A stretch of 64,000 bases of DNA from Candidatus Doudnabacteria bacterium (GTDB lineage Bacteria > Patescibacteriota > Doudnabacteria > UBA920). A program made the translations under genes and the position numbers. Below are positions 1 to 64,000 of this stretch, one piece after another (within the stretch, counting starts at the first letter, position 1; the number at the start of each line of letters is the position of its first letter). The stretch is taken from the NCBI GenBank assembly GCA_003151625.1, contig PLYC01000021.1, positions 16,235 to 80,234 on the forward strand. The letters are read 5' to 3'. The notes below the pieces were generated by a model, which saw nothing but the letters and a program-made list of their open reading frames with translations, did not search any database and was not told the DNA's origin.

Positions 1-11
1 ATTTAGCCAGA

Positions 12-206
12 ATGGCCAAGGACAAAATTGTCCAAAGCAAAATTGTTCGCAAAGGCCCGCCGGCGGAAGTTACCGTGCCAACGCCCAAAGCTCCAGCCGC
101 GACACCGGCCGCTTCCAAAAAAGAAACCCCGGTCTTGGCCGAAATTAACCAGGAAGAGCTGGATAAAAAAATAGAAGCGGCTCTTTCCGAAGATCTTACA
201 AAATAA
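12..206 (+). CDS. Small Lys/Ala/Pro-rich protein. The reading frame is open to the window start, so it could be the C-terminal tail of ribosomal protein S6 (rpsF) given the downstream ssb-rpsR synteny.
   Basis: No in-frame stop between position 1 and the ATG at 12. Low-complexity basic/acidic tail. The classical rpsF-ssb-rpsR order supports the S6 guess. No diagnostic S6 motif is visible. Confidence 0.3.
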   Translation: MAKDKIVQSKIVRKGPPAEVTVPTPKAPAATPAASKKETPVLAEINQEELDKKIEAALSEDLTK

Positions 207-296
207 ATTATTTATCCACTAATTCACGAATCATCACCAATATCACAAATTTGATATTCGTGTAATTCGTGCAATTAGTGAATTAGTGGAGAATTT

Positions 297-812
297 ATGG
301 ACTTAAACAAAGTCATGATAATCGGGCGCCTGACCCGCGACCCGGAACTGCGCACCATTCCTTCCGGCACCAGCGTCTGCCAAATGGGCGTGGCTACCAG
401 CTACGTTTATACCAACCAAACCACCGGACAAAAAGTGGAACAAACCGAATTTCACAATGTTGTTTTATGGCGCAAGCTTGGCGAGATTGCTCATCAATAT
501 TTAAAAAAGGGTAACCAGGTTTACATTGAAGGCCGCCTGCAAACCCGCAGCTGGGACGGGAAAGACGGGCTAAAAAGAAACCGTACCGAAATTATTGCCG
601 ACAATATGATAATGCTCGGCAGTAAAAATTCCGGCTCCGCACCGACCGCCGGATCATATTCTGCCGCTGCCCCAAAGCCCCAAAGCCCGCCTGCCGAAGA
701 TTCTAATCAGCCCGGACCGGCGGACCCGTCTCGACTAGGCGGAGCCGAGGCGGAGCAATTACCCACCATTCAGCAAGGCGAGGACATTAACGTCGAAGAC
801 ATCCCATTTTAA
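297..812 (+). CDS. ssb: Single-stranded DNA-binding protein
   Basis: The N-terminal OB-fold region 'MIIGRLTRDPELR...' is SSB-like. A Gly/Pro/Gln-rich linker follows, and the acidic C-terminus ends in the canonical DIPF. The gene lies between the S6-like ORF and rpsR. Confidence 0.9.
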   Translation: MDLNKVMIIGRLTRDPELRTIPSGTSVCQMGVATSYVYTNQTTGQKVEQTEFHNVVLWRKLGEIAHQYLKKGNQVYIEGRLQTRSWDGKDGLKRNRTEIIADNMIMLGSKNSGSAPTAGSYSAAAPKPQSPPAEDSNQPGPADPSRLGGAEAEQLPTIQQGEDINVEDIPF

Positions 813-910
813 ATAGAAGCGAAGGTATAAGCGAAAACCGCAACGCGAAAAAGTTGCGAATTCGCATTTATCTTCGCGTATAATTTCGTAATTAATTCGC
901 TTCTAACTAT

Positions 911-1156
911 ATGAGACCATCCAATAACAGAGACCGAGACAGCCAGCCCCAAATAAAAAAACAGTGCTATTTTTGCTCAAACAAAATTAGCACCGTAGAC
1001 TACAAAGATACGCAAACCCTGCGCCGCTTTATGTCGCCCCATGCCAAAATTATGAACCATAACCGCACCGGTACTTGCCCCAAGCACCAGCGCATGGTCA
1101 CCAAAGCCCTCAAGCAAGCCAGACATATGGCGTTATTGCCGTTTGTTGCAGCCTAA
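911..1156 (+). CDS. rpsR: 30S ribosomal protein S18
   Basis: S18 hallmarks: 'CYFC', 'DYKD', 'LRRF' and a C-terminal 'ALLPF'. A TATAAT box at ~879-884 sits upstream. Confidence 0.9.
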   Translation: MRPSNNRDRDSQPQIKKQCYFCSNKISTVDYKDTQTLRRFMSPHAKIMNHNRTGTCPKHQRMVTKALKQARHMALLPFVAA

Positions 1157-1300
1157 TTAATACATCGAATTAACGAATAGAACGACACAGTCATCCGACG
1201 TGTCGCCCTGTCGAATGACAGGGCGAATCTACGAAGAACAACGAATTCGCAGATTCACAAATATTCGTTGATTCGTCTCATTCGTAGATTCGATATATTT

Positions 1301-1861
1301 ATGGATTTAAATGACATGAAAATTGGGACTATCATTCTCTGGGAAAAACAACCGGTAATGATTATTTGGAGCAACCGAATGCGCACGGCCCAAAGAAAGC
1401 CCGTAATGCAAACCAAAATGCGCAACGTAATTACCGGCAAAGTTTACGAATATTCTTTTAAATTTGGTGAAAGCATAGAAGAGGCGGATGTGATTCGTGA
1501 AAAAGCTAATTTTTTGTATACCGACGCCGAAGGCACTCACTTTATGAATAATGAAACTTTCGAGACCATAGATATTGCCAAGGATGTGACCTTAGAACAG
1601 GAAAAATTCCTCAAAGAAGGAATGGAAGTCAGCATTCTGCGCTTTAACAACAAACCGGTATCTATTGAACTGCCAATAAAGATCGAGCTCAAAGTCACCG
1701 AAGCTCCTCCGGACACCAAAGGCAACAGCGGCGGCAATGTAACCAAACCTGTGACCTTAGAAACCGGCCTGGTGGTAGACGCGCCAATGTTTATTAAAGA
1801 AGGCGACACTCTCCGCATCGACACCCGCGACGGCCAATACGTGGAACGCGCCAGCCAGTAA
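1301..1861 (+). CDS. efp: Elongation factor P (the ORF opens at 1268; the likely start is 1301 or 1316)
   Basis: KOW-like N-terminus and OB domains. Motifs 'TDAEGTHFMNNETFE', 'PVSIELP' and 'TKPVTLETGLVV' are typical EF-P. Confidence 0.88.
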   Translation: MDLNDMKIGTIILWEKQPVMIIWSNRMRTAQRKPVMQTKMRNVITGKVYEYSFKFGESIEEADVIREKANFLYTDAEGTHFMNNETFETIDIAKDVTLEQEKFLKEGMEVSILRFNNKPVSIELPIKIELKVTEAPPDTKGNSGGNVTKPVTLETGLVVDAPMFIKEGDTLRIDTRDGQYVERASQ

Positions 1862-1910
1862 TGGAACAAATTAACACGGATCAAAGCAACGAATTAACAC
1901 GGATACAAAA

Positions 1911-1942
1911 CTCCCATACACTGTTGTATGGGAGTTCTTCGT
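1911..1942 (+). terminator. Rho-independent terminator after efp
   Basis: Perfect hairpin ctcccataca-ctgt-tgtatgggag followed by a T-rich tract. Confidence 0.7.
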
Positions 1943-1967
1943 TGTGTTCGTATTATGCCAGACAGTC

Positions 1968-2345
1968 CTATTTTAAAATCAACACCCCAACCACATAAGA
2001 CGCAAAATTCATAACACAGGCTAATAAAAAAAGTTTTCTTGGATTTTCTTTAAATGCCCACCATAATATCAGCCATTCAACTACAACTACAATAATTTCC
2101 AAAAAGCCAATAACAAAAAAATTTATCGTCACCGAAAAAAATAACCTGTTTATTACCAAAATATAATTTAAAAGTGGGTTGGTAATAAGATTTACAAGGA
2201 TAACAGCCAACAGCTGTTTTCTGCTATTGAATCCAATCAACAACGCTACCGATAATTCCACCGTTATGGCCAGTAAAAGTGGCTCAACTAAATTATTTAT
2301 CAGCATTCTTTTTCCGGAATAATCTGAATAAAAGATATACAGCAA
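1968..2345 (-). CDS. Hypothetical polytopic membrane protein
   Basis: ORF of 125 aa made almost entirely of hydrophobic helices. No recognisable motif. Confidence 0.4.
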   Translation of the reverse strand: MLYIFYSDYSGKRMLINNLVEPLLLAITVELSVALLIGFNSRKQLLAVILVNLITNPLLNYILVINRLFFSVTINFFVIGFLEIIVVVVEWLILWWAFKENPRKLFLLACVMNFASYVVGVLILK

Positions 2346-2520
2346 GGACGACTACTCCGATTACAACAACTGCAAATATAGTAAGCTGAAATATACCAAT
2401 AGTAAGTGGCTGGACTTGGGCAGCCTTTTCGCCGGGCGCGATAGGATCTGCAAAAACTTTACCAACAAGTGATAAATTTAAAAAAACAGATAACACCGAT
2501 GCTTTTATTATCTTTACCAT
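2293..2520 (-). CDS. Small membrane or secreted protein, signal-peptide-like; overlaps the 5' end of the previous ORF, so one of the two starts is wrong
   Basis: 75 aa. Hydrophobic N-terminus 'VLSVFLNLSLVGKVFA' and a C-terminal TM segment. Confidence 0.3.
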   Translation of the reverse strand: MVKIIKASVLSVFLNLSLVGKVFADPIAPGEKAAQVQPLTIGIFQLTIFAVVVIGVVVLAVYLLFRLFRKKNADK

Positions 2521-2620
2521 ATTCGTAGCTTTTTAGTTTTTGTCGGAATCCAAATGAATTTAAATAACCTTAACTTTAGTCTACATCAAAGCAAATAATT
2601 TTAAAAGTGACTTGCTCATA

Positions 2621-2652
2621 AAAAACCCCTCTCACGCGAGAGGGGTTTTAAT
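2621..2652 (-). terminator. Rho-independent terminator, probably bidirectional, downstream of the giant repeat protein
   Basis: Stem cccctctc-acgc-gagagggg flanked by A/T runs on both sides. Confidence 0.65.
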
Positions 2653-2693
2653 TTGTGTTTATTCGTAATTAATTCGTGTTTATTTGTTTGCTC

Positions 2694-5630
2694 TTATTGC
2701 ATCCGTGAATCCCCGGAAGTCATAGGGGAAAGAATGTACAGGCGGAAGTCATAGGAGTTGGCCGGGACCACAAATGAGGCTTGGCCGCCATTGTTTAGGA
2801 AAGTGTTCCAGTCGGGAACCGGAATTAGGCCGCTTTGGTGGACAAAATAAATGGTTTGGCCGCTTTTTATCCAGCTGCCCCAGGGGTGATGGACTGCCGT
2901 TGTTGATACGGTATAACCGGAGTCGGCCAAACCTGAATTACCAACCGCCACGACATTGCCAAATTTATATCCTAATCCCAAAAATACGGAGGCACTCGTA
3001 AAAGCAGTTTTGGTATTTTTATAAACTATATACACGGTTGAGCCTTCGGAAATTAGCTGGCCGTTTGCGTAAGCGCTGGCGCCAAGGACGCTGCTTGAAC
3101 CTCCCGGATACTGCAAGCTACCGCCGCCGTTGTTATTGTAAGGATAACCGCTGTTATAAGAATAGCCACCAACGGTAACATATAAACTCTGGCAGGAGTT
3201 GGCGCTGTTTTGGCAAATTTGCAGGGTGGAACTGCCGTTGCTAATTCCGTAAATAGTTATCACGCTACCGTTAAAGCTGGCGGAAATAACGCCGGGGTTG
3301 CTGTTGGAAGAAATATAATAGCCATATCCGCCGTTGCCGGAAACGTTCACCGTGGCGCTCTGGCCGACATTTAAACCTAAAGATGATTGGCTTAATATAA
3401 TATTATTGCCGCCGTAGCCATAACCATTAACGCTAACATATACGCTGGCGCACTGGCTAGAACTTGAGCCGCACAATACTATTGTGCTGCTGCCAGAACT
3501 TTGCCCATAAAAAGTAGCCTGGTTGACCGAAACACTTACCGAAACCACACCGGAATTGCTGTTGGAAGAAACATAAACAGAGGGCACATTGTAAGCCGAA
3601 ATAATCATGCTTTGACCCTGGCTTAAACTTAAACTAGTCTGGCTTAAAGACAGACTGCCACCGTAATTATTAGAAGATCCGCCACCGACTGTTACATAAA
3701 GCGTGCCGCAAAATCCCAAAGCCGTACTGCAAACAGAAATATTGCTGGAACCGTTTTGATTGGCGGTTAAATTTAATACCGTGCCCGAAATATTCGCGGA
3801 CACAACATAAGGACTGCTGTTGGAAGAAATATAATATGCGCTGGAATTATTTAAGTAAGATGTGGCATAGGAACTGCTATTAACAGAAACCGCCAGGCTT
3901 TGCCCAACATAAAGAGTAGGATTAGCCGGACTAAACCACAGGTTGGTGTTGGCTCCCAAAACCCCGCTGACCGTAACATAAAGGGTCGCGCAGGAAGAAC
4001 TATTAGAACTTTGGCAAACTAAAACATTGGTGTTACCGGCGCTTAAAGCGTTAACATATATGCTGCTGCCGGACATGCTGGCCGATGCAACACCGGAGTT
4101 GGAATTGCTGGAAATATAATAACTTCCGTAAGAAATGTTGTTGTTGTAAACGGCAACTGTCGCGCTTTGTCCGGAATTCAAAGACAGGCTGGAAGGACTA
4201 AAAGAAATTGTCCCCGAACTTCCGTTGCCGCCAACCGTAACATATAAGCTTACACAGGAAGAAATATTACTCGCGCAAATGCTTATAGTGCTGGAGCCAA
4301 CAGCCAAACCGTAAAGGCTAATGTTGTTTCCAGAGATGCTGGCCGATGCAACGCTGGAATTGCCATTGTTGGAAATATAAATGCTGTTGCCGTTATTGTA
4401 AGCCGTGACCACAGAAGTTTGGCCAATATTTAAGCTGACGCTGGTCTGGCTTAAAGAAAAAGAACCAATACCGCTGCCGCCGCCAACAGTTACATACAAG
4501 TAACCGCAAGTAGAATTACTCTGGCATACCGTAATTGTGCTGCTGCCAGTGCTCCCCGCCTGCAAATAAAGGGAACTGCCGGTAATGCTGGCAGACACGA
4601 TGCTCGAATTGCTGTTGTTGGAAATGTAAAGAGAAGTTCCAAAATACGAGGCAGAAATAAAGACAGTGGAGCTTTGGCCAACCGATAAATTTACAGAGCT
4701 GGGACTAAAAGTTATTGAGCCGGAACTGCTGCCGCCGCCAACTGTCACATACAAGGTTGCGCACTGGCTGGAACTATTTTGGCAAATACTAATGTTGGTT
4801 GAACCGTTACTAATTCCGTTAACATAAACCGTATTGCCCGAAACGCTGGCGCCGGCCACCGAAGAGTTGCTGTTGCCGGAAATGTAAGCTGAAGATCCGC
4901 TGTTGTATCCATAAACGGTAACCGTGGAGCTTTGGCCAACCGTTAAAGATAAACTAGTCTGGCTCAAAGAAAGACTGCCGGAACCGCATCCGTTGTAGCA
5001 ACTGCCGCCGTTGACTGTGGCATATAAAGTGGCGCAAGAGCTGCTACTGTTGGAACAAACACTAATGTTTGTTGAGCCGCTAACCAATCCATAAACGTTT
5101 ACCTGATTACCGGAAGCGGTCGCGGAAGCGACGCTCGGATTAGAATTGCTGGAAACGTAAAAACTATTACTCTGACCATAAACAGGATAGCTTGCGGTTA
5201 CAGAAGCGGTTTGGCCGACGTTTAAGCTTAGGCTGGTCTGACTCAAAGTTAATCCGCCCACATTGCATCCACTGTAACCGCAGCCGTTATTATTATAGTT
5301 ATTGCCGTTATTGTATCCGTAATTGTTGCTATAGACCTGCTGGCCGCCAACTGTGGCGTTAATTTGCGAACCCACGGCAGAATCAACCATAGTCATAAAA
5401 TTTCCGCTGTAATCCGTGAACCCGCTGACGCTAGTCAGTAAACTGCTGCCGGAAGGCGTGTAATTTATAGCCACTGCGGCGTTAGGCTGGCCGCCGCTAA
5501 TGGAAACTGTCGTGCTGTTTCCGGAGGAATAAACGCTTAATGTTGGGCTATAGGCCAAAACCGAACCGGCAAAACCCATAAAAAAGCTTATAAATAAAGC
5601 AAAAATTAAGCTTTTTGATAATGTCTTCAT
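2694..5630 (-). CDS. Large secreted surface protein with about nine tandem bacterial Ig-like (Big_2-like) repeats; Ser/Gly/Asn-rich
   Basis: N-terminal signal peptide 'MKTLSKSLIFALFISFFMGFAGSVLA'. Units of about 90 aa repeat on the pattern 'LSLSQTSLSLNVGQ[ST]A[ST]VTA...SSN.NSSVASA...G...V.G...GS.NISVC..SSS.CATLYVTVGGG', which resembles Big_2 domains. The DNA shows the same ~270-bp periodicity. Confidence 0.7.
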   Translation of the reverse strand: MKTLSKSLIFALFISFFMGFAGSVLAYSPTLSVYSSGNSTTVSISGGQPNAAVAINYTPSGSSLLTSVSGFTDYSGNFMTMVDSAVGSQINATVGGQQVYSNNYGYNNGNNYNNNGCGYSGCNVGGLTLSQTSLSLNVGQTASVTASYPVYGQSNSFYVSSNSNPSVASATASGNQVNVYGLVSGSTNISVCSNSSSSCATLYATVNGGSCYNGCGSGSLSLSQTSLSLTVGQSSTVTVYGYNSGSSAYISGNSNSSVAGASVSGNTVYVNGISNGSTNISICQNSSSQCATLYVTVGGGSSSGSITFSPSSVNLSVGQSSTVFISASYFGTSLYISNNSNSSIVSASITGSSLYLQAGSTGSSTITVCQSNSTCGYLYVTVGGGSGIGSFSLSQTSVSLNIGQTSVVTAYNNGNSIYISNNGNSSVASASISGNNISLYGLAVGSSTISICASNISSCVSLYVTVGGNGSSGTISFSPSSLSLNSGQSATVAVYNNNISYGSYYISSNSNSGVASASMSGSSIYVNALSAGNTNVLVCQSSNSSSCATLYVTVSGVLGANTNLWFSPANPTLYVGQSLAVSVNSSSYATSYLNNSSAYYISSNSSPYVVSANISGTVLNLTANQNGSSNISVCSTALGFCGTLYVTVGGGSSNNYGGSLSLSQTSLSLSQGQSMIISAYNVPSVYVSSNSNSGVVSVSVSVNQATFYGQSSGSSTIVLCGSSSSQCASVYVSVNGYGYGGNNIILSQSSLGLNVGQSATVNVSGNGGYGYYISSNSNPGVISASFNGSVITIYGISNGSSTLQICQNSANSCQSLYVTVGGYSYNSGYPYNNNGGGSLQYPGGSSSVLGASAYANGQLISEGSTVYIVYKNTKTAFTSASVFLGLGYKFGNVVAVGNSGLADSGYTVSTTAVHHPWGSWIKSGQTIYFVHQSGLIPVPDWNTFLNNGGQASFVVPANSYDFRLYILSPMTSGDSRMQ

Positions 5631-5819
5631 ATATTTAAAAAATTAATAATTAATTCTTGCTGGATTCTATATTATTATCCTTTTATCCCTGTTTGTCAAT
5701 GCAATTTAGGAATTTTTTTATAAAATAATTTGGCTTAAAAGTCAATCAAAAATCTTCCAAATAAAAAAATTGGGCGTTACCCATAGCGGGCAAACGCTCA
5801 ATTTCAATGGAGCTGTTAA

Positions 5820-7049
5820 TTATTCCATTTTATCTATAATCCTTTGCGCGGCTAAAACATAAGCGGCAGTTCTAAAAGTACAGTTGTATTTATTTTTCTG
5901 TTCCAAAACATCGGCAAACGCCAATTTAATTTGTTTGGATAATTTTTCCAGCACCTGTTCCTTGTTCCAGCTTTCACCCTTCATGTTCTGATACCACTCA
6001 TAGTAAGAGACGCACACTCCGCCGCTGTTGGCCAAAATGTCGGGAATAACAGCCACGCCATTTTTGGCAAAAATTATATCCGCCTCCGGTGTTGTTGGCC
6101 CGTTGGCCATCTCCACTATTAATTTGGCTTTAACTTTTTCGGCATTGTCTTTGGTTAAAACATTTTCCAACGCCGCCGGCACCAAAACATCGACAGGCAA
6201 TTCCAACAGCTGTTCATTGGAAATATTTTTTGCTCCCGGAAAATCTTTTAACGCTCCGCTGGATTTTTTGTAAGCCAGCACCTTTTCAAATCCTAAACCT
6301 TCAGGGTTATAAATCCCGCCTTTGGAATCCGATAACGCGACAATCTTGTAACCGATTTTTTCCGCCGCTTGGGCAAAAAAAGTAGAAACGTTGCCGAAAC
6401 CCTGAATGGCAACACTGGCATCTTTTGCCAAACCGACTACTTTGCTTTTTACTACTTCTTCAAAAACGTAAACACCGCCAAAACCGGTAGCCTCTTCCCT
6501 TCCCTGACTGCCGCCGTTGTCCAAAGACTTGCCGGTGAAAGTTGCTTTGGAGCTGTTAAAAGAGCGTTTTTGGTATTCGTCGAGCATCCAGCCCATAATT
6601 TGTCCGGTAGTGTTTACGTCCGGGGCGGGCACGTCTGTTTCCGGACCGATTATGGGATAAATCTTTTTTACGTAACCGCGGCTTAAACGTTCAAGTTCAG
6701 CCGCCGATAATTCTTTTGGGTTTACAATAATGCCGCCCTTGCCGCCGCCAAACGGCACGTTAACCACGGCGTTTTTAAAAGACATCCAAAAACTTAAAGC
6801 GCGCACCTCGTCAAGATTCACGTCCTGATGAAAGCGAATGCCCCCCTTGTAGGGCCCGCGGGCGTTATTGTGCTGGCTTCTGAAACCCGTAAAAATTTTT
6901 TGCGAACCATTATCCATTTTTAACGGAATGGCGACTTCCACGTAACGATCCGGATTTTTTAACTGTTCTACTTTGTCTTTATCCAAGTGGGCTGTTTCTG
7001 CGGCTTGCTGCAGCTGGGATTTGGCCGTCTCAAAAGGGTTTATTGTCAT
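5820..7049 (-). CDS. gdhA: NAD(P)-dependent glutamate dehydrogenase
   Basis: Catalytic Lys loop 'KGGIRFHQDVNLDEVRALSFWMSFKNAVVNVPFGGGKGG' and a Rossmann motif 'GFGNVS'. Confidence 0.9.
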   Translation of the reverse strand: MTINPFETAKSQLQQAAETAHLDKDKVEQLKNPDRYVEVAIPLKMDNGSQKIFTGFRSQHNNARGPYKGGIRFHQDVNLDEVRALSFWMSFKNAVVNVPFGGGKGGIIVNPKELSAAELERLSRGYVKKIYPIIGPETDVPAPDVNTTGQIMGWMLDEYQKRSFNSSKATFTGKSLDNGGSQGREEATGFGGVYVFEEVVKSKVVGLAKDASVAIQGFGNVSTFFAQAAEKIGYKIVALSDSKGGIYNPEGLGFEKVLAYKKSSGALKDFPGAKNISNEQLLELPVDVLVPAALENVLTKDNAEKVKAKLIVEMANGPTTPEADIIFAKNGVAVIPDILANSGGVCVSYYEWYQNMKGESWNKEQVLEKLSKQIKLAFADVLEQKNKYNCTFRTAAYVLAAQRIIDKME

Positions 7050-7076
7050 GTTAGATTAAAGATTAATGATTTAAGA

Positions 7077-8021
7077 TTAAATTGCTTTTTCGTTTTCCAA
7101 CACCGGGCTGTTAAAACTGCCGCCAGTCAAAACCAAAGCTGTTACCGAAGCCAATAATACCAGAGCTCCAACAATTTGCCAAGCGTTTAAAGTAATGCCC
7201 AAAAATTTCCAGTTGACAACAGTCAGCGCCAAAGGATATCCAAGTTCCATTAAAGTGGCAACCGAAGCTTTGGTGTGGCGCAGACCGTAGTAATATAGCC
7301 AAAGAGAGAAAAATCCGGTAACCAGGGCAATAATAATAACGTTACGCCAAAACAGCGGGGTCATTTGGCCAAATTGAAAATGATAGCCTATGACCACATA
7401 AACAGTTAAAAATATAAGCCCAAAAACGAAGCGCATCCCGTTAACCAGCTGTACATCAATATTTGACATTAAAGATCGCCCGACCACGGTACCGCCGGCC
7501 CATAAAATTGCCGCGCCAACTGCTAGAGCCGGTCCAAATAAATGCAAATGTCCACCGGAGCTCCAAAGTCCGGCCGGATTAGCCCAGCCAAACGTGACCA
7601 AATAGGCGCCGAGCAATGCAGGGACGGCAAACAGCCAGAATCTTGGCGAAAGTTTTTCCTTTAAAAAAATTACGGCCAGTGAAATGGCAAATATGGGTTG
7701 TAGTTTTTGTAGCAACGCGGCAATGGTAAAATTATAATTCATGGCCACCGCGGCCTGTACATAAAGTAGGGCGCCCAAGGCCGACGCTCCGGCGCCAATG
7801 TAAAGAAGCCCCGCCCACTGTTTTAAGGTCAAATTTTTAAACCCCGCGCGCTTGGCTAAAAGCCCCGGCATGCTGACAAGGCTGTTAAGCAGGTGCTCTA
7901 AAAACCCGACAAACGGCACCGAAAGGCCGCCCAAAAGCAGCGGTTCCCGAAACGGCGTATCGCCCGCCCACAGCAGTGATGAAAGAAAAACAATTAACGG
8001 TCCGCGCTTTTTTGTATCCAT
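7077..8021 (-). CDS. EamA/DMT-superfamily-like transporter (10-TM permease)
   Basis: 314 aa, with two internally similar halves of five hydrophobic helices each. No catalytic motif. Confidence 0.5.
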   Translation of the reverse strand: MDTKKRGPLIVFLSSLLWAGDTPFREPLLLGGLSVPFVGFLEHLLNSLVSMPGLLAKRAGFKNLTLKQWAGLLYIGAGASALGALLYVQAAVAMNYNFTIAALLQKLQPIFAISLAVIFLKEKLSPRFWLFAVPALLGAYLVTFGWANPAGLWSSGGHLHLFGPALAVGAAILWAGGTVVGRSLMSNIDVQLVNGMRFVFGLIFLTVYVVIGYHFQFGQMTPLFWRNVIIIALVTGFFSLWLYYYGLRHTKASVATLMELGYPLALTVVNWKFLGITLNAWQIVGALVLLASVTALVLTGGSFNSPVLENEKAI

Positions 8022-8026
8022 TGCAA

Positions 8027-8494
8027 TTATTTTTCCAATTTCTTAATATTTTTAATATCTTTTTTTATCTGCGCTTTTAACTCAATCTCCGATGAAAACT
8101 TTTTAAACGGCCTAATAAACTTCCCTAATGTTATTACAATTTTTTTGCCGTACAGGTTTCCTTTAAAACCTATCAGATGAGCTTCAAGTTTGGGCAGATG
8201 ATGTTTATCGAGCGGACCAATTACGATCGCGGCCACATACATTTTGCGATGTAGCGGCGGCCACCCAACTTCGCCAAGGCTTCGTCGGGCAGGCTGGCCG
8301 CCATTATTTTGGAGGCCGATGGCCTCCGCTACAATCACACCTCCCGCATATACCCCCAGCCTAACCTTTAACCCCCGTCTGACATAATCTCTCCTATCCA
8401 AATTTGCCGTAGGAAATCCTAGTTTTTTGCCATAGCTGTCACCATGAACCACCCGGCCTGATACTTGAAAATTTCTGCTTGGTAATTTATTCAT
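8027..8494 (-). CDS. Riboflavin kinase, a monofunctional RibF C-terminal-domain type
   Basis: Motifs 'GRVVHGDSYGKKLGFPTANL' and 'GVYA', and a PTAN flavokinase signature. The start overlaps the trxB stop by 8 bp. Confidence 0.72.
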   Translation of the reverse strand: MNKLPSRNFQVSGRVVHGDSYGKKLGFPTANLDRRDYVRRGLKVRLGVYAGGVIVAEAIGLQNNGGQPARRSLGEVGWPPLHRKMYVAAIVIGPLDKHHLPKLEAHLIGFKGNLYGKKIVITLGKFIRPFKKFSSEIELKAQIKKDIKNIKKLEK

Positions 8495-9416
8495 GTTCTG
8501 TTAAATATTTTTCTACATCTAGCGCGGCCATGCATCCCATACCGGCAGCCGAAACTGCCTGCCTATAGCGCGGATCGTTAACGTCTCCGGCCACAAACAC
8601 CCCCTCTATATTAGTGTGGGTGTGGTTCTTTACAACGATATAACCTTTTTGGTCGGTTTCTATGCCGGCAGCTGCAAAAATTTTCGCGGCTGGAGTATGG
8701 CCAATGGCCACAAACAAACCCTGGACAGGCAAAACCGATTCGTGACCGGATTGATTATCCTTAATCTTTAATCCCTCTACCGATTTTTCCCCCAAGACTT
8801 CCAAAATGGTAGCGTCGCCTATAAATTTAATTTTCGAATTATCCTGCGCCCTTTTGAGCATAATTTTACTGGCTCTAAATTCCGGACGACGATGAACAAT
8901 AGTCACAGTATTGGCAAACTTGGTTAAAAAAGTCGCTTCTTCCATAGCGCTGTCCCCGCCGCCGGCCACAATGATATCTTTTCCCTTAAAGAAAAATCCG
9001 TCGCAGGTCGCGCATGCCGAAACGCCTTTGCCGCGTAGTTTCTGCTCGCTGGGCAAATTTAACCAGTTAGCGTCGGCTCCGGTGGCAATAATTATTGTTT
9101 TTGCAAGATATTCGGCTTTATCGGTAGTGATTTTAAACGGCTGATTTTTAAAATCCGCGGCCGTAACATTTTCCGGCAAAATCTCCGTGCCAAACTTTTT
9201 TACCTGCTTCATCATATTTTCCATTAACTCCGGACCCATAATCCCTTCCGGAAAACCTGGAAAATTTTCCACTTCCGTGGTGTCCATTAGCTGGCCGCCG
9301 GGTTTTAAACCAGCCAATACCAAAGGCTTAAGTTCCGCCCTGGCCGCGTATAACGCGGCAGTCAGTCCGGCCGGGCCAGAACCTATAATTATTGTATTGA
9401 AAATCTGTTTGTCCAT
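8487..9416 (-). CDS. trxB: Thioredoxin-disulfide reductase
   Basis: FAD motif 'IIIGSGPAGLTAALYAAR', redox-active 'CATCDGFF' and NADPH motif 'VAGGGDSAME'. Confidence 0.92.
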   Translation of the reverse strand: MDKQIFNTIIIGSGPAGLTAALYAARAELKPLVLAGLKPGGQLMDTTEVENFPGFPEGIMGPELMENMMKQVKKFGTEILPENVTAADFKNQPFKITTDKAEYLAKTIIIATGADANWLNLPSEQKLRGKGVSACATCDGFFFKGKDIIVAGGGDSAMEEATFLTKFANTVTIVHRRPEFRASKIMLKRAQDNSKIKFIGDATILEVLGEKSVEGLKIKDNQSGHESVLPVQGLFVAIGHTPAAKIFAAAGIETDQKGYIVVKNHTHTNIEGVFVAGDVNDPRYRQAVSAAGMGCMAALDVEKYLTEHE

Positions 9417-9422
9417 AAAAAA

Positions 9423-9749
9423 TTAATTGGTTTTTGAATATAAATTAATTAATTCTGCAATGGCCTGCTTGCGCTTGCTGGTATTTTTGCTGTGCACCGC
9501 ATCCCAGGCGCAAATACCCAAATGGCCGCTTAAAATCATTTGGTTGATTTTTCGCAAAGCTTCGATGACCGCGTGATTTTGGTTAATAATATCCAAGCAA
9601 TAGGCTTCCGTTTCCACCATTTTACTGACCGCTTTTAAATGACCCTCCGCGTAATGCAGCCTGTTTAAAATATCTTTCCTATTTTTGTCGGATTTTTGCA
9701 CAGTTGGCATAATCTTATACTGATAGGACTTACGCGCTTGGTCAAGCAC
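9423..9749 (-). CDS. CsoR/RcnR/FrmR-family (DUF156) metal-sensing transcriptional repressor, CsoR-type x-C-H-C ligand pattern
   Basis: Family pattern 'LNRLHYAEGHLKAVSKMVETEAYCLDIINQ...ALRKINQMILSGHLGIC'. The Cys in helix 2 plus His-x3-Cys in helix 3 match the Cu-CsoR ligand set. Confidence 0.6.
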   Translation of the reverse strand: MLDQARKSYQYKIMPTVQKSDKNRKDILNRLHYAEGHLKAVSKMVETEAYCLDIINQNHAVIEALRKINQMILSGHLGICAWDAVHSKNTSKRKQAIAELINLYSKTN

Positions 9750-9906
9750 AAGGCATTTTCCGAGGATGTTTGGAGACGTAGTTAATCTACGACGACAAAC
9801 ACCGCAGGAAAATAACGAAGTGATTGACCAAGCCCCTGTGGTTGAGGCAACAATAAATAGATTTTTATCTTTTTTGCCTCAAACGCGTAAGTCCTAACTT
9901 ATTAAA

Positions 9907-9921
9907 CCCCCCTGTGGGGGG
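9907..9921. promoter_or_regulatory. C6-TGT-G6 palindrome; candidate CsoR/RcnR-family operator
   Basis: ccccccTGTgggggg lies about 160 bp upstream of the CsoR-like start. Operators of this family are known to be G/C-tract palindromes, for example the RcnR TACT-G6-N-AGTA site. Confidence 0.35.
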
Positions 9922-10115
9922 TAACAAATTAAGTATAGGCCGGGACTTGACAACTGTCAAATAAAAGTTTATACTTGTCGGTCACCCGGCAGGGCATGCC
10001 CGCCTTGGCTAGACGCCAAGTCGAGACAGGTCGATAGCCACTCTGGGTGGTGGAAAAGTTCTTTAACATCGGAACCCAAAAGGTTCCAAAGAAAACGGAG
10101 GGGAAAGGAACTCCC

Positions 10116-10379
10116 ATGTTAACGTTCCTGATTGTAGTAGCGGGATTACTGGTGGTGCTGGCCGCGCGCGAAAGCAAAAAATTGCGCAAAGCGCTGTCCA
10201 AGCATAAAACCAAAACCCGTCTACTGCCGCAAACCGTTAGTTTGCTGGTCATTTGTGCCCAGGTATCTGAACTGCTCAAGGTACTTGACCACGTGACCCT
10301 GACTAACGTCGCCACAACATTGTTTCTGTTGGCGATATTGGCGGCCGGCAAATCAGGAACAGAAAGCGAGCTGTATTAA
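10116..10379 (+). CDS. Small hypothetical membrane protein (about 88 aa)
   Basis: A GGAGG RBS, 'ggaggggaaaggaactcccATG'. Two hydrophobic helices. A hairpin terminator follows at 10448-10482. Confidence 0.3.
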   Translation: MLTFLIVVAGLLVVLAARESKKLRKALSKHKTKTRLLPQTVSLLVICAQVSELLKVLDHVTLTNVATTLFLLAILAAGKSGTESELY

Positions 10380-10447
10380 TTTCCCGAGTGAATTTAGCCT
10401 CGGACGTTTATTCGGCTGGAAAAGAGTTCCTGATAAAGGATAAGCAA

Positions 10448-10482
10448 GGACCCGGTTGTATAACAACAACCGGGTCTTTCTA
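10448..10482 (+). terminator. Hairpin terminator
   Basis: acccggttg-tataacaa-caaccgggt followed by ctttct. Confidence 0.5.
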
Positions 10483-10517
10483 ATTTAGGACGCGTAAGTC
10501 CTATTATTATCTATAAT

Positions 10518-11603
10518 TTATTGCAGTTGCCCCAAAACCACAGGGATATCTATATTAGAGCCGTTGCGCAGAACTTTTAAAGTCACCTGACTGCCGGCCT
10601 TGAATTTGCCGACAACATCATCTAAAGATTCATTCTGGTTTAAAGTAGTAGTGTTAACCCCGGTAATTATGTCCCCTGCTAAAATTCCCGCGACATCTGC
10701 CGGAGAGCCCTGCTTGATATCGGTAATAAGAGCGCCGTTTTGTACTGTCAAATTCTTGATAATTTGCACGGCGGGGCTAATGCTCACAAACATGACGCCC
10801 AAAAACGGACGGGAAACTTTACCAAAAGTTTTTAACTGCAAAACCGCATCCTTAATGGTATTTATTGATATGGCAAACCCCAAACCCGAGCCTTCGGTAT
10901 CTATGAGCGTGTTCATACCCACAACCTGGCCAGCCAAATTAATTAGCGGGCCTCCGGAATTGCCCGGATTAATAGCCGCGTCGGTCTGAATTAAATTGTG
11001 AAGCCTGGAAGAATCGTCGCTTACATCAACCGCCCGTCCCAAACCCGAAATTACTCCGCGGGTCACTGTATATTCATACTTGCCCAAAGAATTGCCAATG
11101 GCAAACACGCTTTGCCCGGTTTCCAAGCTGTCGGAATCCCCTAAAACGGCCGGGATCAAATTGTTAGCGCTAATTTGAAGTAACGCAATATCATCAAATT
11201 TATCCAAATCCAAAATTTTGGCCGAATATTCACTGCCATCGCTAAGCACTACCGTGTAACTCATATTTGGATCTTCTACTACGTGGTTGTTGCTTACAAT
11301 AAGCCCGTCTTTTTCCAACACAAAACCCGTTCCCAAAACTTCATTCGGCGTGGCGCTGATGCTCGGTGTGGAACTTGAATCCGGAGTGCTGGTGGCCTGA
11401 TTTTCAATGCCAATAATATTCACAACGGAGGCCTTGGCGGTGCGCACTGCTAAAATTCCCTGTTGTTCATCGGTTAAAGCCACCCCCGAGGAGTTAGGTT
11501 TAATCGGATTAAAGTTAATTGTCTGGCTTAATGCACCCGCTGCCGACATCACGGCCGCCGTAATAATTATTGTAATAATATATGATTGATATTTTTTGGG
11601 CAT
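10518..11603 (-). CDS. htrA: HtrA/DegP-family periplasmic serine protease with a C-terminal PDZ domain
   Basis: Catalytic triad context: 'NNHVV' (His), 'DIALL' (Asp) and 'GNSGGPLINLAGQVVGMNT' (Ser). An N-terminal TM anchor and a PDZ-like tail. Confidence 0.85.
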   Translation of the reverse strand: MPKKYQSYIITIIITAAVMSAAGALSQTINFNPIKPNSSGVALTDEQQGILAVRTAKASVVNIIGIENQATSTPDSSSTPSISATPNEVLGTGFVLEKDGLIVSNNHVVEDPNMSYTVVLSDGSEYSAKILDLDKFDDIALLQISANNLIPAVLGDSDSLETGQSVFAIGNSLGKYEYTVTRGVISGLGRAVDVSDDSSRLHNLIQTDAAINPGNSGGPLINLAGQVVGMNTLIDTEGSGLGFAISINTIKDAVLQLKTFGKVSRPFLGVMFVSISPAVQIIKNLTVQNGALITDIKQGSPADVAGILAGDIITGVNTTTLNQNESLDDVVGKFKAGSQVTLKVLRNGSNIDIPVVLGQLQ

Positions 11604-11661
11604 GAAATTTTTGAATAAAATTTAAAAAATTATAAATACTTACAGATGTGGCTCAATGCAT

Positions 11662-11697
11662 GTCAATCTTGTCAATCTTGTCAATCTTGTCAATTTT
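11662..11697 (-). promoter_or_regulatory. Four tandem 9-bp repeats (GTCAATCTT x3 plus GTCAATTTT) in the htrA upstream region. On the htrA strand they read as four reiterated TTGACA boxes.
   Basis: Direct read of the sequence. On the minus strand: TTGACAAGA TTGACAAGA TTGACAAGA TTGACA-n18-TAAGTAT. Confidence 0.45.
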
Positions 11698-11699
11698 AT

Positions 11700-12575
11700 T
11701 TACTCTATTCCCTGTTCTTTTAAGTCATCCAAAATTTGCTGAGTGGCGGTAAGCCAATTGGGATTGCAGGGCTGGACATAAACTCCGCACATTTGTTCCA
11801 GCGTCCAGTCGCTGTATTTTTTATCCAGCAGGCGGTTAAAATCCACCACCCAGGCGCTGTAACTGGCATATTGCCGCCAGGAAGGCGCGCCGGGTTTTAC
11901 CCCAATATTGCTGCAGTTATTGTCCGCGCAATTTTTCCCCAGCGTGCTTTCGGCAAAAGCGATGGCCAAAATTAGTTTCCAGTGTGCCTGTTCGGCAATT
12001 GTCTCGGACGCCGGAGCCAAGGGCGAATGCATGTCCGTTAAATATTTCTGCAGCTGATTTTTGCGCCGGTTAATAATGTCCGGTTCTTGGGTGCTCTGAA
12101 AATAACTTTGTAAATATTCTATCGGCGTATTAAATAAAACATCGTTGCCAACAGTTCCGCTGTTCTGGCTTTGCAGTTGTCCCCCAGCTAAGGGTGAGCC
12201 GGCGGGATTGGACATGTCTACGCTGGGACTATTTGTAAACGCGCCCAAAACCTGGGGCTGGGTGTCGGCAATAATGCTCTTGGTGTCCAGAACCGACCAC
12301 ATCCCGGCCACAAAAGCCAGAATTAAAGCCAGCACCGCGGCCGCAATGGGAACTTTTTTCTGGCTGTAAATTTTTCTGATGAATAGCCCCGGCGACGACT
12401 TTTTAACGGCTGATTTTCCATAAACTGACTTTGGTAATTTAACGTCGGCTCTTTTAACTGATCGCTTAACTATGCTATCAATTTTTAAAACCCTCGACTC
12501 TCCGAGCCTGGGCTGTTTTTTTAAATCAACAGTTTTTAGTTTTTTTATCCCGTCAATATTTTTGATATTTTTCAC
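11700..12575 (-). CDS. Hypothetical membrane-anchored protein with an N-terminal TM and a Cys-containing extracytoplasmic domain
   Basis: 291 aa with a TM segment 'IAAAVLALILAFVAGMW'. No recognisable catalytic motif. Confidence 0.4.
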   Translation of the reverse strand: MKNIKNIDGIKKLKTVDLKKQPRLGESRVLKIDSIVKRSVKRADVKLPKSVYGKSAVKKSSPGLFIRKIYSQKKVPIAAAVLALILAFVAGMWSVLDTKSIIADTQPQVLGAFTNSPSVDMSNPAGSPLAGGQLQSQNSGTVGNDVLFNTPIEYLQSYFQSTQEPDIINRRKNQLQKYLTDMHSPLAPASETIAEQAHWKLILAIAFAESTLGKNCADNNCSNIGVKPGAPSWRQYASYSAWVVDFNRLLDKKYSDWTLEQMCGVYVQPCNPNWLTATQQILDDLKEQGIE

Positions 12576-12706
12576 CTAACCATTATAACACTTCCCGGGC
12601 ATAAAAAAAACTTTTTTGAATTTAAAAGCTTTCCCCCCAATTTAGACTGTTGACAATATAATATAATTGATATATACTTTACATATCAATTATTAATCAA
12701 CAAATT

Positions 12707-13117
12707 ATGAAAATCAGCAATAGGCTTAAGTTCCTTATGCAGTTATCCAAAACCCAAAGCACGGTTTCCCGAAAATTAAGCGGGCAGGGTTTGAGTTTTG
12801 GAGATTTAGCGGTGCTCTACGCCATTAGCCAAGCTCAGGAAGGAAAAATCCGCAGAATAGATTTAGCCGAGCAGGTTGGCTTAACCGCTTCCGGTGTGAC
12901 CAGGTTGCTTATCCCCCTGGAAAAAATCGGCATTATTAAAAGACAAGCGCACGAGCGCGACGCTCGGGTTAGTTTTACTTTACTGACCCATGCCGGCAAG
13001 GAACTCCTGGAAGATTCCCTAAAGTGGGCGGAAATGAAATGCGAAGACCTTATTCCGGAAGACCAGGCAAAAAAAATCGACCAGGCTTCATTGTTACTTG
13101 AATCTATGTCCAAATAA
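12707..13117 (+). CDS. MarR-family winged-helix transcriptional regulator
   Basis: wHTH pattern 'LSFGDLAVLYAISQAQEGKIRRIDLAEQVGLTASGVTRLLIPLEKIGIIKRQAHERDARV'. Confidence 0.72.
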   Translation: MKISNRLKFLMQLSKTQSTVSRKLSGQGLSFGDLAVLYAISQAQEGKIRRIDLAEQVGLTASGVTRLLIPLEKIGIIKRQAHERDARVSFTLLTHAGKELLEDSLKWAEMKCEDLIPEDQAKKIDQASLLLESMSK

Positions 13118-13127
13118 GGATCAAATT

Positions 13128-13152
13128 AGGACTTACGCAGTGCGTAAGTCCT
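13128..13152. repeat. Perfect 11-bp inverted repeat with a 1-bp spacer, GGACTTACGCA-g-TGCGTAAGTCC. It belongs to a recurrent TAGGACTTACGC 12-mer family.
   Basis: Direct read. The same 12-mer occurs at about 9724, 9886 (reverse orientation) and 10489 (reverse orientation). Confidence 0.6.
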
Positions 13153-13162
13153 ACAAATTTTA

Positions 13163-13193
13163 AAAGCGCGGCTTCATAGGCCGCGCTTTTAAA
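13163..13193 (+). terminator. Rho-independent terminator after marR
   Basis: aaaagcgcggc-ttcatag-gccgcgctttt. Confidence 0.7.
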
Positions 13194-13264
13194 ATTACCT
13201 AAAACATTTTTTCATCGGCGCTCGGGCTGTAAATTTGCGGAACCGGTATGTTGTTCAGACGCAT

Positions 13265-13465
13265 ATAAAGGTTCCTCGGAGCTTAAGCTCTCGAGGTATT
13301 AGTGCAATGAGCTGCCTGCATTTCGCAGTCCGCCCGCCTAAGGCGGGCGGACGAAGTATTGAACCTGTATTAGCTCCTCGCCCATTCGACAGCGCTCAGG
13401 GCGACCCTGAGTTATACCGAACGGATCGGCTCGCCCCGCCAGGGCGGGATCTCACTCTACGTCGC
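13265..13465 (+). repeat. MITE-like interspersed repeat, copy 1 (about 200 bp)
   Basis: Shares the blocks 'ataaaggttcctcggag', 'ctgcatttcgcagtccgcc', 'taaggcgg', 'acgaagtattgaacctgtatta' and 'ccccgccagggcggg...ctctacgtcgc' with the reverse complements of 14932-15024 and 20181-20343. Confidence 0.65.
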
Positions 13466-13767
13466 AAATAAAAAAAATAATTCGACAATCGAGAACGACC
13501 GCCCCAACGATTAACCAAGCCTCCGACAAAATTAACGGAATTAAAAGATAAAATCGAATATAGCCATAAATTGGAATCAATTTTTACTAATGGCGGCACT
13601 GGACGAAAATATACGGGAAGTATGACAACTTTTTTATTTTCTTTCTTAAACCACAATTTTATAACCGATTCTGAAACTATTCCTATCTAATAAGCGTAAC
13701 ATTAGCACCTAGGACAATTAAGCGAACTATATTATTTACTATCATTATATTGAAAGGGAAAACAAGA

Positions 13768-14424
13768 ATGAACAACCTGAAAAAATATGCAGCGCCATTG
13801 GGCGTATTTGCCCTCCTTGCAACGGGAGCAGCCGCACTGACTTTTGCCCAACCAACGCAGGCGCTAGGCATAAGTAAGACCGTAAAAACACACGTAATAG
13901 CTCCAGGCATCAGCGGCACAGTTGCTTCAGTTAGCGGCAACAACATTATCTTAACCGGCAAAAACAAGACGACCTATACGGTTGATGCCACAAACGCCGC
14001 AATAACTAAAATTGTTAACGGAACTAAGGCCACTCTTACGGTTTCACAAATTGTTACGGGTGATAATTTAAAAGTTTCTGGTACTGTTTCCGGAACAAGT
14101 GTCACAGCCAAGACTATTGTTGATGGCGTACTTTCTATCCTTACCGCCAAACAATCCCCTACCGCGACTGGCACGATTTCGGGAATTTCCGGCAATATTA
14201 TAACATTAACCAAGGGTACCACAACATATACGGTTGATGCCACAAACGCCGCAATAATGATTACAAAGCCGGCCGGCACTTCTTTGGCCAATTCAGGAAT
14301 TATAGTCGGCGACAGCATAACAGTGTCTGGAACAACAACCGGTACCAACATTGTCGCCACTAAAATTACGGACGGCAAACTCGGCTTAGGCAAAGGGACT
14401 GGATTAAAGCCATTGAGCAAATAA
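13768..14424 (+). CDS. Secreted Thr/Gly-rich protein with two ~90-aa internal repeats (the ORF opens at 13750; the likely start is 13768)
   Basis: Signal peptide 'MNNLKKYAAPLGVFALLATGAAALTFAQ'. Repeats 'GNNIILTGKNKTTYTVDATNAAI...' and 'GNIITLTKGTTTYTVDATNAAI...'. An RBS 'aaaggga' lies upstream. Confidence 0.55.
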   Translation: MNNLKKYAAPLGVFALLATGAAALTFAQPTQALGISKTVKTHVIAPGISGTVASVSGNNIILTGKNKTTYTVDATNAAITKIVNGTKATLTVSQIVTGDNLKVSGTVSGTSVTAKTIVDGVLSILTAKQSPTATGTISGISGNIITLTKGTTTYTVDATNAAIMITKPAGTSLANSGIIVGDSITVSGTTTGTNIVATKITDGKLGLGKGTGLKPLSK

Positions 14425-14567
14425 TAGGTATTAAAATTAAAAAGATTACGTTTTCCTAATGGAAGCGTAATCTTTTTTTGTGAATAAAACTAATTTGGAT
14501 GGTTCAAAAATGCTAAATTGGCAGGATTAAAATTAAAGAGTACTGAAAAGTAAAACTAATAGCTATA

Positions 14568-14882
14568 CTACTTTAGCGCAATTATTTCTCGGATGATAGC
14601 GTGGACTATCCGGTTGTCGCCTTTAAGTTTATAGTAAACTTTTTGCCCCTTTCTCTCTTTTTGCAGCATATTACCCTGCTCCAAAATTTTAAGATGCTGG
14701 GAGGTCAAAGGTATGGATATTTTTAAAATTTTCGCAATGTTGCCGACTCTTAGCTCGGGGTACTGGTCTAATATTTGAAAAATTCTGTAACGGTTAGTGT
14801 CGGCCAGAATTTTAAAGACCTCTCTTTGGGAAGCACCATTTAAGCTTTTGCGGATTTTTGTGATTTGCTTGTTGGTCAACAT
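14568..14882 (-). CDS. ArsR/SmtB-family HTH transcriptional regulator
   Basis: 'FKILADTNRYRIFQILDQYPELRVGNIAKILKISIPLTSQHLKILEQGNML' is a typical ArsR wHTH. Confidence 0.72.
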   Translation of the reverse strand: MLTNKQITKIRKSLNGASQREVFKILADTNRYRIFQILDQYPELRVGNIAKILKISIPLTSQHLKILEQGNMLQKERKGQKVYYKLKGDNRIVHAIIREIIALK

Positions 14883-14931
14883 ATTTTTCCTTACCGCTTA
14901 ACAACATAATAATTAAGCTTTTAATTTATTC

Positions 14932-15024
14932 GCGACGTAGAGGGAGGCCCCGCCCTGGCGGGACGCCCAAGGAGTCTAAATACAGGTTCAATACCTCGGG
15001 ACTTGCGGAGAGTGAACCTTTATT
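14932..15024 (-). repeat. MITE-like repeat, copy 2 (truncated, about 93 bp)
   Basis: 'gcgacgtagag...ccccgccctggcggg...aatacaggttcaatacctcg...gaacctttatt' is the reverse complement of the copy-1 ends. Confidence 0.55.
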
Positions 15025-15107
15025 AAACCCAAATTAAAACCCGCAGAGGCTTCATACCCAAGCGGGCATACAAACTATATTTTATGATTTACTTATATAT
15101 GTCGGTT

Positions 15108-16007
15108 TCAATTATAGCTTCTTTTGGGTTTCTGCGCAAAGTTTTTAGACTTTTTCTTTGGCAGGAAATTTTGTTTGGATATTACGGGACGACGGAGCTC
15201 TTTTTCCAGTTCTTTTCTGGCGTTGCCGGCTACCCTGCCGCCGCGGCCAGCGTCTATTTTTAGCTTTGGCACGCCCTGGGATTCCTCATTTTTATGGATT
15301 TCCGTGGTGGAAGCTTCGCCGAGCATATTAAAAATAAGTTCCAAATTACCCATATGATCGCGCAGGTTTTCTCTTTTTAAACCTTTAATTTTTTTATGCT
15401 GGCTTGGAGTTAAATCAAAAGTGGCCTTGGCAATTTCCGCTGTTAAAATTTCGTAATCTTTTTTCTCTTTTGCCCCACGTTTTTGCCATTCGCCAGTTAG
15501 GTCTTCGCGCACTTCAATGCCGCGCATTCGCAACTCTATCCAAGAATCCGGGTAGCCTTTTAATTTATAAAGCATCCTTGTGCGTCGCGCGCCTAGCTCC
15601 GGATCCTCAATTTCCTGTACCCTTTCATACCCAACCTTTGCCAGCCAACGCTTAAAAGGTTCGGCTTTGGGAGATGGAATTGATTGGATAATACGAAAAA
15701 TTCCTTCTGTATTTGCGCAGTCGGTCTCATACATTTTACCGTCGGAAGATTTCAACTTCAGTTGTCTACAAATTGTAGACAACTCAAATCCATCTGCGCT
15801 TTTTACCCGAGACTTCATTGCAAACCAATAAACTCTTGGTTTATTACTGTCCGCTAGTGCCCCCACTACGTCAATAACTGAAAACCACCATTCGTTATTA
15901 AAAATTGTCCTTCTTATTTTGTTACCTTTAAACAAAGCTATACTATTAGTTTCCGTAAATTTACCCCTAATTATATTATACCTATATAGTATACTATCGT
16001 TCACCAT
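15108..16007 (-). CDS. DinD / Bro-N-like (DNA-damage-inducible protein D family) protein
   Basis: Bro-N/DinD core 'NEWWFSVIDVVGAL' and 'PKAEPFKRWLAKVGYERVQEIEDPELG'. A basic C-terminal tail. Confidence 0.55.
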   Translation of the reverse strand: MVNDSILYRYNIIRGKFTETNSIALFKGNKIRRTIFNNEWWFSVIDVVGALADSNKPRVYWFAMKSRVKSADGFELSTICRQLKLKSSDGKMYETDCANTEGIFRIIQSIPSPKAEPFKRWLAKVGYERVQEIEDPELGARRTRMLYKLKGYPDSWIELRMRGIEVREDLTGEWQKRGAKEKKDYEILTAEIAKATFDLTPSQHKKIKGLKRENLRDHMGNLELIFNMLGEASTTEIHKNEESQGVPKLKIDAGRGGRVAGNARKELEKELRRPVISKQNFLPKKKSKNFAQKPKRSYN

Positions 16008-16065
16008 AAATCAAGTCTGGTCTGTGGATAAATCCGGGCGTCTTTTTCCAAGTGTATTTTTGACT

Positions 16066-16422
16066 TTAGTTTGTTTTGTCTTTGTCCGTTTGCAAATGGA
16101 ACTGGTGCAGGAGGCGATGTATTATGGGGGCAAGGAGCACGCCTACGGAGACCAGGAAAATTATGCCGGAGAACAGCGCATAAAAGGAAGCAAAAATCTT
16201 GCCTGCATTGGTATGAAGCTGATCAACCGGCCCCATACCGCCAAGTATCATTGCCGCGTTTAAAGTGGAATCTATCCACGGCAGGCCTTCCAACAAGCGA
16301 TAGCCTAAAATCCCAATCATCCATGAAACCGCCACCAGCAATAAAGCCCACCCCGCAAACCTCCCCATCCTCTTCACAAATTCCCGCCTTGATATTAAAG
16401 GTTGTTTATGATGTTCAAACAT
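16066..16422 (-). CDS. Hypothetical 2-TM membrane protein
   Basis: TM helices 'FAGWALLLVAVSWMIGILGY' and 'IFASFYALFSGIIFLVSVGVLLAPII'. Preferred over the overlapping low-complexity plus-strand ORF. Confidence 0.4.
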   Translation of the reverse strand: MFEHHKQPLISRREFVKRMGRFAGWALLLVAVSWMIGILGYRLLEGLPWIDSTLNAAMILGGMGPVDQLHTNAGKIFASFYALFSGIIFLVSVGVLLAPIIHRLLHQFHLQTDKDKTN

Positions 16423-16585
16423 AGAAGAGTTTATTTATTAATAGCTACTTTAATTATACACCTTTTGCCGTTGTCTTAAACTAAACCATAACCGCCTTTA
16501 TAGAGTTGGCCTCTTGAAAAATTTATGGCTTTATGATACAGTAGTTAGTCCCCCAAAGTTTACAGTCACAATCGAAGGAGAAACA

Positions 16586-17098
16586 ATGAAGCCAAACGCG
16601 GTCGCTTTTGTAAGCGACACCAACCCGGAAACGGTGCCCCTGGCTATGAAGGCATGTCTGAAAGCGGACGCGAAACGCCGCTCTTGGATATTGTCCGTCA
16701 ATACGCCTAACCTCTTTACGCTCATCCGGCAAAACCTCCTGCAGTACAAGCCGGAAGTTATTGCCATCGACGCCAATCTCAGGACGGGCGACCTAGCGCG
16801 ATTGGGCGAACTCGCCCAAATGACCCCGCCCGAACTCAACCGGCTGACGAGCGACCCTGAAGCTAATTTGCCCGCCAGCCTCCGGCTGCTGCGCTTCTTG
16901 GCCAGAGAGAAGTCGCCGACCACGCCGGTCTTCTATTTCACCGACGAGCTCCCCATCTATCTCAACCTAATAGTCTATAGTCTCGGAGCCACCTGGGTTT
17001 GGACCCCGAGAAGCAACGTCGACGGGAGCGAGGAAGATTTTACCTACTTCGCTGACACCCTCATCAGGGGACGGGGCGGCGCTGGAGAGTCAGTTTAA
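16586..17098 (+). CDS. Hypothetical protein (the ORF opens at 16514; the likely start is 16586 after the 'aaggag' RBS)
   Basis: High-GC coding region by eye, with a good RBS. No recognisable motif. Convergent with lctP. Confidence 0.4.
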   Translation: MKPNAVAFVSDTNPETVPLAMKACLKADAKRRSWILSVNTPNLFTLIRQNLLQYKPEVIAIDANLRTGDLARLGELAQMTPPELNRLTSDPEANLPASLRLLRFLAREKSPTTPVFYFTDELPIYLNLIVYSLGATWVWTPRSNVDGSEEDFTYFADTLIRGRGGAGESV

Positions 17099-17279
17099 AC
17101 TATCCCGCATTGGCAAACCGCAGCCCAAAAGGCGGCCCGCACGAAGTCCCGACTTCTGCCGGTCGCCTTGATTTATTTATTTAAACTTATAATTCAACAC
17201 TAAAAACCGCTGCCCTTAACCCAAACCTTGCTAAACTAAAAATTCCACGTGAGTGGATTTTTTAGTTTATAATATTTAT

Positions 17280-19063
17280 TTATTCCTGCGAGTTGGCGGA
17301 GCGATAACGGCGGGAGAAGGAGGCTAGGGTGGTGATTATGAGGATGGAGGCGAGGATGGCCATTAGTTCGGGGAAGGAGAGGGTGGAGCTGGTAGTGGTG
17401 GCGGAGGCTGATGAAATTGCCGGAATCATCCAAGTGGCCCAGCGGGCTTGGATGTAGGTTATTATGCAGACCAGAAAAATTAGGCCGAGACTGTGTAATA
17501 TAGTAAATCGGAAAAGGGTGCCTTCTTGGCCGGGGAGGTGGGCAGAGGCTGTGGCTACGGCTATGCTTTGGGGCGAAATCATTTTTGCCGCCACTCCCCC
17601 GCTGGAGTTGGCGGCAACGCTAAGCACCGGGCTAATGCCCAGAGAGTGCGCGGTTTGGGATTGAATGTTACTAAATAATGCGTTGGACGATGTATCACTC
17701 CCGGTAATAAATACGCCAAACCAACCGAGTAAGGGAGAGAGGAAGGGAAAGAACGCGCCGGTTACGGTAAGCGCGTTGCCAATGGCCGTGGACATGCCGG
17801 AATAGTTGGCCACGTAAGCAAAACCAACAATGGAGCCTATGGTTAATAACGGCTTGGATAATTCTTTCAATGTTTGCCAGGTAACTTCCCAAAAATCTTT
17901 CCACGCCAGATGGAGCATAAGCGCGGTTAAAATTGTGGCCAGTAAAATTGCCGTACCGGCCGCGCCCAGCCAGGCAAAGGTGTAATTAATATTTAAAGTT
18001 ATGCCGTTGCTAATTATTGCGTGATAAATATTTCCAAAAGGAATTAAGAGCGTAACTTGGCCGAGCAGTTGCTGAATACCGGTAATGCCCCAGTTGCCCA
18101 CAAAGACAATGAGTAAAATAAACGGAGTCCAGGCGCGGACAAGTTCGCTTGCGGTATGTTTGGCGCGGATGTTTGGTACGGCGTTGCCCTGCACCGGAGT
18201 CAGACGACTGGTGCAGGGTTGATTAACCCTCTCCTTTGGAAACCGCCAAATTTCTTTAGGATGCCAAATCCGCAAAAATAGCAAAAGACAAATTATAGAA
18301 ACAATCGCGGACAGTACATCGGGCAATGTCGGTCCAAGATAGCTTGCTGTCAGAAACATCGTTAAAGCATACGAAGCGCCGGTCACAAAAATAGCCGGCC
18401 AAATTTGTTTGGCGCCCTTCCATCCCGAGACAACCAACACCAGCCATAGCGGAATAATAAAGGCAATAAACGGTAACTGGTGCGCTATCATTTTGCTTAA
18501 AATATTCGGGTCTATATTGGTTAAATGCCCGGCCGTAATAACCGCAATGCCAATGCCGCCAAAGGCCACTGGCGCGGTGTTGGCAATAAGGCAAATACCG
18601 GCCGCGTACAAAGGCTCAAAACCAAGGCCTACCAGCATACCGGCGGTAATGGCCACGGGCGCGCCAAACCCGGCCGCGCCTTCCAAAAAAGTCCCAAAAC
18701 AAAACCCGATTAACAAAGCCTGCAGGCGCCGGTCGGTAGTAACCGACTCAATACTGTCTCGCACTACATTAAAACTTCCCGTGCGGACGCTAACGTTATA
18801 AAGCAGTACGGCGTTAAAAACAATCCAACCAATAGGAAACAAACCGTTTAAAAACCCATATAGGCCGGACATAACGCCCAGCCCCACGGGCATAGTGAAT
18901 ATGGTAACCGCGATAATTAATCCCAGTAAGAGCGTCAGGAGTGTGGCAATATGGCCGGCAACTTTGCGGCTAAGCAGTAAGGCGAACAAAAAAATAATCG
19001 GAACCGAGGCGGCAAAGGCGGAAAACATTACGCTATGCAATGGGTTGGAAGTTTGTGTCCACA
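17280..19063 (-). CDS. lctP: L-lactate permease, LctP family (the ORF extends to 19124; the likely start is at MWTQTS)
   Basis: LctP hallmark helices 'LLTLLLGLIIAVTIFTMPV' and 'FGTFLEGAAGFGAPVAITAGMLVGLGFEPLYAAGICLIANTAPVAFGGIGIAV', with more than 12 TM segments. Noticeably GC-richer than the neighbours by eye. Confidence 0.85.
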
Positions 19064-19244
19064 TACGCGAGTATGGATTGGTTGGAACCCATTTTAAAAA
19101 TCCTTTGGGCTGCAATTCCAGCATTTTGGCGTCTTGGCCTTAAAAATTTTTCCGCTTAGCTTCGGCTAAACGTCAAAATTTATTAAGAGCCAATCCGCTC
19201 AAAATCCTGAAATTTCGCCTACAAATTATTTTTAAAATGAGTTC

Positions 19245-20147
19245 TTAATTATTTTGCACGTAAGCCTGAACAATATAGCTTGTGGTGGAATCAACTGTTT
19301 GCTTGGTATAATCCTGGGAATTTTTGTGGCCGAGAATTTGCAGTTTTGAAGAAAAAAATTCATTTTGCAAACGCATCTGCACGTATTGGCATGCTATTGA
19401 ATCTAAATTGTCAGGCTGGTTTAAAAGGAATAATTGTTCCGGATCCCCGCTTTGTAAAACTTTTACGGTTTGTTCATCATGATTTTCCGCGTTGGTCGCC
19501 GTCAGATAATGAGAAAAGTCCGTACTTTGGACGACTAATGAATTTTTATCCAAAACTTTTTTTAAAGCCTCAACCATTTGTTCCAGTTCCCATTTAGGCG
19601 TAGATTCTTTAAACGTAACGGCAATAATTTTAGCACTGGGAAAATAATATTTAATAAACGGCAATTCGGCGCCCAGCCCGTGCTCCCGATAGAAAAAATT
19701 CTGGACATTTACAAACGGCAGGTTAAGAAATTTTTGCGTCGCCTGTTTGTCGGTGTCCAGGGTGCCAAAAACCGTGGAGAAATCGCTTAAAGAAATTGAA
19801 ATATCCGTTTGGCCCAAATTAAAATGGTCTGGGCTAATTAACAATATTTGATTGGGGCTGCTTGAGGCGGCAAACTTAAAAGCATTAGCAATAAGGTCTG
19901 TGGCCAATAAATGGTGCGGCACGGTTATGCCGGTAACTTTTTCCGTGGTGGGAGTGGCCGTGCTAAAGTTTATTGGGGTTAAAAAAATTGATTCGTCTTC
20001 AAATTGCGGAGGCACGGTCATGGTTTGCAGGGTGCCAAGCGGCGCCGCGTTTGCGCGTACAAATGAATATTTTTGACGCTGCCATAACACTCCGGCCAAT
20101 CCGGCAAGCACAATAAAAAATATAATAAGCGCGAGTTTGAATTTCAT
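19245..20147 (-). CDS. Hypothetical exported or membrane-anchored protein
   Basis: N-terminal TM or signal sequence 'MKFKLALIIFFIVLAGLAGVLW'. Conserved-looking His/Asp patches 'VPHH', 'SPDHF' and 'TDFSHY'. Family not identified. Confidence 0.4.
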   Translation of the reverse strand: MKFKLALIIFFIVLAGLAGVLWQRQKYSFVRANAAPLGTLQTMTVPPQFEDESIFLTPINFSTATPTTEKVTGITVPHHLLATDLIANAFKFAASSSPNQILLISPDHFNLGQTDISISLSDFSTVFGTLDTDKQATQKFLNLPFVNVQNFFYREHGLGAELPFIKYYFPSAKIIAVTFKESTPKWELEQMVEALKKVLDKNSLVVQSTDFSHYLTATNAENHDEQTVKVLQSGDPEQLFLLNQPDNLDSIACQYVQMRLQNEFFSSKLQILGHKNSQDYTKQTVDSTTSYIVQAYVQNN

Positions 20148-20180
20148 TTTGTTTGTAAAGTGCGCGTTTAGCTTTATTGA

Positions 20181-20343
20181 GCTGTGTAGAGCGAGTGAAA
20201 GTCATCCGCCTAAGGCGGATAACCTTCCGAGCCCAAGGAGTCTTAATACAGGTTCAATACCTCGTCCGCCTTAGGCGGACTGCAAAATGCAGTCTGCTCT
20301 TTGGGCTCAATACCTTGGAGTTCTACTCCGAGGAACCTTTATT
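20181..20343 (-). repeat. MITE-like repeat, copy 3 (about 160 bp)
   Basis: Its reverse complement begins 'ataaaggttcctcggag' and carries 'ctgcattttgcagtccgcc...taaggcgg...acgaggtattgaacctgtatta', matching copy 1 block for block. Its terminus supplies the last codons and the stop of the 818-aa gene. Confidence 0.6.
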
Positions 20344-22795
20344 TCGCGATTAAAGAATCATACCAAAAATTCTTTACCGGTAATTTGTCGGTTTGGTCAT
20401 AAACCCAACCCTTCCAGTCTTCGTCGGTCAGCCTTTGGCCGCCGAGCGGATTGGTAAATTCGTACTGGTTATAGGCCAAACCGGTTACCACTCTCGGAGT
20501 TTTCTCGTTATCGACAATGGCCAGCATCACATACGGCCTGCCATCGGCTTCATAAAGAATTTGGTTTTTTATCGCGTCCGTATGAATGTCGGCAATTAAA
20601 GCCGTTTTGCCGCTGTCCTGATCGGGCTGGGCGGCGGTATCAAACGGCTGAACCATAAACGAGAGCGTTGTGGTTCTTAATTTTTCGTAATCGCTTTCAC
20701 TTATATTTTTACCCTGTGTTTCTTGGTCGGCTAGAGAAGAATAAAATGTGGTAATGTCCTGGAAATTTTGCAGCCGGGCGGAAACCTCGCTGTCGCTAAA
20801 CAATTTATTTTGGCTAAAAACTTGTTTGGTTTGGCTAATTAATTGGCTAAAACGATTCCAAAAATCCATATTCGGTTCCACAAAACCTTTAACTACCGGG
20901 GGCAAAGGCGGATTTTCATCTCCCCCGCCGCCCCTTTCCGCGTAGCTCTGTTTAGCGTAAAGCAGGGTGTCGTGTTTGAGTTCGGTAAATGATCCCAAAA
21001 AAGTCTGGAGCTGTTTGTCCAAAAAAAACGGCTCCTGCATATAGGCGGGATAGGTGGAATTATAGGAGTGGGTCAAAGAGCCGAGCACATAAAGCCAGGC
21101 GCTGCCCATGGAAGCAAACCACTCCCCTTGGGTAACCTTGCCAATGTCTGACTGCTTTTGGGAAAGTTTGGTTAAAAACCCCTGCGTGTCGCTGTCAGTA
21201 AAGCCCGCGTCTTTTTGGAGAAACTCTGTGGTGTACTTTTGCGCCTGCGCGTCGCCAAACGCCGCCGGGACAAACAGCGCCGAAGGAGTAGACGGCAGTT
21301 TTACGTCGGTTTTTTCCTGACCCGCGGTTAAGTCGTTAAGCACCCAGGCGTCAAAACTAAACCTTTGGCCAAAAATTCTAAAAGACAAAGATTGTCTTAA
21401 CAAATCGCTTTTGGTTTCGGAAGAAATATTATTGTCCATCACCACGTCGGATAAAATTTTTGGCAGCCTCACCTGATTTAAATTATCGGCTATTTTTTGG
21501 ATGTCGGCCTGGGCAACCAAATCCGCGTCCGCCGGCTGGTTCGTGCCCAGTACCCGAGTTTCAAAATCCTGCCATTGGGTATAAGTTAAATCATCGCTCT
21601 GACCGGCATAAAAAGCCGTCACTGTCATAATTTTTTGCCACGGATCAACCGGAGTAATGCCAATCTTACTTTTAATCTGAAATTGTTTGGCCAATAAACT
21701 TGAGTCGGTTATGCCCACATCTTTTTGCAAAAAATAACTGCTGCGCCCCAAATACATCATTGTCCGGAAGTAAGCGCGCAAAGCGGAATTTTCCGTATAA
21801 TGGCTGCGCGGGGTGAATTGGGTGTAATCGGTCTGCAGGGTGTCGGAATATTGCGCAAACAACGGCGACTTGCCGACATCACTGGCTTTATAAATAGACT
21901 CCAATTCGGTTTGAACGGCGCTAATAAGATCCGGGGTCAAACCAGCGGAATATTTGGACATGATGGTTTTGGCATTGCCAAAACCATCTATTGTTTGGTC
22001 TTGCTGGTTATAGGCAGTTTCCTGATCCGGGGTCTCAAAAGAAGCGGGCTTTGGCGGGTTTTTATTTTCAAACACAACTCGCGCCACGGTAATTTGAGCC
22101 AGTAAATTTTGATAACGGGTTTTGGTGTAACCGGTATTGCTCTGAACGGCCGTAAGCAAATTGCTGTACAAGCTGTTAAGAAAATCGCCTAGGGACTGTG
22201 CCAGCTCCTTTTGTTCCAGCTGCTGCAAAGTCATATCAAAAAATTTATGGTAAGTATGCAGAACAATATCGGGCGTGACAAATTTAGTATTATCCGGGGT
22301 ACGGTAGTATTCGGAGGGAGCCCCGGTTAAGAAATCAAAATCCGTAAGCATCTCGTCAAAATTATTGCCGTAGTTGGAAGCAAAAGCCGTGTCGGCCGGA
22401 TTAATCAAGACAAAATGATTATCTTCCAAATACTTTTGCTCGGCCGGGGTAAGGTTTAGGCCGTATTTCTCCGCAACCGCCATAAAATTCGGAATGGCTT
22501 TTAAAGCGTCGTCCACCGGATATTGAATGGCGGTTGTGGAAGCAGAATCGGCAACAGGCTGTGAGCTGCTCGCCTGCTGTCCCGCAGGAACCTGATTCAG
22601 GGACGTAGACGTAGGCTTGGCCGGAAAAAATTTAACGGCCAAAATCGCCACGATTATTAAAAACACAACCACCGCCCCAACAATAATATATATAGTGCGT
22701 TTACTTAAGCCGCGCGGTTGCGAATTCTGCGGAGGCATGTCTGGCTGATTGTTTTGCGGGGGCACCGAATTTTGATTTTGGTTATTTGTTTCCAT
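20339..22795 (-). CDS. Large hypothetical membrane-anchored extracytoplasmic protein (818 aa)
   Basis: Gln/Pro-rich N-terminus, a single TM 'IYIIVGAVVVFLIIVAILAVKFF' and a large globular remainder. No identifiable catalytic motif. Confidence 0.5.
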   Translation of the reverse strand: METNNQNQNSVPPQNNQPDMPPQNSQPRGLSKRTIYIIVGAVVVFLIIVAILAVKFFPAKPTSTSLNQVPAGQQASSSQPVADSASTTAIQYPVDDALKAIPNFMAVAEKYGLNLTPAEQKYLEDNHFVLINPADTAFASNYGNNFDEMLTDFDFLTGAPSEYYRTPDNTKFVTPDIVLHTYHKFFDMTLQQLEQKELAQSLGDFLNSLYSNLLTAVQSNTGYTKTRYQNLLAQITVARVVFENKNPPKPASFETPDQETAYNQQDQTIDGFGNAKTIMSKYSAGLTPDLISAVQTELESIYKASDVGKSPLFAQYSDTLQTDYTQFTPRSHYTENSALRAYFRTMMYLGRSSYFLQKDVGITDSSLLAKQFQIKSKIGITPVDPWQKIMTVTAFYAGQSDDLTYTQWQDFETRVLGTNQPADADLVAQADIQKIADNLNQVRLPKILSDVVMDNNISSETKSDLLRQSLSFRIFGQRFSFDAWVLNDLTAGQEKTDVKLPSTPSALFVPAAFGDAQAQKYTTEFLQKDAGFTDSDTQGFLTKLSQKQSDIGKVTQGEWFASMGSAWLYVLGSLTHSYNSTYPAYMQEPFFLDKQLQTFLGSFTELKHDTLLYAKQSYAERGGGGDENPPLPPVVKGFVEPNMDFWNRFSQLISQTKQVFSQNKLFSDSEVSARLQNFQDITTFYSSLADQETQGKNISESDYEKLRTTTLSFMVQPFDTAAQPDQDSGKTALIADIHTDAIKNQILYEADGRPYVMLAIVDNEKTPRVVTGLAYNQYEFTNPLGGQRLTDEDWKGWVYDQTDKLPVKNFWYDSLIAK

Positions 22796-22845
22796 GGAAA
22801 TTTGTTTTTGGTCTCCGAGATTACATACGGAGGTTAACTATTAAT

Positions 22846-23640
22846 TTATGACAGCAGTGCTCCCCCATCCACAACCACCTGCGTGCCGGTCACATAGCTG
22901 GAAAGGTCAGAGGCCAAAAACAGAGCGGTTTTGCCTATGTCGTCGGGTTCGCCCAGCCGCTTTTGCGGAATTTTGTCTAAAAACTTTTGTGCTTGCGCTT
23001 CCATTTCCTGAGTTTTTGGCTGGCCGGCTCCGGCTCCCGGCGTGCTAATGCCGCCCGGGGCAATGGCATTTACCTGAATATTTTGCGGGGCAAGTTCCAG
23101 CGCCGTATTTTTGGTAAAACCCCACAGCCCGTGTTTGGACGCATCGTAAACCGCCAACCCGACCGAGGAAGGATGCAGCGCGTCTATAGATGTAATATTA
23201 ATAATTTTCCCTCCCCTGTTTTGCTTTATCATAACTTCGGCCGCGGCTTTGGTAAAAAAGAACGCGCTCTTTAGGTTAACGGCCAGGATTTTTTCAAAAT
23301 CCTCCGCCTGCATTTTCATAACCGGGATTACGGGATAAATGCCGGCGTTATTTACTAAAATATCAACACCGCCGAATTTTTTCACGGCAAAGTCCGTGGC
23401 GCTTTTTACTTCCTCTTGCTTGGAGACATCGGTTTTTACAAATGCCGCCTGCCAGCCGGCATTAATCAGCTGTTTGACCGCCGCCTCTCCGGCTTGTTCA
23501 TTTAGGTCCGCAATTACCACTTCTGCGCCGGCTTCGGCTAAACGGTAAGCAATACCATAACCAATTCCCATAGCCCCGCCGGTCACAATGGCCGTCTTTC
23601 CCTTAAGGTTAATGAGTTGCTGTAATGAAGGTAAATTCAT
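22846..23640 (-). CDS. Short-chain dehydrogenase/reductase, FabG-like
   Basis: Cofactor motif 'TGGAMGIGYGIA', 'NNAGI' and the catalytic 'YDASKHG' (YxxxK). Confidence 0.85.
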   Translation of the reverse strand: MNLPSLQQLINLKGKTAIVTGGAMGIGYGIAYRLAEAGAEVVIADLNEQAGEAAVKQLINAGWQAAFVKTDVSKQEEVKSATDFAVKKFGGVDILVNNAGIYPVIPVMKMQAEDFEKILAVNLKSAFFFTKAAAEVMIKQNRGGKIINITSIDALHPSSVGLAVYDASKHGLWGFTKNTALELAPQNIQVNAIAPGGISTPGAGAGQPKTQEMEAQAQKFLDKIPQKRLGEPDDIGKTALFLASDLSSYVTGTQVVVDGGALLS

Positions 23641-23938
23641 ATCTTAAAATTTAATTATTTAAAAAGATTCCCAAAAAATCCAAAATAAAGTGGGCTTTGC
23701 CTGTCCTCCGTAGCCTTGCCTGCCCGCCGAAGCTACAGCGAAGGAGGGGCGAAAGGAAAAAACCTCAAAAATTCTTAACTTCAACATTTTAAGTATACCA
23801 CAAATTAGTCGGCGTCCTCTGTAATCCCCGAACACCTTGAAAAACCTGGGATTTTATGGTAAACTGTGATAAGTTACTTTAAATTTTGAGGATTTTCCAA
23901 TCTTTCAATCTAAAACCTTCAATCTTAAATCTATATAT

Positions 23939-24013
23939 GGCGCTATCATCTAATGGTTAGGATAAGTGGTTTTCATCCACTAAATCGGGGTTCGATTCCC
24001 CGTAGCGCTACCA
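23939..24013 (+). tRNA. tRNA-Glu (anticodon UUC), CCA encoded
   Basis: Manual fold. Acceptor GGCGCTA/TAGCGCT with a G1-U72 wobble. Anticodon stem AGTGG/CCACT with loop TTTTCAT. T-arm CGGGG-TTCGATT-CCCCG. Discriminator A plus CCA. Confidence 0.75.
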
Positions 24014-25508
24014 AAGCAGAATTGCCGCCTTCAAGGGCGGTTTTTGCTTGATAGATATAAGAAAGTTTCGGGGTTGTAAAAGTTTGATAATTATAAATGG
24101 GCTTAATTGGAAAAATCATACCCATCAATTTTAATTTTTGCCAGTAGGTAGTTTTAGGCCAGAGTTTTGGCAAGTCGGCTATAAAGTCAAAAACAAAGCT
24201 CACAGTGTCATCAGCGTTAAAGTCCTGGGTCGCGCTGTCGCTAATTTCCAACTGCTTATCCGCCAGTAATTCCTTGACCTTGGCAAATTCAATTTTAAAA
24301 TCCTCATCGGGCAGTAAATCTCTTTTAACCAAATCCAGCAGTTTGGCTTTTTCCTGTTTTAAGTTTTCTATTTCCTTTTTGGCCTGTTCCTGCTGTTGAT
24401 TCTGCTGTTTAAGCCTGTTTTGGCCGACATCGGTTAGCACCTTTTTAAAGGTTTCCATTATTTCTTTGGTGGGCGTAATTTTGGCCAGACACTTGTCAAA
24501 CTCGTCCTCCAAAGTTTTTTTGGTGATGGCTTTTTTAGACGGGCAGTTTTTATTGTAACAGCGGTAGTAATAATACATACTGCCCCAGCGGTTTTCCGAA
24601 GTATGGGCGGTTAAAGGCCGGGAGCATAAGCCGCAGTCAACTTGGTGGCGCAGGGGGAATAACTCATTAGTCCGACTACCGGCGATAATGTCGCCTTTGG
24701 TGAATCGTTTTAAAAGCTTTTGGTTTTTGTAATAAATATCCTCGGTAATGAGCGTGGGGTGAGAACCTTTAAATTCGCCGCGCTTGTTGCAGATGAGGCC
24801 GAAATAAAATTTGTTGGTTAAAATTTTATGCATCAGCTGAAAGGAAATTTCTTTGCCCGAAGGCGAACGCAAGCCCATTTTGTTTACCTTAATCCGTAAT
24901 TCTTCCTGGGTATACATGCCTTTGAAATACTCTTCAAGCAAAAACTTAACAAGGCCAAACCGGGCAGGGTCTAAGATTATGGTTTTGTCGTGCTTGCCGT
25001 GGTTTTGGTTGAGGTAGCCAAAAGGCGCGCGGTGCGGGAAGCGGCCGGACTTAAGGCACTGGATTATGCCGTCGGTAACTCTCTCACTGCGAACATCGTT
25101 ATCAAGCTGGGCAATGCTAGCCATCATATTTCCCATAAACTTGCCAAAGGAATTTTCGCCAATGGCTTCGGTGGTGGAAATTAACTGGACGCTGATTTTA
25201 TCCAGCAGGCTTTTTATGGCCGAGTAGTCGTTGACGTTGCGGGACAGGCGGTCAACTTTGTTGACGATGACAAAGCTGATTTTGTTTTTCTTGTCGGCGA
25301 CAAACTTAAGCATAGCCTGGAGTCCGGGGCGGTCTGCGGTCTTGGCAGATTCGCCCTCATCGGAAAAAAGCTTAATGGCCTTAATGCCTTTGTCCTGTGC
25401 GTATTTTAAGCAGGCTTCTTTTTGGTTTCCGAGGCTAAAGCCGTCCACTTGGTCGGCGGTGGATACGCGGTAATAAATCACTCCCAGTTTTTGGTTTTCT
25501 TGGTTCAT
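23973..25508 (-). CDS. Large serine recombinase (resolvase/invertase catalytic domain, recombinase domain and a zinc-ribbon). Its 3' end overlaps the tRNA antisense strand, so the true C-terminus is uncertain.
   Basis: Active-site 'YYRVSTADQ' with 'VVNKVDRLSRN'. A 'CGLCSRP...YYYYRCYNKNC' zinc ribbon. A coiled-coil tail. Confidence 0.85.
   Translation of the reverse strand: MNQENQKLGVIYYRVSTADQVDGFSLGNQKEACLKYAQDKGIKAIKLFSDEGESAKTADRPGLQAMLKFVADKKNKISFVIVNKVDRLSRNVNDYSAIKSLLDKISVQLISTTEAIGENSFGKFMGNMMASIAQLDNDVRSERVTDGIIQCLKSGRFPHRAPFGYLNQNHGKHDKTIILDPARFGLVKFLLEEYFKGMYTQEELRIKVNKMGLRSPSGKEISFQLMHKILTNKFYFGLICNKRGEFKGSHPTLITEDIYYKNQKLLKRFTKGDIIAGSRTNELFPLRHQVDCGLCSRPLTAHTSENRWGSMYYYYRCYNKNCPSKKAITKKTLEDEFDKCLAKITPTKEIMETFKKVLTDVGQNRLKQQNQQQEQAKKEIENLKQEKAKLLDLVKRDLLPDEDFKIEFAKVKELLADKQLEISDSATQDFNADDTVSFVFDFIADLPKLWPKTTYWQKLKLMGMIFPIKPIYNYQTFTTPKLSYIYQAKTALEGGNSALVALRGIEPRFSG
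24022..24047 (+). terminator. Hairpin plus T-run immediately after the tRNA
   Basis: gccgcc-ttcaa-gggcgg ttttt. Confidence 0.55.
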
Positions 25509-25561
25509 AAAATTATTTTAAAATTAAGAATCTTCGGTCAAAATATTATACACCCGAAAAC

Positions 25562-25720
25562 TCATCCGGCAAAATTATTTTGCCTTTTTTCCTTGGCCCA
25601 CAGGTCAAAACCGATTTCAGCCAACTGATACATATCCTGCCGGAGCTGTTCCAGTTCTTCCCGGGTGAACCTGTTGCCGTAATCCCCAAGCGAATTTTTA
25701 AAATCATCCAGGGAAATCAT
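25562..25720 (-). CDS. Possible small protein (52 aa, 'MISLDDFKNSLGDYGNRFTREELEQLRQDMYQLAEIGFDLWAKEKRQNNFAG')
   Basis: Hand translation of an ORF absent from the track because it is under 60 aa. Helical and charged. Next to the recombinase, as for an excisionase or RDF, but no motif supports that. Confidence 0.2.
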   Translation of the reverse strand: MISLDDFKNSLGDYGNRFTREELEQLRQDMYQLAEIGFDLWAKEKRQNNFAG

Positions 25721-25740
25721 GGCTAAATTTTGTAATGTTT

Positions 25741-25915
25741 AAAAGCATTGAATTTATTGGTAAATTTTCTTAATTCTCTAGTTAAGAGGTATATATCAAG
25801 TCAATGGAAATTAAAAAATATAATTATTTGGCCAAGAAACCTTGAAATTTAAAATCATTGAATTTATTAAGGAATTTTATTTATTTCCAAGATATGAGGT
25901 ATAGATCAAGTCAGC
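25741..25915. repeat. Two imperfect ~65-bp direct repeats (25741-25805 and 25852-25915) beside the recombinase
   Basis: 'aaaa[gt]cattgaatttatt..gtaaatttt.tt.att.c.ag.ta.gaggtata[tg]atcaagtca' is repeated with about 111-bp spacing. Confidence 0.55.
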
Positions 25916-26247
25916 AAAAACATTAAGGTTTTAGTTGTTATGGTAATATGTTATCGCTTAGTAACAAGCTTACGGCCGCGCCCCTGCGGGGCGGCGGCCT
26001 GCGCCGTTGTCCCACTGGCCGCTTTGCTGGCCGTGGGACACGGCGTCTCAAGGTTGGATCTGGAAAATTGCGGTTAAATCAGCCGGGCAGTCAGGGCAGG
26101 TTCAGAGGGAAATTAGGCAGTAAACTTAAATGTTTGTCAAAGTCAAAATGGGGGCAAAATTAAAAAACAATCTTCACTACTTGAAGATTATCGTTTAGGT
26201 CAAAAACAAACAAAGAGTTAAGCGTGCTACATAAGAATTCTTCTGTG

Positions 26248-26991
26248 CTACACTTCTTTTCGCATATTGGAGATTATTTTGTTAACGGTTCCCTCATCTA
26301 AAAACTCGCCAGTTTGTTTCCGGACGGCTCTGCGTATCTCTATTCGGGGCAAATCCCGCAAAGACCAGATAAGCTGGTTGCGCTTGGTAACGGCCGGGTC
26401 TTTGACTCTTAATTTGCCGAGCTTAATTTTAGGGTTTTGGTATTTGAGTTGTAACGGGTGGATGCTTGTCTTAAACTCTTTGGTAATAAAGTCCCTAATA
26501 ACGCGTTCTGAAGCGTAGGGGCTGATTTTAATGGCTAAGGGATAAGCGGCTAATTCGTTGTCTATGTGGGTTTTACCGTATTTATGTTTGGGCTTTTGTT
26601 TTAAGTCCGAGACTTTGCAAAGGCCTAAATTTTCGTCTTCCAGGTAAGTAATAAAATCCAAATCGTGAAAGATATGATACCAAATGGCGTAGGCAAAGCT
26701 ATTATTAAGCGCGTACTTTTTTATGAATTTTTCCCGAATTTCTTTTTCTATCTGTTCGGTCTTCTCATACAGAAAAGCCTCGCCTTCTAGAGATACGGGA
26801 TAAAATCGGGGCTTTACAGGCTTATCTTCCGGATTATCCGAACTAAGATATTCCGCCGGCACCACCTTGTCCGGCATATACTTGGCCCGCATTTCCCAAA
26901 CAGCATCGTTAAAATCCTGCTTTGCGGAAACTTCGTAAAAATATTCCAAGGCTTTTTTACGGCTTTCGGAGGGTTGTTTTTGTTTTGGCAT
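26248..26991 (-). CDS. Hypothetical protein (247 aa) in the island
   Basis: ORF with an acidic C-terminal portion. No recognised motif. Confidence 0.45.
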   Translation of the reverse strand: MPKQKQPSESRKKALEYFYEVSAKQDFNDAVWEMRAKYMPDKVVPAEYLSSDNPEDKPVKPRFYPVSLEGEAFLYEKTEQIEKEIREKFIKKYALNNSFAYAIWYHIFHDLDFITYLEDENLGLCKVSDLKQKPKHKYGKTHIDNELAAYPLAIKISPYASERVIRDFITKEFKTSIHPLQLKYQNPKIKLGKLRVKDPAVTKRNQLIWSLRDLPRIEIRRAVRKQTGEFLDEGTVNKIISNMRKEV

Positions 26992-27154
26992 AATTTATAA
27001 ATCTAAATCGTCAACATCAATACCCAAAGCTTCCATTCGGTTTAAGGCCTCATCCGGGTCATCCTGAAATTGCTCGGCCAGTTCTTCCTTTAAGCCGTCC
27101 TCGTCCAATTCCATTCTGATTTCGTCTTCCAAATCTTCAAGAGGCATAAAATAA

Positions 27155-30100
27155 TTACGCGGTCACTAAACTCTTGTTGTCATAGTAGTTTTCATAAACA
27201 AAATTATAAACTTCAAATTTTTTGAATTCACAATCTTGCTCTGTGTAGGTAGGCGCGGGTAGTTTCTCAAATAATATATCTGATATGGCGCTCTTTACCC
27301 CCGAGCGGTTGGTTTCAAAATCTCTCCAATGTGGGACAAGAAGCGGCTTAAGATTTTCCAATAATTCGTGTGCCGTGCCTTTAATTTTAGCAACTTCATC
27401 CGGGTTAAGATTTTCTTTAACCAATAAGTCAAAAATTGCCAACTCCTCCTCATTTAAATTTTCCTTCACCGCACGTTGTTCTTCCACGCTCAAATCTTTT
27501 GCAAGGGAAATAAGATCGTCAAAAAGCTTGTCAACATCATGCGCGCCACTGTTATATTCCTGTAACAAAGCAAGTAAGCGATCCATAAATTTGGTTCGTT
27601 TTTTGTTCTTTCTTACCATTTCCGCTATTTTTTGTTCTAGCTCTGCGCTCATGGCCTCCACTTGAAGGTTTTTGTTTTCTAGACCCTCAAAAAATGTATG
27701 CAGTGCTTCGGAATCCAACTTACTTAAATCTTTCAACTTTTTATGTGGCGATATTACGTACTCACCAGCTTGAATAGACTTATCAAGTAAGTCCTCTAAA
27801 TCTTTTTTTACCTGGGTAACATCCACACTTTGAGCGCCTACATCTCGAATACGCGAAGCCAATACGCGAACGGCAGTCACTTCTTTATAATAATCTTCCG
27901 CGCTTGGATCCGGCAACACCGATCGGTAGGCACTTTGTAAATCCGAGGCTAAGTTTAAAAACTTTTTTTTAATTTCCTGTTTGCCAATTATTAAGTCGGC
28001 GAATTTTTCTAACAATAACAATTTTTGATCACCTGGCGCTTCCAACAAAGGCTTAAGTTCAATTTGTATAGCGCTCAAGAAATGTTTTACGGTTTTAAGT
28101 GTACTTTTTAAATCTTCTAAAAGCTCGTCTTTGCTTTTGATTATTTCATCTTTGTCTACACCGCTGGCCGCATACAATGCCAAGGCACGCTCAATATTTT
28201 TGAATACGCCAATGTAATCAACTATTAGCCCGTTCTTTTTGTCTGCGTCAGCTACGCGGTTGGCGCGGGCAATCGTCTGCATTAAAGTATGATTTTTGAG
28301 TGGTTTGTCCAAATATAATGTGGAGAGGTTTGGCACGTCAAAGCCGGTCATCCACATAGCGCAGACAAAAATAATCCGCAGATTGCTGTCGGCTTTCTTG
28401 AATTCTTCTTCCAAATTTCCGTGAATTATCCTATCCCGAATCGGCTTAACGTCAATCTCAAACTCTTCCATATCGGCGATTTCGTTCTGATTGTCGCCCA
28501 GACTTACCATTACCGCCATGTCAACATTTTCGTGCTGTTCCAGTTTTGCCAGTATTTTTTCGTGCTCACGTTCATCCTTGGCTCGGGAAAGGTCCATGCG
28601 CAATTTAGCGATGTAGCGATCCCACTCTTTTTTAACTTTGTCGTACATCCGGAACGTGGTTTTTTTATCAATACAAACCACCATGGCCTTGCCATTATAA
28701 CCCCGCCCAATGTAGTGTTCTACAATATCCCGAGCAATAACATTTAAGCGATCTTCGCGGGTAATAATTTCGTAAAAATTGGAGTACTCGCGTTCTAATC
28801 TTTCTTCTTCATCTTCATCCAAATCATACCTATCCATAAGCTGGCCTAACTGCTCCTCAAGGTTTTCGTTGACGTTTTTTAGCCTCGGCACCCTGTTTTC
28901 ATAATACAGCGGCACAGTTGCGCCATCGGCCACGGACTGGCCAAAATTATACACCGAAACATAACTGCCAAAAGTTTTTACCGTTTCGGCTTCACCGTCT
29001 GTCATTAGCGGAGTGCCGGTAAATCCAATAAAAGATGCATTGGGAAGTGCTTTTCGCATATTTAGCGCCATGCGGTCATATTGGGTACGGTGCGCCTCAT
29101 CGGTCATTACGATAATATCCTCTCGTTCGGAAATGGCGCTGGCGATATCTTGAAATTTCTGAATTGTCGTAAATACTTGCCTATGGTCTGCTCTCAGCAA
29201 TTTTTTAAGATCTTCTACAGAATCCGCATGTACTTCTTTTTCATACACCGCGCCAACATTGGCAAAATTATCGTATGCTTGTCCGTCCAACTGTTTCCTG
29301 TCTGTAACAATAACAAAAGTAAAATTACCGGTAAGTTTTCGCAAAACCTTTTGCGAAAGCCAAACCATAGAATATGATTTGCCCGAGCCTTGGGTATGCC
29401 AAAACACGCCAAGTTTGCCGTCCATTTGCTTACGATTAACAACATGTTCAAACGCCCGGTTAACACCGTAATATTGGAAATACCGCGGCACTATCTTTTT
29501 AGTCTCTCCCTTTGATTCATCAAACAAAATAAAATTTTCAAAAATATCCAAAAGCCTTGTTTTATCGCATACTCCGCTAATTATCGTAGACAAATCTGTT
29601 CTTGGTTTATTATCTTCGCTGTCGGCTTTTTTCCACTCATTGAAAAATTCGTAGGGTGCTGTCAGCGAGCCAAATTTATTTTCTATGCCATTGCTGATAA
29701 TAATTCCCATATTATACCAAAACAATTTGGGAATAGTATCTTTGTAATCGCGAATGTTGTCTTTATATGCATCCACCAAACTCTTGTGAGACGCTTTGAG
29801 TTCTAATAATACAAGCGGAATACCATTTACAAACAGCACAACGTCGGTTCTTCTGGTATACATTTCTCCTACGATCCACAATTGCGAAACGGCCAGAAAA
29901 TGATTATTCTTTGGATTTTCAAAGTCAAAAAACCTTACCCGCTCCGGCTTGCTTTCGCCGTTGGATTGGACGACATTCACGCTCACGCCGTCCCGTAAAA
30001 GTTTGTAAATTTCCTGATTAGCTTTAACCAAGCTTAAATTTGACCTGTCCCGCGTCAATGCGTCCATTGCCTGAACTAAAGATTCTTGTGACAAACCTTT

Positions 30101-30286
30101 ATTTAATTTTACCAGAGCAGGTAACAAAAACTTTTTCAATACCACTTCACCTTGATTTTCCCTTCCAAGCTTTAAATCATCCTCATCCGCAAATGCGTTT
30201 ATATGACAATCCGAATTGCCCCAAACTTCCTTAATAAGTTTGATGACAGTCTGTTCAACCAAATTGTCTTCAGAAAATGGGTTCAT
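27155..30286 (-). CDS. hsdR: Type I restriction enzyme R subunit
   Basis: 1043 aa. Helicase motifs include 'MTDEAHRTQ' (DEAH box) and 'GFTGTP'. A long coiled C-terminal domain. Adjacent to hsdS and hsdM. Confidence 0.9.
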   Translation of the reverse strand: MNPFSEDNLVEQTVIKLIKEVWGNSDCHINAFADEDDLKLGRENQGEVVLKKFLLPALVKLNKGLSQESLVQAMDALTRDRSNLSLVKANQEIYKLLRDGVSVNVVQSNGESKPERVRFFDFENPKNNHFLAVSQLWIVGEMYTRRTDVVLFVNGIPLVLLELKASHKSLVDAYKDNIRDYKDTIPKLFWYNMGIIISNGIENKFGSLTAPYEFFNEWKKADSEDNKPRTDLSTIISGVCDKTRLLDIFENFILFDESKGETKKIVPRYFQYYGVNRAFEHVVNRKQMDGKLGVFWHTQGSGKSYSMVWLSQKVLRKLTGNFTFVIVTDRKQLDGQAYDNFANVGAVYEKEVHADSVEDLKKLLRADHRQVFTTIQKFQDIASAISEREDIIVMTDEAHRTQYDRMALNMRKALPNASFIGFTGTPLMTDGEAETVKTFGSYVSVYNFGQSVADGATVPLYYENRVPRLKNVNENLEEQLGQLMDRYDLDEDEEERLEREYSNFYEIITREDRLNVIARDIVEHYIGRGYNGKAMVVCIDKKTTFRMYDKVKKEWDRYIAKLRMDLSRAKDEREHEKILAKLEQHENVDMAVMVSLGDNQNEIADMEEFEIDVKPIRDRIIHGNLEEEFKKADSNLRIIFVCAMWMTGFDVPNLSTLYLDKPLKNHTLMQTIARANRVADADKKNGLIVDYIGVFKNIERALALYAASGVDKDEIIKSKDELLEDLKSTLKTVKHFLSAIQIELKPLLEAPGDQKLLLLEKFADLIIGKQEIKKKFLNLASDLQSAYRSVLPDPSAEDYYKEVTAVRVLASRIRDVGAQSVDVTQVKKDLEDLLDKSIQAGEYVISPHKKLKDLSKLDSEALHTFFEGLENKNLQVEAMSAELEQKIAEMVRKNKKRTKFMDRLLALLQEYNSGAHDVDKLFDDLISLAKDLSVEEQRAVKENLNEEELAIFDLLVKENLNPDEVAKIKGTAHELLENLKPLLVPHWRDFETNRSGVKSAISDILFEKLPAPTYTEQDCEFKKFEVYNFVYENYYDNKSLVTA

Positions 30287-30298
30287 AGATTGTTGTAA

Positions 30299-31765
30299 TT
30301 ATTCTATCCATTCTGGTTTAATTTTCCAATCTGTTTTTGGTAAAATTCCAAAATTGGATAGACAAAGTGTATTTCTTGGATCATCCATTGAAAAAGTTAT
30401 GGTAAAACCTCTACCGTCGTTATCTTTTGGTGGTTTAATTTTTCTTTCTAAATAATATTTCAGAGCATAAACTACCTTGAATCCCTTTATTTTGAATTCA
30501 TCAACAAATTTTGTAATCCTATTCACTCCTTTCTTTATTTCTCTAGCCTTGTCTGAATTTACGAAATAAGTACAATCGTATACATAACTTCCAACGATAG
30601 AACAATTGCATAATCGCGCTTCAATTCTCCCATTTTTAAATTCTTTGGCTTCAAAAAGAAGTTTATCCGATTTGATAACAAATTCAATTGATTCATGGCC
30701 AGTACATTTTATATAGAAAAGACACCCCTGTACGTCTTTGTCATTCGACTCATTTTTTACCTCCGTAATAACCTCGTCTGTTTTGCCATAAAAAAGTATG
30801 GGGCGCCAAGCACAAGGACTGTTATATCGAGTATTTTTTTCCCTAAAAATTTTGCCATTAAATAACCATTTCCTTTGCAATTTTGCTAGTTCGCCAACAA
30901 AAAAATTAATATGATCTTTTTCCAGCATGACATTGATACCATGAACTCGCTCTTTTCTTCTTTCCCAAAATGCTTGCGAACCATTTGAAAAATGCATTTT
31001 AAACCCAACCAACCCCTCTTTCTTATCGGTCAGCAACTCAAATACTTCATAATTTGGCATTCGGTGTAGTTTCTTTGTTTTTTTAAAAGAGTACCTAATC
31101 TGCCTGTATAGATCAAAAAAAGCTTGGTAAAAAGCAAAGCAGCGGGATAATTTTTCTGACAGTTCCTCAAAGGAAACTACTTTTGGTAGTCCATTTTCAC
31201 AAATTCTAAATTCAGTATCAGTTAGAGAATAATCGGAATGATAAAATGCATTCCTTATGTCATCATCAAAAAATGAATTAATTTTACTAATCAATTCTTG
31301 CTCGCCAATCTTTTCCGCTTCATTTTTAAGTGTTACTAATTTTTTTGTTGGCGACTGTGGTCTTACATGAAATGGTTTCTTTTTCCCCAATGATTCTCCT
31401 GGGAAAGGGAAAGGAACATAGTTTTTACCTTGTGCGCACCCCAATAAATTATACAGTATTTGGTACGGGGCCGACATCTCAATCGAGTGACAATATATAA
31501 GTAAGGCAACTCGAAAAGAGGATTTTTTTATACCCTTTTTGCTAATTTTTTGAAGTATTTTACTAAACTCGATTAAGGCTTCTTGTGCCTCAATAAAAGG
31601 GTCCCATCCGCCATCTTGTACACCGCTTACACGAAGCAGTGTGTAAATATACTGTAGCCCATTTGTGTCGCGTGCACGTTCAAAAAGATGGTCAAGATAA
31701 CTACGATATTCTTGATAATATGCTTTTTGTGAATCTTGGGTCTTATATTTTACAGTTGTGCCCAT
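30299..31765 (-). CDS. Uncharacterised 488-aa protein embedded between hsdS and hsdR. Candidate HEPN-domain abortive-infection-type effector.
   Basis: It sits where prrC sits in prr loci. It has no P-loop. It contains 'DDDIRNAFYHSDY' (an Rx4H HEPN-like motif). It has a Cys-rich C-terminal half. Confidence 0.55.
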   Translation of the reverse strand: MGTTVKYKTQDSQKAYYQEYRSYLDHLFERARDTNGLQYIYTLLRVSGVQDGGWDPFIEAQEALIEFSKILQKISKKGIKKSSFRVALLIYCHSIEMSAPYQILYNLLGCAQGKNYVPFPFPGESLGKKKPFHVRPQSPTKKLVTLKNEAEKIGEQELISKINSFFDDDIRNAFYHSDYSLTDTEFRICENGLPKVVSFEELSEKLSRCFAFYQAFFDLYRQIRYSFKKTKKLHRMPNYEVFELLTDKKEGLVGFKMHFSNGSQAFWERRKERVHGINVMLEKDHINFFVGELAKLQRKWLFNGKIFREKNTRYNSPCAWRPILFYGKTDEVITEVKNESNDKDVQGCLFYIKCTGHESIEFVIKSDKLLFEAKEFKNGRIEARLCNCSIVGSYVYDCTYFVNSDKAREIKKGVNRITKFVDEFKIKGFKVVYALKYYLERKIKPPKDNDGRGFTITFSMDDPRNTLCLSNFGILPKTDWKIKPEWIE

Positions 31766-31773
31766 AAGTGTAA

Positions 31774-33024
31774 TTATTTTAGTTCTCGTTTTCCTGTGAC
31801 TAACTGGGGAATCAAAAGATCGCGAATCTGGGAAAGATTTTGATTTTCATCCTGCAAAGACAATACTAAATCAAAATGTTTTTTTACTAGGTGGCTAAAT
31901 TCATTAAGAATTTCTGAACTTGGAATAATGACCTTAACATCCTTAACTTGTATCGGACTTAAATTTTGCTGGGCAGCACCATTAGACATCCCCTCCAGTT
32001 TTTGCTGAAATCTCTTTTGCCTAAATAATAAGTAAATGTATTCTCTTTTATTTGTTCCCGTTGGATTTAATTTCGCGACTCGTTGATTTAACAAATAATC
32101 TGAACCATATACAACACAAATACGTCCAACATTCCCAGTCAATGAAAGTAGAATGTCACCACTATTCAAAATGCAATTTTCTGGCAATTTTGAAGGTAGG
32201 TCATCAATAAACGAGTCAAAATTTAATACAAATTTTCCATCATGAACATTTTTTATGGTAACTATTTTATACTTTCCGCTTTCTTGGTATGTTGACCCTT
32301 TGAAAGGAAACCCTGAAATAACATTTACGAGTTCACTAATCTTTCCAACTTTCCAACCCTCTGGAATCATACCGTATTCGGTGCCGCTGTTAATCATTTT
32401 TTCTTTTTCATGGCCGGGAAATTTGAATTTTATAAACCACTCGGTATAGAGAAGCTGGGACATTTGCTCCAGGGCTTTGATGCGTTTTTCGTTATTTTCT
32501 ATTAGGTCGTCGTAGGCGGAGAGGACAGAAGCAATGCGTGTTTGGGTTGGGAGCTCTGGAAGCTCAATTTGCAAACCGTAAAGTAAATTTATTGTGTACG
32601 CTTTTTGGGACGATCCAATAGTACATTTATTTAATTCTGATTTACCTTGCGGTGAAAGAAGCCAATAATATAACCATTGACCATTTATTCCATGAAAATT
32701 TCTAAACCATGTTAAATTTCCATCCTTAAAATAAAATTCTTCGTTCTCTTTTACCAAATACGGATTTCCGATTGTTCCGACAGAGGTCAACAATAGATCA
32801 CCCTTTTGAGGCACACCGTATTTGGCCTTTATTTCCTCAAATTTATCTCTAGAAATATATATTAAGTCGCTTACTTCTGCAGAGCTTCTTTGTTTTTCGC
32901 TGATTTCCTTTCCACGATAGAAAGGAACGCCTGATGATAAATACTCATCAGCAAAAATTCTCTTGCTTGAGGTTATTTCACAATAATCCTTAATTTTTAC
33001 TTTTTGAAAACTTACCATAATCAT
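31774..33024 (-). CDS. hsdS: Type I R-M specificity subunit with two target-recognition domains
   Basis: The TRD starts 'KIKDYCEITSSKRI...GVPFYRGKEI' and 'LPEGWKVGKISELVNVISGFPFKG' are repeated. The conserved C-terminal 'LIPQLVTGKREL'. Confidence 0.82.
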   Translation of the reverse strand: MIMVSFQKVKIKDYCEITSSKRIFADEYLSSGVPFYRGKEISEKQRSSAEVSDLIYISRDKFEEIKAKYGVPQKGDLLLTSVGTIGNPYLVKENEEFYFKDGNLTWFRNFHGINGQWLYYWLLSPQGKSELNKCTIGSSQKAYTINLLYGLQIELPELPTQTRIASVLSAYDDLIENNEKRIKALEQMSQLLYTEWFIKFKFPGHEKEKMINSGTEYGMIPEGWKVGKISELVNVISGFPFKGSTYQESGKYKIVTIKNVHDGKFVLNFDSFIDDLPSKLPENCILNSGDILLSLTGNVGRICVVYGSDYLLNQRVAKLNPTGTNKREYIYLLFRQKRFQQKLEGMSNGAAQQNLSPIQVKDVKVIIPSSEILNEFSHLVKKHFDLVLSLQDENQNLSQIRDLLIPQLVTGKRELK

Positions 33025-34602
33025 TTATAAAATACTTTCCCAATCGTCCTGGATATTTTTTTCCAGCTTGTGAGCTTCGACGGTTAAACCTGTAAATTCA
33101 CTCATTAATTCTTTCATTCGCGCGTTAAAGTCCACATCGCTCATTTCTTTTTCTATAATCTCCACATAACGCCCAGGATTAAGTGAGTAGTCGTTAGCTC
33201 GAATTTCCTCAAGAGTTGCAACTTTGCATCGGCCTTTAATGTCTTGATATTTTTCTTCGCCTTTTTCTTTGCGATAGCGGCGAACAACACCGGCGATTTC
33301 TTGTATTTGCTCATCTGTCCAGTCGCTATGAGCACGGTCAATTTCGGTAAAAATATCTTGCGCGTTTATAAATAAAACTTTGTTTTGCCGTTCGCTGCCG
33401 CTTTTGCGTTTGTCAAAAAACCACAAGGTACAGGAAAGTGTAGCGTTCATAAACATATTTGTGCCAACGGAAACAATTGCATCCACCATTCCGGCGTCTA
33501 CCATTTTTTTGCGGATTTCTTTTTCCGCATTTCCGGCATCACTGGAAGCGTTTGACATAACAAAGCCTGCCCGTCCTTGCGGGTTTAAAGCACTAGCAAA
33601 CATTTGCATCCATAAATAATTAGCGTTGCTGATTTCACCTTTACCAGTAAGCGGCAATCCTAAATTGTATCGCGGGTCGCCTTGAATTTTTGCTGGATCA
33701 ATTACAATTTGTTTGTTCTTGTCTTTGCCTTTTACATTAAACGGCGGATTTGCAAGGACAAAGTCAAAAGCGCCAACGCTGTTAAACGTATCGGTATAAA
33801 AAGAATTTACTTCCGCAATTTTACCCGACAAACCGTGAATAGCTAGGTTCATTTTGGCCGTGCGAATGTTGCTACTACCTTTTTCTTGGCCATACAGTGC
33901 AACTTCGTTCATAACTTGAGTTTTCTTTTCGGAATGCGCTTTAACAAAATTTGCAGACTGCACAAACATACCGCCGCTTCCGCAGGCGGGGTCGTATATT
34001 TTTCCATGGTATGGCTCAATAATTTCTACCAGTAATTTAACAATAGATTGCGGCGTAAAAAACTCGCCGCCTTTGGCTCCTTCGGCGCGCGCAAACTCAC
34101 CAAGGAAATATTCGTAAATTTCCCCGAATGCGTCACCCTCAATGTCATCGGGGATTTGATTAAAATTTTTCAGTAAGGTGATTAATATCTGACTATTTTC
34201 GCCTGGAATTTTGTGAAGCGAAGTATAATCTTGCGGCAAAACACCGGCAAGATCGGTATTTTCTTCTTCTATTGCCTTCATCGCATCATTAATTTTTTTG
34301 CCAATATTTGCACTCTCAGGTAGGCTCATTAAATAAGAATACGTGGCAATTTCTGGCAAATACAGAACACCCTTGGATTTATAATGGTCAGGCGTAATAG
34401 GTTTATTTCTTCCGGAATAAGCTTTAACAGCGCGCTCTGCAACAATCTCCGACTGGAATCTCTTAAAACGTACGTCCGCAAACTTAAGAAAAATAAGCCC
34501 TAAAATTGGCTCGGAAATTTCGTTTAATTTTAGCCCGGAGTTTGCCCGAAGCTGTACCGCCGCAGACCAAAGCCTTTCGTGAAGTTGTTTTCTGGTTGTC
34601 AT
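33025..34602 (-). CDS. hsdM: Type I R-M N6-adenine DNA methyltransferase subunit
   Basis: Motif IV 'VLANPPFN', motif I 'DPACGSGGMF' and an HsdM N-terminal domain. Confidence 0.9.
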   Translation of the reverse strand: MTTRKQLHERLWSAAVQLRANSGLKLNEISEPILGLIFLKFADVRFKRFQSEIVAERAVKAYSGRNKPITPDHYKSKGVLYLPEIATYSYLMSLPESANIGKKINDAMKAIEEENTDLAGVLPQDYTSLHKIPGENSQILITLLKNFNQIPDDIEGDAFGEIYEYFLGEFARAEGAKGGEFFTPQSIVKLLVEIIEPYHGKIYDPACGSGGMFVQSANFVKAHSEKKTQVMNEVALYGQEKGSSNIRTAKMNLAIHGLSGKIAEVNSFYTDTFNSVGAFDFVLANPPFNVKGKDKNKQIVIDPAKIQGDPRYNLGLPLTGKGEISNANYLWMQMFASALNPQGRAGFVMSNASSDAGNAEKEIRKKMVDAGMVDAIVSVGTNMFMNATLSCTLWFFDKRKSGSERQNKVLFINAQDIFTEIDRAHSDWTDEQIQEIAGVVRRYRKEKGEEKYQDIKGRCKVATLEEIRANDYSLNPGRYVEIIEKEMSDVDFNARMKELMSEFTGLTVEAHKLEKNIQDDWESIL

Positions 34603-34653
34603 ACTAATTTATATTTAAAAATAACTGCTCGCGCTTTAATTTTTAGTCCTTTG

Positions 34654-35922
34654 CTATTTCAATAAATCCTCAAGCTCACAGGAGAGCAGGGCGGATTTGT
34701 TAAGCACGATTTGTTCTTTCTGGTTTAGGTTGTCCGCGGTAAGTCTAATAACTTTTGTGATTATAGCGTTGCCAATAACAACGTGGTTGGTTTTCTTTAA
34801 GTAGTTTTCGGTTTTTTCGTAAAACAGTGTTATAAAGCGCTTTAGCTTGTCGCTTAGTTTATCTTTCATATTTCCCGTAACCAATGCGACTACTTTTTCG
34901 TTTATTTCCGTCGGTATATTCCCCTCCGCGAATACTATCCAATAATCGCTTATGGCATAGGCAAAGCGCACTGGCATTTTATCTTTAGTTTCGTAAAAAT
35001 AAACAAAACGGTAATTCTGGGAACTAAAATCCTGGCCAATGGCTATTTCGCGCAACTCGCCGACTGTATTTATATCGTAAGAGTTTACAAGCCGGAGATA
35101 ATTTTCCAGCCAAGTTTCAAGCCAATGCGTAATAAAAGTCTGATCCACAAATAGCGGAGTTAAATCCTGCTGTAAGTTTGTTTTGTTTACTTTGTTCATT
35201 TGCACGGTCAGCCGGTCAAACAGCGCCTGCAAATGCGTAACATCAACCTCCTTGGCTTTAAGATAGTCCAAATCGGGGACAGTTTTCTTTTCCATATACC
35301 ACAGCAGGTCGTAAATGTCGCGGCCTTTTTCTTCGTATATTTCCTTGCCCACGCCACGCTGTCCACGTAAAAATATAGCGGCAATTTTACTGGCCATAAG
35401 CGCAGACATATTGTAAGTCTTTATTACGAATGACAGCTGGTCGTGGTTTACGGGTATCCGTTCCGTAACCGCTTTGGGAGCCGTAAAATGGTTCAAATCA
35501 ATTTTAACGTGCACCTGTTTTGAAGGGTGGCTCATTCCCAGCTCGTCGCCGATAATGAATTTTAAAAGCAACCCGCGGCCGTTGGTAATTTTTATGTTCA
35601 AAAGATCCGGCCCGGTGCTGTAGGTTTCCAAAAAATGTTCCTGCAACGCTTCCTTAAGGTTGTTAAGCAAGCTGTCGGTAGGGGCTTCCGCAATTTCAAA
35701 ATCCAAATCAACGGACATTCTGTTCAACTCATGGCAAATGCGCAAGGCGGAGCCGCCGTACATAGTCCAATTGCTGTAGACCGGGTGGTGATAAATAAAA
35801 TTTAACAGGTAATACTGCAATTCCTCTTTTAAGGCGTTGCGCTGAACTTCAATATCCACCTGTCCGTAACGAGACAGGTCTTCAAGTTTTCTTTTTAGTA
35901 AAATAATTATTTGGTTATTCAT
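34654..35922 (-). CDS. AbiEii/AbiGii-family nucleotidyltransferase (DUF1814) toxin-like protein
   Basis: 'TMYGGSALRICHELNRMSVDLDF' matches the AbiEii NTase signature 'GGTAL...R.S.DLDF'. It overlaps the upstream partner by 8 bp. Confidence 0.65.
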   Translation of the reverse strand: MNNQIIILLKRKLEDLSRYGQVDIEVQRNALKEELQYYLLNFIYHHPVYSNWTMYGGSALRICHELNRMSVDLDFEIAEAPTDSLLNNLKEALQEHFLETYSTGPDLLNIKITNGRGLLLKFIIGDELGMSHPSKQVHVKIDLNHFTAPKAVTERIPVNHDQLSFVIKTYNMSALMASKIAAIFLRGQRGVGKEIYEEKGRDIYDLLWYMEKKTVPDLDYLKAKEVDVTHLQALFDRLTVQMNKVNKTNLQQDLTPLFVDQTFITHWLETWLENYLRLVNSYDINTVGELREIAIGQDFSSQNYRFVYFYETKDKMPVRFAYAISDYWIVFAEGNIPTEINEKVVALVTGNMKDKLSDKLKRFITLFYEKTENYLKKTNHVVIGNAIITKVIRLTADNLNQKEQIVLNKSALLSCELEDLLK

Positions 35923-36535
35923 TGTTTAAATATTTTTTAATCATCTCATAAAATAAAGTCTGCTCCTTTTTGTCCATTTCTTCAATATCAATGCGCAGGT
36001 CGCGGATTAGCCCATCCACCATTTCCGGCTTTATCCCCCGAAACTGTCTGGTCTTAAAATACAACAGGTCAAACAATGCTTTGGAAGGCGCGGCAATAAA
36101 AAAATCAAATTTTCCTTTTACCAAAGAGAATCCGGAAAATAATTCTTTTTTAATTGAATTGTAGCCAAAGTTTCCGGCCCGCGTCTGGTAGTCTCTGGTA
36201 ACTTTTAGCGTAACCGAGGTAATAGTCTGGATGGCTTCGGTTGTTAGTTCGTAATACTGCAAAGCCGCCCAGGAGCTGACGTAAGACGGCGTCCTAATGA
36301 CGTTGGCCAGATAAAATTTGTAGGAAATATCCGCCCTGTTGTTTTCGTAAAAGTAAGTTGTTGTATACAGCCCTTTTTTAAACTGGATAATATCCTTGGA
36401 CTTCAAAGAGCGGCCGATATAGCTATCAACCGTGGTATTTTTTAGGCCGTACTGCTTGCTTAACTGGTAAATAGCGCTTTTGTTAAAATACGGCAAACTC
36501 TTGAGCTGTTCTAACAATATTTCTCTATATTTCAT
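35915..36535 (-). CDS. Probable AbiEi-type antitoxin/transcriptional regulator, partner of AbiEii
   Basis: 206 aa immediately upstream of, and overlapping, the AbiEii-like gene. This is the typical AbiEi size and arrangement. No strong motif, so it is called by context. Confidence 0.45.
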   Translation of the reverse strand: MKYREILLEQLKSLPYFNKSAIYQLSKQYGLKNTTVDSYIGRSLKSKDIIQFKKGLYTTTYFYENNRADISYKFYLANVIRTPSYVSSWAALQYYELTTEAIQTITSVTLKVTRDYQTRAGNFGYNSIKKELFSGFSLVKGKFDFFIAAPSKALFDLLYFKTRQFRGIKPEMVDGLIRDLRIDIEEMDKKEQTLFYEMIKKYLNNE

Positions 36536-36631
36536 AATTGTGATGTAATCATAACAATGATGAAATACTTTGTCAATATGGATAGTTATTTGGATATAAA
36601 TTTAAGAAAATACCCTTTATTTATGGGTATT

Positions 36632-36790
36632 TTGCTTCCTTATGGCTTTTTATTGTAATTCTGGATCCCGTCCAGTCAAGGGTAAAACCAAATTATTTGC
36701 CATAGGCCATAAATTGGTTTTAATCCCGTTGACTGTCCAGGCGTTCCAGAATTTTGTTTTCGCCATAATCAGTAAGCAAAAAAGATTATG
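36632..36790 (+). promoter_or_regulatory. Conserved ~160-bp intergenic module, copy A (divergent region between abiEi and the radC-like gene)
   Basis: Aligns along its length with 38489-38651. Shared blocks: 'ttgcttccttatggctt', 'gtcaagggtaaa', 'tttatttgcc.t.ggccataaa', 'tttaatccc.ttgactg' and 'gccataat.agtaa'. The hairpin positions carry compensatory differences between the copies. Confidence 0.6.
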
Positions 36791-37270
36791 GAATACCAAG
36801 TCAATGTCAATTATCGGTTTCAAGCAGTTAATGAAAAGGAGGCAAAAGAAAAAGCTGTAAAATATTTAGCTAACACCCTAAAAGTCCAGCCAATGTCCAA
36901 GGCAGTATGCAGTCCCCTTGAGATTGCCGACCAGTGCTGGGATTTTAGGAAAAAGGACAAGGAGCACTTTTGCGTGTTCTTTTTAAATACCCAAAACCAA
37001 ATTATCAGCCGGGAGATTATTAGCATTGGAACTTTGAACGCCAGTCTAATTCACCCGCGGGAATGTTTTAGGACGGCAATATCTAAAAACTGCGCCTCAG
37101 TCATTTTTGTCCATAACCATCCAAGCGGCAGTCTAGAACCCTCGGACGAAGACATTGCCGTAACCAAGCGCCTTAAAGATGCCGGCAAACTTATCGGCAT
37201 CGAAGTTTTGGACCATGTGATTGTAACGGCTGAGTCCCATAAAAGCCTTAAGGAACAAGGCTTGGTATAA
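36788..37270 (+). CDS. RadC-like JAB-domain protein (DUF2466)
   Basis: JAMM/RadC signature 'VIFVHNHPSGSLEPSDEDIAVTKRLKDAGKLIGIEVLDHVIV'. Confidence 0.8.
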   Translation: MEYQVNVNYRFQAVNEKEAKEKAVKYLANTLKVQPMSKAVCSPLEIADQCWDFRKKDKEHFCVFFLNTQNQIISREIISIGTLNASLIHPRECFRTAISKNCASVIFVHNHPSGSLEPSDEDIAVTKRLKDAGKLIGIEVLDHVIVTAESHKSLKEQGLV

Positions 37271-37276
37271 GCCAGA

Positions 37277-38062
37277 CTAACTCTTTGAGCCCTTTTCGGT
37301 TTCGATTTTGAATTCTTCAAATTTGTTTTTATATGCAATAAAAAGATCTTGGGCCAAATCCAAAATTACTTTGGTATGTTTTTCCATTGTCGGCGATATT
37401 CTCTGACGCCTTGTTCTATAGCCTCGAGTTTTTAATAAGTTATCCGAGGTATTTATATCCATCTCGTGAATAATTTGATTCCTTACGGTAAAAGCATCTT
37501 TAAGTGCGTTCATTCTGTCAGCAGTGAATATCTTATTTGTGCTTAACCCAGAAGCGTCAGAAACCATACACAGTTGTCCAACGGACTGGAGGCTGTCTTT
37601 GGTCATACTGCTTAAGTATTCTTTTAAAAATATTTCCCTTGGATTTTGGTCTATCAAAGCCAAGGCAACTGTATTTAATATCTTTTCCGGACTCTTTTTG
37701 TCTATACCATTTTTAACGTAATTTCTAAATTTTTCTTGGGCATTTTTGTCTACAGTTATCAATTTTGAAAGTTTGGTTTTGGTCAGCTGTTTAACAAATA
37801 CGTCAAGTCCAGCGCAAGCAAAAATCAGCATTGCACGATATAGGTCTTGTTGGTAATGGGTAGATGGGCCACCCTTTGAGCCGCGTCTGATAATTTTATA
37901 CAGCAAATTGAAGTTATTAACGGACTCTGCTGTCTTTAGCAAAATATTGTATTCAAAACTAAAAAGACTGTCGTCCTTCTCAGCCGAAAGGTGAATTTTA
38001 TAAAATCCTAATTCCCGTTTTTTAACAGCCTTTTTCGCCTTACTGGATTTAAGCTTTGCCAT
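37277..38062 (-). CDS. Hypothetical 261-aa protein with a C-terminal HEPN-like Rx4HxxD motif
   Basis: 'AFTVRNQIIHEMD' resembles the HepT/HEPN motif R-N-x-x-x-H. The N-terminus is Lys-rich. Convergent with radC-like and preceded by a 112-aa ORF. Confidence 0.45.
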   Translation of the reverse strand: MAKLKSSKAKKAVKKRELGFYKIHLSAEKDDSLFSFEYNILLKTAESVNNFNLLYKIIRRGSKGGPSTHYQQDLYRAMLIFACAGLDVFVKQLTKTKLSKLITVDKNAQEKFRNYVKNGIDKKSPEKILNTVALALIDQNPREIFLKEYLSSMTKDSLQSVGQLCMVSDASGLSTNKIFTADRMNALKDAFTVRNQIIHEMDINTSDNLLKTRGYRTRRQRISPTMEKHTKVILDLAQDLFIAYKNKFEEFKIETEKGSKS

Positions 38063-38074
38063 AAAGATTTTACT

Positions 38075-38413
38075 TCAGGAAACATTATCGCCGTCAGATG
38101 GCATGGCCGTTGCAATTGCGTTGGTAAATAACGAATCACAGTGGACTAACAAAGACTCAATTAAACGCCCATGGTATATTGCGTAGACTTCGGAACTGAT
38201 AGTTTTGCTCTTAGGTTTAATAATAAAAAAGGTCAGCTCTTTGCCACTTTCTACTTCCGGACGGAACCACGCCAAATATTTCCATTGTTGCGCCGTATGT
38301 GTAAAATCGCCATCTTTATCATAAGACCAAGTGACTATTAGCCCGTCATCAATTGCCTTCTTAAAAGAGGATAGCACTTTATTCGGAGTGGAAGTTTCTA
38401 AATGTACGGCCAT
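38075..38413 (-). CDS. Hypothetical 112-aa protein, upstream partner of the HEPN-motif ORF
   Basis: ORF tightly linked to the HEPN-motif gene, with a 12-bp gap. No MNT (GSxxxGxxxxxSDxD) motif seen. Confidence 0.4.
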   Translation of the reverse strand: MAVHLETSTPNKVLSSFKKAIDDGLIVTWSYDKDGDFTHTAQQWKYLAWFRPEVESGKELTFFIIKPKSKTISSEVYAIYHGRLIESLLVHCDSLFTNAIATAMPSDGDNVS

Positions 38414-38488
38414 AAAATTTTCATTATTTATAGCACTATTTTAAAACTTTACTAATATAAAGTCAATTTTGCAAAAAAACCAATTCCT

Positions 38489-38651
38489 TTGCTTCCTTAT
38501 GGCTTCTCATTATACTGGCCGTTTACGGCCGGTCAAGGGTAAATTTCATTTATTTGCCGTGGGCCATAAAATCAATTTAATCCCTTGACTGCCGTAACCT
38601 GCGGCCAGTATATGATTGCCATAATAAGTAATCAAGAAAGGAGTTAATATG
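38489..38651 (+). promoter_or_regulatory. Conserved ~160-bp intergenic module, copy B
   Basis: See copy A. Hairpin 'ctggccgtttacggccgg' here versus 'ctggatcccgtccag' in A. A downstream 'ggccag' here versus 'tccag' in A. Confidence 0.6.
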
Positions 38652-38846
38652 CCTAAAGTCAAAAAGGCAGTTAGCAAGAGGCAGGGAATCACGCCGGAGA
38701 TGAAGTTAAACATCATCAAGGCGTCCTTGCAGAGAAGTATCAATTACTTTATGGAATTGAGACACTCTGTAGACCCCTCTTCCAGCGATTATCACGATTT
38801 CGGAAAAAAGGTTTCCGCGTATATCGCTGTAAAGCAGACAGTCTAA
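38649..38846 (+). CDS. Small hypothetical protein (65 aa) downstream of module B
   Basis: ORF with an 'aaaggag' RBS. Basic N-terminus. Confidence 0.35.
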   Translation: MPKVKKAVSKRQGITPEMKLNIIKASLQRSINYFMELRHSVDPSSSDYHDFGKKVSAYIAVKQTV

Positions 38847-38898
38847 CAAACACCAAAACAAAAACAAAAATCTTTCTTTAATTTTTAACCTTATCCCA

Positions 38899-39057
38899 AT
38901 GAAAATTATGACTGCACAGTTTGTCTACGAGATTACCTGTCCAAGATGCCAATACACATGGAGCGCTACCAAGGAAGAGACCTTTGACCTTGATATTGTG
39001 TCCTGCTCCCAATGTGGTTCCTGTGAGCTTGAAATTACCAAAAAGTTAGAAGCTTAA
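38899..39057 (+). CDS. Small zinc-ribbon protein (52 aa, 'MKIMTAQFVYEITCPRCQYTWSATKEETFDLDIVSCSQCGSCELEITKKLEA')
   Basis: Hand-translated. A CPRC...CSQCGSC four-Cys ribbon. Not in the track because it is under 60 aa. Confidence 0.3.
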   Translation: MKIMTAQFVYEITCPRCQYTWSATKEETFDLDIVSCSQCGSCELEITKKLEA

Positions 39058-39298
39058 AATCAAAACAAAAACAAAATTTTTTTATGGTCGCAAATTTGCT
39101 AAAACCTCCAAAAACGCGTTAAACTGAATTCATTAGCGGAATAAAATCACGGAATTGCCGTAATTCCTGGATTAAGAGGTTGTAATGCTGTGAACAGAAG
39201 GCTACCACAAAAGCCCGAACTTTGGTTCGGGTTTTTATTTATGGTAACTTAGACATTCCTTTGTCTTTTATGCCAAAGTCTGGTAAGTTTAATACATT

Positions 39299-40387
39299 AT
39301 GAACAAACAAATTATAGTGTTTTTGGGCATTGCCCAATTGGTGCTAATTGCTTTTAATCTGATTATTTACGGCTTGCTTTTAACTTTTTTCCCGGCGCTT
39401 GGTACGCACAAAGTAGAGGTGCTAATAACCGTGCTTTTGCTGGCAATATCATTTTTAATTTTTTCTGTACTAACTTTCAAATACGAAAATATTGTTCTAA
39501 GAATCGGTTACAAACTTTCGTCAATTTGGCTGGTTCTTGGCTTTTATTTTGTTTTGGCCTCGCTTATTGCGCTTATTATATATCTGCTATCCCCCATCAA
39601 CTTGTTATATTATGGTCTGGCCGCAGTGTTTGTTAGCTCGGTTTTAACTATTTACGGACTTATCAATGCCCGGGTGACCAGACTCACGAAGATAAAAATC
39701 AGCCTCCCCAACCTGCCGGCATACTGGAAAGACAAAAGCGCCATAATGGTTTCCGATTTGCACTTAGGCCAGGTCTTGCGAAAAGGTTTTGCCAATAAAA
39801 TCATAAATTTAATAAACCGCGAAAGTCCGGAAATAGTTTTTATTCCGGGAGACTTTTACGACGGCGTGCATACGGGATTTCAAAATTTAGCCAATGAATT
39901 TAAAAAAATCAGCGCGCCCCAAGGCATATATTTTTGTTCCGGCAATCACGAAATGTTCGCTGGCTACGGGCAATGTGAACAGGCATTAAGAGGCGCGGGC
40001 ATAAAAATTTTGGAAAATCAAAAAGTGGAAATCCAGGGACTCCAAATTGCCGGTGTGTCTTACAAACACGATGTTATGCCCGATTTGTCCCAGACTCTAC
40101 AAAATATAAGCCTCGATAAAAATAAGCCCAGTGTTTTACTCAAACACGTACCGCTGCAGTTAAAGGAGGTTTGGGAAGCCGGTTTTAACCTGGTGCTGTG
40201 CGGCCATTCCCACCATGGTCAAATATGGCCGGGCAGGCTAATTACCAAGCGCTACTTTAAAGGTTTTGATTACGGTTTAAAAACCTTTAACAATTTACTG
40301 GTTTACACCAGTAGCGGAGCAGGCACCTGGGGTCCGCCCATGCGCATATTTACCAAATCCGAAGTTGTCAAAATAATATTTATATGA
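39299..40387 (+). CDS. Membrane-anchored calcineurin-like metallophosphoesterase
   Basis: N-terminal multi-TM region, then 'MVSDLHLG', 'FIPGDFYDG', 'CSGNHE' and 'GHSHHGQ' phosphoesterase motifs. Confidence 0.75.
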   Translation: MNKQIIVFLGIAQLVLIAFNLIIYGLLLTFFPALGTHKVEVLITVLLLAISFLIFSVLTFKYENIVLRIGYKLSSIWLVLGFYFVLASLIALIIYLLSPINLLYYGLAAVFVSSVLTIYGLINARVTRLTKIKISLPNLPAYWKDKSAIMVSDLHLGQVLRKGFANKIINLINRESPEIVFIPGDFYDGVHTGFQNLANEFKKISAPQGIYFCSGNHEMFAGYGQCEQALRGAGIKILENQKVEIQGLQIAGVSYKHDVMPDLSQTLQNISLDKNKPSVLLKHVPLQLKEVWEAGFNLVLCGHSHHGQIWPGRLITKRYFKGFDYGLKTFNNLLVYTSSGAGTWGPPMRIFTKSEVVKIIFI

Positions 40388-40434
40388 TAACAAAAAAATC
40401 CGCCAAAAGAGGCGGAATTTTTTTATGTAAGATT

Positions 40435-40938
40435 TTATTGCATTCCACCCTGAGTTAAAGTATGAGACCCCGGCCCCAATGCCCCAACTTTTGTTCCTAT
40501 ACAAAAAGTAATAATATAAGTAGTGGTTACTAACTGAGTTCCGGCGACATTGGCATATATATAATAATCATTGGTGCCATTGCCCGGCCCACCGCCGCAA
40601 GTGCCGTCGGAAGGAAGCACTGTTTTGGGCATCGAACTTAAATAATTCGGGACTAAAAGTCCGGCAATAGTGCCGTTGCCTAGAGCTGCGCCGGGTGTAA
40701 TGGTCGGGTAGCTGTTTTTGTCATTAAAATAAAGTTCAAATGCTTTGGCTAACTGGTTCATATCCGCGACCCTTTTGGCGTCTCTAGCTTTAGTCCTGGC
40801 ACCATTTAGCGCCACTAAAACAACGGAAGCCAAAAGACCAATAATGGCAATAACCACTAAAAGTTCAATTAGGGTAAATCCAGCACCACTTTTTGATTTA
40901 TTTTTAGTATATTTATTTGCAAAGAAAAATCCGACCAT
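40435..40938 (-). CDS. Type IV pilin / pseudopilin-like protein with a class III signal peptide (the ORF extends to 41022; the likely start is at MVGFFF)
   Basis: Prepilin motif 'G|[24 protein letters not shown]' with Glu at +5. Confidence 0.7.
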
Positions 40939-41078
40939 TGATAAACACGACCCTAGCCGCTGTTTCAAAGAGTGGTGCTGGGTAAATCCCTGCATATTAT
41001 GATTGATTTTTTTTGTTTCCATTAAAATCTTAAAATAAGTCCGTTCTTATTATAGCACGAAATAAATAAAATTATCCA

Positions 41079-41654
41079 CTATTGGATAATTTTATCTATA
41101 ATTCCATATTTTTTAGCCTCGTCCGCGGTCATAAAATAGTCTCGGTCGGTATCTTTTTCTATCTTACTTATAGGCTGATTCGTGTGTTTGGCTAAAATGG
41201 CGTTTATTTGATTTTTAATGCGCATCATTTCTCTGGCCTGAATTTCCACGTCCTTTTGCTGGCCTTCCACCCCGCCCATTACCTGATGGATAAGTACGCG
41301 AGCATTGGGCAAGGAAAAACGCTTGCCTTTGGCACCGCAAGCAAGTAAGACAGCGGCGGCCGAAGCGGCCTGTCCCAAACAAATGGTGGAAACATCGGCT
41401 TTAACGTGCTGCATGGTGTCATAAAGAGCCATGGCAGAGGTAACCGACCCGCCCGGGGAATTTATATATAATTTAATGTCTTCTTTGCTGGTTTCGGCGT
41501 CTAAAAATAGCAATTGCGCTATTAGAGTATTGGCAACCGCGTCGTCTATTGGTTCGCCCAAAAAAATAATTCTTTCTTTGAGCAAACGGCTGTAAATATC
41601 GTAAGCCCTCTCCCCCATTGAGGACTTCTCAATCACCATCGGTACTAGAGGCAT
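41079..41654 (-). CDS. clpP: ATP-dependent Clp protease proteolytic subunit
   Basis: '[15 protein letters not shown]', the active-site Ser in '[13 protein letters not shown]', and 'LIHQVMGG'. Confidence 0.9.
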
Positions 41655-41782
41655 AGGAGTAGTTGTTAGTAATTAGTTGTTAGTTTGTAGCGTGCCGATT
41701 TATCGGCTGCATTATTAATCAAAGAGGTTTGATTCTAATCTTTCTGACATTATAAAATTAGAACAGTTAGGTCAATTATAAA

Positions 41783-42997
41783 CTATTCCTTAGTTTCATC
41801 AGCTTTAACTTCTTCAACTGCTACCGCTTCTTTTGAAGCTTCCGATGTTTCCGCAACAGTTTCCTCGCCACCTAGTTTTTCCCCGTTAATATCTATTTTC
41901 CATCCCGTCAAACGCGCGGCGAGGCGGACGTTTTGTCCGGCTTTGCCAATGGCTAAAGACAACTGATCTTCTAACACGCCGACTTTGGCTTCTTTGGCTT
42001 GGTCGTTTAATTGGACGTTTAAAATTTTGGCCGGTGAAAGAGCGTTGGCAATAAATTTTACCTGGTCATCGGAAAATTCTATAATATCAATTTTCTCCCC
42101 GCCCAGTTCGGCCATTACGGTTTGCACTCGGCTGCCCTTTTGCCCCACGCAACTGCCAATTGGGTCTATGCCGTCCTGGTTACTAAACACGGCAATTTTG
42201 GAGCGCGAACCCGCTTCCCTGGCCAGGGCTTTAATTTCCACACTGCCGTTAAAAATTTCCGGCACTTCCAGTTCAAAAAGCTTGCGCACCATATCGGGAT
42301 GCGAACGGGACAAAGTAATTTTTGGCCCCTTAGTAGCCGGTTCAACATGGAGGATTAAAACTTTTATGCGCTGGCCAATGGTATATTTTTCCCCGCGAAT
42401 TTGCTCGCTGGGGAACAGCACGCCGGCGGCTTTGCCTAAGTCTACCAGCACGGTGTCGCCTTCCACTCTCTGGACAACCCCGTTTTGCAAAGTGCGCTCT
42501 TTGGCTTTGAAATCGGAAAACTGAACATTTCTTTCGGCTTCGCGTAATTTTTGGATAATAACCTGCTTGGCGGTTTGCGCGGCAATGCGGCCGTACGAGG
42601 TGCCGGTTTTGGGAGTGATTTCCGTGCGGATTTCGTCACCGACTTTGTGTTTATGAGATTTTTTTCCGCCGGTCGTTCGAGACCCTGAGGGGTCCTCAGA
42701 CCCCCGAAGGGAGGAGGATCCGCCTTTGGCGGAAATTTCCTGCGCCGCTTCCAGGGTAATGAATTTTTGGGGGTCTTCTTCCGCCTCGGTCTCGGTTTCT
42801 ACCACGGTTTTTACGTCAAAAACTTTGGTAGCCATATTCTCCGGGTCAAATTCCACCACAATATTCTGGTTCTTCTCGCCGTAATCTTTCCGGAAAGCCG
42901 CGGCCAAAGACGCTTCTATCATAGAAACTAAATCCTGGCGGCTAATGCCTTTTTCTTCTGCTATTTGGTCTAAAGCTTGTTCTAGCTGTTCGTTCAT
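41783..42997 (-). CDS. nusA: Transcription termination/antitermination factor NusA, carrying an in-frame repeat-element insertion in the N-terminal linker
   Basis: S1 'VVQRVEGDTVLVDLG', and KH domains 'GSRSKIAVFS' and 'IGSCVGQKGSRVQTVMAELGGEKIDII'. The insert 'GGSSSLRGSEDPSGSRTTGGK' is shared with tsaD. Confidence 0.9.
   Translation of the reverse strand: MNEQLEQALDQIAEEKGISRQDLVSMIEASLAAAFRKDYGEKNQNIVVEFDPENMATKVFDVKTVVETETEAEEDPQKFITLEAAQEISAKGGSSSLRGSEDPSGSRTTGGKKSHKHKVGDEIRTEITPKTGTSYGRIAAQTAKQVIIQKLREAERNVQFSDFKAKERTLQNGVVQRVEGDTVLVDLGKAAGVLFPSEQIRGEKYTIGQRIKVLILHVEPATKGPKITLSRSHPDMVRKLFELEVPEIFNGSVEIKALAREAGSRSKIAVFSNQDGIDPIGSCVGQKGSRVQTVMAELGGEKIDIIEFSDDQVKFIANALSPAKILNVQLNDQAKEAKVGVLEDQLSLAIGKAGQNVRLAARLTGWKIDINGEKLGGEETVAETSEASKEAVAVEEVKADETKE
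42667..42733 (-). repeat. Palindromic ~63-bp element inserted in-frame in nusA
   Basis: 'ggcggatcc.cctcccttcg.gggtctgaggacccctcagggtctcgaacgaccggcgg' is near-identical to 53751-53815 in tsaD. Confidence 0.7.
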
Positions 42998-43004
42998 TTT
43001 AATA

Positions 43005-43083
43005 CAAACTAATTAACACGGATTTAGAAACGAATGAACACGGATCTGTGTTAATTCGTCTGCGATATTAGTGTTCATCCGTG
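43005..43083. repeat. About 80-bp promoter-proximal repeat, copy 1, upstream of nusA
   Basis: 'caaactaattaacacggatttagaaacgaat.aacac.gatc.gtgtt.attcgt.tgc..tattagtgtt.at.cgt' is shared with 44066-44146. Confidence 0.6.
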
Positions 43084-43158
43084 GTTTCTAATAAAAAAGA
43101 TGAGCATCGCTCATCCAATGAATCTGTACAATCTTTTCTTCAACTGGTAACTGTAAAC

Positions 43159-43578
43159 TTAATTCCAGTCTTCAACTGCATTCGGTATTATTATAGCAGG
43201 TTTAAAGGTTTTGTCAAACTCTCCATATTCCATTAAACATACGTCAATTTGAGGCCTAAATTCAAGCATTTTCGGATTTCGCAAAAAATACATTTTTATG
43301 GCTCGCAAAAGTTTTTGCTGTTTGTAAATATTTACCGATTCCACTCCCTTCCCAAACTTGTCCGCGCCCGCAGTCCTGGTTTTAACTTCCACAAAGACAA
43401 TGGAGTGTTTATCTTTGGCGATAAAGTCTATCTCACCCAAGCGCTTGCCCTTTTTATTGTACTCGTTTCTGGCAATAATTTTGTAACCCAGTTTTTTATA
43501 TTCTTCCTGCGCGGCTTCCTCCCCAAGCTGGCCAAGGGTTTTTGGATTTTTATTTTTCGATGTAAACCATCTTGGCAT
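43159..43578 (-). CDS. YraN/UPF0102-family endonuclease-like protein
   Basis: 'GEEAAQEEYKKLGYKIIARNEYNKKGKRLGEIDFIAKDKHSIVFVEVKTR' is a UPF0102 signature. Confidence 0.65.
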   Translation of the reverse strand: MPRWFTSKNKNPKTLGQLGEEAAQEEYKKLGYKIIARNEYNKKGKRLGEIDFIAKDKHSIVFVEVKTRTAGADKFGKGVESVNIYKQQKLLRAIKMYFLRNPKMLEFRPQIDVCLMEYGEFDKTFKPAIIIPNAVEDWN

Positions 43579-43661
43579 AAAAATTTCTACTAAATACTAA
43601 AAAAACTAAAATACTAAATCGGCCAGCTTTCGTATTTCGTTACTTTAATATTTAGTAGAGG

Positions 43662-44060
43662 TTATTTAGGTAAATATTTCAGCCTCACCTGCTCTTTTTC
43701 CCAAACGTCTTTTTCTTTTTTATAATTTTTAAGCATACCGGTTAAAATTGCAACCAGCCAAACAAGTCCGATTAAAACAATTAATAAAGCCACAAAATGG
43801 GTGCCAAAAAACATGGCATTTTCATAACGGCACAGGTACCATAAAATTTCCACAAGCCCAATGCTCAAAAACAAATGATAAAACTTCTGCCTGTATTTGC
43901 CGTCCACGGGATTGGGCGCCAAAATCGAAGAAATTTTTAGCACAATGCTCAACAAAATTAAAATAACCCCACTCAAAAAAAACAGCTTTTCCCGCGGGCT
44001 AATGAAAGCTGTATTTATTTGAAAAAGGTTTTGGTAAGTAAATAACTGTTTTATGTTCAT
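43662..44060 (-). CDS. Hypothetical membrane protein (3-4 TM)
   Basis: Hydrophobic ORF. Preceded by repeat copy 2. Confidence 0.4.
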   Translation of the reverse strand: MNIKQLFTYQNLFQINTAFISPREKLFFLSGVILILLSIVLKISSILAPNPVDGKYRQKFYHLFLSIGLVEILWYLCRYENAMFFGTHFVALLIVLIGLVWLVAILTGMLKNYKKEKDVWEKEQVRLKYLPK

Positions 44061-44065
44061 ATAAA

Positions 44066-44146
44066 TTCAAACTAATTAACACGGATTTAGAAACGAATTT
44101 ACACAGATCAGTGTTCATTCGTTTGCAGTATTAGTGTTTATTCGTT
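44066..44146. repeat. About 80-bp promoter-proximal repeat, copy 2
   Basis: See 43005-43083. Confidence 0.6.
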
Positions 44147-44150
44147 ATTG

Positions 44151-44678
44151 CTACTTCTCGTACAATACCGCGTAGTGATAGCCATCGGCCTGGAGGTCTT
44201 TGTCTTTTCGGAAACCCGCGGACTGCAGCATAATTTCCAGTTTTTCCTGATCCAATCTCTTGTCCAGCGGCGGACCAAAAGGAGTGGCGGTGCGTTTCCA
44301 TTCTACCGCGACCACGCGCCCGCCGGATTTTAACACGCGATAAATGTTTTTAATCAATTCCTGTTTTTGGTCTATTTCGTGCAAAATACTGCCAATAATA
44401 ACCAAGTCGCAGGAGCCGGGCAAAATATCCAAAAGCGGTTTGCTTAAATTGGCCTGAATAACCCGCACATTTTTATATCCAAACTGGTTGGCAATGGAAA
44501 TTGTGGCGGCCAATTTAACCGTTTGTACGTCAACCGCGTAAACCGTTCCGGTGGGGCCAATCATTTGCGCGGCCGGTAAAACATAAAACCCGTTGCCGCA
44601 GCCCAAGTCTGCCACTGTCTGGCCCATCATAAGCCCTGTTTGCGCCATAACAGCGCTTGGATTTAAAAATTGACTCAT
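44151..44678 (-). CDS. Class I SAM-dependent methyltransferase
   Basis: Motif I 'VADLGCGNGFY', with acidic motifs II/III. Confidence 0.7.
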   Translation of the reverse strand: MSQFLNPSAVMAQTGLMMGQTVADLGCGNGFYVLPAAQMIGPTGTVYAVDVQTVKLAATISIANQFGYKNVRVIQANLSKPLLDILPGSCDLVIIGSILHEIDQKQELIKNIYRVLKSGGRVVAVEWKRTATPFGPPLDKRLDQEKLEIMLQSAGFRKDKDLQADGYHYAVLYEK

Positions 44679-44747
44679 ATAATTTTCTAAGAGAAAATTA
44701 GTGTGGATTAACTTTTGTTTCCTGATGAAACCTTTGTTGTTTATTAC

Positions 44748-45167
44748 TTACTTTAAAGCACCAATTACAGCTTTTAAGTATTCAGTGTAAGCCGGGATGA
44801 AAGAATTTTTTATGGAATCGTAAAATTTTCTGTTGTCTAACTCAAAATCATACTCATGGACAAGCCCATTGCGCAAACTCACGGAATCGACAAGTTTTTT
44901 ACACAAATCTCCCCCTATTATACCTAATTTATTCAGCCATTGAAAGGAATCTTTGTAAGTGTCCGGCGTTTTACCCTGTTTTTGCTGGACAATACTACTG
45001 TTAATGTCGCTAGACAACTCAACTAATAATTCCAAATTTCGCTCGCTAGACCTTATTAAAGTTACTGTTTTGTCAAAAACTTCAAACTCAACATCCGTCC
45101 ATTCCTTTAGTTCCTGAATGAACGAATGGATTTGTTCCGACTTTTTTTCTATAATTTCGTTACCCAT
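44748..45167 (-). CDS. hepT: HepT-like HEPN toxin (DUF86)
   Basis: 'LRNGLVHEYD' is the Rx4HxY HEPN motif. 139 aa. Overlaps the upstream MNT gene by 8 bp. Confidence 0.75.
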   Translation of the reverse strand: MGNEIIEKKSEQIHSFIQELKEWTDVEFEVFDKTVTLIRSSERNLELLVELSSDINSSIVQQKQGKTPDTYKDSFQWLNKLGIIGGDLCKKLVDSVSLRNGLVHEYDFELDNRKFYDSIKNSFIPAYTEYLKAVIGALK

Positions 45168-45525
45168 ATATTGACTGTAAATATTCGTGTCTCATTTTTC
45201 TGAACTTAGCCGTATGCTGATATCGCTTCCAAGCCGATAACTTAAATTTAAAAAAATCTTCTTCGCTACCCTTTAGCAATTTGCCGCTTTGGGCCGCTTC
45301 CATCTGGAGTAACGGCGAAGCCTCGTTTAAATCCACGAGATCAATTTTGTCTTCGGGAAATGAAAGCTCTTTGGAAAGATCTTCTCTTAATTTATCCTTA
45401 GTTTCCAAACTTAAAGGTTGTCCCGCCACCACGCCAATGTCAAAATCTGATGTAGCGTTGGCGCTCCCTTTGCTTTGAGAACCAAAAAGGATAAATAAAG
45501 ATGGGTTCGAAAATTTTGAAAACAT
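45160..45525 (-). CDS. mntA: MntA-like minimal nucleotidyltransferase antitoxin
   Basis: 'LFGSQSKGSANATSDFDIGVV' is the GSx9-11SDxD NTase motif. Confidence 0.75.
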   Translation of the reverse strand: MFSKFSNPSLFILFGSQSKGSANATSDFDIGVVAGQPLSLETKDKLREDLSKELSFPEDKIDLVDLNEASPLLQMEAAQSGKLLKGSEEDFFKFKLSAWKRYQHTAKFRKMRHEYLQSIYG

Positions 45526-45528
45526 TTT

Positions 45529-45882
45529 TTACCTCAACGGGTTTATTAAATAATTCCAAAAAAAGAATATAAAAAATAAGTTTAAAATTGTTACAAAGCT
45601 CCAATACAGAGCCACTAGAGCAACGCCAACGATGCGTTTTGTGTCTAAATATTTATATGCAATCCTGCCTAAGCCATAAATTAACGCTGCTAATAAAACC
45701 GTAAACAAACCAGATTCGCATATCATTCTACCGACAGTTACAAATACCCCGATTCGTGTCGTAGCCTGCTGAAGACCATATTGAGGTTGTCCAGAAAATA
45801 CACTATTAACTAACAAACTAATATATAGTAACCACCAGAAAATAACAGAATAAAATCCAAATTTTTGATTAAAAATTCTCAC
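45529..45882 (-). CDS. Hypothetical small membrane protein
   Basis: Three hydrophobic helices. No motif. Confidence 0.35.
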   Translation of the reverse strand: MRIFNQKFGFYSVIFWWLLYISLLVNSVFSGQPQYGLQQATTRIGVFVTVGRMICESGLFTVLLAALIYGLGRIAYKYLDTKRIVGVALVALYWSFVTILNLFFIFFFWNYLINPLR

Positions 45883-45936
45883 TGTTTATCTTATAAATTA
45901 GGAACTCACTTTTATTTAAAAATTAAAATAATTAGA

Positions 45937-46767
45937 TCAATTAGAAATTTCTTGGTAGAGTTTTGTTATCGCTTGCGCTTTCCCATCAGCTGATGTTTCT
46001 ACCAGCACACCATTGATTTGCAACATCCCGTCTTCTTCCACCTCATTTTTAAACTTCCCTTCCGGATGCAAAAACTTTTCTAAGACAGCTTCTTTTTTTA
46101 CTCCTATTACCCCGTTTAGCGCGCCGGTCATCCCTACGTCTGTAATGTGGGCGGTGCCGTTTGACAATACGCGGGCGTCCGCGGTCGGCACATGGGTATG
46201 GGTTCCTAAGACCGCCGTTACGCGGCCGTCCGTGTAATATCCGAACGCTACTTTCTCCGAGGTGGCCTCCGCGTGCAAATCCACTATTATTATATCACCT
46301 TTTTGTCCTTCCTGCGCCAAGAGCTTATCAAATGCCAAAAACGGGTTTGCAATTCCGCCATTAAACTGATTTTCCATAAACACCTGGCCGTTTAGGTTGA
46401 TAACCAGGAATTGTTGGCTATTTTTGGCAAAACGATAATACCCGTGCCCAGGTACAGGTTGTTTTTGTTTGGCCTTATCGAGCAAAAATTCGTAGTTTGC
46501 CGGTCTTATCAGCTTATCGTATTTTTCAAAACACGTTGCCGCATCTTTGTTAAAAATATGGTTACCCGATGTATAGCAGTCTATATCCAATTCATCCAAC
46601 TCCCCCAAAGTTGATGGCGTCACCCCTTTTCCATGCGCCAAGTTTTCCACATTTACAATTACAACATCAGGATTATATTTTTCTCTCCACTGGGGCAAGA
46701 CCTCACGGAGTATTTTCCGCCCGCCTTTACCTACAATGTCGCCAATGAATAAAATTTTATGCTGCAT
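45937..46767 (-). CDS. ymdB: YmdB-family (TIGR00282) metallophosphoesterase, a 2',3'-cNMP phosphodiesterase
   Basis: 'MQHKILFIGDIVGKGGR' and 'VNVENLAHGKG'. Located downstream of rny, as in Bacillus. Confidence 0.8.
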   Translation of the reverse strand: MQHKILFIGDIVGKGGRKILREVLPQWREKYNPDVVIVNVENLAHGKGVTPSTLGELDELDIDCYTSGNHIFNKDAATCFEKYDKLIRPANYEFLLDKAKQKQPVPGHGYYRFAKNSQQFLVINLNGQVFMENQFNGGIANPFLAFDKLLAQEGQKGDIIIVDLHAEATSEKVAFGYYTDGRVTAVLGTHTHVPTADARVLSNGTAHITDVGMTGALNGVIGVKKEAVLEKFLHPEGKFKNEVEEDGMLQINGVLVETSADGKAQAITKLYQEISN

Positions 46768-46859
46768 AAAATTTTAAGAATCAAGATCCAAGAACACAAG
46801 AACCAAACCCGTATTGCGGTCTTTGAATCTGGCATCTTGGTTCTTGGATTTTATTACTA

Positions 46860-48446
46860 TTATCTTGCGTACTCAATAACCCTGGTCTCCCTAATTACAT
46901 GCACTTTAATTTCACCCGGGAATTTTAATTCCTGTTCCAAGCGATTGGCAATGTCCCTGGCCAATCTTTGACAGCCAAGGTCATCGAGTTTCGATGGAGT
47001 GACAAACACGCGAATTTCGCGGCCGCCCTGAATGGCGTAGGTTTTTTCCACGCCTTCGTAAGAGTTGGCAATATTTTCCAAATCCGTTAAACGCTTAATA
47101 TAATTTTCCAAAGAATCTTTACGTGCGCCTGGGCGGGCGCCGGAGATGTTGTCGCAGGCATCCACAATTATGGCTTCCACACTCTGCGCCGCTTCGGCTT
47201 TGCCGGTCACATCGGTATCGGCATGATGGCTGGCAATAGCTTCTATTACTCTGGCATCCAAATTAAACTTTTCGGCAACTTTCTTGCCAAGCTCCACATG
47301 GCTGCCTTCCAAGTCCTGGTCCAACGCTTTGCCAATATCGTGTAACAGCGCGCCCTGTTTGGTAATTTGCACATCCGCGCCCAGTTCCTCGGCCATTAAC
47401 GCACCAATTTTGGCCATTTCAATGGAGTGACGAAGAATATTCTGGCCGTAAGAGGTTCTAAACAAAAGTCTGCCAATTAAATGTACCAACTTTGGCGGAA
47501 AACTGGTAATTCCCAAATCGTAAACCGCCTGCTGGCCAGCTTCTTTAATTTGGTCGTTAATTTCCGCTTTGCTTTTTTCGTAAGCCTCTTCTATTCTGGC
47601 CGGATGAATACGCCCGTCGGCAACCAATTTTTCCAAAGTCAGCTTGGCAATATGCCTGCGGATGGAGTTAAAGCCGGAAATGACCACGGTATCCGGGCTG
47701 TCGTCAATTAAAATTTCCACACCCATCATCTGCTCAAAGGCGCGGATGTTGCGGCCTTCTTTGCCGATAATTCTGCCTTTCATTTCTTCGCTGGGAATTT
47801 GTACCGTAGTGGTGGTAACTTCGGCGGTGACTTCGCTGGCCACGCGCTCTATGGCTTGAGCCACAATATTGCGGCCTTCCCGTTCGGCGTCTTCGTGGGT
47901 TTGAGCTAAAAGCTTTCTGTATAATTCCAGCATTTCCACTTTGACGGTTTTTTCCGCGTTATCAAGCAGTACTTTAGCCGCTTGCTCACGCGTCATACCG
48001 GCGATTTTTTCCAAATTTTCTAGCTGTTTTACTTTAAGCTCCTTAATTTCCTCCTGAATCTGCTTTATTTGTTCGGCTTTCTGCTCCAATTCAGTTTTTT
48101 GCCTGTCTAAGCTGGAAGATTTTACGTCCAGTTCTTTTTCCTTACGATCTATTCTCTCCTCAAACCTGACAATTTGGGAACGGAATTCGCTCTCCTGTTT
48201 TTTGGCCTGGTCAATAATTTCCAAAGAGCGGGTTTTGGCCTCCAGTAAAAGTTCCCTTTCCCGGACCTTGGCTTCTTCTAAAATTTTCTCGGCGCGCGCT
48301 TCGGCACTGCCAACTTTTTTGGAAACCAAGCTTTGGCGAATTAAATAACCAACGCCAAGGCCAACCAAAGCGGCAACCAAACCCACTATAAATAACATCA
48401 TAAAAATAGCCTTACATCGCAAAGTAAAGTTATTTAGGCTACGCAA
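46860..48446 (-). CDS. rny: Ribonuclease Y
   Basis: N-terminal TM and coiled-coil. KH domain 'IGKEGRNIRAFEQMMGVEILIDD'. HD domain 'LRHSIEMAKIGALMAEELGADVQITKQGALLHDIGKA'. Confidence 0.9.
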   Translation of the reverse strand: MRSLNNFTLRCKAIFMMLFIVGLVAALVGLGVGYLIRQSLVSKKVGSAEARAEKILEEAKVRERELLLEAKTRSLEIIDQAKKQESEFRSQIVRFEERIDRKEKELDVKSSSLDRQKTELEQKAEQIKQIQEEIKELKVKQLENLEKIAGMTREQAAKVLLDNAEKTVKVEMLELYRKLLAQTHEDAEREGRNIVAQAIERVASEVTAEVTTTTVQIPSEEMKGRIIGKEGRNIRAFEQMMGVEILIDDSPDTVVISGFNSIRRHIAKLTLEKLVADGRIHPARIEEAYEKSKAEINDQIKEAGQQAVYDLGITSFPPKLVHLIGRLLFRTSYGQNILRHSIEMAKIGALMAEELGADVQITKQGALLHDIGKALDQDLEGSHVELGKKVAEKFNLDARVIEAIASHHADTDVTGKAEAAQSVEAIIVDACDNISGARPGARKDSLENYIKRLTDLENIANSYEGVEKTYAIQGGREIRVFVTPSKLDDLGCQRLARDIANRLEQELKFPGEIKVHVIRETRVIEYAR

Positions 48447-48731
48447 AAATTTGCTAATTTAAAACGTAAATTAGCGGGTTATCTTTTTTGTAAGTTCACT
48501 TTTTACAAACCGTTTGTGAAAAGTGGCACCCAGTACCGGCAAACTAACGACTGGTACCGAGGTGAAAAAAATTGGCTTAGAAAAAGACCGGATTTGCATA
48601 AAGAGCCTAAACTGCAACTACTATGCGGAAAATTATCAATACTTTCAACACCCAAACATTACCATATTTTGCCAAACCTGTCAAAATCCCCCGGAAAAAA
48701 AATTGGGCGCCCAATGTGCTATTATTAAATA

Positions 48732-50039
48732 ATGATTGGTGATTTAACCTTCACTCAAAATTCCCAAAAAACCCCCGCCGGAGGCAAACTCGCCTTTTGC
48801 CGGAAATACGACATTTGGCTAATTATGCTTTTGGCTTTTTTTGTCAGAATAATTGGCTATAAATGGATGGGCTATACAAATTTTCCGGAATTTTACCGCG
48901 ACTACTATATGGTCAGTGGCATAGCCCACGGCACCCAGGCAGTCTTGCTGGGTCCGCCCTCTATGCTTCATGGATTTCATTTTGGTCCGTTTTATTATTA
49001 TTCCATGCTGCCATTTTTTTTGTTGTTTGGCGGCCACCCTTTTGGCTTAATCTTTACCGGAATTGTGTTCTCTGTTTTAACCGTCTACGTTTTTTTTAAA
49101 ATTTTGCTGCTTTGGTCTAACAACCGCGGCCTGGCATTAGCCGGCGCGCTATTTACGGCGCTGTCGGTTTACAGCCTGCATTTGGCCTCATATACCTCCA
49201 ATCCGAACTTTTTACCGCTGTTTGTGCTGTGGTACTTTTATTATTTAACAAAAATTTTAGGCGGAGCCAAAAATAAAGATTATATATTATTAGGGTTGGC
49301 TTTTGGACTTGCCACCCAACTCCATGCCACGGCCATGATTGTACTCCCGCTAGTTACCATAACCACTCTAATTATAAACAAATATCGTCCACGGATAAAA
49401 ACCGTCGCAATTTTTTTGGCCACAGTCGTCCTTACCTATCTACCATACTTATTTTATGAGTGTACCCATCGTTTCACGAATTTTAGCAGGCTGTTTATTT
49501 TAGGAACCAAGGAGTTGGGCGGCCGGCATTTAGGCGCGGGGCTTTACGCGATTTGGAATTTTTTTCAGGGAACCTTAACGCCGTTTAACTACTGGTACAG
49601 CTACAGCAACATCCAGCCAAATATTTTATACCTGGTCGTTGCCGCGGCGGCGCTTTTTGTCCTGTTTGACCTGCTGTACAAAATTTTTAAAAAGCAAAAA
49701 GGGGCGCAAACCAACGTTAAGATTTCCAAAGAAGGGCTGACCATAATTTTATCCTGGATATTTTTTACGTGCGCAGTTTTGCTTATGTTTGACCGCGGGG
49801 TACACGACCACTATATTATTATTCTCTGGCCGGTGCCCATGATAATTTTAGCCTACGCCGTTTTTTGGATGAAGGCCAGATTCAACATTTTTGCCTCCCT
49901 GATAATGTTGATTGTTGTTACCTCCCTGCTGCAAATTTATTCTTTTTACCAATTCGGCCGCACGCCCTGGTCGGCTTTTTGGCCGGAATACCAAAACCAC
50001 TACCAAAACCAGCCCGGAGTTTCGGAGATTGGTTCTTGA
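48732..50039 (+). CDS. Polytopic membrane protein, possibly a GT-C-fold (ArnT/PMT-like) glycosyltransferase
   Basis: About 12 TM segments with a large first extracytoplasmic loop. Assignment by architecture only. Confidence 0.45.
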   Translation: MIGDLTFTQNSQKTPAGGKLAFCRKYDIWLIMLLAFFVRIIGYKWMGYTNFPEFYRDYYMVSGIAHGTQAVLLGPPSMLHGFHFGPFYYYSMLPFFLLFGGHPFGLIFTGIVFSVLTVYVFFKILLLWSNNRGLALAGALFTALSVYSLHLASYTSNPNFLPLFVLWYFYYLTKILGGAKNKDYILLGLAFGLATQLHATAMIVLPLVTITTLIINKYRPRIKTVAIFLATVVLTYLPYLFYECTHRFTNFSRLFILGTKELGGRHLGAGLYAIWNFFQGTLTPFNYWYSYSNIQPNILYLVVAAAALFVLFDLLYKIFKKQKGAQTNVKISKEGLTIILSWIFFTCAVLLMFDRGVHDHYIIILWPVPMIILAYAVFWMKARFNIFASLIMLIVVTSLLQIYSFYQFGRTPWSAFWPEYQNHYQNQPGVSEIGS

Positions 50040-50069
50040 TAACATCCAGTTTTTCTATATAATAGCAAT

Positions 50070-50561
50070 ATGGCTAAACTAAAGTTCAAAAATTTAGGGA
50101 TCAAAATTAAGGGCTTCCCCAATAAACCCGACAAAAATATTCTGGAAAGCTTTCCCAACCGGCACCCTGAACAGTTATACTTGGTGTCTTTGGTGTGTTT
50201 GGAGTTTACCGCCATCTGCCCCATTACCGACCAGCCCGATTTCGGCAAATTTGAAATTGTTTACGTTCCCGGCAAAAAAATGGTTGAGTCAAAGTCTTTA
50301 AAACTTTATTTATTTTCCTTCCGCAATCACGGAGAATTCCACGAAGACGTTACGAATCGAATTTTTAAAGATTTATGGGGGCTTATGCAGCCAAAATTTA
50401 TGAGGATTTTGGGAGACTTTAACCTCCGTGGCGGGATTGCCATAAAACCATTGGTGCAAAAATTCGCCGCTGGCACAAAAAGCCCAGCCGAAAAATCAAT
50501 TTTACAAATGCTGCAAAGCTGGGATAGTTCAAAAAATAAAAACTCTTATGGACCAACTTAA
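50070..50561 (+). CDS. queF: NADPH-dependent 7-cyano-7-deazaguanine reductase (unimodular type)
   Basis: QueF motif 'EFTAICPITDQPDF' and 'ESKSLKLYLFSFRNHGEFHE'. Confidence 0.8.
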   Translation: MAKLKFKNLGIKIKGFPNKPDKNILESFPNRHPEQLYLVSLVCLEFTAICPITDQPDFGKFEIVYVPGKKMVESKSLKLYLFSFRNHGEFHEDVTNRIFKDLWGLMQPKFMRILGDFNLRGGIAIKPLVQKFAAGTKSPAEKSILQMLQSWDSSKNKNSYGPT

Positions 50562-51888
50562 TTACGGCCGCGCCTTAATGGGCGACAGTTTAGGATATCA
50601 TATTTTGTTTGCCCTGCTCGGTGTCGGCATTCCCCTGCTAATTTCCCTGTCTGAACTTATTGGGCTAATAAAAAAAGACAACCACTACTACACTATGGCT
50701 CGCCGCTGGAGCTTTGCCTTGGGAGTATTATTTGTGGTTGGGGCGGCCAGCGGCACCATAATTTCCATCCAACTTAACGCCTTGTGGCCAAGCTTTATGA
50801 CGCTGGCCGGCAAAATCATTGGTCTGCCGTTTTTTTTGGAAGGCTTTGCCTTTTTTATAGAAACAATTTTTCTGGGAATTTACTTGTACTCCTGGGACAG
50901 ATTTTCCAACAAATGGACACACTGGCTGTGTAGTTTGCCAATTGTTTTGGCTTCCGCCACTTCCGCGTTTTTTATTACCACGGCCAATGCCTGGATGAAC
51001 AACCCGGCGGGATTTAGCTACAGCAACGGAGTTGTCTCGGGCATCAACCCCATAAAAGCCATGTTTAACGCGGCCACGCCAACCGAGACTTCCCACTCCA
51101 TTTTTGCCTACTACTTAACCACGGTTTTGGCTTTTGCCGGTTTATACGCCATTTTTTTATGGCGGGAAAAACTCGATATTCAGCAAAAAATATATTACAA
51201 AAAAGTCATCGGCATGGCCATGGCTTTAGGGTTAATTTTTGCCTGCGCTACAGCTTTGACCGGAGACTTCTCCGGCAAATATCTGGCTAAATATGAACCG
51301 CTAAAACTGGCCGCGGCCGAAGGCTTGCAACAAAGCGGGAGCGATGCGGATTTGTCTGTGGGAGGAATTTTCCACCGCGATGAAAATGAACCCGGCGAAA
51401 AGCTGGACGGCGCGCTGCGGTTTCCCGGAATGCTAAGCTTTTTGGCCACCGGTAGTATTCACGGTTTTGTCCGGGGCTTAAATTCCTTTGACCCAAATAC
51501 CTGGCCGCCGTTATGGATTCACTATATGTTCGACTTCATGGTTTTTATCGGTATATTTTTAACTACGGTACCCTTAATATTTTTATTACTGCTCTGGAAA
51601 AAACGACAATGGGCGTTCAATAAATTTTTATTGCTTTTAACAATTGTCGCGGGGATTTCCGGATTTTTTGCCGTTGAATTCGGCTGGATATTAACCGAAG
51701 TCGGCCGCCAGCCTTATGCCATCCGCGGCATAATGACAACAACCCAGGCTTTTACCACCAACCCTGACGTCGCCCGATGGGGATTTATTTTTCCGTTAAT
51801 GTACTTGGCCTTATTTATAATTACTCCTTGGATATTGCTCAGATATTACAAAAAAAATAAGCTGGATTTGAAAAAAAATTATTTTTAG
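50548..51888 (+). CDS. cydA: Cytochrome bd ubiquinol oxidase subunit I
   Basis: The N-terminal 150 aa parallel E. coli CydA ('HILFALLGVGIP...GLPFFLEGFAFFIETIFLGIYLYSWDRF...ANAWMNNPAGF'). Its start overlaps the queF stop by 14 bp. Confidence 0.8.
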   Translation: MDQLNYGRALMGDSLGYHILFALLGVGIPLLISLSELIGLIKKDNHYYTMARRWSFALGVLFVVGAASGTIISIQLNALWPSFMTLAGKIIGLPFFLEGFAFFIETIFLGIYLYSWDRFSNKWTHWLCSLPIVLASATSAFFITTANAWMNNPAGFSYSNGVVSGINPIKAMFNAATPTETSHSIFAYYLTTVLAFAGLYAIFLWREKLDIQQKIYYKKVIGMAMALGLIFACATALTGDFSGKYLAKYEPLKLAAAEGLQQSGSDADLSVGGIFHRDENEPGEKLDGALRFPGMLSFLATGSIHGFVRGLNSFDPNTWPPLWIHYMFDFMVFIGIFLTTVPLIFLLLLWKKRQWAFNKFLLLLTIVAGISGFFAVEFGWILTEVGRQPYAIRGIMTTTQAFTTNPDVARWGFIFPLMYLALFIITPWILLRYYKKNKLDLKKNYF

Positions 51889-51892
51889 TATT

Positions 51893-52816
51893 ATGCAGCC
51901 GTTTGCTCTAATTTTATCTTCCATCTTTTTATACTGCTATATTATTCTTTCGTCTATAGAATTCGGGGCGTCAGTTTTTAATATTTACCCCGAACTGCTC
52001 GGCGACCACTCTAAGTTAAATGAGTATCTAAGTCCGGTCTGGGAAACCACCAATGTTTTTTTGGTATTTTTTATAGTTGGAATTTTTACTTTTTTCCCCG
52101 GCTCTGTAATTTACTACGGCACCAATTTAATGCCGCTGCTGTTTACCGCGCTGGTTTTTGCCGTACTTCGCGTTGTTTGTATGCTGCTAGTTTTTTACGG
52201 CGAAATCCAGAACCAATACATTAATCTGCTTTTTGTTATTTCCCGCTTTTTCTTTCCTTTAATCCTTTGCGGTTTTTACTTTTATTGTCTAACGGGACAG
52301 CTTGCTATAATCCCGGAAAGTTTTTTGGGCTTGGCTTTATGGTTGTTTGCCATAGCCGTAATTTTGCTTATTTCCGCGACATTTTTTCAATATTATTCTG
52401 GCGTCAATCTAAAAAAATATATTGAAAAACTGGCCATTTTATTTACTTTGGCGCTGGCTGTTTTAATTACCGCCTTAGCCAACAGCGCACCTTACTTGTT
52501 TGCCAATGGCTACCAAAATTTATTAGCAGGATTAGTCTTACTAATAAGCGCGGCGGGGTTTATTTGGATTTTTTACAAACAAAAATTTCTACATTTATTT
52601 TTGTCCGTTTGCAGTATTATTGGGACAATCTTTTTTAGCTTAATTAGCCTCCATTTGCCTTACTTAATCTATCCAAATGTAACGGTTTACAGCGCTTTCA
52701 CCGATCCGGCCGTTTTTAAAATTATGATGTGGTGCCTGCCGTTCGGGTTAATTGTTGTTGCCCCGGCATTATTTTTGCTGTATTCCCTGTTTGGTTCTAA
52801 ACAATCCCATAACTGA
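51893..52816 (+). CDS. cydB: Cytochrome bd oxidase subunit II (short form)
   Basis: Immediately downstream of cydA. A CydB-like 'SPVWETTNVFLVFFIVGIFTFFP', cf. 'W..VWLI..G...F..FP'. Eight or nine TM segments. Confidence 0.6.
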   Translation: MQPFALILSSIFLYCYIILSSIEFGASVFNIYPELLGDHSKLNEYLSPVWETTNVFLVFFIVGIFTFFPGSVIYYGTNLMPLLFTALVFAVLRVVCMLLVFYGEIQNQYINLLFVISRFFFPLILCGFYFYCLTGQLAIIPESFLGLALWLFAIAVILLISATFFQYYSGVNLKKYIEKLAILFTLALAVLITALANSAPYLFANGYQNLLAGLVLLISAAGFIWIFYKQKFLHLFLSVCSIIGTIFFSLISLHLPYLIYPNVTVYSAFTDPAVFKIMMWCLPFGLIVVAPALFLLYSLFGSKQSHN

Positions 52817-52827
52817 TTTTAAAAAAA

Positions 52828-54000
52828 ATGACAAAAAAAATTTTAGCCATAGAAACCAGTTGTGACGAAACAGCGGCGGCAGTTTTGGAATTGCGCGATA
52901 GCAAAACTTGGCCGAAAATAGCTTCGCTTTCTTCCGTGGTCAAATCCCAAATTTCCCTCCATAAATCTTTTGGCGGGGTGGTGCCGGAAGTTGCGGCGCG
53001 GGCGCACGTAAAAAATATTTTACCGGTCGTAAAAAAAGTCCTGTCAGACAGCAATTTAACAAAGACAAGTGAAATTCACGGCCGTGAATTTCACTTGTCT
53101 TTGCAAAAAATAGATTATATTGCGGTAACCGTAGGACCTGGTTTAATTCCCTCACTAATTGTGGGCGTGGAATTTGCCAAAGCGCTTTCACTGGCAACCG
53201 GCAAACCGATTATCCCTGTCAACCATATGTTGGGACACCTGTACTCGCCATTCGGAAAATTGGAAAATGAGGAAATTGAAAAATTATTTCCAATGATTTC
53301 ACTAATAGTTTCGGGTGGTCACACAATAATTGTGCTTATAAAAAATATTAAAGAATACAAAGTCCTGGGACAAACCGTGGACGATGCCGCGGGAGAAGCT
53401 TTTGATAAAGTCGCAAAACTCCTTGGCCTCCCCTATCCCGGAGGCCCCGAGGTCAGTAGGCTGGCCAAACTGTCTAAATCTTCCGCGATTGTGTTTCCGC
53501 GGCCAATGATAAACAGTAAAAATTATGATTTTTCTTTTTCCGGCCTAAAAACCGCGGTACTATATTATTTGCGCGACAACCCAAACGCGAAAAAAGAAGA
53601 CGTCTGTAAAGCTTTCCAGGAAGCCGCCGTAGACGTCCTGGCTACCAAAACCATGCGCGCCGCAAAAGAATATGGGGCAAAGTCAGTCAGCCTGTCCGGA
53701 GGCGTAGCCGCTAACGAACCCTTACGGAGCGCCTTAAATCTTTCCGCCAGAGGCGGATCCGCCTCCCTTCGAGGGTCTGAGGACCCCTCAGGGTCTCGAA
53801 CGACCGGCGGAAAATCTAAAATCTTAAACCCGTCTCGTTCGACGCGAGCCGAGGCGGATCTGAATTTTTTTGTTCCCCAAAAAAATTTATGCACTGACAA
53901 CGCCGAAATGATAGGCGTGGCCGCCTGCTTTATGCTGCACAACGGGTTTAAGCCAAAAAACTACAAGCAAATTAAGGCCGACCCGAACCTTGAACTTTAA
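52828..54000 (+). CDS. tsaD: tRNA N6-adenosine threonylcarbamoyltransferase (Kae1/Gcp family), with an in-frame ~35-aa repeat-element insertion near the C-terminus
   Basis: 'ILAIETSCDETAAAV', 'GVVPEVAARAHV', 'GPGLIPSLIVGVEFAK', 'SGGVAAN' and 'LCTDNAEMIG'. The insertion 'RGGSASLRGSEDPSGSRTTGGKSKILNPSRSTRAEAD' sits between 'ALNLSA' and 'LNFFVP'. Confidence 0.85.
   Translation: MTKKILAIETSCDETAAAVLELRDSKTWPKIASLSSVVKSQISLHKSFGGVVPEVAARAHVKNILPVVKKVLSDSNLTKTSEIHGREFHLSLQKIDYIAVTVGPGLIPSLIVGVEFAKALSLATGKPIIPVNHMLGHLYSPFGKLENEEIEKLFPMISLIVSGGHTIIVLIKNIKEYKVLGQTVDDAAGEAFDKVAKLLGLPYPGGPEVSRLAKLSKSSAIVFPRPMINSKNYDFSFSGLKTAVLYYLRDNPNAKKEDVCKAFQEAAVDVLATKTMRAAKEYGAKSVSLSGGVAANEPLRSALNLSARGGSASLRGSEDPSGSRTTGGKSKILNPSRSTRAEADLNFFVPQKNLCTDNAEMIGVAACFMLHNGFKPKNYKQIKADPNLEL
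53751..53860 (+). repeat. Palindromic element (~63-bp core plus ~40-bp partial duplication) inserted in-frame in tsaD, flanked by GAGGCGGATC direct repeats
   Basis: The core is near-identical to the nusA copy. 'gaggcggatc' occurs at 53751 and 53851. An internal near-duplicate, 'gtctcgaacgac' / 'gtctcgttcgac'. Confidence 0.7.
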
Positions 54001-54179
54001 AGCCCGATGGATTATAATAAAGTCAAGCTTATGTTCCGGCTGTCACCGGAACAGCGCGGGAAGAAATCGATGCTTGTAGTCTGCCGATTTATCGGCCATC
54101 AAAAGTAGAGCCCGCCGGGATTGCCCGTTATAGCGATCAAATTAAGTTAAATTCACGATGGTACCGCCCGCGAGGGCTT

Positions 54180-54647
54180 GTGAACACCACTTTTGTGGTG
54201 TTTTTATTTAACAACAAACTTATGGAAACCTATCAAACTCCAATATCTGTCAAAGCAATAATTTTCGAAGGCTCCAAGGTATGGTTAAGAAAAAACGAAA
54301 GAAACGAATGGGAACTGCCGGGAGGAAAACTGGAAAAACAAGAACAGCCGGAACAGACAGTTACCCGGGAAATTAAAGAGGAGCTAGATTCAGATATTGA
54401 AATAATTGAGATTATACAAGCCTATGTTTACCAAATAACAAAATCGGCAGATGAGCAATACGGAGTAATGGTTATAACATATCTGTGCAAATTATTATCT
54501 TTGGGCAAAAACTTTGAAACCCAAGGCGAAGCAGGAACTGCAGAATTCAAAAAAATTTCTATCAAAGATATTCCGGCTCTAAAGATGCCTTCGTTTTACA
54601 AAGATTCTATACAAAAAGCTTGGAACAAATTAAACAAAACATTATGA
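54180..54647 (+). CDS. NUDIX hydrolase (the start may be the internal Met at 54222)
   Basis: Nudix box 'GGKLEKQEQPEQTVTREIKEELD'. The stop overlaps the valS ATG (ATGA). Confidence 0.7.
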   Translation: MNTTFVVFLFNNKLMETYQTPISVKAIIFEGSKVWLRKNERNEWELPGGKLEKQEQPEQTVTREIKEELDSDIEIIEIIQAYVYQITKSADEQYGVMVITYLCKLLSLGKNFETQGEAGTAEFKKISIKDIPALKMPSFYKDSIQKAWNKLNKTL

Positions 54648-56833
54648 TCGAACTTGATAAAGCCTACGACCATTCCACGGTCGAAGAAAAAATTTATAAG
54701 ATGTGGGAGACTTCGGGATATTTTAATCCGGACAAGCTTCCGGGCGACCGTAAACAACCCTATACCATAATTATGCCCCCGCCGAATGCCAACGCTCCAA
54801 TGCATTTGGGGCACGCTTTGTTTGTGACCATAGAAGACATCCTAATAAGGTATAAAAGGATGCAAGGATACAAGACGCTATGGCAGCCGGGCACCGACCA
54901 CGCGGGTTTTGAAACCCAGGTGGTTTTTGAAAAAAAACTGGAAAAGGAAGGCCGGTCGCGTTTTAAAATGCAACGGGAAGAATTTTACAAGGAAATTTGG
55001 GAGTTTGTCCAAAGCAACAAGCATATAACAGAAAACGGACTGCGCCGTCTCGGAGCATCCTGCGATTGGGACAGGAACATTTTTACCCTGGACCCGGAAA
55101 TCGTAAGAATAGTCTACGCGACTTTTAAAAAAATGCACGAAGACGGGCTAATGTACCGCGGCGACCGCATTGGCAACTGGTGTTTTAAGCACCAAACCGC
55201 TTTGTCTGACTTGGAAACCAAATACGAAGAACGCGTTGAGCCATTTTATTATTTTAAATATGGCCCGTTTACCATAGGCACCAGCCGCCCGGAAACCAAG
55301 TTTGGTGACAAATACGTGGTTATGCATCCGAACGATAAACGTTACGCCCAATATAAAAACGGCGATACTTTTGAAGCGGAATGGATTAACGGGTCAATAA
55401 AGGCAACCATTATTAAAGACGAAGCCGTGGATATGGAATTCGGTAGTGGGGTTATGACTATTACGCCGTGGCATGATCCCGTGGACTTTGATTTGGCGCA
55501 AAAGCACAAGCTGGACAAAGAACAAATAATCGACAAATTTGGGAAGCTTTTGCCGATTGCCGGTGAGTTCGCGGGAATGAAAAACGCGATTGCCCGCCCT
55601 CTAATTGTGGAAAAATTAAAAAACAAAACCCTCCTGGTAAAAGTTGATGAGAATTACAAGCACAATGTAAATGTTTGCTATAAATGCGGCGCCATAATAG
55701 AGCCGCAAATAATCCCCCAGTGGTTCGTGGCTATGGCCAAACCGCTCCCCGATGGTCGGCCAAGCCTCCGCGATATGGCCATTAACGCCATAAAAAATAA
55801 GGAAGTAGAGATTGTCACGGAAAAATTCGAAAAAATTTTTATGCACTGGATGGAGAACCTCCGCGACTGGCCGGTAAGCAGGCAAATTTGGTGGGGAATC
55901 CCGATTCCGGTAAAATATTGTGTCGATTGCAAAGAGGTTATTGTAGACACGGACGATTCCATAAAAGTATGTCCAAAATGCCAATCACCCAAACTCGAAA
56001 AGGATCAGGATACTTTTGACACCTGGTTTTCCAGCGGTCAGTGGCCATATGCGACTTTAATGGCGAACGATGTTAAAAGAGGCACTAAGGACTTTGAAAA
56101 TTATTTTCCAACGCAAGTCATGGAAACCGGTTGGGATATTTTATTTTTCTGGGTGGCCAGAATGGTAATGATGTCGTATTACCGCACCGGAAAACAACCT
56201 TTTGAAAAAGTTTATTTGCATGGTTTGGTGCGAGACAAAGACCGGCAAAAAATGAGCAAAAGCAAAGGTAATGTTATTGACCCGCTTGGTGTTATTGATA
56301 CCTATGGCTGTGACGCTTTGCGCTTTGCGCTCATATTTTCCACCTCGGCCGGCAACGACATTCCCCTGGCTGAAGACAAAATTAAAGGCATGAAACATTT
56401 TGCCAACAAGCTTTGGAATATTGCGAGATACATTTTGGCAAATGTAAGTGTCCCCATTCCCCCCCTTGCAGAGGGGGGGCTAGGGGGGGTTACCGATGCA
56501 GACAAAGAGATTTTAACCAAACTCAATCAAACAATTAAAAATACCACGGTCCACCTGGATAATTTTCGCCTGCACGAAGCCGCCCAGGAAATTTACCAGT
56601 TTACCTGGCACGAGCTGGCGGATATTTACGTGGAAGCGTCCAAAAAACAGCTGGCTGATGAAACCTTAAAAGAAAATACCCAAAAATTGCTGCTGCATAA
56701 TTTAATTAACATCATAAAATTACTCCATCCGTTTATGCCATTCATTACCGAGGAACTTTGGGGAATACTGGGACAAGCCGATTTATTGGGTCGTCATGAC
56801 TTGCTAATAATTGAAAAATGGCCTATAGTATAA
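54644..56833 (+). CDS. valS: Valine--tRNA ligase, compact form (the ORF opens at 54620; the likely start is 54644, MIELDKAYD...)
   Basis: HIGH motif 'PNANAPMHLGHA' and 'WQPGTDHAGFETQ'. ValRS-specific 'TSRPETKFGD' and 'ITPWHDPVDFD'. 'KMSKSKGNVIDP'. Confidence 0.85.
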   Translation: MIELDKAYDHSTVEEKIYKMWETSGYFNPDKLPGDRKQPYTIIMPPPNANAPMHLGHALFVTIEDILIRYKRMQGYKTLWQPGTDHAGFETQVVFEKKLEKEGRSRFKMQREEFYKEIWEFVQSNKHITENGLRRLGASCDWDRNIFTLDPEIVRIVYATFKKMHEDGLMYRGDRIGNWCFKHQTALSDLETKYEERVEPFYYFKYGPFTIGTSRPETKFGDKYVVMHPNDKRYAQYKNGDTFEAEWINGSIKATIIKDEAVDMEFGSGVMTITPWHDPVDFDLAQKHKLDKEQIIDKFGKLLPIAGEFAGMKNAIARPLIVEKLKNKTLLVKVDENYKHNVNVCYKCGAIIEPQIIPQWFVAMAKPLPDGRPSLRDMAINAIKNKEVEIVTEKFEKIFMHWMENLRDWPVSRQIWWGIPIPVKYCVDCKEVIVDTDDSIKVCPKCQSPKLEKDQDTFDTWFSSGQWPYATLMANDVKRGTKDFENYFPTQVMETGWDILFFWVARMVMMSYYRTGKQPFEKVYLHGLVRDKDRQKMSKSKGNVIDPLGVIDTYGCDALRFALIFSTSAGNDIPLAEDKIKGMKHFANKLWNIARYILANVSVPIPPLAEGGLGGVTDADKEILTKLNQTIKNTTVHLDNFRLHEAAQEIYQFTWHELADIYVEASKKQLADETLKENTQKLLLHNLINIIKLLHPFMPFITEELWGILGQADLLGRHDLLIIEKWPIV
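56459..56490 (+). repeat. C7-ttgcaga-G7-ctag-G7 palindromic G/C-tract element inside valS, translated as 'PIPPLAEGGLGG'
   Basis: Direct read. It resembles the C6-TGT-G6 site at 9907-9921. Confidence 0.55.
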
Positions 56834-57054
56834 TTAATTACATGGTTGATTCAAAATACTTAACAGAATATCGCTGTCCGGGATGTCGCAAGCTTCTTTG
56901 TAAAGGTCTTTTAACAGACCAAAGCAATGTTTTGGAAGTAAAATGCCGCGGGTGTGGACAAATTTGCCAGTTTGCCGGTGAAGATGCCCACATTATCAGC
57001 GAACGCTCCGTGTTAATTAGGCAACGCCTTATACCGGATACCGACACCACCTAG
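56818..57054 (+). CDS. Small Com-like zinc-ribbon protein (78 aa)
   Basis: 'YRCPGCRKLLCKG...LEVKCRGCGQICQF' is a two-CxxC-pair pattern like the Mu Com translational regulator. Overlaps the valS 3' end by 16 bp. Confidence 0.35.
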   Translation: MAYSIINYMVDSKYLTEYRCPGCRKLLCKGLLTDQSNVLEVKCRGCGQICQFAGEDAHIISERSVLIRQRLIPDTDTT

Positions 57055-57064
57055 TATAAAATTT

Positions 57065-57100
57065 AAAACAGCGGACGCCATAGCGTCCGCTGTTTTTTTA
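57065..57100. terminator. Strong bidirectional rho-independent terminator
   Basis: aaaacagcggacgc-cata-gcgtccgctgttttttt. Confidence 0.8.
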
Positions 57101-57108
57101 TCTCTATA

Positions 57109-58308
57109 TTATTTAGCCAGGTATGCCTTTAAGCCTTCGCGCAAAATTTCCATGGCTTCTTTTAAGATCTTGCTGTCCAAAACATATGCCACGCGAATTT
57201 CGCTGTGGCCGCGGCCGGGCGTAATGTAAAAATCCTGCATCGGGGTAACCATTACGGTTTTACCTTTATAGCTAAATTCGCTAATCATAAACTTTACAAA
57301 ATCTTCGGACTCTTTTACCGGTATTTGTAAAGATTGATAAATCGCGCCCTGTGCCGGCTTAAACACCACGCCTGGAATTTTGGCCAAGCCTTCGGCTATA
57401 ACGTCGCGGCGCTTATGATATTCCTTAACCAGCTTTGTTACATAAGGTTTGCTGTTGTTTAAAACCGGGATTAAACCCAGCTGTTCCAGCGTCGGAGTGG
57501 ACAGCCTGGCCTGGGCAAACTTTAAAATGGTATGCATTACATCGGTGTTAAAACTTGCCACAACGCCTGTGCGCGCGCCCGGCATGGTAAAGCGCTTGCT
57601 GGCGCTGTCGCAGACTATTACGTACTCTCGGGCGGCTTTGTTGGCCAAAAGAGAAGTGGGTTTTTTGCCGTCAAAACGGATTTCACGGTAAGTCTCATCG
57701 GAAATTATAAATAGGTTGTGTTTTTTCGCAATGGCGACTACGGTATTCAGCTCTTTTTCCGTCCAGAGTTTTCCGGTCGGGTTGTCCGGATTAATTACCA
57801 CCACCGCTTTGGTTTTTTTGGTAATCTTTTTTTCTATTTCCGCGGCTGTGGGCAACGCGAAATTTTTTTCAAAAGGCAGCAGTACCGGCACCAGCTTAAT
57901 TCCGGTCATTACGGCAAAAGATTTATAGCTGGCATATAGCGGCTCAAAAACCAACAGCTCTTCGCCGGGGTCGCAAACCGCCTGCATGGCCAAAAGTATG
58001 GCCTCGGCACAGCCCACGGCAGGGATAATCCCGGACATCGGCAAATCTACGCCAAACTGCTTAAAATATGTTTGCCAGGCGGCCGTGTGCGCGGGAATTC
58101 CAGGGGACGGCGTATAAGGCAAAGTCTTTCCGGCATAAGCCCGAATAACTTTAAAAAAATCCTGCGGCGGCACCAAATCGGGATCACCAACATTAATTTT
58201 AATTACCTTTATCCCCTTTTTCTCCGTGGCCTGCACATAAGGCAAAAACTTGCGTATTGGCGAAGCAATAACATCTCTGCCCCTTTTTGAAACCTGCAAT
58301 TTAGACAT
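57109..58308 (-). CDS. PLP-dependent aminotransferase, class I/II (aspartate/aromatic aminotransferase family)
   Basis: 'NPDNPTGKLWT', and 'SASKRFTMPGARTG' (SK....G.R.G, the PLP-Lys motif). Confidence 0.85.
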   Translation of the reverse strand: MSKLQVSKRGRDVIASPIRKFLPYVQATEKKGIKVIKINVGDPDLVPPQDFFKVIRAYAGKTLPYTPSPGIPAHTAAWQTYFKQFGVDLPMSGIIPAVGCAEAILLAMQAVCDPGEELLVFEPLYASYKSFAVMTGIKLVPVLLPFEKNFALPTAAEIEKKITKKTKAVVVINPDNPTGKLWTEKELNTVVAIAKKHNLFIISDETYREIRFDGKKPTSLLANKAAREYVIVCDSASKRFTMPGARTGVVASFNTDVMHTILKFAQARLSTPTLEQLGLIPVLNNSKPYVTKLVKEYHKRRDVIAEGLAKIPGVVFKPAQGAIYQSLQIPVKESEDFVKFMISEFSYKGKTVMVTPMQDFYITPGRGHSEIRVAYVLDSKILKEAMEILREGLKAYLAK

Positions 58309-58463
58309 ATTTTGTTTATTTAAGGCTTAAATTTAAAAAGTATGATACTGTCATACAATTCAGTAAAACTATTATAACAAAAATCCCTGCTCTTTGATAG
58401 GGCAGGATTAAAAATCATTAAACTTTTATCATTATATATAACTCTGCCGCCAATTTTCTCCCT

Positions 58464-59090
58464 CTAAATAGAAGTTTCAAATATTTTCTTTACTAAACTT
58501 GTTCTTGCGTAAAAAGCACGGCTTATCGATCCATGACCCGCCCCTTTTGTTCGTGCTTGTATCCACTTCCCATCTGAGCCTGTAAGACTGGCAAAACCTT
58601 TTTTTATTAGCTTATTTCTTATAAGATCGTAATCAGCCTTTATCTCTTTAATCAGCTCGTCTGTTTCGGCAAAATCCAGACTAGTTACTTTTATCAATTC
58701 TGCTTTTTCTGCATTTTTTCCATACCACATTACCGCACAAAAAATTATGGATTTTAGTTTAGACCAGCAATGACTTTTATAGAACTCATTGTCTTTAAGC
58801 TCTTGCGGATTAATCATTGTTATTGCCATGGTCTCTTTTGGCACGAGCAGGTTTTTTACATTGTGAAAACTTACGGACTTTAATTCCCAAGAAAGTCCAT
58901 TTGGAGCTTTGGACACATTATTTTCCAAACCGGCTAGCCTTTCTAAAATTAAACCTTTCCAACCTTTGTTTTGTTTTCCCGTCTCATATGTTGTAATTTT
59001 AAAATTCTTAGCAAGTTTTCTCAAATCCTTGCCTATATATTTATTTAAGTTCTTTATTGCAACTGCTCTAGTAATAATTTTCTTAGGCAT
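58464..59090 (-). CDS. MutH/Sau3AI-family endonuclease (probable GATC-type restriction endonuclease or MutH homologue)
   Basis: Collinear with E. coli MutH: 'NKGWKGLILERLAGL' (cf. DKGWIGVLLEIWLG), 'GLSWELKS' (cf. GVELKT), 'WIQARTK' (cf. YLQIRPK) and 'RAFYARTSLVKKIF' (cf. RGFYLKKNFTSALL). Confidence 0.65.
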   Translation of the reverse strand: MPKKIITRAVAIKNLNKYIGKDLRKLAKNFKITTYETGKQNKGWKGLILERLAGLENNVSKAPNGLSWELKSVSFHNVKNLLVPKETMAITMINPQELKDNEFYKSHCWSKLKSIIFCAVMWYGKNAEKAELIKVTSLDFAETDELIKEIKADYDLIRNKLIKKGFASLTGSDGKWIQARTKGAGHGSISRAFYARTSLVKKIFETSI

Positions 59091-59093
59091 AAA

Positions 59094-60014
59094 TTACTTA
59101 AATAATTCTTCCTGCTTCATTGAAAGTCTATTTGCCATAATTTCTACTTGTTTTTTACTAGGAGCTTTATTATAAACCTGATTTAGCTCTTTAATTAGAC
59201 TTTCCAATTCGGCGTGCCTCTTAATAGACAGATCCAAATATTTCTTCTCCATATCTATACCAATAAACTTACGTTTAAAAGCGCTGGCCGCTATGCCGGT
59301 GGTGGAACTTCCGGTAAAAGGATCTAAGACTACGTCCCCTTCTTTGGTGCTGGCCAACACAATGCGTTTAAGCAAATCTATTGGTTTTTGTGTTGGATGT
59401 TTGCCAAAGTGTTTTTCAGCCTTTCTTGGAGTAAGAATTGACCAAACGGAGCGCATTTGCAAACCCTCTTTTTTTAAAAAGTCTTCAGGCCACTGGCCAT
59501 TCTTCATCAAATCATAGTTAAAAGTATGTTTGGCCTTTTTGTCTTTGCGTGCCCATATAATTGTTTCGTGGCTGGCGGTAAAAAACCGGCAGCTTAAATT
59601 TGGCGAGGCGTTTGGTTTAAACCAGGAAATGTCGTTTAAAATATGGTAACCCAAAGACTGAAGGGCGTGGCCGCACTGGTAAATAGAGTGATAAGTTCCG
59701 CTAACCCAAAGGCTACCTTCCGGTTTTAAGACCCTTTTACAGGCTTCCATCCATTTGTAGTGAAAATCGTAATCATCTTGAAAACCTCTGCTTTTGTCCC
59801 AGTCCCCTTTATTCACGCTAACCATTCTTCCTGCGTGCACGGAAAAGCCTCCGTTAGAAAGGTTGTACGGAGGGTCAGCAAAAATCATATCTACGCTATT
59901 TTCCGGAAGCTGGCTTAAAACATCCAAGCAGTTTGAGTGGTACAAAACAAAATTATCCTTCGTGAAATAAGGCTTTTGGGCGACATTTGATAGGATTTTC
60001 GCTCCGGTTTCCAT
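59094..60014 (-). CDS. Beta-class N6-adenine/N4-cytosine DNA methyltransferase (the ORF extends to 60059; the likely start is METGAK)
   Basis: Motif IV 'DMIFADPPYNLS' precedes motif I 'VVLDPFTGSSTTGIAA'. 4-bp gap to the endonuclease gene. Confidence 0.85.
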   Translation of the reverse strand: METGAKILSNVAQKPYFTKDNFVLYHSNCLDVLSQLPENSVDMIFADPPYNLSNGGFSVHAGRMVSVNKGDWDKSRGFQDDYDFHYKWMEACKRVLKPEGSLWVSGTYHSIYQCGHALQSLGYHILNDISWFKPNASPNLSCRFFTASHETIIWARKDKKAKHTFNYDLMKNGQWPEDFLKKEGLQMRSVWSILTPRKAEKHFGKHPTQKPIDLLKRIVLASTKEGDVVLDPFTGSSTTGIAASAFKRKFIGIDMEKKYLDLSIKRHAELESLIKELNQVYNKAPSKKQVEIMANRLSMKQEELFK

Positions 60015-60115
60015 TTTTTTTCTTTTGTTGATTTTTCGTCTTTTTTTCATAGTATACAATCGTTCACCTTATGTCAAGTGGATAACTTTTAAGACTTTTA
60101 TACAGTTATTCTATC

Positions 60116-60146
60116 AAAAAACCCCGCTCTTTACGAGCGGGGTTTT
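60116..60146. terminator. Rho-independent terminator downstream of rpoC
   Basis: aaaaaccccgctc-tttac-gagcggggttttt. Confidence 0.7.
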
Positions 60147-60183
60147 TGTTGCCGATGTTATAGTTATCAATTATCGTTCTCCC

Positions 60184-63100
60184 CTACTCCCCTTCTTCCA
60201 CCATACTGGCGGCGGCGGAGACTTCAAGTTGGAGGTTTTCTTTGGCAATTTGGTCGGTAAAACCGGTACCGGCAGGAATTAATTTACCGATAATTACATT
60301 CTCTTTTAGGCCTCTTAAATAGTCGGTCTTGCCAGTAACAGCGGCTTCGATAAGCACGCGGGTTGTTTCCTGGAAAGAAGCGGCGGCTAAAAAGGAATCG
60401 GTGTTCAAGGAAACTTTGGTAATTCCCATTAGCAACTGCTCGGATGCCACAGGGCGCTTGCCCGCAGCCTTAAGCTCTTCGTTAATAAAACCGAGCTTGG
60501 CTTTGTCGGCGACTTCGCCAACCGTTAGTTCGCTCTCGCCGGAATCGGTTATTCTGACTTTGCTGAACATTTGCTTCACAATTATTTCAATGTGCTTGTC
60601 ATGAATGTTCTGCCCCTGAGAAACGTAAATATCCTGAACTTCCTTAACAATATATTTTTGTGCCGGTTCTAAACCGCGTAGAACCATTATTTGTCCCGGA
60701 TTTAAGTTGCCTTCGGTTAACTGCTGACCCTGAGTCACCAAGTCTCCGTCTTTAACCACAAGCGACAAAGTTGCCGGAATAATATATTCCTTCACCTGAT
60801 CGCTTTCGTGCACCACAATAATGTGGCCTTTTTCCAAGCGCACCAACCCGGCTGTTTTGGCTTTAATGGCTTTGCCGGCTTCGTCTATGTATAAAGTTTC
60901 GCCGGACTCCACCTTAATACCGTCTTTAATGGTGGATTGCGCCTGCCCCAAAGTGTAATTGTCTTTGGTAACATCCGCACCCTGGATTCTGACAATAAAT
61001 TCTTTATTATTTGGTTTGGCAATATACACCTGGCCGTCGATTTCCGAGACATAAGCCTGTCCTTTTGGTTCTCTGGCTTCAAACAACTCTTCCACTCTCG
61101 GAAGACCCTGGGTAATATCTTTAACCGAGGCCGAGCCCCCTGTGTGGAAGGTTCTCATGGTCAGCTGGGTACCCGGTTCACCAATAGATTGAGCGGCCAC
61201 AATACCCACGGCCGCGCCAAGGCGCACCATATCGTTAAAGCCCAAATCATAACCGTAGCACAAGCGGCAAACTCCGCGTGACAGTTTGCACTTTAAAACG
61301 CTGCGGCATTTAACTTCCTCAATACCAGCGTCGGTAATTTCTTTGGCCTGGATGTCGTCTATGCCGTGATTTTTTTCCACAATCACCTTGCCGCTCTTAT
61401 CTTTTAAATCCTCGGCAACCACGCGGCCGAACAACCTTCTGTCGAACGGTTTGTTCATGCGCTTGCTGTCTTCCTGCGTTATTAAATCGTAATCTTCCGT
61501 GCCACAGTCTTCGCTGTTAACCACAATGTCCTGGGCTACGTCTACCAGACGGCGGGTAAGATACCCGGCATCGGCTGTACGCATAGCGGTATCGGACATT
61601 CCTTTTCTGCTGCCGTGAGTGGAAATAAAATATTCCAAAACGTTTAATCCTTCTTTAAAACTGCCTTTAACCGGAAGTTCAATAACATCGCCGGCCGGGT
61701 TAACCACCAAGCCTTTCATTCCGGACATTTGGGTAATTTGAGAAAACGACCCTCTGGCGCCGGAAGATACAAAGTAATTGACGCTGCCGTATTCAGCCAC
61801 CGTGCCGTTAACCGACTTGGCGATTTTTTCCGAAACATCGGCCCAAATTTCCACCACGCGGTTATAACGCTCGTCTTCGGTAAGCAACCCTTCCTGATAC
61901 TGCTGATAAGTTCCTTCCACTTCCCCATCGGCAATTTTTAACGTTTCATATTTTCCCGGCGGAACCAGCAGGTCGTCCATGCCCCAGGACAATCCGGATT
62001 TCTTCATATAGTAAAAACCCGTGCGCTTAATTTCATCAATTAATTCCGCGGTTTTTTCATTGCCCAGCAGACGGTGCGCTTCGCGCACTAAGCCCTGAAG
62101 TTTCTTTTTGTCAAAATTATCGTTTCTAAAACCAAGTTCTTTGGGTACAACTTTGTTAAAAATCAAACGGCCAACAGAGGTTTCCACGGTTTCGCCGCTT
62201 TCTATTCTAACTTTAACTTTGGCCTGAATGTGAACATAACCGTTGTTGTAAGCCATAATAGCTTCGCTTGGGGAAGAAAATATTTTTCCTTCGCCCTTTT
62301 GGCCGGGATGGATTCTGGTAATGTAATAACAGCCCACAACCACGTCTTTGTCCGGAGTCATAACCGGGTCACCGGAAGCAGGCTTGAGCAGGTTGTGCGC
62401 GGAGACCATAATTTCGCGCGCTTCCTTTTGGGCGGCTTCGGTTAACGGCACGTGCACGGCCATTTGGTCGCCGTCAAAGTCCGCGTTAAATGCGGCACAA
62501 ACCATTGGGTGCAGTTGAATGGCTTTTCCTTCTATTAATACCGGCTGGAAAGCCTGGAAGCCCAAACGGTGCAAGGTAGGAGCGCGGTTAAGCAACACGT
62601 AATGGTCTTTAGTAACTTCTTCCAAAATATCATAGACTTCGGTTCTGCCCTGCTCGATTAAACGGTTGGCACTGCGCACGTTGTGCGCAAACTCGCGGCC
62701 TATAAGCTTGCTAATGACAAAAGGTTTAAACAATTCCAAAGCCATCATTTTTGGCAAACCACACTGATGCAAGCGCAAGCGAGGACCCACCACAATAACA
62801 CTGCGTCCGGAATAGTCCACGCGCTTACCGAGGAGGTTCTGGCGAAAACGCCCCTGCTTGCCTTTAAGCATGTCGGCCAGGGAGCGCAATTTTCTTTTTT
62901 GGCCCGTGCTAGCGGTAACTTCCTTGCCGTGGCGGATGCTGTTGTCTATAAGCGCGTCCACCGCTTCCTGAAGCATGCGTTTTTCGTTTCTGGTAATAAC
63001 TTCCGGGGCCTTAATTTCCAAAAGTTTCTTTAAGCGATTGTTACGGTTGATAACACGGCGGTATAAATCGTTTAAGTCCGAAGCGGCAAAGCGTCCGCCG

Positions 63101-64000
63101 TCTAACTGAACCATTGGGCGCAGATCCGGCGGAATAACCGGCAACATGGTAATTAACATCCATTCGGGGCGCAGACCGGAATTAATTAAAGATTTTACCA
63201 GCTTCATGCGCTTAAGAACTTTCCTTTCGGCTTGTCCTTCCAAATTCGGCAAAGCGGTTTGCAAATCCAAAAGCAGCTGCTCCAGATTCACTTCTTCCAA
63301 AAGTCCTTTTATGCCCTCGGCGCCAATAGAGGCGTTAAAAACCGGTCCGTACTTTAAAGACAAATCACGATATTGCAGTTCGCTGATGATTTGCATTTTT
63401 TTAATGGACTTTAGCTCGCTACGCGCCTGATCGCGGATGCTCTCCAAAGCTTCCAGCTCTTTGCCCCAGGCGTCTTTGAGGCGGGTAACTTCGGTGTCAA
63501 TTTCTGCCTGTAAAACATCCGGATCTTTTTGAGCGAATTTTTGCCCAATGGCGCTTTTAGATTTGCCAATAAGCGTTTCAAATTTTTCTTCTATGACTTT
63601 TTTCTTGGCTTTAAATTCGTGCTCAATTTGTTCCAGTGTAGACATGCGGGCTTCTTCGTCTACGGAATTAATAATGTAGGCGGCAAAGTAAACCACCTTC
63701 TCCAGTTCCTGTACGCCCAAATCCAAAATAAGTCCCAAGCGCGATGGCACGCCGCGCAAAAACCAAATGTGCGCGGTCGGCACGGCCAATTTAATATGAC
63801 CCATTCTTTCGCGCCTGACCGAAGACTTGGTAACTTCCACGCCGCACTTGTCGCAAACAATTCCTTTATAACGAATCCTCTTATATTTGCCGCAATAACA
63901 TTCCCAGTCCTTAATGGGACCAAAAATCTTTTCATCAAAAAGCCCGTCCTTTTCCGGACGTTGTGTTCTATAGTTAATGGTTTCCGGCTTAGTGACCTCC
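60184..64000 (-). CDS. rpoC: DNA-directed RNA polymerase subunit beta' (3' portion; the 5' end is beyond the window)
   Basis: '[12 protein letters not shown]', and a zinc finger '[23 protein letters not shown]'. Hand translation of 63841-64000 stays in the same frame, so the gene runs off the window edge. Confidence 0.95.

What the first reader, a model, noticed from the sequence alone, without database searches (positions are those of the whole stretch)
30299..31765. Uncharacterised 488-aa HEPN-motif protein in the prrC slot of a Type I R-M operon (hsdM-hsdS-X-hsdR)
The gene order on the minus strand is hsdM, hsdS, X, hsdR. Gaps are 9 bp and 13 bp, which implies one operon. This is the position anticodon nuclease PrrC occupies in prr loci. 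Established work shows Abi_2/AbiD-like HEPN abortive-infection genes are often embedded in hsd operons.

X has no P-loop, so it is not PrrC or RloC. Around residue 170 it carries 'DDDIRNAFYHSDY', an Rx4H HEPN-type RNase motif. Its Cys-rich, beta-looking C-terminal 250 aa match nothing I recognise.

I read it as a candidate novel RM-linked abortive-infection RNase, kept silent by, or sensing, the Type I enzyme.
Basis: partly seen in the sequence, partly recalled or inferred. Interest (0 to 1): 0.78.

Follow-up and report, generated by a model that had tools for sequence, protein, structure and literature searches.

The report
New HEPN-like defence gene family
A 488-residue protein nested inside a Type I restriction-enzyme operon belongs to a large, unnamed protein family that probably cuts RNA to abort phage infection; this is a new version of a known strategy, and the family does not appear to depend on the restriction enzyme.

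Summary
A 488-aa ORF (30299..31765, minus strand) lies between hsdS and hsdR, 8 and 12 nt from its neighbours, and carries RNAFYHSDY (R171/H176) and no P-loop.

X matches nothing in Pfam, NCBIfam, PADLOC, PHROGs or PDB sequences. It nevertheless founds a large family: 628 representative clusters across bacteria, plus one archaeal-labelled MAG and one phage.

An HEPN assignment is supported but not proven:
- R-N-x3-H is 94-97% conserved.
- The motif ends a short helix before the last long helix, as in HEPN domains.
- A ~650-aa subfamily has lost the motif together with E59 and E96, and has gained an inserted domain with an invariant R-x4-H.

The C-terminal 259 residues model at pLDDT 95.6 yet have no solved relative.

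Family members sit in defence islands. Fifteen percent lie directly after hsdS or hsdM, against a 2% background (p about 2e-6), in unrelated hsd systems. Relatives at 85%, 70%, 66% and 62% identity are not embedded, and no partner gene is conserved.

Verdict: a new single-gene, HEPN-like, probably RNA-cutting defence module that is a passenger of the hsd operon. PrrC-like control by the Type I enzyme is not supported.

The parts
30299..31765 (-). Gene X, 488 aa including the stop codon; founding member (class A) of an unnamed three-domain family
   Evidence: ORF list. 78 homologues in the word-indexed search and 628 representative clusters at E<=1e-3 in the exhaustive search. No hit in Pfam, NCBIfam, PADLOC, PHROGs or PDB sequences.
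31070..31765 (-). N-terminal all-helical domain, residues 1-232; predicted HEPN-like effector domain
31229..31255 (-). RNAFYHSDY, residues 171-179: R-N-x3-H motif plus the family signature S-D-Y; putative catalytic R171 and H176
   Evidence: Translation. In 152 class A/B sequences: R171 in 143, N172 in 140, H176 in 141, S177 in 139, D178 in 140, Y179 in 138. The motif ends helix 168-175 and precedes a hairpin and the long helix 199-229. This is the position described for HEPN domains (PMC3710099).
30830..31069 (-). Middle all-beta domain, residues 233-312; holds most residues that are invariant across the whole family (E243, L252, G254, H258, R269, N278)
   Evidence: Translation. Invariant columns. 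Present in classes A, B and C. Beta strands in both models.
30302..30829 (-). C-terminal alpha/beta domain, residues 313-488; absent from the ~300-aa class B; no solved structural relative
31766..31773 (-). 8-nt hsdS-X spacer (ttacactt)
   Evidence: Sequence. No terminator-like site.
30287..30298 (-). 12-nt X-hsdR spacer (ttacaacaatct)
   Evidence: Sequence. AATAATTACA is repeated at both junctions of X.
31774..33024 (-). hsdS (Type I specificity subunit), directly upstream of X
   Evidence: Pfam Methylase_S 1.8e-32, two stretches. GC3 is 0.305, similar to X (0.270) and unlike hsdM or hsdR.
33025..34602 (-). hsdM (Type I methyltransferase)
   Evidence: Pfam N6_Mtase 9.7e-85 and HsdM_N 8.9e-19.
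27155..30286 (-). hsdR (Type I restriction subunit), directly downstream of X
   Evidence: Pfam HSDR_N, SWI2_SNF2, T1R_D3-like and T1RH-like_C.

Best explanation
X is a self-contained, single-gene defence module of a previously unnamed family.

Effector (inferred): the N-terminal helical domain is a divergent HEPN-type domain. R171 and H176, probably helped by E59 and E96, would form a metal-independent RNase site, most likely composite across a homodimer as in other HEPN nucleases.

Sensor or regulator (inferred): the conserved beta middle domain and the lineage-specific C-terminal alpha/beta domain would hold the nuclease latent and respond to an infection cue. Activation would cleave host and/or phage RNA and stop translation, giving abortive infection or growth arrest.

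Relation to the operon: X is co-transcribed with hsdM-hsdS-hsdR as an embedded passenger. Embedding gives co-regulation and co-transfer with the restriction system and a second layer of defence. X does not need the Type I enzyme to be kept silent.

Shown: the gene, its operon position, the family, motif conservation, the fold resemblance, the defence-island contexts and the enrichment after hsdS.

Inferred: RNase activity, dimerisation, the sensor role of the C-terminal half, and the abortive-infection outcome.
For: - Motif: canonical R-N-x3-H is conserved in 94-97% of 152 class A/B sequences.
- Position: the motif lies at the end of a short helix, followed by a loop/hairpin and the last long helix. 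PMC3710099 describes the HEPN motif at the end of helix-3, with inserts between helices 2 and 3.
- Complementary loss and gain: 56 class C proteins (~600-680 aa) lack R171 and H176, and also E59 and E96, while keeping R45, D55 and N106. They carry a ~200-aa insertion in the C-domain with invariant E41, R136 and H141.
- Domain-to-domain link: the N-domain and that insertion align motif-on-motif by hhalign (score 38.7, E 2.6e-5; reversed controls score about 14).
- Defence contexts: Shedu SduA_C, AIPR, SLFN/AlbA_2, Mrr, OLD, AAA_15/21 + HNH, KAP NTPase + TIR, methyltransferases. X's own island also holds AbiEi/AbiEii and a RiboL-PSP HEPN protein.
- hsd enrichment: 10 of 65 non-redundant loci have hsdS/hsdM just upstream on the same strand. 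The background is 7 of 942 ORFs; binomial p 1.7e-6.
- Single-gene module: no partner gene is conserved.
- Precedent: HEC-08, an embedded single-gene protein with an N-terminal HEPN domain and an unknown C-terminus, matches 5YEP and loses defence when the motif His is mutated (bioRxiv 10.1101/2024.01.29.577857).
Against: - No significant sequence or profile link to any curated HEPN family. Pfam scans of 70 + 9 + 54 family members gave only sub-threshold MauJ hits and one Csm6_HEPN hit at E 0.04.
- hhalign of the N-domain against a 105-sequence RiboL-PSP HEPN alignment gave E 0.2 with the motifs misaligned. The class C insertion against the same alignment gave E 0.03, motif-on-motif but not significant.
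- PDB profile searches were empty.
- Superposition of R171/H176 on a known HEPN site could not be inspected.
- The residues invariant in every class are not the motif but a polar set in the N-domain and middle domain. The family's core function may therefore lie elsewhere.
- No experiment exists for any member.
Confidence: 0.55

Rival explanations
1. PrrC-like guard. X binds HsdM/HsdS or the whole Type I enzyme and is held inactive by it. It fires when a phage anti-restriction protein disables the enzyme.
For: - Same operon slot as prrC, with 8- and 12-nt gaps.
- When embedded, the family gene is usually directly 3' of hsdS (gaps from -50 to 18 nt); in two further loci it follows hsdM, and in two more hsdS lies two genes upstream. 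This holds across diverged lineages: 77%, 56%, 51% and 41% identical, plus two more distant members. Their HsdM is only 22-35% identical to this one.
- PrrC is the established precedent.
Against: - About 85% of non-redundant loci have no hsd gene nearby, including relatives at 85%, 70%, 66% and 62% identity.
- There is no ABC-ATPase or nucleotide-sensing domain, and no PADLOC PrrC hit.
- Partnering with many unrelated HsdS/HsdM proteins would need a very generic interface.
- The hsdS-hsdR junction is a general hotspot for embedded genes.
Confidence: 0.12
2. The HEPN resemblance is superficial or non-catalytic. The family's real functional site is the universally invariant polar cluster: R45, D55 and N106 in the N-domain with E243, H258, R269 and N278 in the beta domain. 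It would bind a ligand or carry out a different reaction, and R-N-x3-H would be accessory.
For: - Those residues are invariant in all three classes, whereas the motif is absent from class C.
- No profile homology to any HEPN family.
Against: - Class C replaces the lost motif with another invariant E + R-x4-H module instead of doing without one.
- The two motif regions align profile-to-profile.
- E59 and E96 decay together with R171 and H176, which is the behaviour expected of one active site.
Confidence: 0.18
3. X is a mobile-element gene rather than an antiviral one. It would be an addiction toxin or element-maintenance factor of integrative elements that carry serine recombinases, and hsd operons would be one of several places where it lands.
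For: - Large serine recombinases are the second most frequent neighbour: 10 of 40 genome loci within 6 kb, and 7 distinct loci within 3 genes.
- X's own island ends in a serine recombinase abutting tRNA-Glu.
- Homologues are split by frameshifts in L022 and L025.
- X is compositionally foreign, with GC3 0.27.
Against: - No cognate antitoxin or other conserved partner.
- Neighbours are overwhelmingly defence genes, not transfer or replication genes.
- The family is rare on plasmids (3 of 72,556) and in phages (2 of 50,697), and absent from IMG/VR by pattern scan.
- Defence islands are themselves typically mobile, so the recombinase link does not discriminate.
Confidence: 0.1

Closest known systems
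HEC-08 (DUF3644-type HEPN single-gene defence protein; Payne et al., bioRxiv 10.1101/2024.01.29.577857)
   Same: - Single gene nested in a multi-gene defence system.
- C-terminal part with no known structure.
- R-x4-6-H histidine needed for defence in HEC-08.
   Different: - X has no Pfam DUF3644 hit and no PADLOC hit.
- X's C-terminal half is a beta domain plus an alpha/beta domain, not zinc-ribbon-like, and has no conserved Cys pairs.
- HEC-08 was found embedded in Hma systems, not in Type I R-M.
- X is untested.
PrrC / RloC anticodon nucleases
   Same: - Gene slot between hsdS and hsdR of a Type I operon, on the same strand.
- Predicted HEPN-type RNase effector.
   Different: - No ABC-ATPase or P-loop domain and no PADLOC hit.
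- The HEPN-like domain is N-terminal rather than C-terminal.
- PrrC is almost exclusively embedded in Type I R-M, whereas only about 15% of X-family loci are.
Abi2 (AbiD/AbiF) and other Abi HEPN families: AbiJ, AbiU2, AbiV, ApeA
   Same: - Single-protein HEPN abortive-infection factors.
- Reported as often embedded in R-M operons (PMC3710099).
   Different: - No Pfam or PADLOC match to any of them at E<=0.1.
- X has a family-specific extended motif (RNAFYHSDY), a hairpin between the motif helix and the last helix, and two extra domains.
Minimal HEPN toxins of HEPN-MNT toxin-antitoxin pairs (SO_3166 5YEP, 8XDJ, HI0074 1JOG, TTHA0636 1WWP)
   Different: - They are ~130-aa proteins neutralised by an adjacent MNT nucleotidyltransferase.
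- X has no MNT neighbour and no other conserved partner.
- X's domain is about 230 aa, with a ~90-residue insert.
RiboL-PSP HEPN (PF18735), present in the same island at 37277..38062
   Same: - R-N-x3-H motif (RNQIIH).
- Resident of the same defence island.
   Different: Profile-profile comparison with X's N-domain is not significant (E 0.2). With the class C insertion it is weak: E 0.03, motif-on-motif.

Membership tests
HEPN superfamily | Conserved R-x4-6-H motif | tested here: met
   RNAFYH at residues 171-176. R is present in 143/148 and H in 141/150 non-gap class A/B sequences. R164 is invariant in the 54-sequence class B alignment.
HEPN superfamily | [quoted passage not shown] | tested here: met
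   In the model, the motif ends helix 168-175, a hairpin spans 179-198, and the terminal long helix is 199-229. A long insert with extra helices covers residues 81-163. The criterion is taken from PMC3710099.
HEPN superfamily | Fold similarity to solved HEPN domains | tested here: inconclusive
HEPN superfamily | Conserved acidic residue in an N-terminal helix near the motif | tested here: inconclusive
   E59 (128/138) and E96 (134/140) are conserved in classes A/B and are lost together with R171 and H176 in class C. Spatial proximity to the motif could not be checked.
HEPN superfamily | Sequence or profile homology to a curated HEPN family | tested here: not met
   - No Pfam, NCBIfam or PADLOC HEPN model is hit by X or by 130+ family members.
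- hhalign against RiboL-PSP HEPN: E 0.2.
- PDB profile searches were empty.
HEPN superfamily | Metal-independent RNase activity that leaves 2',3'-cyclic phosphate ends | not testable with these tools
   Requires biochemistry.
PrrC / RloC anticodon nucleases | N-terminal ABC-ATPase domain with a Walker A P-loop | tested here: not met
   No [AG]xxxxGK[ST] pattern in X. No ATPase family in Pfam.
PrrC / RloC anticodon nucleases | Match to the family model | tested here: not met
   PADLOC-DB scan of X returned 0 families at E<=0.1.
PrrC / RloC anticodon nucleases | Near-obligate embedding in Type I R-M operons | tested here: not met
   10 of 65 non-redundant loci are embedded. The closest non-identical relative, at 85% identity, is not.
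Abi_2 (AbiD/AbiF), AbiJ, AbiU2, AbiV, ApeA HEPN families | Match to the Pfam or PADLOC family model | tested here: not met
   No hit at E<=0.1 for X or for the family alignments.
HEC-08 / DUF3644 HEPN defence proteins | N-terminal DUF3644 domain | tested here: not met
   No DUF3644 hit in Pfam and no PADLOC hit.
HEPN-MNT type II/VII toxin-antitoxin | Adjacent minimal nucleotidyltransferase antitoxin | tested here: not met
   X's neighbours are hsdS and hsdR. No partner is conserved in any of about 90 non-redundant loci. The AbiEii nucleotidyltransferase in the island pairs with AbiEi.
Defence-system-embedded genes ('guilt by embedding', Payne et al. 2024) | Same-strand gene nested between core genes of a Type I R-M system, with non-embedded homologues elsewhere | tested here: met
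   Operon layout. Embedded and non-embedded homologues. Criterion.

The most novel reading that the evidence does not exclude
The family is a modular sensor-effector in which a conserved scaffold carries a relocatable HEPN active site. The scaffold would be the N-domain framework plus the beta middle domain, with their invariant polar cluster R45/D55/N106/H258/R269/N278. The active site sits in the N-domain in classes A/B and in a C-domain insertion in class C. In hsd operons the scaffold would read out the state of HsdS/HsdM or an anti-restriction protein, making X a P-loop-free functional analogue of PrrC built on a new fold.
Probability: 0.12. Interest if true: 0.75.

Novelty: new variant of a known kind. 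Interest (0 to 1): 0.45.

Why it matters
The family gives a name and an anatomy to several hundred 'hypothetical proteins'. They are spread across Patescibacteria, Firmicutes, Proteobacteria, Planctomycetes and Actinobacteria, plus one archaeal-labelled MAG and one phage, and no defence-annotation library currently detects them.

If the RNase prediction holds, it adds a single-gene defence system that is prominent in ultra-small CPR bacteria (the candidate phyla radiation, i.e. Patescibacteria), whose immunity is poorly charted.

The class A/B versus class C pattern is a natural experiment. The catalytic motif is lost in one domain and regained in an inserted one. This both supports the catalytic assignment and offers a way to separate sensing from cleavage.

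The C-terminal half is a confidently predicted fold with no solved relative.

The finding does not overturn anything. HEPN effectors nested in R-M operons are an established theme.

Tried and rejected
- **Direct family assignment.** Pfam, NCBIfam, PADLOC and PHROGs scans of X, and of 70, 54 and 9 relatives, gave nothing usable. The sub-threshold MauJ (PF17419) hits fall in the class C insertion only (best 27.4 bits against a cutoff of 28). A literature search for MauJ together with HEPN found nothing relevant.
- **PDB by sequence or profile.** X, class C (A5), class B (A6) and the insertion alone (A8) gave only spurious weak hits.
- **Fold searches.** Foldseek against the PDB found nothing below E 0.1. 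The afdb50 library was unavailable.
- **Link to a bona fide HEPN family.** hhalign against a RiboL-PSP HEPN alignment was not significant for the N-domain and marginal for the class C insertion.
- **Large search with the insertion profile.** Only two fragments were returned, so no annotated standalone relatives were found.
- **Tandem paralogue idea.** The 516-aa gene upstream of the homologue in L047 is not a family member.
- **Conserved antitoxin or partner.** None was found by BLAST or phmmer clustering of neighbours.
- **Zinc-binding reading of the 'Cys-rich' C-terminus.** Rejected, because the cysteines are mostly not conserved.
- **att-site search at the tRNA-Glu end of the island.** No repeat of 14 nt or more was found in the window.
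- **IMG/VR scan.** No relatives found.
Full report

Yes. The window has an ATG-initiated ORF of 488 codons at 30299..31765 on the minus strand. It is flanked on the same strand by three genes with unambiguous Type I restriction-modification domains:
- hsdM at 33025..34602 (N6_Mtase 1e-84, HsdM_N)
- hsdS at 31774..33024 (Methylase_S, two target-recognition halves)
- hsdR at 27155..30286 (HSDR_N, SWI2_SNF2, T1R_D3-like, T1RH-like_C)

The spacers are 8 nt (hsdS TAA-ttacactt-ATG) and 12 nt (X TAA-ttacaacaatct-ATG) rather than 9 and 13. Neither spacer holds a terminator-like site. The best promoter-like site in the region (11/12 matches plus an extended TG) lies upstream of the AbiEi/AbiEii pair that precedes hsdM.

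The stated peptide DDDIRNAFYHSDY is residues 167-179, so the R and H are R171 and H176. There is no Walker A motif. 'Cys-rich' is an overstatement: there are 7 Cys in the last 256 residues, only two are well conserved, and there are no CxxC pairs.

**2. What is X by sequence?**

X hits nothing in Pfam, NCBIfam, PADLOC or PHROGs, and nothing in the PDB by sequence. It is not an orphan, however. The word-indexed search found 78 relatives. The exhaustive search of 1.84 billion representatives found 628 at E<=1e-3 and 101 at E<=1e-30. Every named member is 'hypothetical protein'.

Genome loci come from Patescibacteria (Uhr-, Zambryski-, Kaiser-, Nomura-, Adler-, Woesebacteria, Saccharibacteria), Paenibacillus, Bacillus, Proteobacteria, Planctomycetes, Actinobacteria, Melainabacteria and one Woesearchaeote.

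The window itself is part of a 246,769-bp metagenomic contig. X's closest named relative is from an Uhrbacteria MAG.

**3. Anatomy**

Domain HMMs cut from the alignment define three modules:
- an N-domain, residues 1-232
- a middle domain, residues 233-312
- a C-domain, residues 313-488

The 223 collected proteins fall into three architectures:
- Class A (X itself, about 480-530 aa): N-domain, middle domain and C-domain.
- Class B (about 250-340 aa, the most widespread): N-domain plus middle domain, or the N-domain alone.
- Class C (about 600-680 aa): all three domains plus a ~200-residue insertion inside the C-domain.

AlphaFold2 gives a confident model of X (pLDDT 92.1, pTM 0.84). Residues 13-229 are all-helical, residues 233-288 form a beta meander, and an alpha/beta domain follows. 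Residues 230-488 modelled alone reach pLDDT 95.6.

**4. Is the N-domain a HEPN domain?**

Evidence for:

(a) The motif is the canonical R-N-x3-H. In 152 class A/B sequences, R171, N172, H176, S177, D178 and Y179 are present in 143, 140, 141, 139, 140 and 138.

(b) The motif closes a short helix (168-175). A hairpin follows, and then the long terminal helix 199-229. [quoted passage not shown]

(d) There is an internal evolutionary control:
- The 56 class C proteins have lost R171 (3 of 30 non-gap), H176 (0), E59 (9/56) and E96 (6/44).
- They keep R45 (56/56), D55 (54/56) and N106 (49/49).
- Their C-domain insertion has an invariant R-x4-H (R575/H580 in P0073) across 52 sequences.
- That insertion also has an invariant glutamate upstream: E41, R136 and H141 in the 25-sequence insertion alignment.
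- hhalign aligns the N-domain motif region on the insertion motif (IRNAFYHSDY on IRGALAHGD) with score 38.7 and E 2.6e-5. Reversed-sequence controls score about 14.

So a set of residues behaves as one site: it is lost as a set, and only where an equivalent site has been gained.

Evidence against:
- No curated HEPN profile is reached by X or by more than 130 relatives.
- A 105-sequence alignment of the island's own RiboL-PSP HEPN family gives E 0.2 against the N-domain, with the motifs out of register. Against the class C insertion it gives only E 0.03, with the motifs in register.
- Foldseek finds nothing.

I therefore call the domain HEPN-like, with roughly two-in-three confidence that it is a true catalytic HEPN domain.

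**5. The C-terminal half**

The middle domain carries much of the family-wide invariance (E243, L252, G254, H258, R269, N278) and is kept in all three classes. Its role is unknown. I could not test whether these residues and R45/D55/N106 form one site, because model coordinates are not exposed.

**6. Genomic context**

X lies in an island of about 14.5 kb bounded by a large serine recombinase that abuts tRNA-Glu. The island also holds AbiEi/AbiEii, a RadC-like gene and a RiboL-PSP HEPN protein.

Annotated contexts of relatives, by identity to X:

| Relative | Identity | Context |
|---|---|---|
| P0003 | 85% | HTH, DnaJ-like and TPR genes; no R-M |
| P0010 | 66% | Mrr plus an AAA_15/21 ATPase, or a serine recombinase |
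| P0014 | 62% | Methyltransferases and a serine recombinase |
| P0017 | 49% | Stand-alone |
| P0040 | 41% | hsdM-hsdS-homologue (2-nt gap)-AAA_15/21 ATPase-HNH |
| P0025 | 43% | Shedu SduA_C, methyltransferases, homologue, SLFN/AlbA_2 |
| P0028 | 44% | Methyltransferase, AIPR, PDDEXK, homologue |
| P0076 (class C) | 30% | After a methyltransferase |
| P0056 (class B) | 51% | Fic-hsdM-hsdS-homologue (2-nt gap)-OLD nuclease-hsdR |

An Agrobacterium plasmid has NUDIX-NUDIX-homologue-KAP NTPase-TIR. A Microcystis phage carries a homologue as an opposite-strand accessory gene (a 'moron') beside Dam methylase.

**7. Co-occurrence statistics**

I pooled 138 loci from genomes, look-ups and metagenomes and collapsed them to 90 clusters at 90% identity. 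Of these, 65 have at least 1.5 kb of upstream sequence. Ten of the 65 (15%) have hsdS or hsdM on the same strand within three genes upstream, and 12 have any Type I gene within three genes.

Among 942 ORFs more than three genes away in the same loci, 7 are Type I-like. The chance expectation is therefore about 2% per locus, and the excess has binomial p 1.7e-6.

In most embedded cases the gene directly follows hsdS. The host hsd systems are only 22-35% identical in HsdM, so embedding happened repeatedly.

The only other recurrent neighbour is a large serine recombinase. No partner gene is conserved. PADLOC and Pfam scans of the 139 flanking proteins put Type I specificity and methyltransferase subunits at the top of the list.

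**8. Interpretation**

The facts fit the 'embedded defence gene' pattern described by Payne et al. In that work, genes nested in Type I R-M, BREX, DISARM and Hma loci are mostly defence systems, lie on the same strand in 96.7% of cases, and usually also occur un-embedded.

The nearest characterised analogue is HEC-08. It is a single protein with an N-terminal HEPN domain that matches 5YEP and a C-terminus of unknown structure, and its defence activity dies with the motif histidine.

X is not PrrC or RloC: it has no ATPase and no model hit. It is not a member of Abi2, AbiJ, AbiU2, AbiV, ApeA or DUF3644 by any model available here.

Close relatives thrive without hsd neighbours, and embedded ones sit in unrelated hsd systems. 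I therefore infer that the protein controls itself, presumably through the middle and C-terminal domains, rather than being silenced by HsdMS. The recurrent position right after hsdS is more simply explained by the known hotspot between hsdS and hsdR, together with co-transfer. A functional tie to HsdS is not excluded (12%).

**9. Composition and junctions**

X (GC 0.340, GC3 0.270) and hsdS (0.349, 0.305) differ from hsdM (0.413, 0.382), hsdR (0.403, 0.415) and the window as a whole (0.428). A 10-nt direct repeat, AATAATTACA, spans both stop-codon junctions of X. About 0.2% of random window pairs in the island share such a repeat, and it is absent from the 77%-identical embedded locus L002. 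Both points suggest that X arrived by insertion, but they are weak.

**10. Verdict**

This is a real, conserved and previously unannotated family. The best reading is a single-gene HEPN-like RNase defence module that rides inside a Type I operon (confidence 0.55).

It is a new variant of a known kind, not a new principle. Three features deserve follow-up:
- the apparent relocation of the active site between classes
- the invariant polar cluster outside the motif
- a confidently predicted C-terminal fold with no solved relative

Noticed in passing
window 23939..38062: An integrative defence island of about 14.5 kb. tRNA-Glu (23939..24013, +) overlaps the 3' end of a large serine recombinase ORF (23973..25508, -). 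The island then holds an unassigned 247-aa ORF (26248..26991), hsdR, X, hsdS, hsdM, AbiEii (34654..35922), AbiEi (35915..36535), a RadC-like gene (36788..37270, +) and a RiboL-PSP HEPN protein (37277..38062). No repeat of the tRNA region of 14 nt or more was found elsewhere in the window.
   Followed up: partly
window 30299..33024: X (GC3 0.270) and hsdS (GC3 0.305) are compositionally distinct from hsdM (0.382) and hsdR (0.415) within the same operon. Yet in locus L002, X is 77% identical while hsdS is only 33% identical.
   Followed up: partly
window 30290..30301 and 31768..31779: The 10-nt direct repeat AATAATTACA spans both stop-codon junctions of X (the hsdS stop and the X stop). About 0.2% of random 23-nt window pairs in the island share a repeat of this length. 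It is not present in L002. It may be an insertion scar.
   Followed up: partly
proteins P0073-P0078, P0082, P0098 and others (class C); locus L055 5987..7948: Relatives of ~600-680 aa have lost the N-domain R-N-x3-H together with E59 and E96. They carry a ~200-aa insertion in a C-domain loop with invariant E, R and H (IRxxLAHG). The insertion gives sub-threshold Pfam MauJ (PF17419) hits. This looks like a relocation of the active site.
   Followed up: yes
X residues R45, D55, N106, E243, H258, R269, N278 (window about 30932..31633): The residues that are invariant in all three architectural classes are a polar set shared between the N-domain and the beta middle domain, not the HEPN-type motif. 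Whether they form one pocket could not be checked.
   Followed up: no
L011 4632..8305; L013; L014 9794..13431; L015 1179..4816: A 374-aa class B homologue with an N-terminal HTH extension is followed by an Erm-like rRNA adenine dimethylase (PF00398) and a serine recombinase. The same cassette occurs in MAGs labelled Saccharibacteria and Gammaproteobacteria/Pseudomonadales. This indicates either a cross-phylum mobile element or binning contamination.
   Followed up: no
L022 7842..8625; L025 9893..10910: The family homologues in these loci are split into two ORFs by frameshifts, so they are probably pseudogenes.
   Followed up: no
L059 (Microcystis phage Mwe-Yong1, MZ436628) 4848..5798; L058 (Agrobacterium pusense pAt2) 5896..6912: A phage carries a 316-aa homologue as an opposite-strand accessory gene (moron) between tail genes and a Dam methylase. 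A plasmid carries a homologue between two NUDIX genes and a KAP NTPase plus a TIR-domain protein.
   Followed up: partly
contig of P0056 (ERZ1426828, no DNA held); L052 4001..10416: Other hsd operons that hold a family member also carry a second embedded system directly after it: an OLD-family nuclease in one locus, and an AAA_15/21 ATPase with an HNH nuclease in the other. These are stacked embedded defences.
   Followed up: no

Follow-up and report, generated by a model that had tools for sequence, protein, structure and literature searches.

A covarying hairpin with a near-consensus promoter on the template strand precedes RadC-like and 65-aa protein genes in Patescibacteria: a candidate family of single-stranded-DNA promoters

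Two homologous elements precede a RadC-like gene and a conserved small gene

The window, by which we mean the whole 64-kb stretch of DNA analysed here, holds two copies of one intergenic element, copy A and copy B, and no others (Table 1). The two copies are homologous and align from end to end, as the first-pass annotation of this DNA had noticed, with about two-thirds of the columns identical; the family profile described below makes their likeness far beyond chance. The blocks common to both copies are TTTGCTTCCTTATGGCTT, GTCAAGGGTAAA, TTATTTGCC..GGCCATAAA, TTTAATCCC, TTGACTG and GCCATAAT. Each copy closes on the ATG of a plus-strand gene, at 36788 for the RadC-like gene and at 38649 for the 65-aa ORF, and the gene layout bears out that both copies face divergent genes. 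The first-pass annotation had made these two observations as well, and had listed TTGACT, a 'gccataat' box and a ribosome-binding site as conserved. We found TTGACT and CATAAT to be kept in the family, and the ribosome-binding site AAAGGAG is present in copy B.

The protein encoded after copy A has 160 aa and consists of a RadC-like JAB domain (Pfam PF04002, E 3e-43). The 65-aa ORF after copy B encodes a real conserved small protein with 51 homologues and 17 invariant residues. It belongs to no family in Pfam, PHROG or NCBIfam, and its predicted two-helix fold gave no significant match in the PDB. The module of elements and genes is located at the end of an island that adjoins a tRNA (23939-24010) and carries genes for a large serine recombinase, HsdR, HsdS, HsdM, AbiEii, an AbiEi-like protein and a HEPN (RiboL-PSP) protein. 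Pfam and neighbourhood annotation identified no transfer genes in this island, and we found no second copy of the tRNA 3' end that would delimit it. The window belongs to a metagenome contig of 247 kb (ENA ERZ27254241), and its nearest relatives are Candidatus Doudnabacteria and further Patescibacteria.

Table 1. Positions of the two elements, their predicted parts and the genes that follow them in the window
Feature	Position	Strand	Remarks
Copy A, RadC-type lineage	36631..36790	+	From the TTTGCTTCC box to the RadC-like ATG; covariance model 155 bits
Copy A, long imperfect hairpin	36632..36779	-	Minus (template) strand is the proposed folding strand and the more stable one
Copy A, minus-strand promoter, -35 box TTGACT	36674..36679	-	Base-paired within the hairpin
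Copy A, minus-strand promoter, -10 box TACAAT	36652..36657	-	Reverse complement of the invariant ATTnTA; internal loop
Copy A, invariant TTGACT of the gene-proximal arm	36729..36734	+	Complementary to the template-arm segment that pairs with the -35 box
Copy A, conserved CATAAT	36764..36769	+	29 nt past TTGACT
RadC-like JAB gene, 160 aa	36788..37270	+	Proposed to be controlled by copy A
Copy B, 65-aa-type lineage	38488..38651	+	Up to the ATG of the 65-aa gene; covariance model 187 bits
Copy B, long imperfect hairpin	38489..38631	-	Predicted folds
Copy B, minus-strand promoter, -35 box TTGACC	38531..38536	-	Promoter scan; 11/12 matches together with the -10 box
Copy B, minus-strand promoter, -10 box TATAAT	38509..38514	-	Promoter scan
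Copy B, invariant TTGACT of the gene-proximal arm	38585..38590	+	Invariant alignment columns
Copy B, conserved CATAAT box	38620..38625	+	Family alignment
Copy B, ribosome-binding site AAAGGAG	38637..38643	+	Just beyond the hairpin base
Conserved 65-aa gene	38649..38846	+	Protein predicted to be a two-helix hairpin

The elements belong to a family with two old lineages

We fetched further loci through the two proteins, namely 80 loci from GTDB genomes through RadC and 37 metagenome loci through the 65-aa protein. A profile built from the two window copies returned more than 60 further plus-strand matches in these loci, with E-values from 1e-13 to 1e-47, and the family now comprises 60 distinct element sequences from Patescibacteria genomes and metagenomes. 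The covariance model scored full-length canonical copies at 84-187 bits in the plus orientation. Truncated or short variants scored lower, and palindromic reflections on the other strand reached 29-57 bits. The orientation is identical in all 60 copies, every one of which ends at the ribosome-binding site and ATG of either a RadC-like gene (160 aa) or a gene of about 65 aa (64-78 aa across loci). The two genes are usually adjacent, in either order, with one copy of the element apiece, and some loci have three copies.

The elements upstream of RadC-like genes and those upstream of the small genes form two lineages, which differ consistently in the middle helices and are each tied to their own gene. 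This observation indicates that the duplication is old. A recently duplicated promoter, which the first-pass annotation had set against its own reading, can therefore not describe the two window copies, as they come from these two old lineages, one per gene. Each element also contains the motif GCCATAA three times. The apical loop is ATA, GTG or GTA and is closed by GCC/GGC. The short variants at three loci (L166, L164 and L154) have no apical helices at all; such dispensable helices fit a spacer role rather than a conserved RNA fold.

Profile and covariance-model searches of 67 more distant RadC loci revealed no copy of the element, and these loci have no consistent hairpin; we thus rejected the idea that hairpin promoters precede RadC genes in general. 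With blastn in distant mode, 72,556 plasmids and 50,697 phages yielded no match to the element, and three DNA-pattern scans of viral contigs returned nothing or chance 15-mer matches only. Rfam 15 at the gathering threshold has no family for the element, the tRNA being the only match in the window. With a permissive Rfam search of 36500-38750 we obtained a chance-level hit to mir-2007 over copy B (E 7.2, 38510-38614) and none over copy A. The radC RNA motif of Rfam was not matched by cmscan in 18 other RadC loci, nor in the window at gathering or permissive thresholds. Our literature search found no paper linking RadC genes or Patescibacteria to single-stranded-DNA promoters.

Each copy is one long hairpin maintained by compensatory changes

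In the predicted folds, each copy forms one imperfect hairpin of about 140 nt. With RNA parameters, the minimum free energies were -54.3 kcal/mol for copy A and -65.9 kcal/mol for copy B (z of -7.8 and -8.2, respectively), and the reverse strands folded at least as well as the forward ones. With DNA parameters, the minus strand gave -35.1 for copy A (z -8.2) and -38.4 for copy B (z -9.0). The first-pass annotation had described two small hairpins with compensatory differences between the copies. The differences are confirmed, but the local pairing is not, because the segments in question are arms of the one long hairpin: ctgga/tccag in copy A and ggccg/cggcc in copy B each pair mainly with a partner on the opposite arm. 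We rejected the local mini-hairpins, which represent alternative pairings within each arm and are not conserved in the RadC-type lineage.

For the covariation test, the fold of copy B was projected onto an alignment of 59 sequences. Standard pairs occupied 84% of the cells, as compared with 37-51% when the partners were slid against each other. Cells changed on both sides numbered 317 versus 122 +/- 7.5 in shuffles, and the covariation score was 0.239 versus 0.103 in shuffles and 0.04-0.07 in slides. Several pairs occur as three or four types, for example GC 27, UA 22, CG 6 and AU 2. Independently, RNAalifold reported compensatory changes in 12 of 23 pairs. Covariation at a level well above both shuffles and slides indicates that the hairpin structure is maintained; the compensatory pattern first noticed between two copies thus holds with more homologues. 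In long palindromes, template-switch repair can in principle bring about covariation instead of selection.

A near-consensus sigma-70 promoter lies on the minus strand

The promoter scan detected no canonical plus-strand promoter in the two window copies. Near-consensus promoters were located within the 5' arm on the minus strand, reading TTGACT-16-TACAAT in copy A and TTGACC-16-TATAAT in copy B. Across the family, the scan criteria are satisfied by the minus strand of 57 of the 60 copies and by the plus strand of five, the latter at unrelated positions; the minus-strand promoter is of the near-consensus sigma-70 type. The minus-strand -10 box reads TAnAAT in 58 of 60 copies (26 TATAAT, 18 TAAAAT and 13 TACAAT), the -35 box is of the types TTGACN, TTGATC and TTTACG, and the spacer is 16 nt long in 44 copies. 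This -10 box is the reverse complement of ATTnTA, the best conserved unpaired box of the alignment. The promoter occupies the gene-distal arm and, in double-stranded DNA, points away from the gene. In double-stranded DNA it should also fire leftwards, and such leftward firing may have a role of its own.

We rejected a plus-strand promoter based on TTGAC or CATAAT, as no partner box is found at canonical spacing and the spacer between the two is 28-33 nt. Nevertheless, the conservation of both boxes on the plus strand exceeds what pairing alone requires. This excess hints at an additional function in double-stranded DNA, perhaps as a divergent promoter or an operator. Another possible cause is sigma contacting the -35 box on its template strand. 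In the model proposed below, CATAAT of copy A is the transcript start (GCCAUAAU...); alternatively, it could be a weak -10 box in double-stranded DNA. The first-pass annotation had taken the conserved structure as an argument "against a mere promoter". Our result turns this argument around, as the unpaired ATTnTA is the -10 box of a consensus promoter on the opposite strand, and the structure has the appearance of a component of a promoter acting on folded single-stranded DNA.

The template strand folds more stably and would present the promoter in a usable geometry

With DNA parameters, the minus strand has the more stable fold in 55 of the 60 copies (mean -30.9 versus -27.8 kcal/mol), and the same holds for 29/29, 12/12 and 6/6 clusters at 90, 80 and 70% identity. 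With RNA parameters, the minus strand was the more stable one in 42 of 60 copies. The difference between the strands originates from mismatches and not from G.T pairs (65 on the plus versus 43 on the minus strand). Mismatches were counted in a strand-neutral fold that allows Watson-Crick pairs only. Among the single mismatches on the sense strand, 79 are pyrimidine-pyrimidine versus 20 purine-purine, G.U occurs three times versus 16 times for A.C, and C.U, U.C or C.C make up 71 of 118. A count of 213 G.T versus 88 A.C, derived from a MAFFT alignment with the plus-strand structure of copy B, was discarded owing to register and template bias. In 67 unrelated upstream regions of RadC genes it is mostly the plus strand that is more stable, and the Frpo regions of plasmid F show a bias toward the template strand (-118.3 versus -111.4 and -123.5 versus -113.8). 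The first-pass annotation had argued for a conserved RNA structure. A structure kept by compensatory changes is indeed there; its assignment to a sense-strand RNA does not agree with the more stable folding of the minus strand.

We examined where the promoter boxes fall in the minus-strand DNA folds. The -35 hexamer is paired, with a mean of 4.9 of its 6 nt in base pairs, and the -10 hexamer is mainly located in an internal loop, with a mean of 2.0 of 6 nt paired. T(-12) alone is paired in 31 of 58 copies, placing a junction between duplex and single strand at -12/-11. In copy A, T(-12) is the sole paired position of the -10 box, and the -10 box of copy B is partly paired. On the gene-distal arm, the -35 box is on the loop side and the -10 box on the base side, and the distance from the end of the -10 box to the hairpin base is always 21 nt. 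In the folded minus strand, the arm carrying TTGACN-16-TAnAAT is the 3' arm of the hairpin. Since its 5' to 3' direction runs from the loop to the base, this arm can serve as the non-template strand. The opposite arm is the template, which continues as a single strand into the complement of the ribosome-binding site and the gene. No other arrangement would allow a folded template strand to drive the downstream gene.

The flanks vary and the neighbours include transfer and replication genes

The left flank of the element is not conserved. The gene on this side is co-directional in 31 cases, divergent in 14 and unknown in 16; in double-stranded DNA, the minus-strand promoter accordingly faces no constant target. 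The divergent genes in the window have promoters of their own, found by the promoter scan at 36576->36548 and 38466->38438. In seven loci the stop codon of a preceding RadC gene lies 0-8 nt from the element, and in many others a plus-strand intrinsic terminator is located 25-50 nt upstream of it. The abutting stop codons and the terminators leave no room for a promoter upstream of the hairpin in many loci, and we found no conserved promoter upstream of the hairpin across the loci.

Among 108 neighbouring proteins, the recurrent Pfam domains are HerA/DUF87, TraG P-loop, TrwB and TraG-D coupling-protein domains, M23 peptidase, rolling-circle Rep (PF23343), serine recombinases and DNA methyltransferases, together with parts of diversity-generating retroelement (DGR) type (bAvd and reverse transcriptase). 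Transfer-type or Rep genes adjoin the element in nine loci, which have three layouts. In L063, L066, L069 and L156, the genes that come after RadC are convergent and encode a protein of 174-183 aa, an M23 peptidase and a VirB4/TraG-like ATPase of 799 aa. In L067, L071 and L151, RadC is followed by genes for a protein of about 295 aa (Replic_Relax in L071) and a coupling protein. In L144 and L166, a rolling-circle Rep gene on the minus strand comes directly after the small gene. Genes of the type IV secretion system (T4SS) and relaxase-like genes converge with the module, which differs from the layout of plasmid F. In known rolling-circle plasmids, the displaced strand is the rep-sense strand. 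If the elements at L144 and L166 behave like those plasmids, their displaced strand would be the minus strand. The set of neighbouring genes fits a biology of single-stranded DNA.

A single-stranded-DNA promoter as the preferred explanation

On the basis of sequence comparison and predicted folds, we propose that the element represents a new, non-homologous family of single-stranded-DNA promoters, which would work like Frpo/ssi of conjugative plasmids. We assign a probability of about 0.5 to this explanation. The minus strand is the template for both genes, the RadC-like one and the 65-aa one. According to the model, it would turn single-stranded by transfer through type IV secretion, as the displaced strand of rolling-circle replication or by DNA uptake. 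The inverted repeat of about 140 nt would then fold into the hairpin. The gene-distal arm would act as the non-template strand, offering a -35 box in duplex form (TTGACN), a stem of 16 bp for the spacer and a -10 box (TAnAAT) left largely unpaired in an internal loop, resembling a pre-opened bubble. The sigma-70 RNA polymerase would bind there, copy the other arm toward the hairpin base and continue on the single-stranded template, producing an mRNA from near GCCAUAAU with a leader of about 30 nt that includes the ribosome-binding site. Synthesis of the complementary strand would remove the hairpin, the boxes would now point off the gene, and the gene would be switched off.

The computation shows a covarying hairpin, on which strand the promoter boxes lie, how they are arranged, which strand folds better and what genes surround the element; that the minus strand becomes single-stranded in vivo and that the polymerase initiates on it is what we infer from these results. 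The proposal explains jointly the coupling to the genes, the promoter on the apparently wrong strand, the covarying hairpin and the unpaired -10 box, and it also accounts for the strand bias, the upstream terminators and the gene context. We advance with considerably more reserve the stronger version of the model, in which the promoters would function on single-stranded DNA only and would mark the RadC-like and 65-aa genes as 'zygotic' genes, expressed only from arrived or displaced single strands. This version is possible but doubtful.

Alternative explanations

The main alternative, though unlikely, is a conventional divergent promoter region in double-stranded DNA that has a palindromic layout. 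The minus-strand promoter would drive leftward genes or yield a small or antisense RNA, CATAAT would be the -10 box of the RadC-like and 65-aa genes, with a weak or absent -35 box, and the inverted repeat would be an operator or cruciform bound by a regulator, or be kept by palindrome-templated repair. A near-consensus minus-strand promoter would be active in double-stranded DNA, the two window copies do face divergent genes, the plus-strand CATAAT and TTGAC are conserved above their pairing partners, and the three GCCATAA motifs could be protein-binding sites. However, a divergent left gene exists in only 14 of 45 classifiable copies, the other 31 having a co-directional gene or a terminator, and the divergent genes in the window do not depend on the element for a promoter. 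Protein-bound palindromes keep their sequence, whereas the stems here covary with up to four pair types. Neither the strand bias in stability nor the unpaired -10 box is expected for a purely double-stranded site, and a plus-strand spacer of 28-33 nt is not functional for sigma-70. Alternatively, the element could be a leader or intercistronic structure in the sense-strand mRNA that stabilises, processes or regulates the RadC-like and 65-aa messages. The less stable fold of the sense strand (55/60 copies with DNA and 42/60 with RNA parameters), its scarcity of G.U relative to A.C (3 versus 16) and the prevalence of C.U, U.C or C.C among its mismatches (71/118) all speak against an RNA fold of the sense strand, even though the structure is very stable and covarying and directly precedes the ribosome-binding site. 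A read-through transcript in arrays of RadC followed by the 65-aa gene would include the element, but terminators or stop codons leave the first copy of such arrays without an upstream promoter. In addition, the best conserved unpaired box is a -10 box on the other strand, Rfam has no match including the radC motif, and the apical helices are dispensable in the short variants. We regard a sense-strand RNA as quite improbable for these reasons.

Two further explanations concern DNA processing and mobility. The hairpin might mainly be a replication or transfer signal, either a single-strand origin primed by RNA polymerase or an oriT-like site, with gene expression as a secondary effect. The fixed distance to the ribosome-binding site and ATG, the two to three copies per locus and the recurrence of the same two genes are promoter-like, the loop motif TAGCGT of ssoA is absent from both copies, and many loci, the window included, have no Rep or relaxase, all of which makes this role distinctly unlikely as the main one. 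It would be in keeping with the minus-strand Rep genes adjoining the module at L144 and L166 and with the orientation-specific fold. Frpo transcripts, too, prime DNA synthesis, as reported by Masai and Arai 1997 according to the citations in PMC12672017 and in bioRxiv 10.64898/2026.01.09.698686. Finally, the element might be a miniature palindromic mobile element, or a promoter duplicated recently whose structure has no function, which would account for the two or three repeats per locus and the sharp boundaries of the element. Such an origin is very improbable, as the copies precede only two gene families, always share one orientation and keep register with the start codon. Moreover, both lineages are old, with each of them tied to its gene, and we found neither target-site duplications nor, in the rest of the 64-kb window or the flanks, any further copy.

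Implications for Patescibacteria

The single-stranded-DNA promoters known so far come from a few classes of enterobacterial plasmids, where they were defined by experiment. The principle is hence already known, and a compact family unrelated in sequence would extend it to the Candidate Phyla Radiation, which is distant and uncultured. This family has consensus boxes, a pre-opened -10 box and abundant covariation. If our proposal is true, these features would provide a clean signature of sequence and structure for finding such promoters by comparative genomics. In the stronger version of the model, the element would be the first single-stranded-DNA promoter with a structure supported by comparative covariation. 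The T4SS clusters of Patescibacteria are related to monoderm conjugation systems, mostly have no recognisable relaxases and are thought to have been repurposed for different roles (PMC12102498). In the current view, these systems are mostly non-conjugative since relaxases are missing. If true, the stronger version of the model would mean that single-stranded DNA does pass from cell to cell by way of the widespread MPF-FATA-like T4SS, or of the rolling-circle elements, of Patescibacteria. Given its link to genes for coupling proteins, VirB4-like and relaxase-like proteins and Rep, the element would bear on the question of whether the ubiquitous T4SS of Patescibacteria handle DNA. The RadC-like JAB protein and the helical 65-aa protein are candidate establishment or anti-defence factors.

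Comparison with known systems

The radC RNA motif of Rfam is found upstream of radC, anti-restriction, ssb and integrase genes. Like the element described here, it is a conserved structured element that precedes RadC-like genes in mobile-element contexts. Unlike that motif, which cmscan did not match, the present element is a single long hairpin with promoter boxes. In the early promoters of phage N4, the hairpins measure 5-7 bp, their loop has 3 nt, and a dedicated phage (virion) RNA polymerase reads them. Common to these promoters and our proposal is that a DNA hairpin, extruded from single-stranded or supercoiled DNA, defines the promoter; the element differs by its sigma-70 boxes and its 140-nt hairpin. 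The single-strand origin ssoA of rolling-circle plasmids resembles the element, as modelled here, in having an orientation-specific long hairpin on the displaced strand, which RNA polymerase recognises through -35/-10-like boxes, and rolling-circle Rep genes neighbour the element in two loci. In contrast to ssoA, neither copy has the CS-6 (TAGCGT) loop motif. Moreover, the element is locked to a ribosome-binding site and start codon and is repeated for each gene, from which we predict an mRNA as its product and not a short primer as for ssoA.

The closest parallel is provided by Frpo/ssi. In these systems, stem-loops of the transferred strand rebuild the -35 and -10 boxes and permit early 'zygotic' expression, which is ended by synthesis of the complementary strand (PMC9849209, PMC11541004, PMC12672017). 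Such promoters head anti-defence genes (PMC11541004) and fall into several classes that are mutually non-homologous (PMC12672017), and Frpo1 and Frpo2 are near-duplicate hairpin promoters before different leading genes (PMC9849209). The element differs from Frpo/ssi in that the sequences are not similar, in its shorter hairpin (about 140 nt versus about 330 nt), in its near-consensus boxes that read from the loop to the base and in its host phylum, Patescibacteria. A simple scan of the Frpo of plasmid F gave no canonical box pair. The likenesses are found at several levels. As in Frpo/ssi of IncF and IncI plasmids (class 1 together with classes 2 and 3, which are newer), a long imperfect hairpin of the template strand presents sigma-70 boxes directly upstream of small genes of the establishment type. 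The template strand has the more stable fold both in plasmid F and here, and the element is predicted to be off or misdirected in double-stranded DNA. In both cases, diverged duplicates stand before different genes: Frpo1 and Frpo2, which are 92% identical and 5 kb apart, have their counterpart in the two lineages that precede the RadC-like and 65-aa genes.

Promoters and terminator flanking the element

A promoter scan of the window showed that the two genes divergent from copies A and B of the element, the AbiEi-like gene and the 112-aa gene, are each directly preceded by a near-consensus minus-strand promoter, separate from the promoter inside the element. Because both genes possess their own promoters, they do not need the element's internal one.

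Many copies of the type preceding a 65-aa gene carry, directly upstream, a conserved plus-strand intrinsic terminator (GAGCGGT-N7-ACCGCTC-TTTT) followed by about 25 nt, and it is present irrespective of which gene precedes. Together with these 25 nt, the terminator appears to belong to the module and to insulate it.

Features of the window and of the fetched Patescibacteria loci (L numbers)
Feature	Position	Strand	Remark
Promoter, AbiEi-like gene	window 36548-36576	minus	TTGACA-17-TATGAT
Promoter, 112-aa gene	window 38438-38466	minus	TTGACT-17-TAAAAT
Terminator (examples among others)	L063:3110-3170, L151:3780-3838, L156:3060-3124	plus	
Variant element copy	L064:1106-1348		~80-nt insertion in 5' arm
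Short-form element copies	L166:3020-3159, L164:3015-3154, L154:131-262		no apical helices
DGR-type reverse transcriptase (RVT_1)	L066:2745-3758, L151:2788-3747		immediately upstream of module
Probable island	window 23939-39100		
HsdR	window 27155-30286		
Serine recombinase	window 23973-25508	minus	large
71-aa ORF	window 25948	plus	
66-nt direct repeat	window 25738-25803, 25848-25913		80% identity
99-nt direct repeat	window 42992-43090, 44055-44153		84% identity
nusA	window 41783-42997	minus	
132-aa ORF	window 43662-44060	minus	
74-nt inverted repeat	window 42662-42735, 53741-53814		96% complementary
~258-nt tandem repeats	window 3171-5258		coding

Variant copies and neighbouring genes

Besides one copy with an insertion, three short-form copies were found; that in L166 retains the minus-strand promoter, and a small extra ORF lies there between the copy and RadC. 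At two other loci, a DGR-type reverse transcriptase gene adjoins the module, and four bAvd-like proteins were found among the 108 neighbouring proteins searched for Pfam families.

In the window, copies A and B lie within what is probably an integrated island adjoining a tRNA, the end of which is overlapped by the serine recombinase gene; a search for a further copy of the tRNA 3' end found none. Together with HsdR, the island encodes a 488-aa protein, HsdS, HsdM, AbiEii, the AbiEi-like protein, RadC and a HEPN RiboL-PSP protein; it also has ORFs of 112 and 65 aa and one of 52 aa that encodes a Zn ribbon.

Other repeats in the window

The 66-nt repeats, located between the recombinase gene and the 71-aa ORF, could be binding sites of the recombinase or of a regulator. 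The tandem coding repeats, arranged in series, suggest a gene for a large repetitive surface-type protein. The 74-nt inverted repeat, with 11 kb between its arms, has one arm inside the nusA ORF. Copies of the 99-nt repeat, which contains an internal inverted repeat, lie just upstream of nusA and of the 132-aa ORF, respectively, and this repeat may be another duplicated module, serving as leader or promoter.

Follow-up and report, generated by a model that had tools for sequence, protein, structure and literature searches.

A HEPN-family gene and its small upstream partner in a defence island of Candidatus Doudnabacteria: a candidate toxin-antitoxin or abortive-infection-like module

Among the defence genes of a 64,000-nucleotide stretch of Candidatus Doudnabacteria DNA (contig PLYC01000021.1, here called the window) lie two short adjoining genes, and the question that they raise is what a 261-aa protein with a HEPN-like motif does there and whether the 112-aa protein encoded in front of it is its partner. 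The reading that we favour, at a probability of roughly 55%, is that the pair constitutes a toxin-antitoxin (TA) or abortive-infection-like module, in which the effector is a HEPN RNase and its modular regulatory partner serves as inhibitor, as sensor or in both roles. Both open reading frames are present on the minus strand just as the sequence-only reading of this DNA had described them, with the 112-aa gene first and 12 nt between the two (Table 1). Neither is a chance ORF, as the 261-aa protein has 142 homologues (best non-identical E=7e-103) and the 112-aa protein has 190 of ~110-112 aa (best E=4e-50). The placing of the cassette in a defence island was also sound: around it are AbiEii and a gene in the AbiEi position, the type I restriction-modification genes hsdR, hsdS and hsdM, a RadC gene that is convergent with the HEPN gene and a serine recombinase at a tRNA-Glu. 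The gene in the AbiEi position has no Pfam match, and a 488-aa ORF embedded in the hsd genes, previously labelled as HEPN, has no match in Pfam, NCBIfam or PHROG.

Table 1. Positions in the window of the two genes, the protein motifs and the putative signals around them
Feature	Positions	Strand	Evidence and remarks
112-aa partner gene	38075..38413	-	ORF; alpha+beta product; large unannotated family
261-aa HEPN gene (RiboL-PSP family), predicted metal-independent RNase effector	37277..38062	-	ORF and Pfam PF18735
Rx4H catalytic motif AFTVRNQIIHEMD	37457..37495	-	R194, N195 and H199 lie where predicted helix 181-201 ends (its C-terminus)
Second HEPN motif D87-V-F-V-K91, in predicted helix 69-104	37790..37804	-	D87 and K91 100% invariant
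Basic loop GYRTRRQR, residues 214-221, from motif helix to last helix	37400..37423	-	Residue conservation
Candidate sigma-70-like promoter, TTGACT-17 nt-TAAAAT	38438..38466	-	10/12 consensus matches; pattern match only
Palindromic element (~150 nt) upstream of cassette	38488..38640	-	Direct repeat of 75% identity; alignment; hairpin
Weak terminator-like hairpin directly after HEPN stop	37259..37273	-	Pattern scan; weak

The larger protein does contain a HEPN domain, as had been proposed, and its gene adds a member to a family already known. It matches the RiboL-PSP-HEPN family (PF18735) with 36.3 bits against a gathering cut-off of 28.4 (E=6.7e-9), the match extending over residues 49-205 and profile positions 8-166 of 191, and many of its homologues carry a precomputed PF18735 assignment. 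What has to be given up is the label HepT-like, as there is no HepT match, the family is RiboL-PSP, the partner is not an MNT protein and the motif reads HEM and not HxY. The motif string itself was correctly located and occupies residues 190-202; it had been described as one position away from the HepT/HEPN signature, however R-NQII-H is the canonical Rx4H with the usual polar N after the R, and the full R-NQII-H-E-M is without the H-x-Y tyrosine that is specific to HepT. The R and the H, whose conservation had been left to an alignment of homologues, do not vary among 30 close homologues or among 77 diverse ones, the latter coming from CPR, Acidobacteria, Proteobacteria, Gemmatimonadota, Latescibacterota, Dehalococcoidia and Bacteroidota. 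Within these 77 homologues R194, N195, I197, H199 and D202 are 100% invariant, as are R76, S157, Q159 and R221, and in the remainder of the basic loop R218 is conserved in 95% and R216 in 82%; this stretch is a candidate RNA-binding loop. The second motif of HEPN proteins is an acidic residue in helix 2, typically within Ex3[K/R] (PMC3710099), and it is present here as D87-x3-K91 with D in place of E. A match to a known non-nuclease family had been named as a possible counter-indication, and none was found in Pfam, PADLOC or NCBIfam.

An AF2 model of the 261-aa protein is all-helical (pLDDT 84.9), with helices predicted at 35-59 (H1), 69-104 (H2), 181-201 (H3, following an insert and ending in Rx4H) and 223-250 (H4, following a loop at 202-222). 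This order of helices and the position of Rx4H agree with the description of HEPN domains in PMC3710099 and thus support the HEPN identity. The basic loop is modelled with low confidence, with a mean pLDDT of 56-63 for residues 201-220 and values below 50 at 205-207, and pLDDT is also below 50 for residues 1-16; the Lys-rich N-terminus that had been remarked upon is there (MAKLKSSKAKKAVKKRE). Foldseek found nothing significant for the model in the PDB, the best HEPN-like match being HepT with a probability of 0.38, so that the fold is assigned from sequence profiles and from secondary structure as predicted. Profile searches A1 and A2, of which A2 represents the 112-aa family, gave chance-level matches only against PDB sequences, no PADLOC model matches either window protein at E<=1, and NCBIfam and PHROGs have no usable match to either. 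The HEPN gene is rare, with 82 confirmed matches in 185,579 species genomes, and a scan of viral contigs with it found no relatives. Apparently short homologues of 182 aa were considered as a subfamily of their own and set aside, as they start at the equivalent of M78 and look like gene calls from an internal Met.

For the smaller protein the claim that it is not an MNT antitoxin was found to be correct. It has no nucleotidyltransferase match and no GSx..DxD motif, and its predicted topology (beta-alpha-beta-beta-beta-beta-alpha-beta, in an AF2 model with a pLDDT of 84.7) has no nucleotidyltransferase structural match; Foldseek found nothing significant in the PDB, with a KA1-like C-terminal domain of SOS2 at the top (E=0.05). 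A profile search at E<=1e-3 yields a family of 736 clusters at 50% identity for which none of Pfam, NCBIfam, PADLOC and PHROG has a model, and two of the distant members, P0290 and P0300, have no PADLOC match at E<=0.01. Across the wide family W29 and H81 are the only invariant residues, and conserved acidic catalytic residues are absent. A "DGD" at a beta-hairpin was considered as the mark of a minimal palm or GGDEF-like cyclase and this was rejected, as the DGD is not conserved family-wide. Both this family and the range of its effector partners appear to be undescribed.

The two genes are a real operon. Of 11 distinct loci from CPR (Patescibacteria) lineages at 51-66% tblastn identity, 10 have the 112-aa gene directly before the HEPN gene, both on one strand and with a spacing of 5-27 nt, and the proposed non-MNT operonic partner is thus a conserved one; in two homologous loci the gap is 5-11 nt, and the same pairing is found at the P0206 locus. 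The genes that flank the pair vary between genomes. Recombinases and defence genes are near the cassette here and at other loci, and in one genome its neighbours are core genes, namely ffh, rpsP, rimM and trmD. In more distant homologues of the HEPN gene the same upstream position is occupied by an unrelated Bflower+(GYP)n gene, in 57 of 71 loci. The possibility that this beta-flower partner is a diverged homologue of the 112-aa protein was discarded, as the A2 HMM finds nothing in it and hhalign gives a probability of 0.4%.

Relatives of the 112-aa protein are found elsewhere next to a variety of other effectors. In a metagenome sample the genes adjoining distant family members encode PIN_8 (22 loci), TIR (3), DUF4917/SIR2-like (2) and HNH-SAVED (1) proteins, both of the DUF4917/SIR2-like neighbours matching PADLOC PDC-S21, and plasmid-borne members adjoin NYN, TIR and anti-phage dCTP deaminase genes. 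A pairing with NYN occurs in Komagataeibacter and one with TIR in Acidithiobacillus. The gaps to the PIN_8, TIR and NYN genes are 1-30 nt, and one protein reads as PIN_8 fused to the 112-aa domain. Gene order varies, the 112 gene being upstream of HEPN, NYN and TIR and downstream of PIN_8, TIR and dCTP deaminase. The TIR and PIN_8 effectors that lie upstream of closely related 112 genes have a homologous disordered C-terminal tail and junction in common, and effectors would therefore seem to have been swapped around a fixed 112 partner. Other copies, which lie in P2-like prophages and at sites between integrases, have no effector partner that can be recognised; Burkholderia phi52237 and Ralstonia YO124_1 carry prophage copies of this kind. 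Together the varied effector neighbours and the effector-less phage copies point to a broader modular regulator, sensor or inhibitor and not to a dedicated HEPN antitoxin.

Taken further, the 112-aa protein may be a hitherto undescribed hyper-promiscuous partner of immune effectors, a common on/off switch that works in trans or fused as an inhibitor, a sensor or both, and this we put forward tentatively, as a possibility worth pursuing. The effector classes brought together in this way number at least seven (RiboL-PSP HEPN, PIN_8, NYN, TIR, SIR2-like DUF4917, HNH-SAVED and dCTP deaminase). PanA/DUF4065 is a hyper-promiscuous antitoxin domain and CapRel a fused toxin-antitoxin sensor, and the 112-aa domain is like them in occurring with many unrelated effectors, sometimes fused, and in prophage copies; it differs from them in that there is no sequence relationship, the 112-aa protein having no DUF4065 match. 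As one small family is found with enzymatically unrelated effectors, simple blocking of active sites is hard to reconcile with the data, and a role as sensor or adaptor fits equally.

How the cassette might work under the favoured reading can be outlined. R194, N195 and H199, where helix 3 ends, would form the active site of the effector, with D87 and K91 in helix 2 and R216, R218 and R221 of the basic loop in support. If it behaves like the HEPN RNases that have been characterised, it would cleave RNA independently of metal ions, probably in dimeric form, and the cleavage would result in growth arrest or an aborted phage infection. The 112-aa protein, translated first from a common transcript, would be the regulatory partner, most likely binding the HEPN protein and blocking its activity. 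A trigger that takes the partner away or changes it would release the effector; candidates for such a trigger are infection, loss of the element and degradation of the partner, and the partner may sense the trigger itself. RNase activity, toxicity, neutralisation, physical binding and the direction of regulation are what we infer for the pair. The modularity described above, with swapped partners, swapped effectors and a fusion, is typical of conflict systems and thus supports its being a defence module.

It is also conceivable that the HEPN protein is inert alone and that the 112-aa protein is a constant sensor or adaptor which activates whichever effector it is paired with on a phage cue, although we consider this less likely. 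The two views overlap, in that one partner can inhibit and sense, and in fused toxin-antitoxin sensors the partner does both. Sensor-effector defence systems are built in this way, with a small module that stays constant while its effectors are swapped, and the tail and junction common to TIR and PIN_8 effectors and the apparent PIN_8 fusion also conform to this; an invariance limited to W29 and H81 is what would be expected of a binding protein and not of an enzyme. Weighed against this, the effector-less copies in P2-like prophages and between integrases are easier to understand as inhibitors or as counter-defence, the 112-aa protein has no recognisable ligand- or nucleotide-binding signature, and the small gene comes first in a tightly linked two-gene operon, as in type II-like TA systems, which is the usual position of an antitoxin (PMC3710099). 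The preferred reading has its own difficulties: neither protein is matched by a PADLOC model, the HEPN fold has no significant PDB match, the order of 112 gene and effector gene is not constant, some members of the 112 family have no recognisable effector beside them, the 112-aa protein has no DNA-binding domain as is typical of type II antitoxins, and both proteins are 55-70% identical within CPR, which is unusually high for a TA pair. That degree of conservation in a supposed toxin, together with the one genome in which the cassette adjoins ffh, rpsP, rimM and trmD, would suit an RNA-processing enzyme with an accessory subunit, serving housekeeping or stress and no conflict at all; this would seem improbable, however, given a distribution as patchy as 82 in 185,579 species genomes, varying flanks with recombinases and defence genes nearby, and a partner that is exchanged for an unrelated one between clades.

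Still less probable is that the two genes are independent neighbours, the 112-aa gene being a free-standing island gene such as a single-gene defence or counter-defence factor. Effector-less family members and the great diversity of adjoining genes would be in keeping with this, but it is difficult to square with same-strand adjacency in nearly all of the CPR loci despite different flanks, and with the short gaps to PIN_8, TIR and NYN genes and the apparent fusion. Least probable of all, and largely refuted, is a type VII TA system like HepT-MntA, in which the partner would neutralise the HEPN protein by covalent modification. The arrangement of two genes with a small partner first and an Rx4H HEPN second is that of MNT-HEPN pairs, and HepT chains are the best, if weak, HEPN-like Foldseek matches. 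The window HEPN nevertheless belongs to another family, is twice as long as HepT, and in RNQIIHEM does not have the tyrosine of Rx4HxY, the modification site in type VII systems; moreover neither HepT/DUF86 nor NTP_transf_2 is matched in Pfam, and the 112-aa protein is not a nucleotidyltransferase by motif (no GS...DxD), by conserved acidic catalytic residues or by predicted fold. With its defining features absent, a HepT/MNT identity was rejected.

The name RiboL-PSP reflects context, namely a fusion with endoRNase L-PSP or a shared operon with ParB, and sets no requirement on the sequence. Neither an L-PSP nor a ParB domain is present in the window protein or among its neighbours. The computational definition of the family goes back to Anantharaman et al. 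2013 (PMC3710099), whose description mentions neither the 112-aa nor the beta-flower partner. The window protein resembles its members in passing the cut-off, in Rx4H with a polar residue, in an acidic-x3-basic motif in helix 2 and in having four helices, with an insert between helices 2 and 3. PD-T4-2, PD-T4-5, PD-T7-3 and ApeA of E. coli, the anti-phage roles of which have been shown experimentally, are listed under the same Pfam family in a review (PMC10952713), although their PADLOC models do not match the window HEPN at E<=1. Distant relatives of the family are the lactococcal AbiD/AbiF (Abi_2) proteins, predicted to be RNase effectors of abortive infection (PMC3710099). These differ in being single-gene systems, and the window protein has no Pfam Abi_2 match.

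As HEPN RNases often serve as effectors, in toxin-antitoxin, abortive-infection and CRISPR systems alike, the HEPN gene would by itself be routine and the new lead is the 112-aa partner, which recurs next to nucleases, NADases and a dCTP deaminase and is also present in temperate phages. If one small domain does control such different enzymes this would amount to a new general principle for the regulation or sensing of defence effectors, and guilt by association with the family would help to find further systems. The effector-less copies in P2-like prophages might in that case neutralise such effectors and could represent a new class of counter-defence, and the HEPN clade would be an instance of partner swapping, with the 112-aa protein in CPR and beta-flower-(GYP)n elsewhere. 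With this cassette, defence-island biology also reaches the CPR bacteria (Patescibacteria), a group with an immune repertoire that is to our knowledge poorly characterised.

Finally, the sequences on either side of the cassette contain some possible signals. An Rfam search of the window from 36000 to 40000 gave sub-threshold chance matches only. The candidate promoter precedes the 112-aa gene by 25 nt, counted to the gene's start, and beyond it the palindromic element contains a second promoter-like site (38536-38509). A homologous copy lies in front of AbiEi (36631-36784, 75% identity), and each copy is a long hairpin (z=-8.7 for the cassette copy and z=-10.3 for the AbiEi copy). The element was considered as a conserved leader of the cassette and this was rejected, as it is absent from all of the homologous loci that were fetched. 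At the other end of the cassette, the terminator-like hairpin overlaps the 3' end of the convergent RadC gene.

The two open reading frames of the cassette, which a sequence-only reading had described as a 112-aa gene followed by a 261-aa gene, are real genes on the minus strand separated by a 12 nt gap. Homologues of both proteins (142 for the 261-aa protein, 190 for the 112-aa protein) come mainly from CPR (Patescibacteria) metagenome-assembled genomes, for example Buchananbacteria, Doudnabacteria and Paceibacterota; the G+C content of the window is 42.8%.

The 261-aa protein matches the Pfam family HEPN_RiboL-PSP (PF18735) with E=6.7e-9 and 36.3 bits (gathering cut-off 28.4 bits), there are no matches to HepT, MNT or Abi_2 in the Pfam scan, and searches against NCBIfam and PADLOC returned zero matches. 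The earlier idea of a divergent HEPN toxin of HepT type thus keeps its HEPN part and loses its HepT part, since Pfam gives no HepT match, and the family that is matched is not a non-nuclease one. Residues 190-202, AFTVRNQIIHEMD, contain a canonical Rx4H; the motif had been read as one position away from the HepT/HEPN signature, yet no position is off and only the HepT-specific tyrosine is missing. An AlphaFold2 model built from 30 homologues (pLDDT 84.9) predicts an all-helical protein, with pLDDT below 50 at residues 1-16 of the N-terminus, which is Lys-rich as had been noticed from the sequence. The HEPN superfamily has been described as two alpha-hairpins with an insert separating helices 2 and 3, an Rx4-6H motif that closes helix 3, extends into the loop towards helix 4 and has a polar residue following its R, and an acidic position within helix 2, usually in the form Ex3[K/R] (PMC3710099). 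Each of these features is matched by the 261-aa protein; R194-N195-xxx-H199 terminates predicted helix 181-201 and D87-x3-K91 lies within predicted helix 69-104. R194, N195 and H199 do not vary among 30 close homologues, and 77 sequences spanning CPR, Acidobacteria, Proteobacteria, Gemmatimonadota, Latescibacterota, Dehalococcoidia and Bacteroidota show 100% conservation of R76, D87, K91, S157, Q159, R194, N195, I197, H199, D202 and R221, so that the R and H on which the sequence-only reading had staked its case hold in both sets. In characterised HEPN RNases this R and H are catalytic (PMC3710099), and by analogy the protein is predicted to be a metal-independent RNase, with the basic loop R216/R218/R221 as a plausible RNA-binding element.

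The HEPN gene is a new member of a known, computationally defined family, described as distant kin of AbiD/AbiF that occurs in fusions to L-PSP and shares operons with ParB (PMC3710099). According to a review PF18735 is the HEPN of PD-T4-2, PD-T4-5, PD-T7-3 and ApeA (PMC10952713); the 261-aa protein nevertheless matches no PADLOC model.

Features of the cassette, its surroundings and selected homologous loci (window coordinates unless a record is named)
Feature	Record	Position	Strand	Remark
tRNA-Glu(ttc)	window	23939-24013		overlaps 3' end of serine recombinase gene
Large serine recombinase gene	window	23973-25508	-	
488-aa ORF	window	30299-31765	-	inside type I R-M operon, between hsdR and hsdS
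Palindromic element, about 150 nt	window	36631-36784		upstream of AbiEi; hairpin z=-10.3
261-aa ORF	window	38062..37277	-	
112-aa ORF	window	38413..38075	-	
Palindromic element, about 150 nt	window	38488-38640		upstream of 112-aa gene; hairpin z=-8.7
Small ORF, 65 aa	window	38649-38846	+	good AGGAG ribosome-binding site before it
Small ORF, 52 aa	window	38899-39057	+	CxxC...CxxC zinc-ribbon pattern
Terminator-like hairpin	window	39209-39236		bidirectional
Helix	261-aa protein	residues 35-59		AlphaFold2 model
Helix	261-aa protein	residues 69-104		AlphaFold2 model
Insert of short helices	261-aa protein	residues 106-178		AlphaFold2 model
Helix	261-aa protein	residues 181-201		AlphaFold2 model
Poorly modelled loop	261-aa protein	residues 202-222		AlphaFold2 model
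Helix	261-aa protein	residues 223-250		AlphaFold2 model
phi52237 112-aa homologue	NC_007145.2 (L173)	6772-7125		Burkholderia prophage; unannotated ORF
YO124_1 112-aa homologue	L174	3489-3836		Ralstonia phage; record without annotation
Beta-flower partner	L056	5624-5947		among L014-L083, many phyla
Beta-flower partner	L022	5546-5893		among L014-L083, many phyla
Beta-flower partner	L077	5600-5947		among L014-L083, many phyla
Divergent-gene example	L145	3177-3776	-	
Divergent-gene example	L130	184-600	-	

In the two homologous cassettes first examined the 112-aa gene lies directly upstream on the same strand, with gaps of 5-11 nt and different flanking genes. A scan for the HEPN gene in one genome per species gave 80 loci; together with the first two cassettes this yields 11 distinct loci at 51-66% tblastn identity, all from CPR or unclassified bacteria, and in 10 of these the 112-aa gene precedes the HEPN gene, an order found again at the P0206 locus. 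In the exception, the CPR locus L011, the RiboL-PSP-type HEPN gene is immediately preceded not by a 112-aa gene but by a 240-aa Hypoth_Ymh (PF09509) gene (5202-5924). Since Ymh too counts among the HEPN families, two HEPN genes stand here in tandem. As the pairing persists amid differing flanks the cassette behaves as a mobile two-gene unit, and mere adjacency of two genes is unlikely.

The 112-aa protein has no match in Pfam, NCBIfam, PADLOC or PHROG and no relative among PDB sequences. In its AF2 model (pLDDT 84.7) the elements run beta-alpha-beta-beta-(short helix)-beta-beta-alpha-beta and end in a low-confidence C-terminal tail. Foldseek with this model yields no more than weak resemblance to two-layer alpha+beta domains, KA1-like ones among them. 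Conservation is strong within the CPR clade (e.g. DGDFTH, YHGRFIE, HCD), and among 1.84 billion cluster representatives a profile search recovers 736 clusters at E<=1e-3, almost all stand-alone proteins of about 105-120 aa, across which only W29 and H81 are invariant. Such conservation points to a protein that binds rather than catalyses, and neutralisation of the HEPN protein by an enzymatic route in the manner of HepT-MntA is unlikely.

Outside the CPR-type cassette the family keeps other company. Among soil-metagenome loci (L084-L163) a RiboL-PSP HEPN gene is beside the distant family member in none of the 58 with sufficient flank. When 33 genes adjoining such members were scanned against Pfam, 22 encoded a PIN_8 nuclease immediately upstream, three TIR proteins, two DUF4917 (SIR2-like) and one an HNH-SAVED protein; PADLOC recognises the last three as defence components, namely TIR-TM (E=3e-74), PDC-S21 (E=1e-97) and a CBASS-type effector. 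On plasmids from cultured bacteria the family gene follows an annotated anti-phage dCTP deaminase in Pantoea, lies 2 nt before an NYN-domain gene in Komagataeibacter and precedes a TIR gene in Acidithiobacillus. At L171 (4494-5375) a family gene 70% identical to that of the window lies directly downstream of two large serine recombinases, and the gene after it, where the window has HEPN, encodes a multi-pass membrane protein of 293 aa, which may be a further swap, to a membrane effector; another homologue stands alone between two tyrosine integrases. TIR (L099, L113, L118) and PIN_8 (L139, L162) effectors upstream of closely related family genes have in common a homologous disordered C-terminal tail (…EKPxxDxPKxxxxDLEKPxxx*), then a 3 nt gap and a near-identical family gene start, and this shared tail and junction suggests that effectors are exchanged by recombination around the 112-family gene. 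Such a tail might serve as a docking peptide, or the likeness might stem simply from a conserved ribosome-binding region. The single apparent fusion, P0281, runs PIN_8, linker, 112-aa domain; its 112-aa domain retains a Met-Ala start, so the protein may be an artefact of merged gene calling. In 11 of the soil-metagenome loci the family gene is divergent from a conserved gene of about 199 aa, with a 131-140-aa gene beyond it on the same strand in eight; neither has a Pfam match, nor did the one 199-aa gene scanned against PADLOC (L145).

The family also occurs in phages. In BFVD, Foldseek picks up a protein of Burkholderia phage BEK (E=9e-5, 35% identity). By tblastn, 14 records of P2-like phages of Burkholderia and Ralstonia contain family members (36-48% identity), none of them adjoining a recognisable effector gene. 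The copies in the temperate phages phi52237 and YO124_1 show 40-48% identity to the 112-aa protein. The phi52237 copy is in an accessory region between gp8, itself after a DUF4065 gene, and a toxin-antitoxin pair; that of YO124_1 stands by itself, with the ORFs on both sides running on the other strand.

The best-supported reading of the cassette is a toxin-antitoxin or abortive-infection-like module, a housekeeping role being unlikely for a pair set among R-M and AbiE genes, and the co-translated 112-aa protein would control the HEPN protein. We favour an inhibitory partner, a putative inhibitor that may double as sensor of the trigger, because its gene is first in the operon, its domain occurs fused to an effector in the apparent single case of P0281, and prophages hold copies without an adjoining effector, where an inhibitor would be useful for counter-defence. 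The main rival is a role as pure sensor or activator.

Beside more distant HEPN homologues (28-43% identity) the 112-aa gene is absent, and the same upstream position is filled, in 57 of 71 such loci, by an unrelated protein about 105-115 aa long. It has N-terminal beta-rich repeats matching PF21784 (4-fold beta flower), then a GYPGYPGYP... tail with a run of GYP tripeptides, GYPGYPGYPGYPGYPGYPG; kinship with the 112-aa family was rejected (hhalign probability 0.4%). The "Cernunnos" anti-phage system of Vibrio integron cassettes is a beta-flower protein (bioRxiv 10.1101/2024.07.02.601686). The libraries and literature searched hold no description of the 112-aa family, of its pairing with seven effector classes or of the beta flower as an alternative HEPN partner; the literature searches were narrow and this is therefore no proof of novelty, and the 112-aa protein is potentially a new general partner domain.

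Within the window the recombinase is followed, left to right, by an uncharacterised 247-aa gene, hsdR/hsdS/hsdM, AbiEii, a gene in the AbiEi position, RadC and the cassette, beyond which are a metallophosphoesterase, pilin-like genes and NusA. The R-M, AbiE, RadC and HEPN region is a defence island, shared by cassette and AbiE as the sequence-only reading had it, and is probably an integrated element whose left boundary is probably the tRNA-Glu and serine recombinase; a direct repeat that would delimit it on the right was looked for without success. The 488-aa ORF, previously taken for a HEPN gene, has no match in Pfam (E<=1e-3), NCBIfam or PHROG. Between the recombinase and the 247-aa gene is a 66 nt tandem-like direct repeat (25738-25803 and 25848-25913, 80% identity, 110 nt spacing).

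Sites resembling promoters precede the 112-aa gene. The two palindromic copies are about 72-77% identical, each folds as a long imperfect hairpin with a sigma-70-like promoter on the minus strand, and several stem positions have changed on both sides between copies. The element is absent from every homologous locus compared; it may act as a shared operator or as a bidirectional promoter, or be a MITE-like sequence. Both small ORFs fall within the ~880 nt gap adjoining the cassette.
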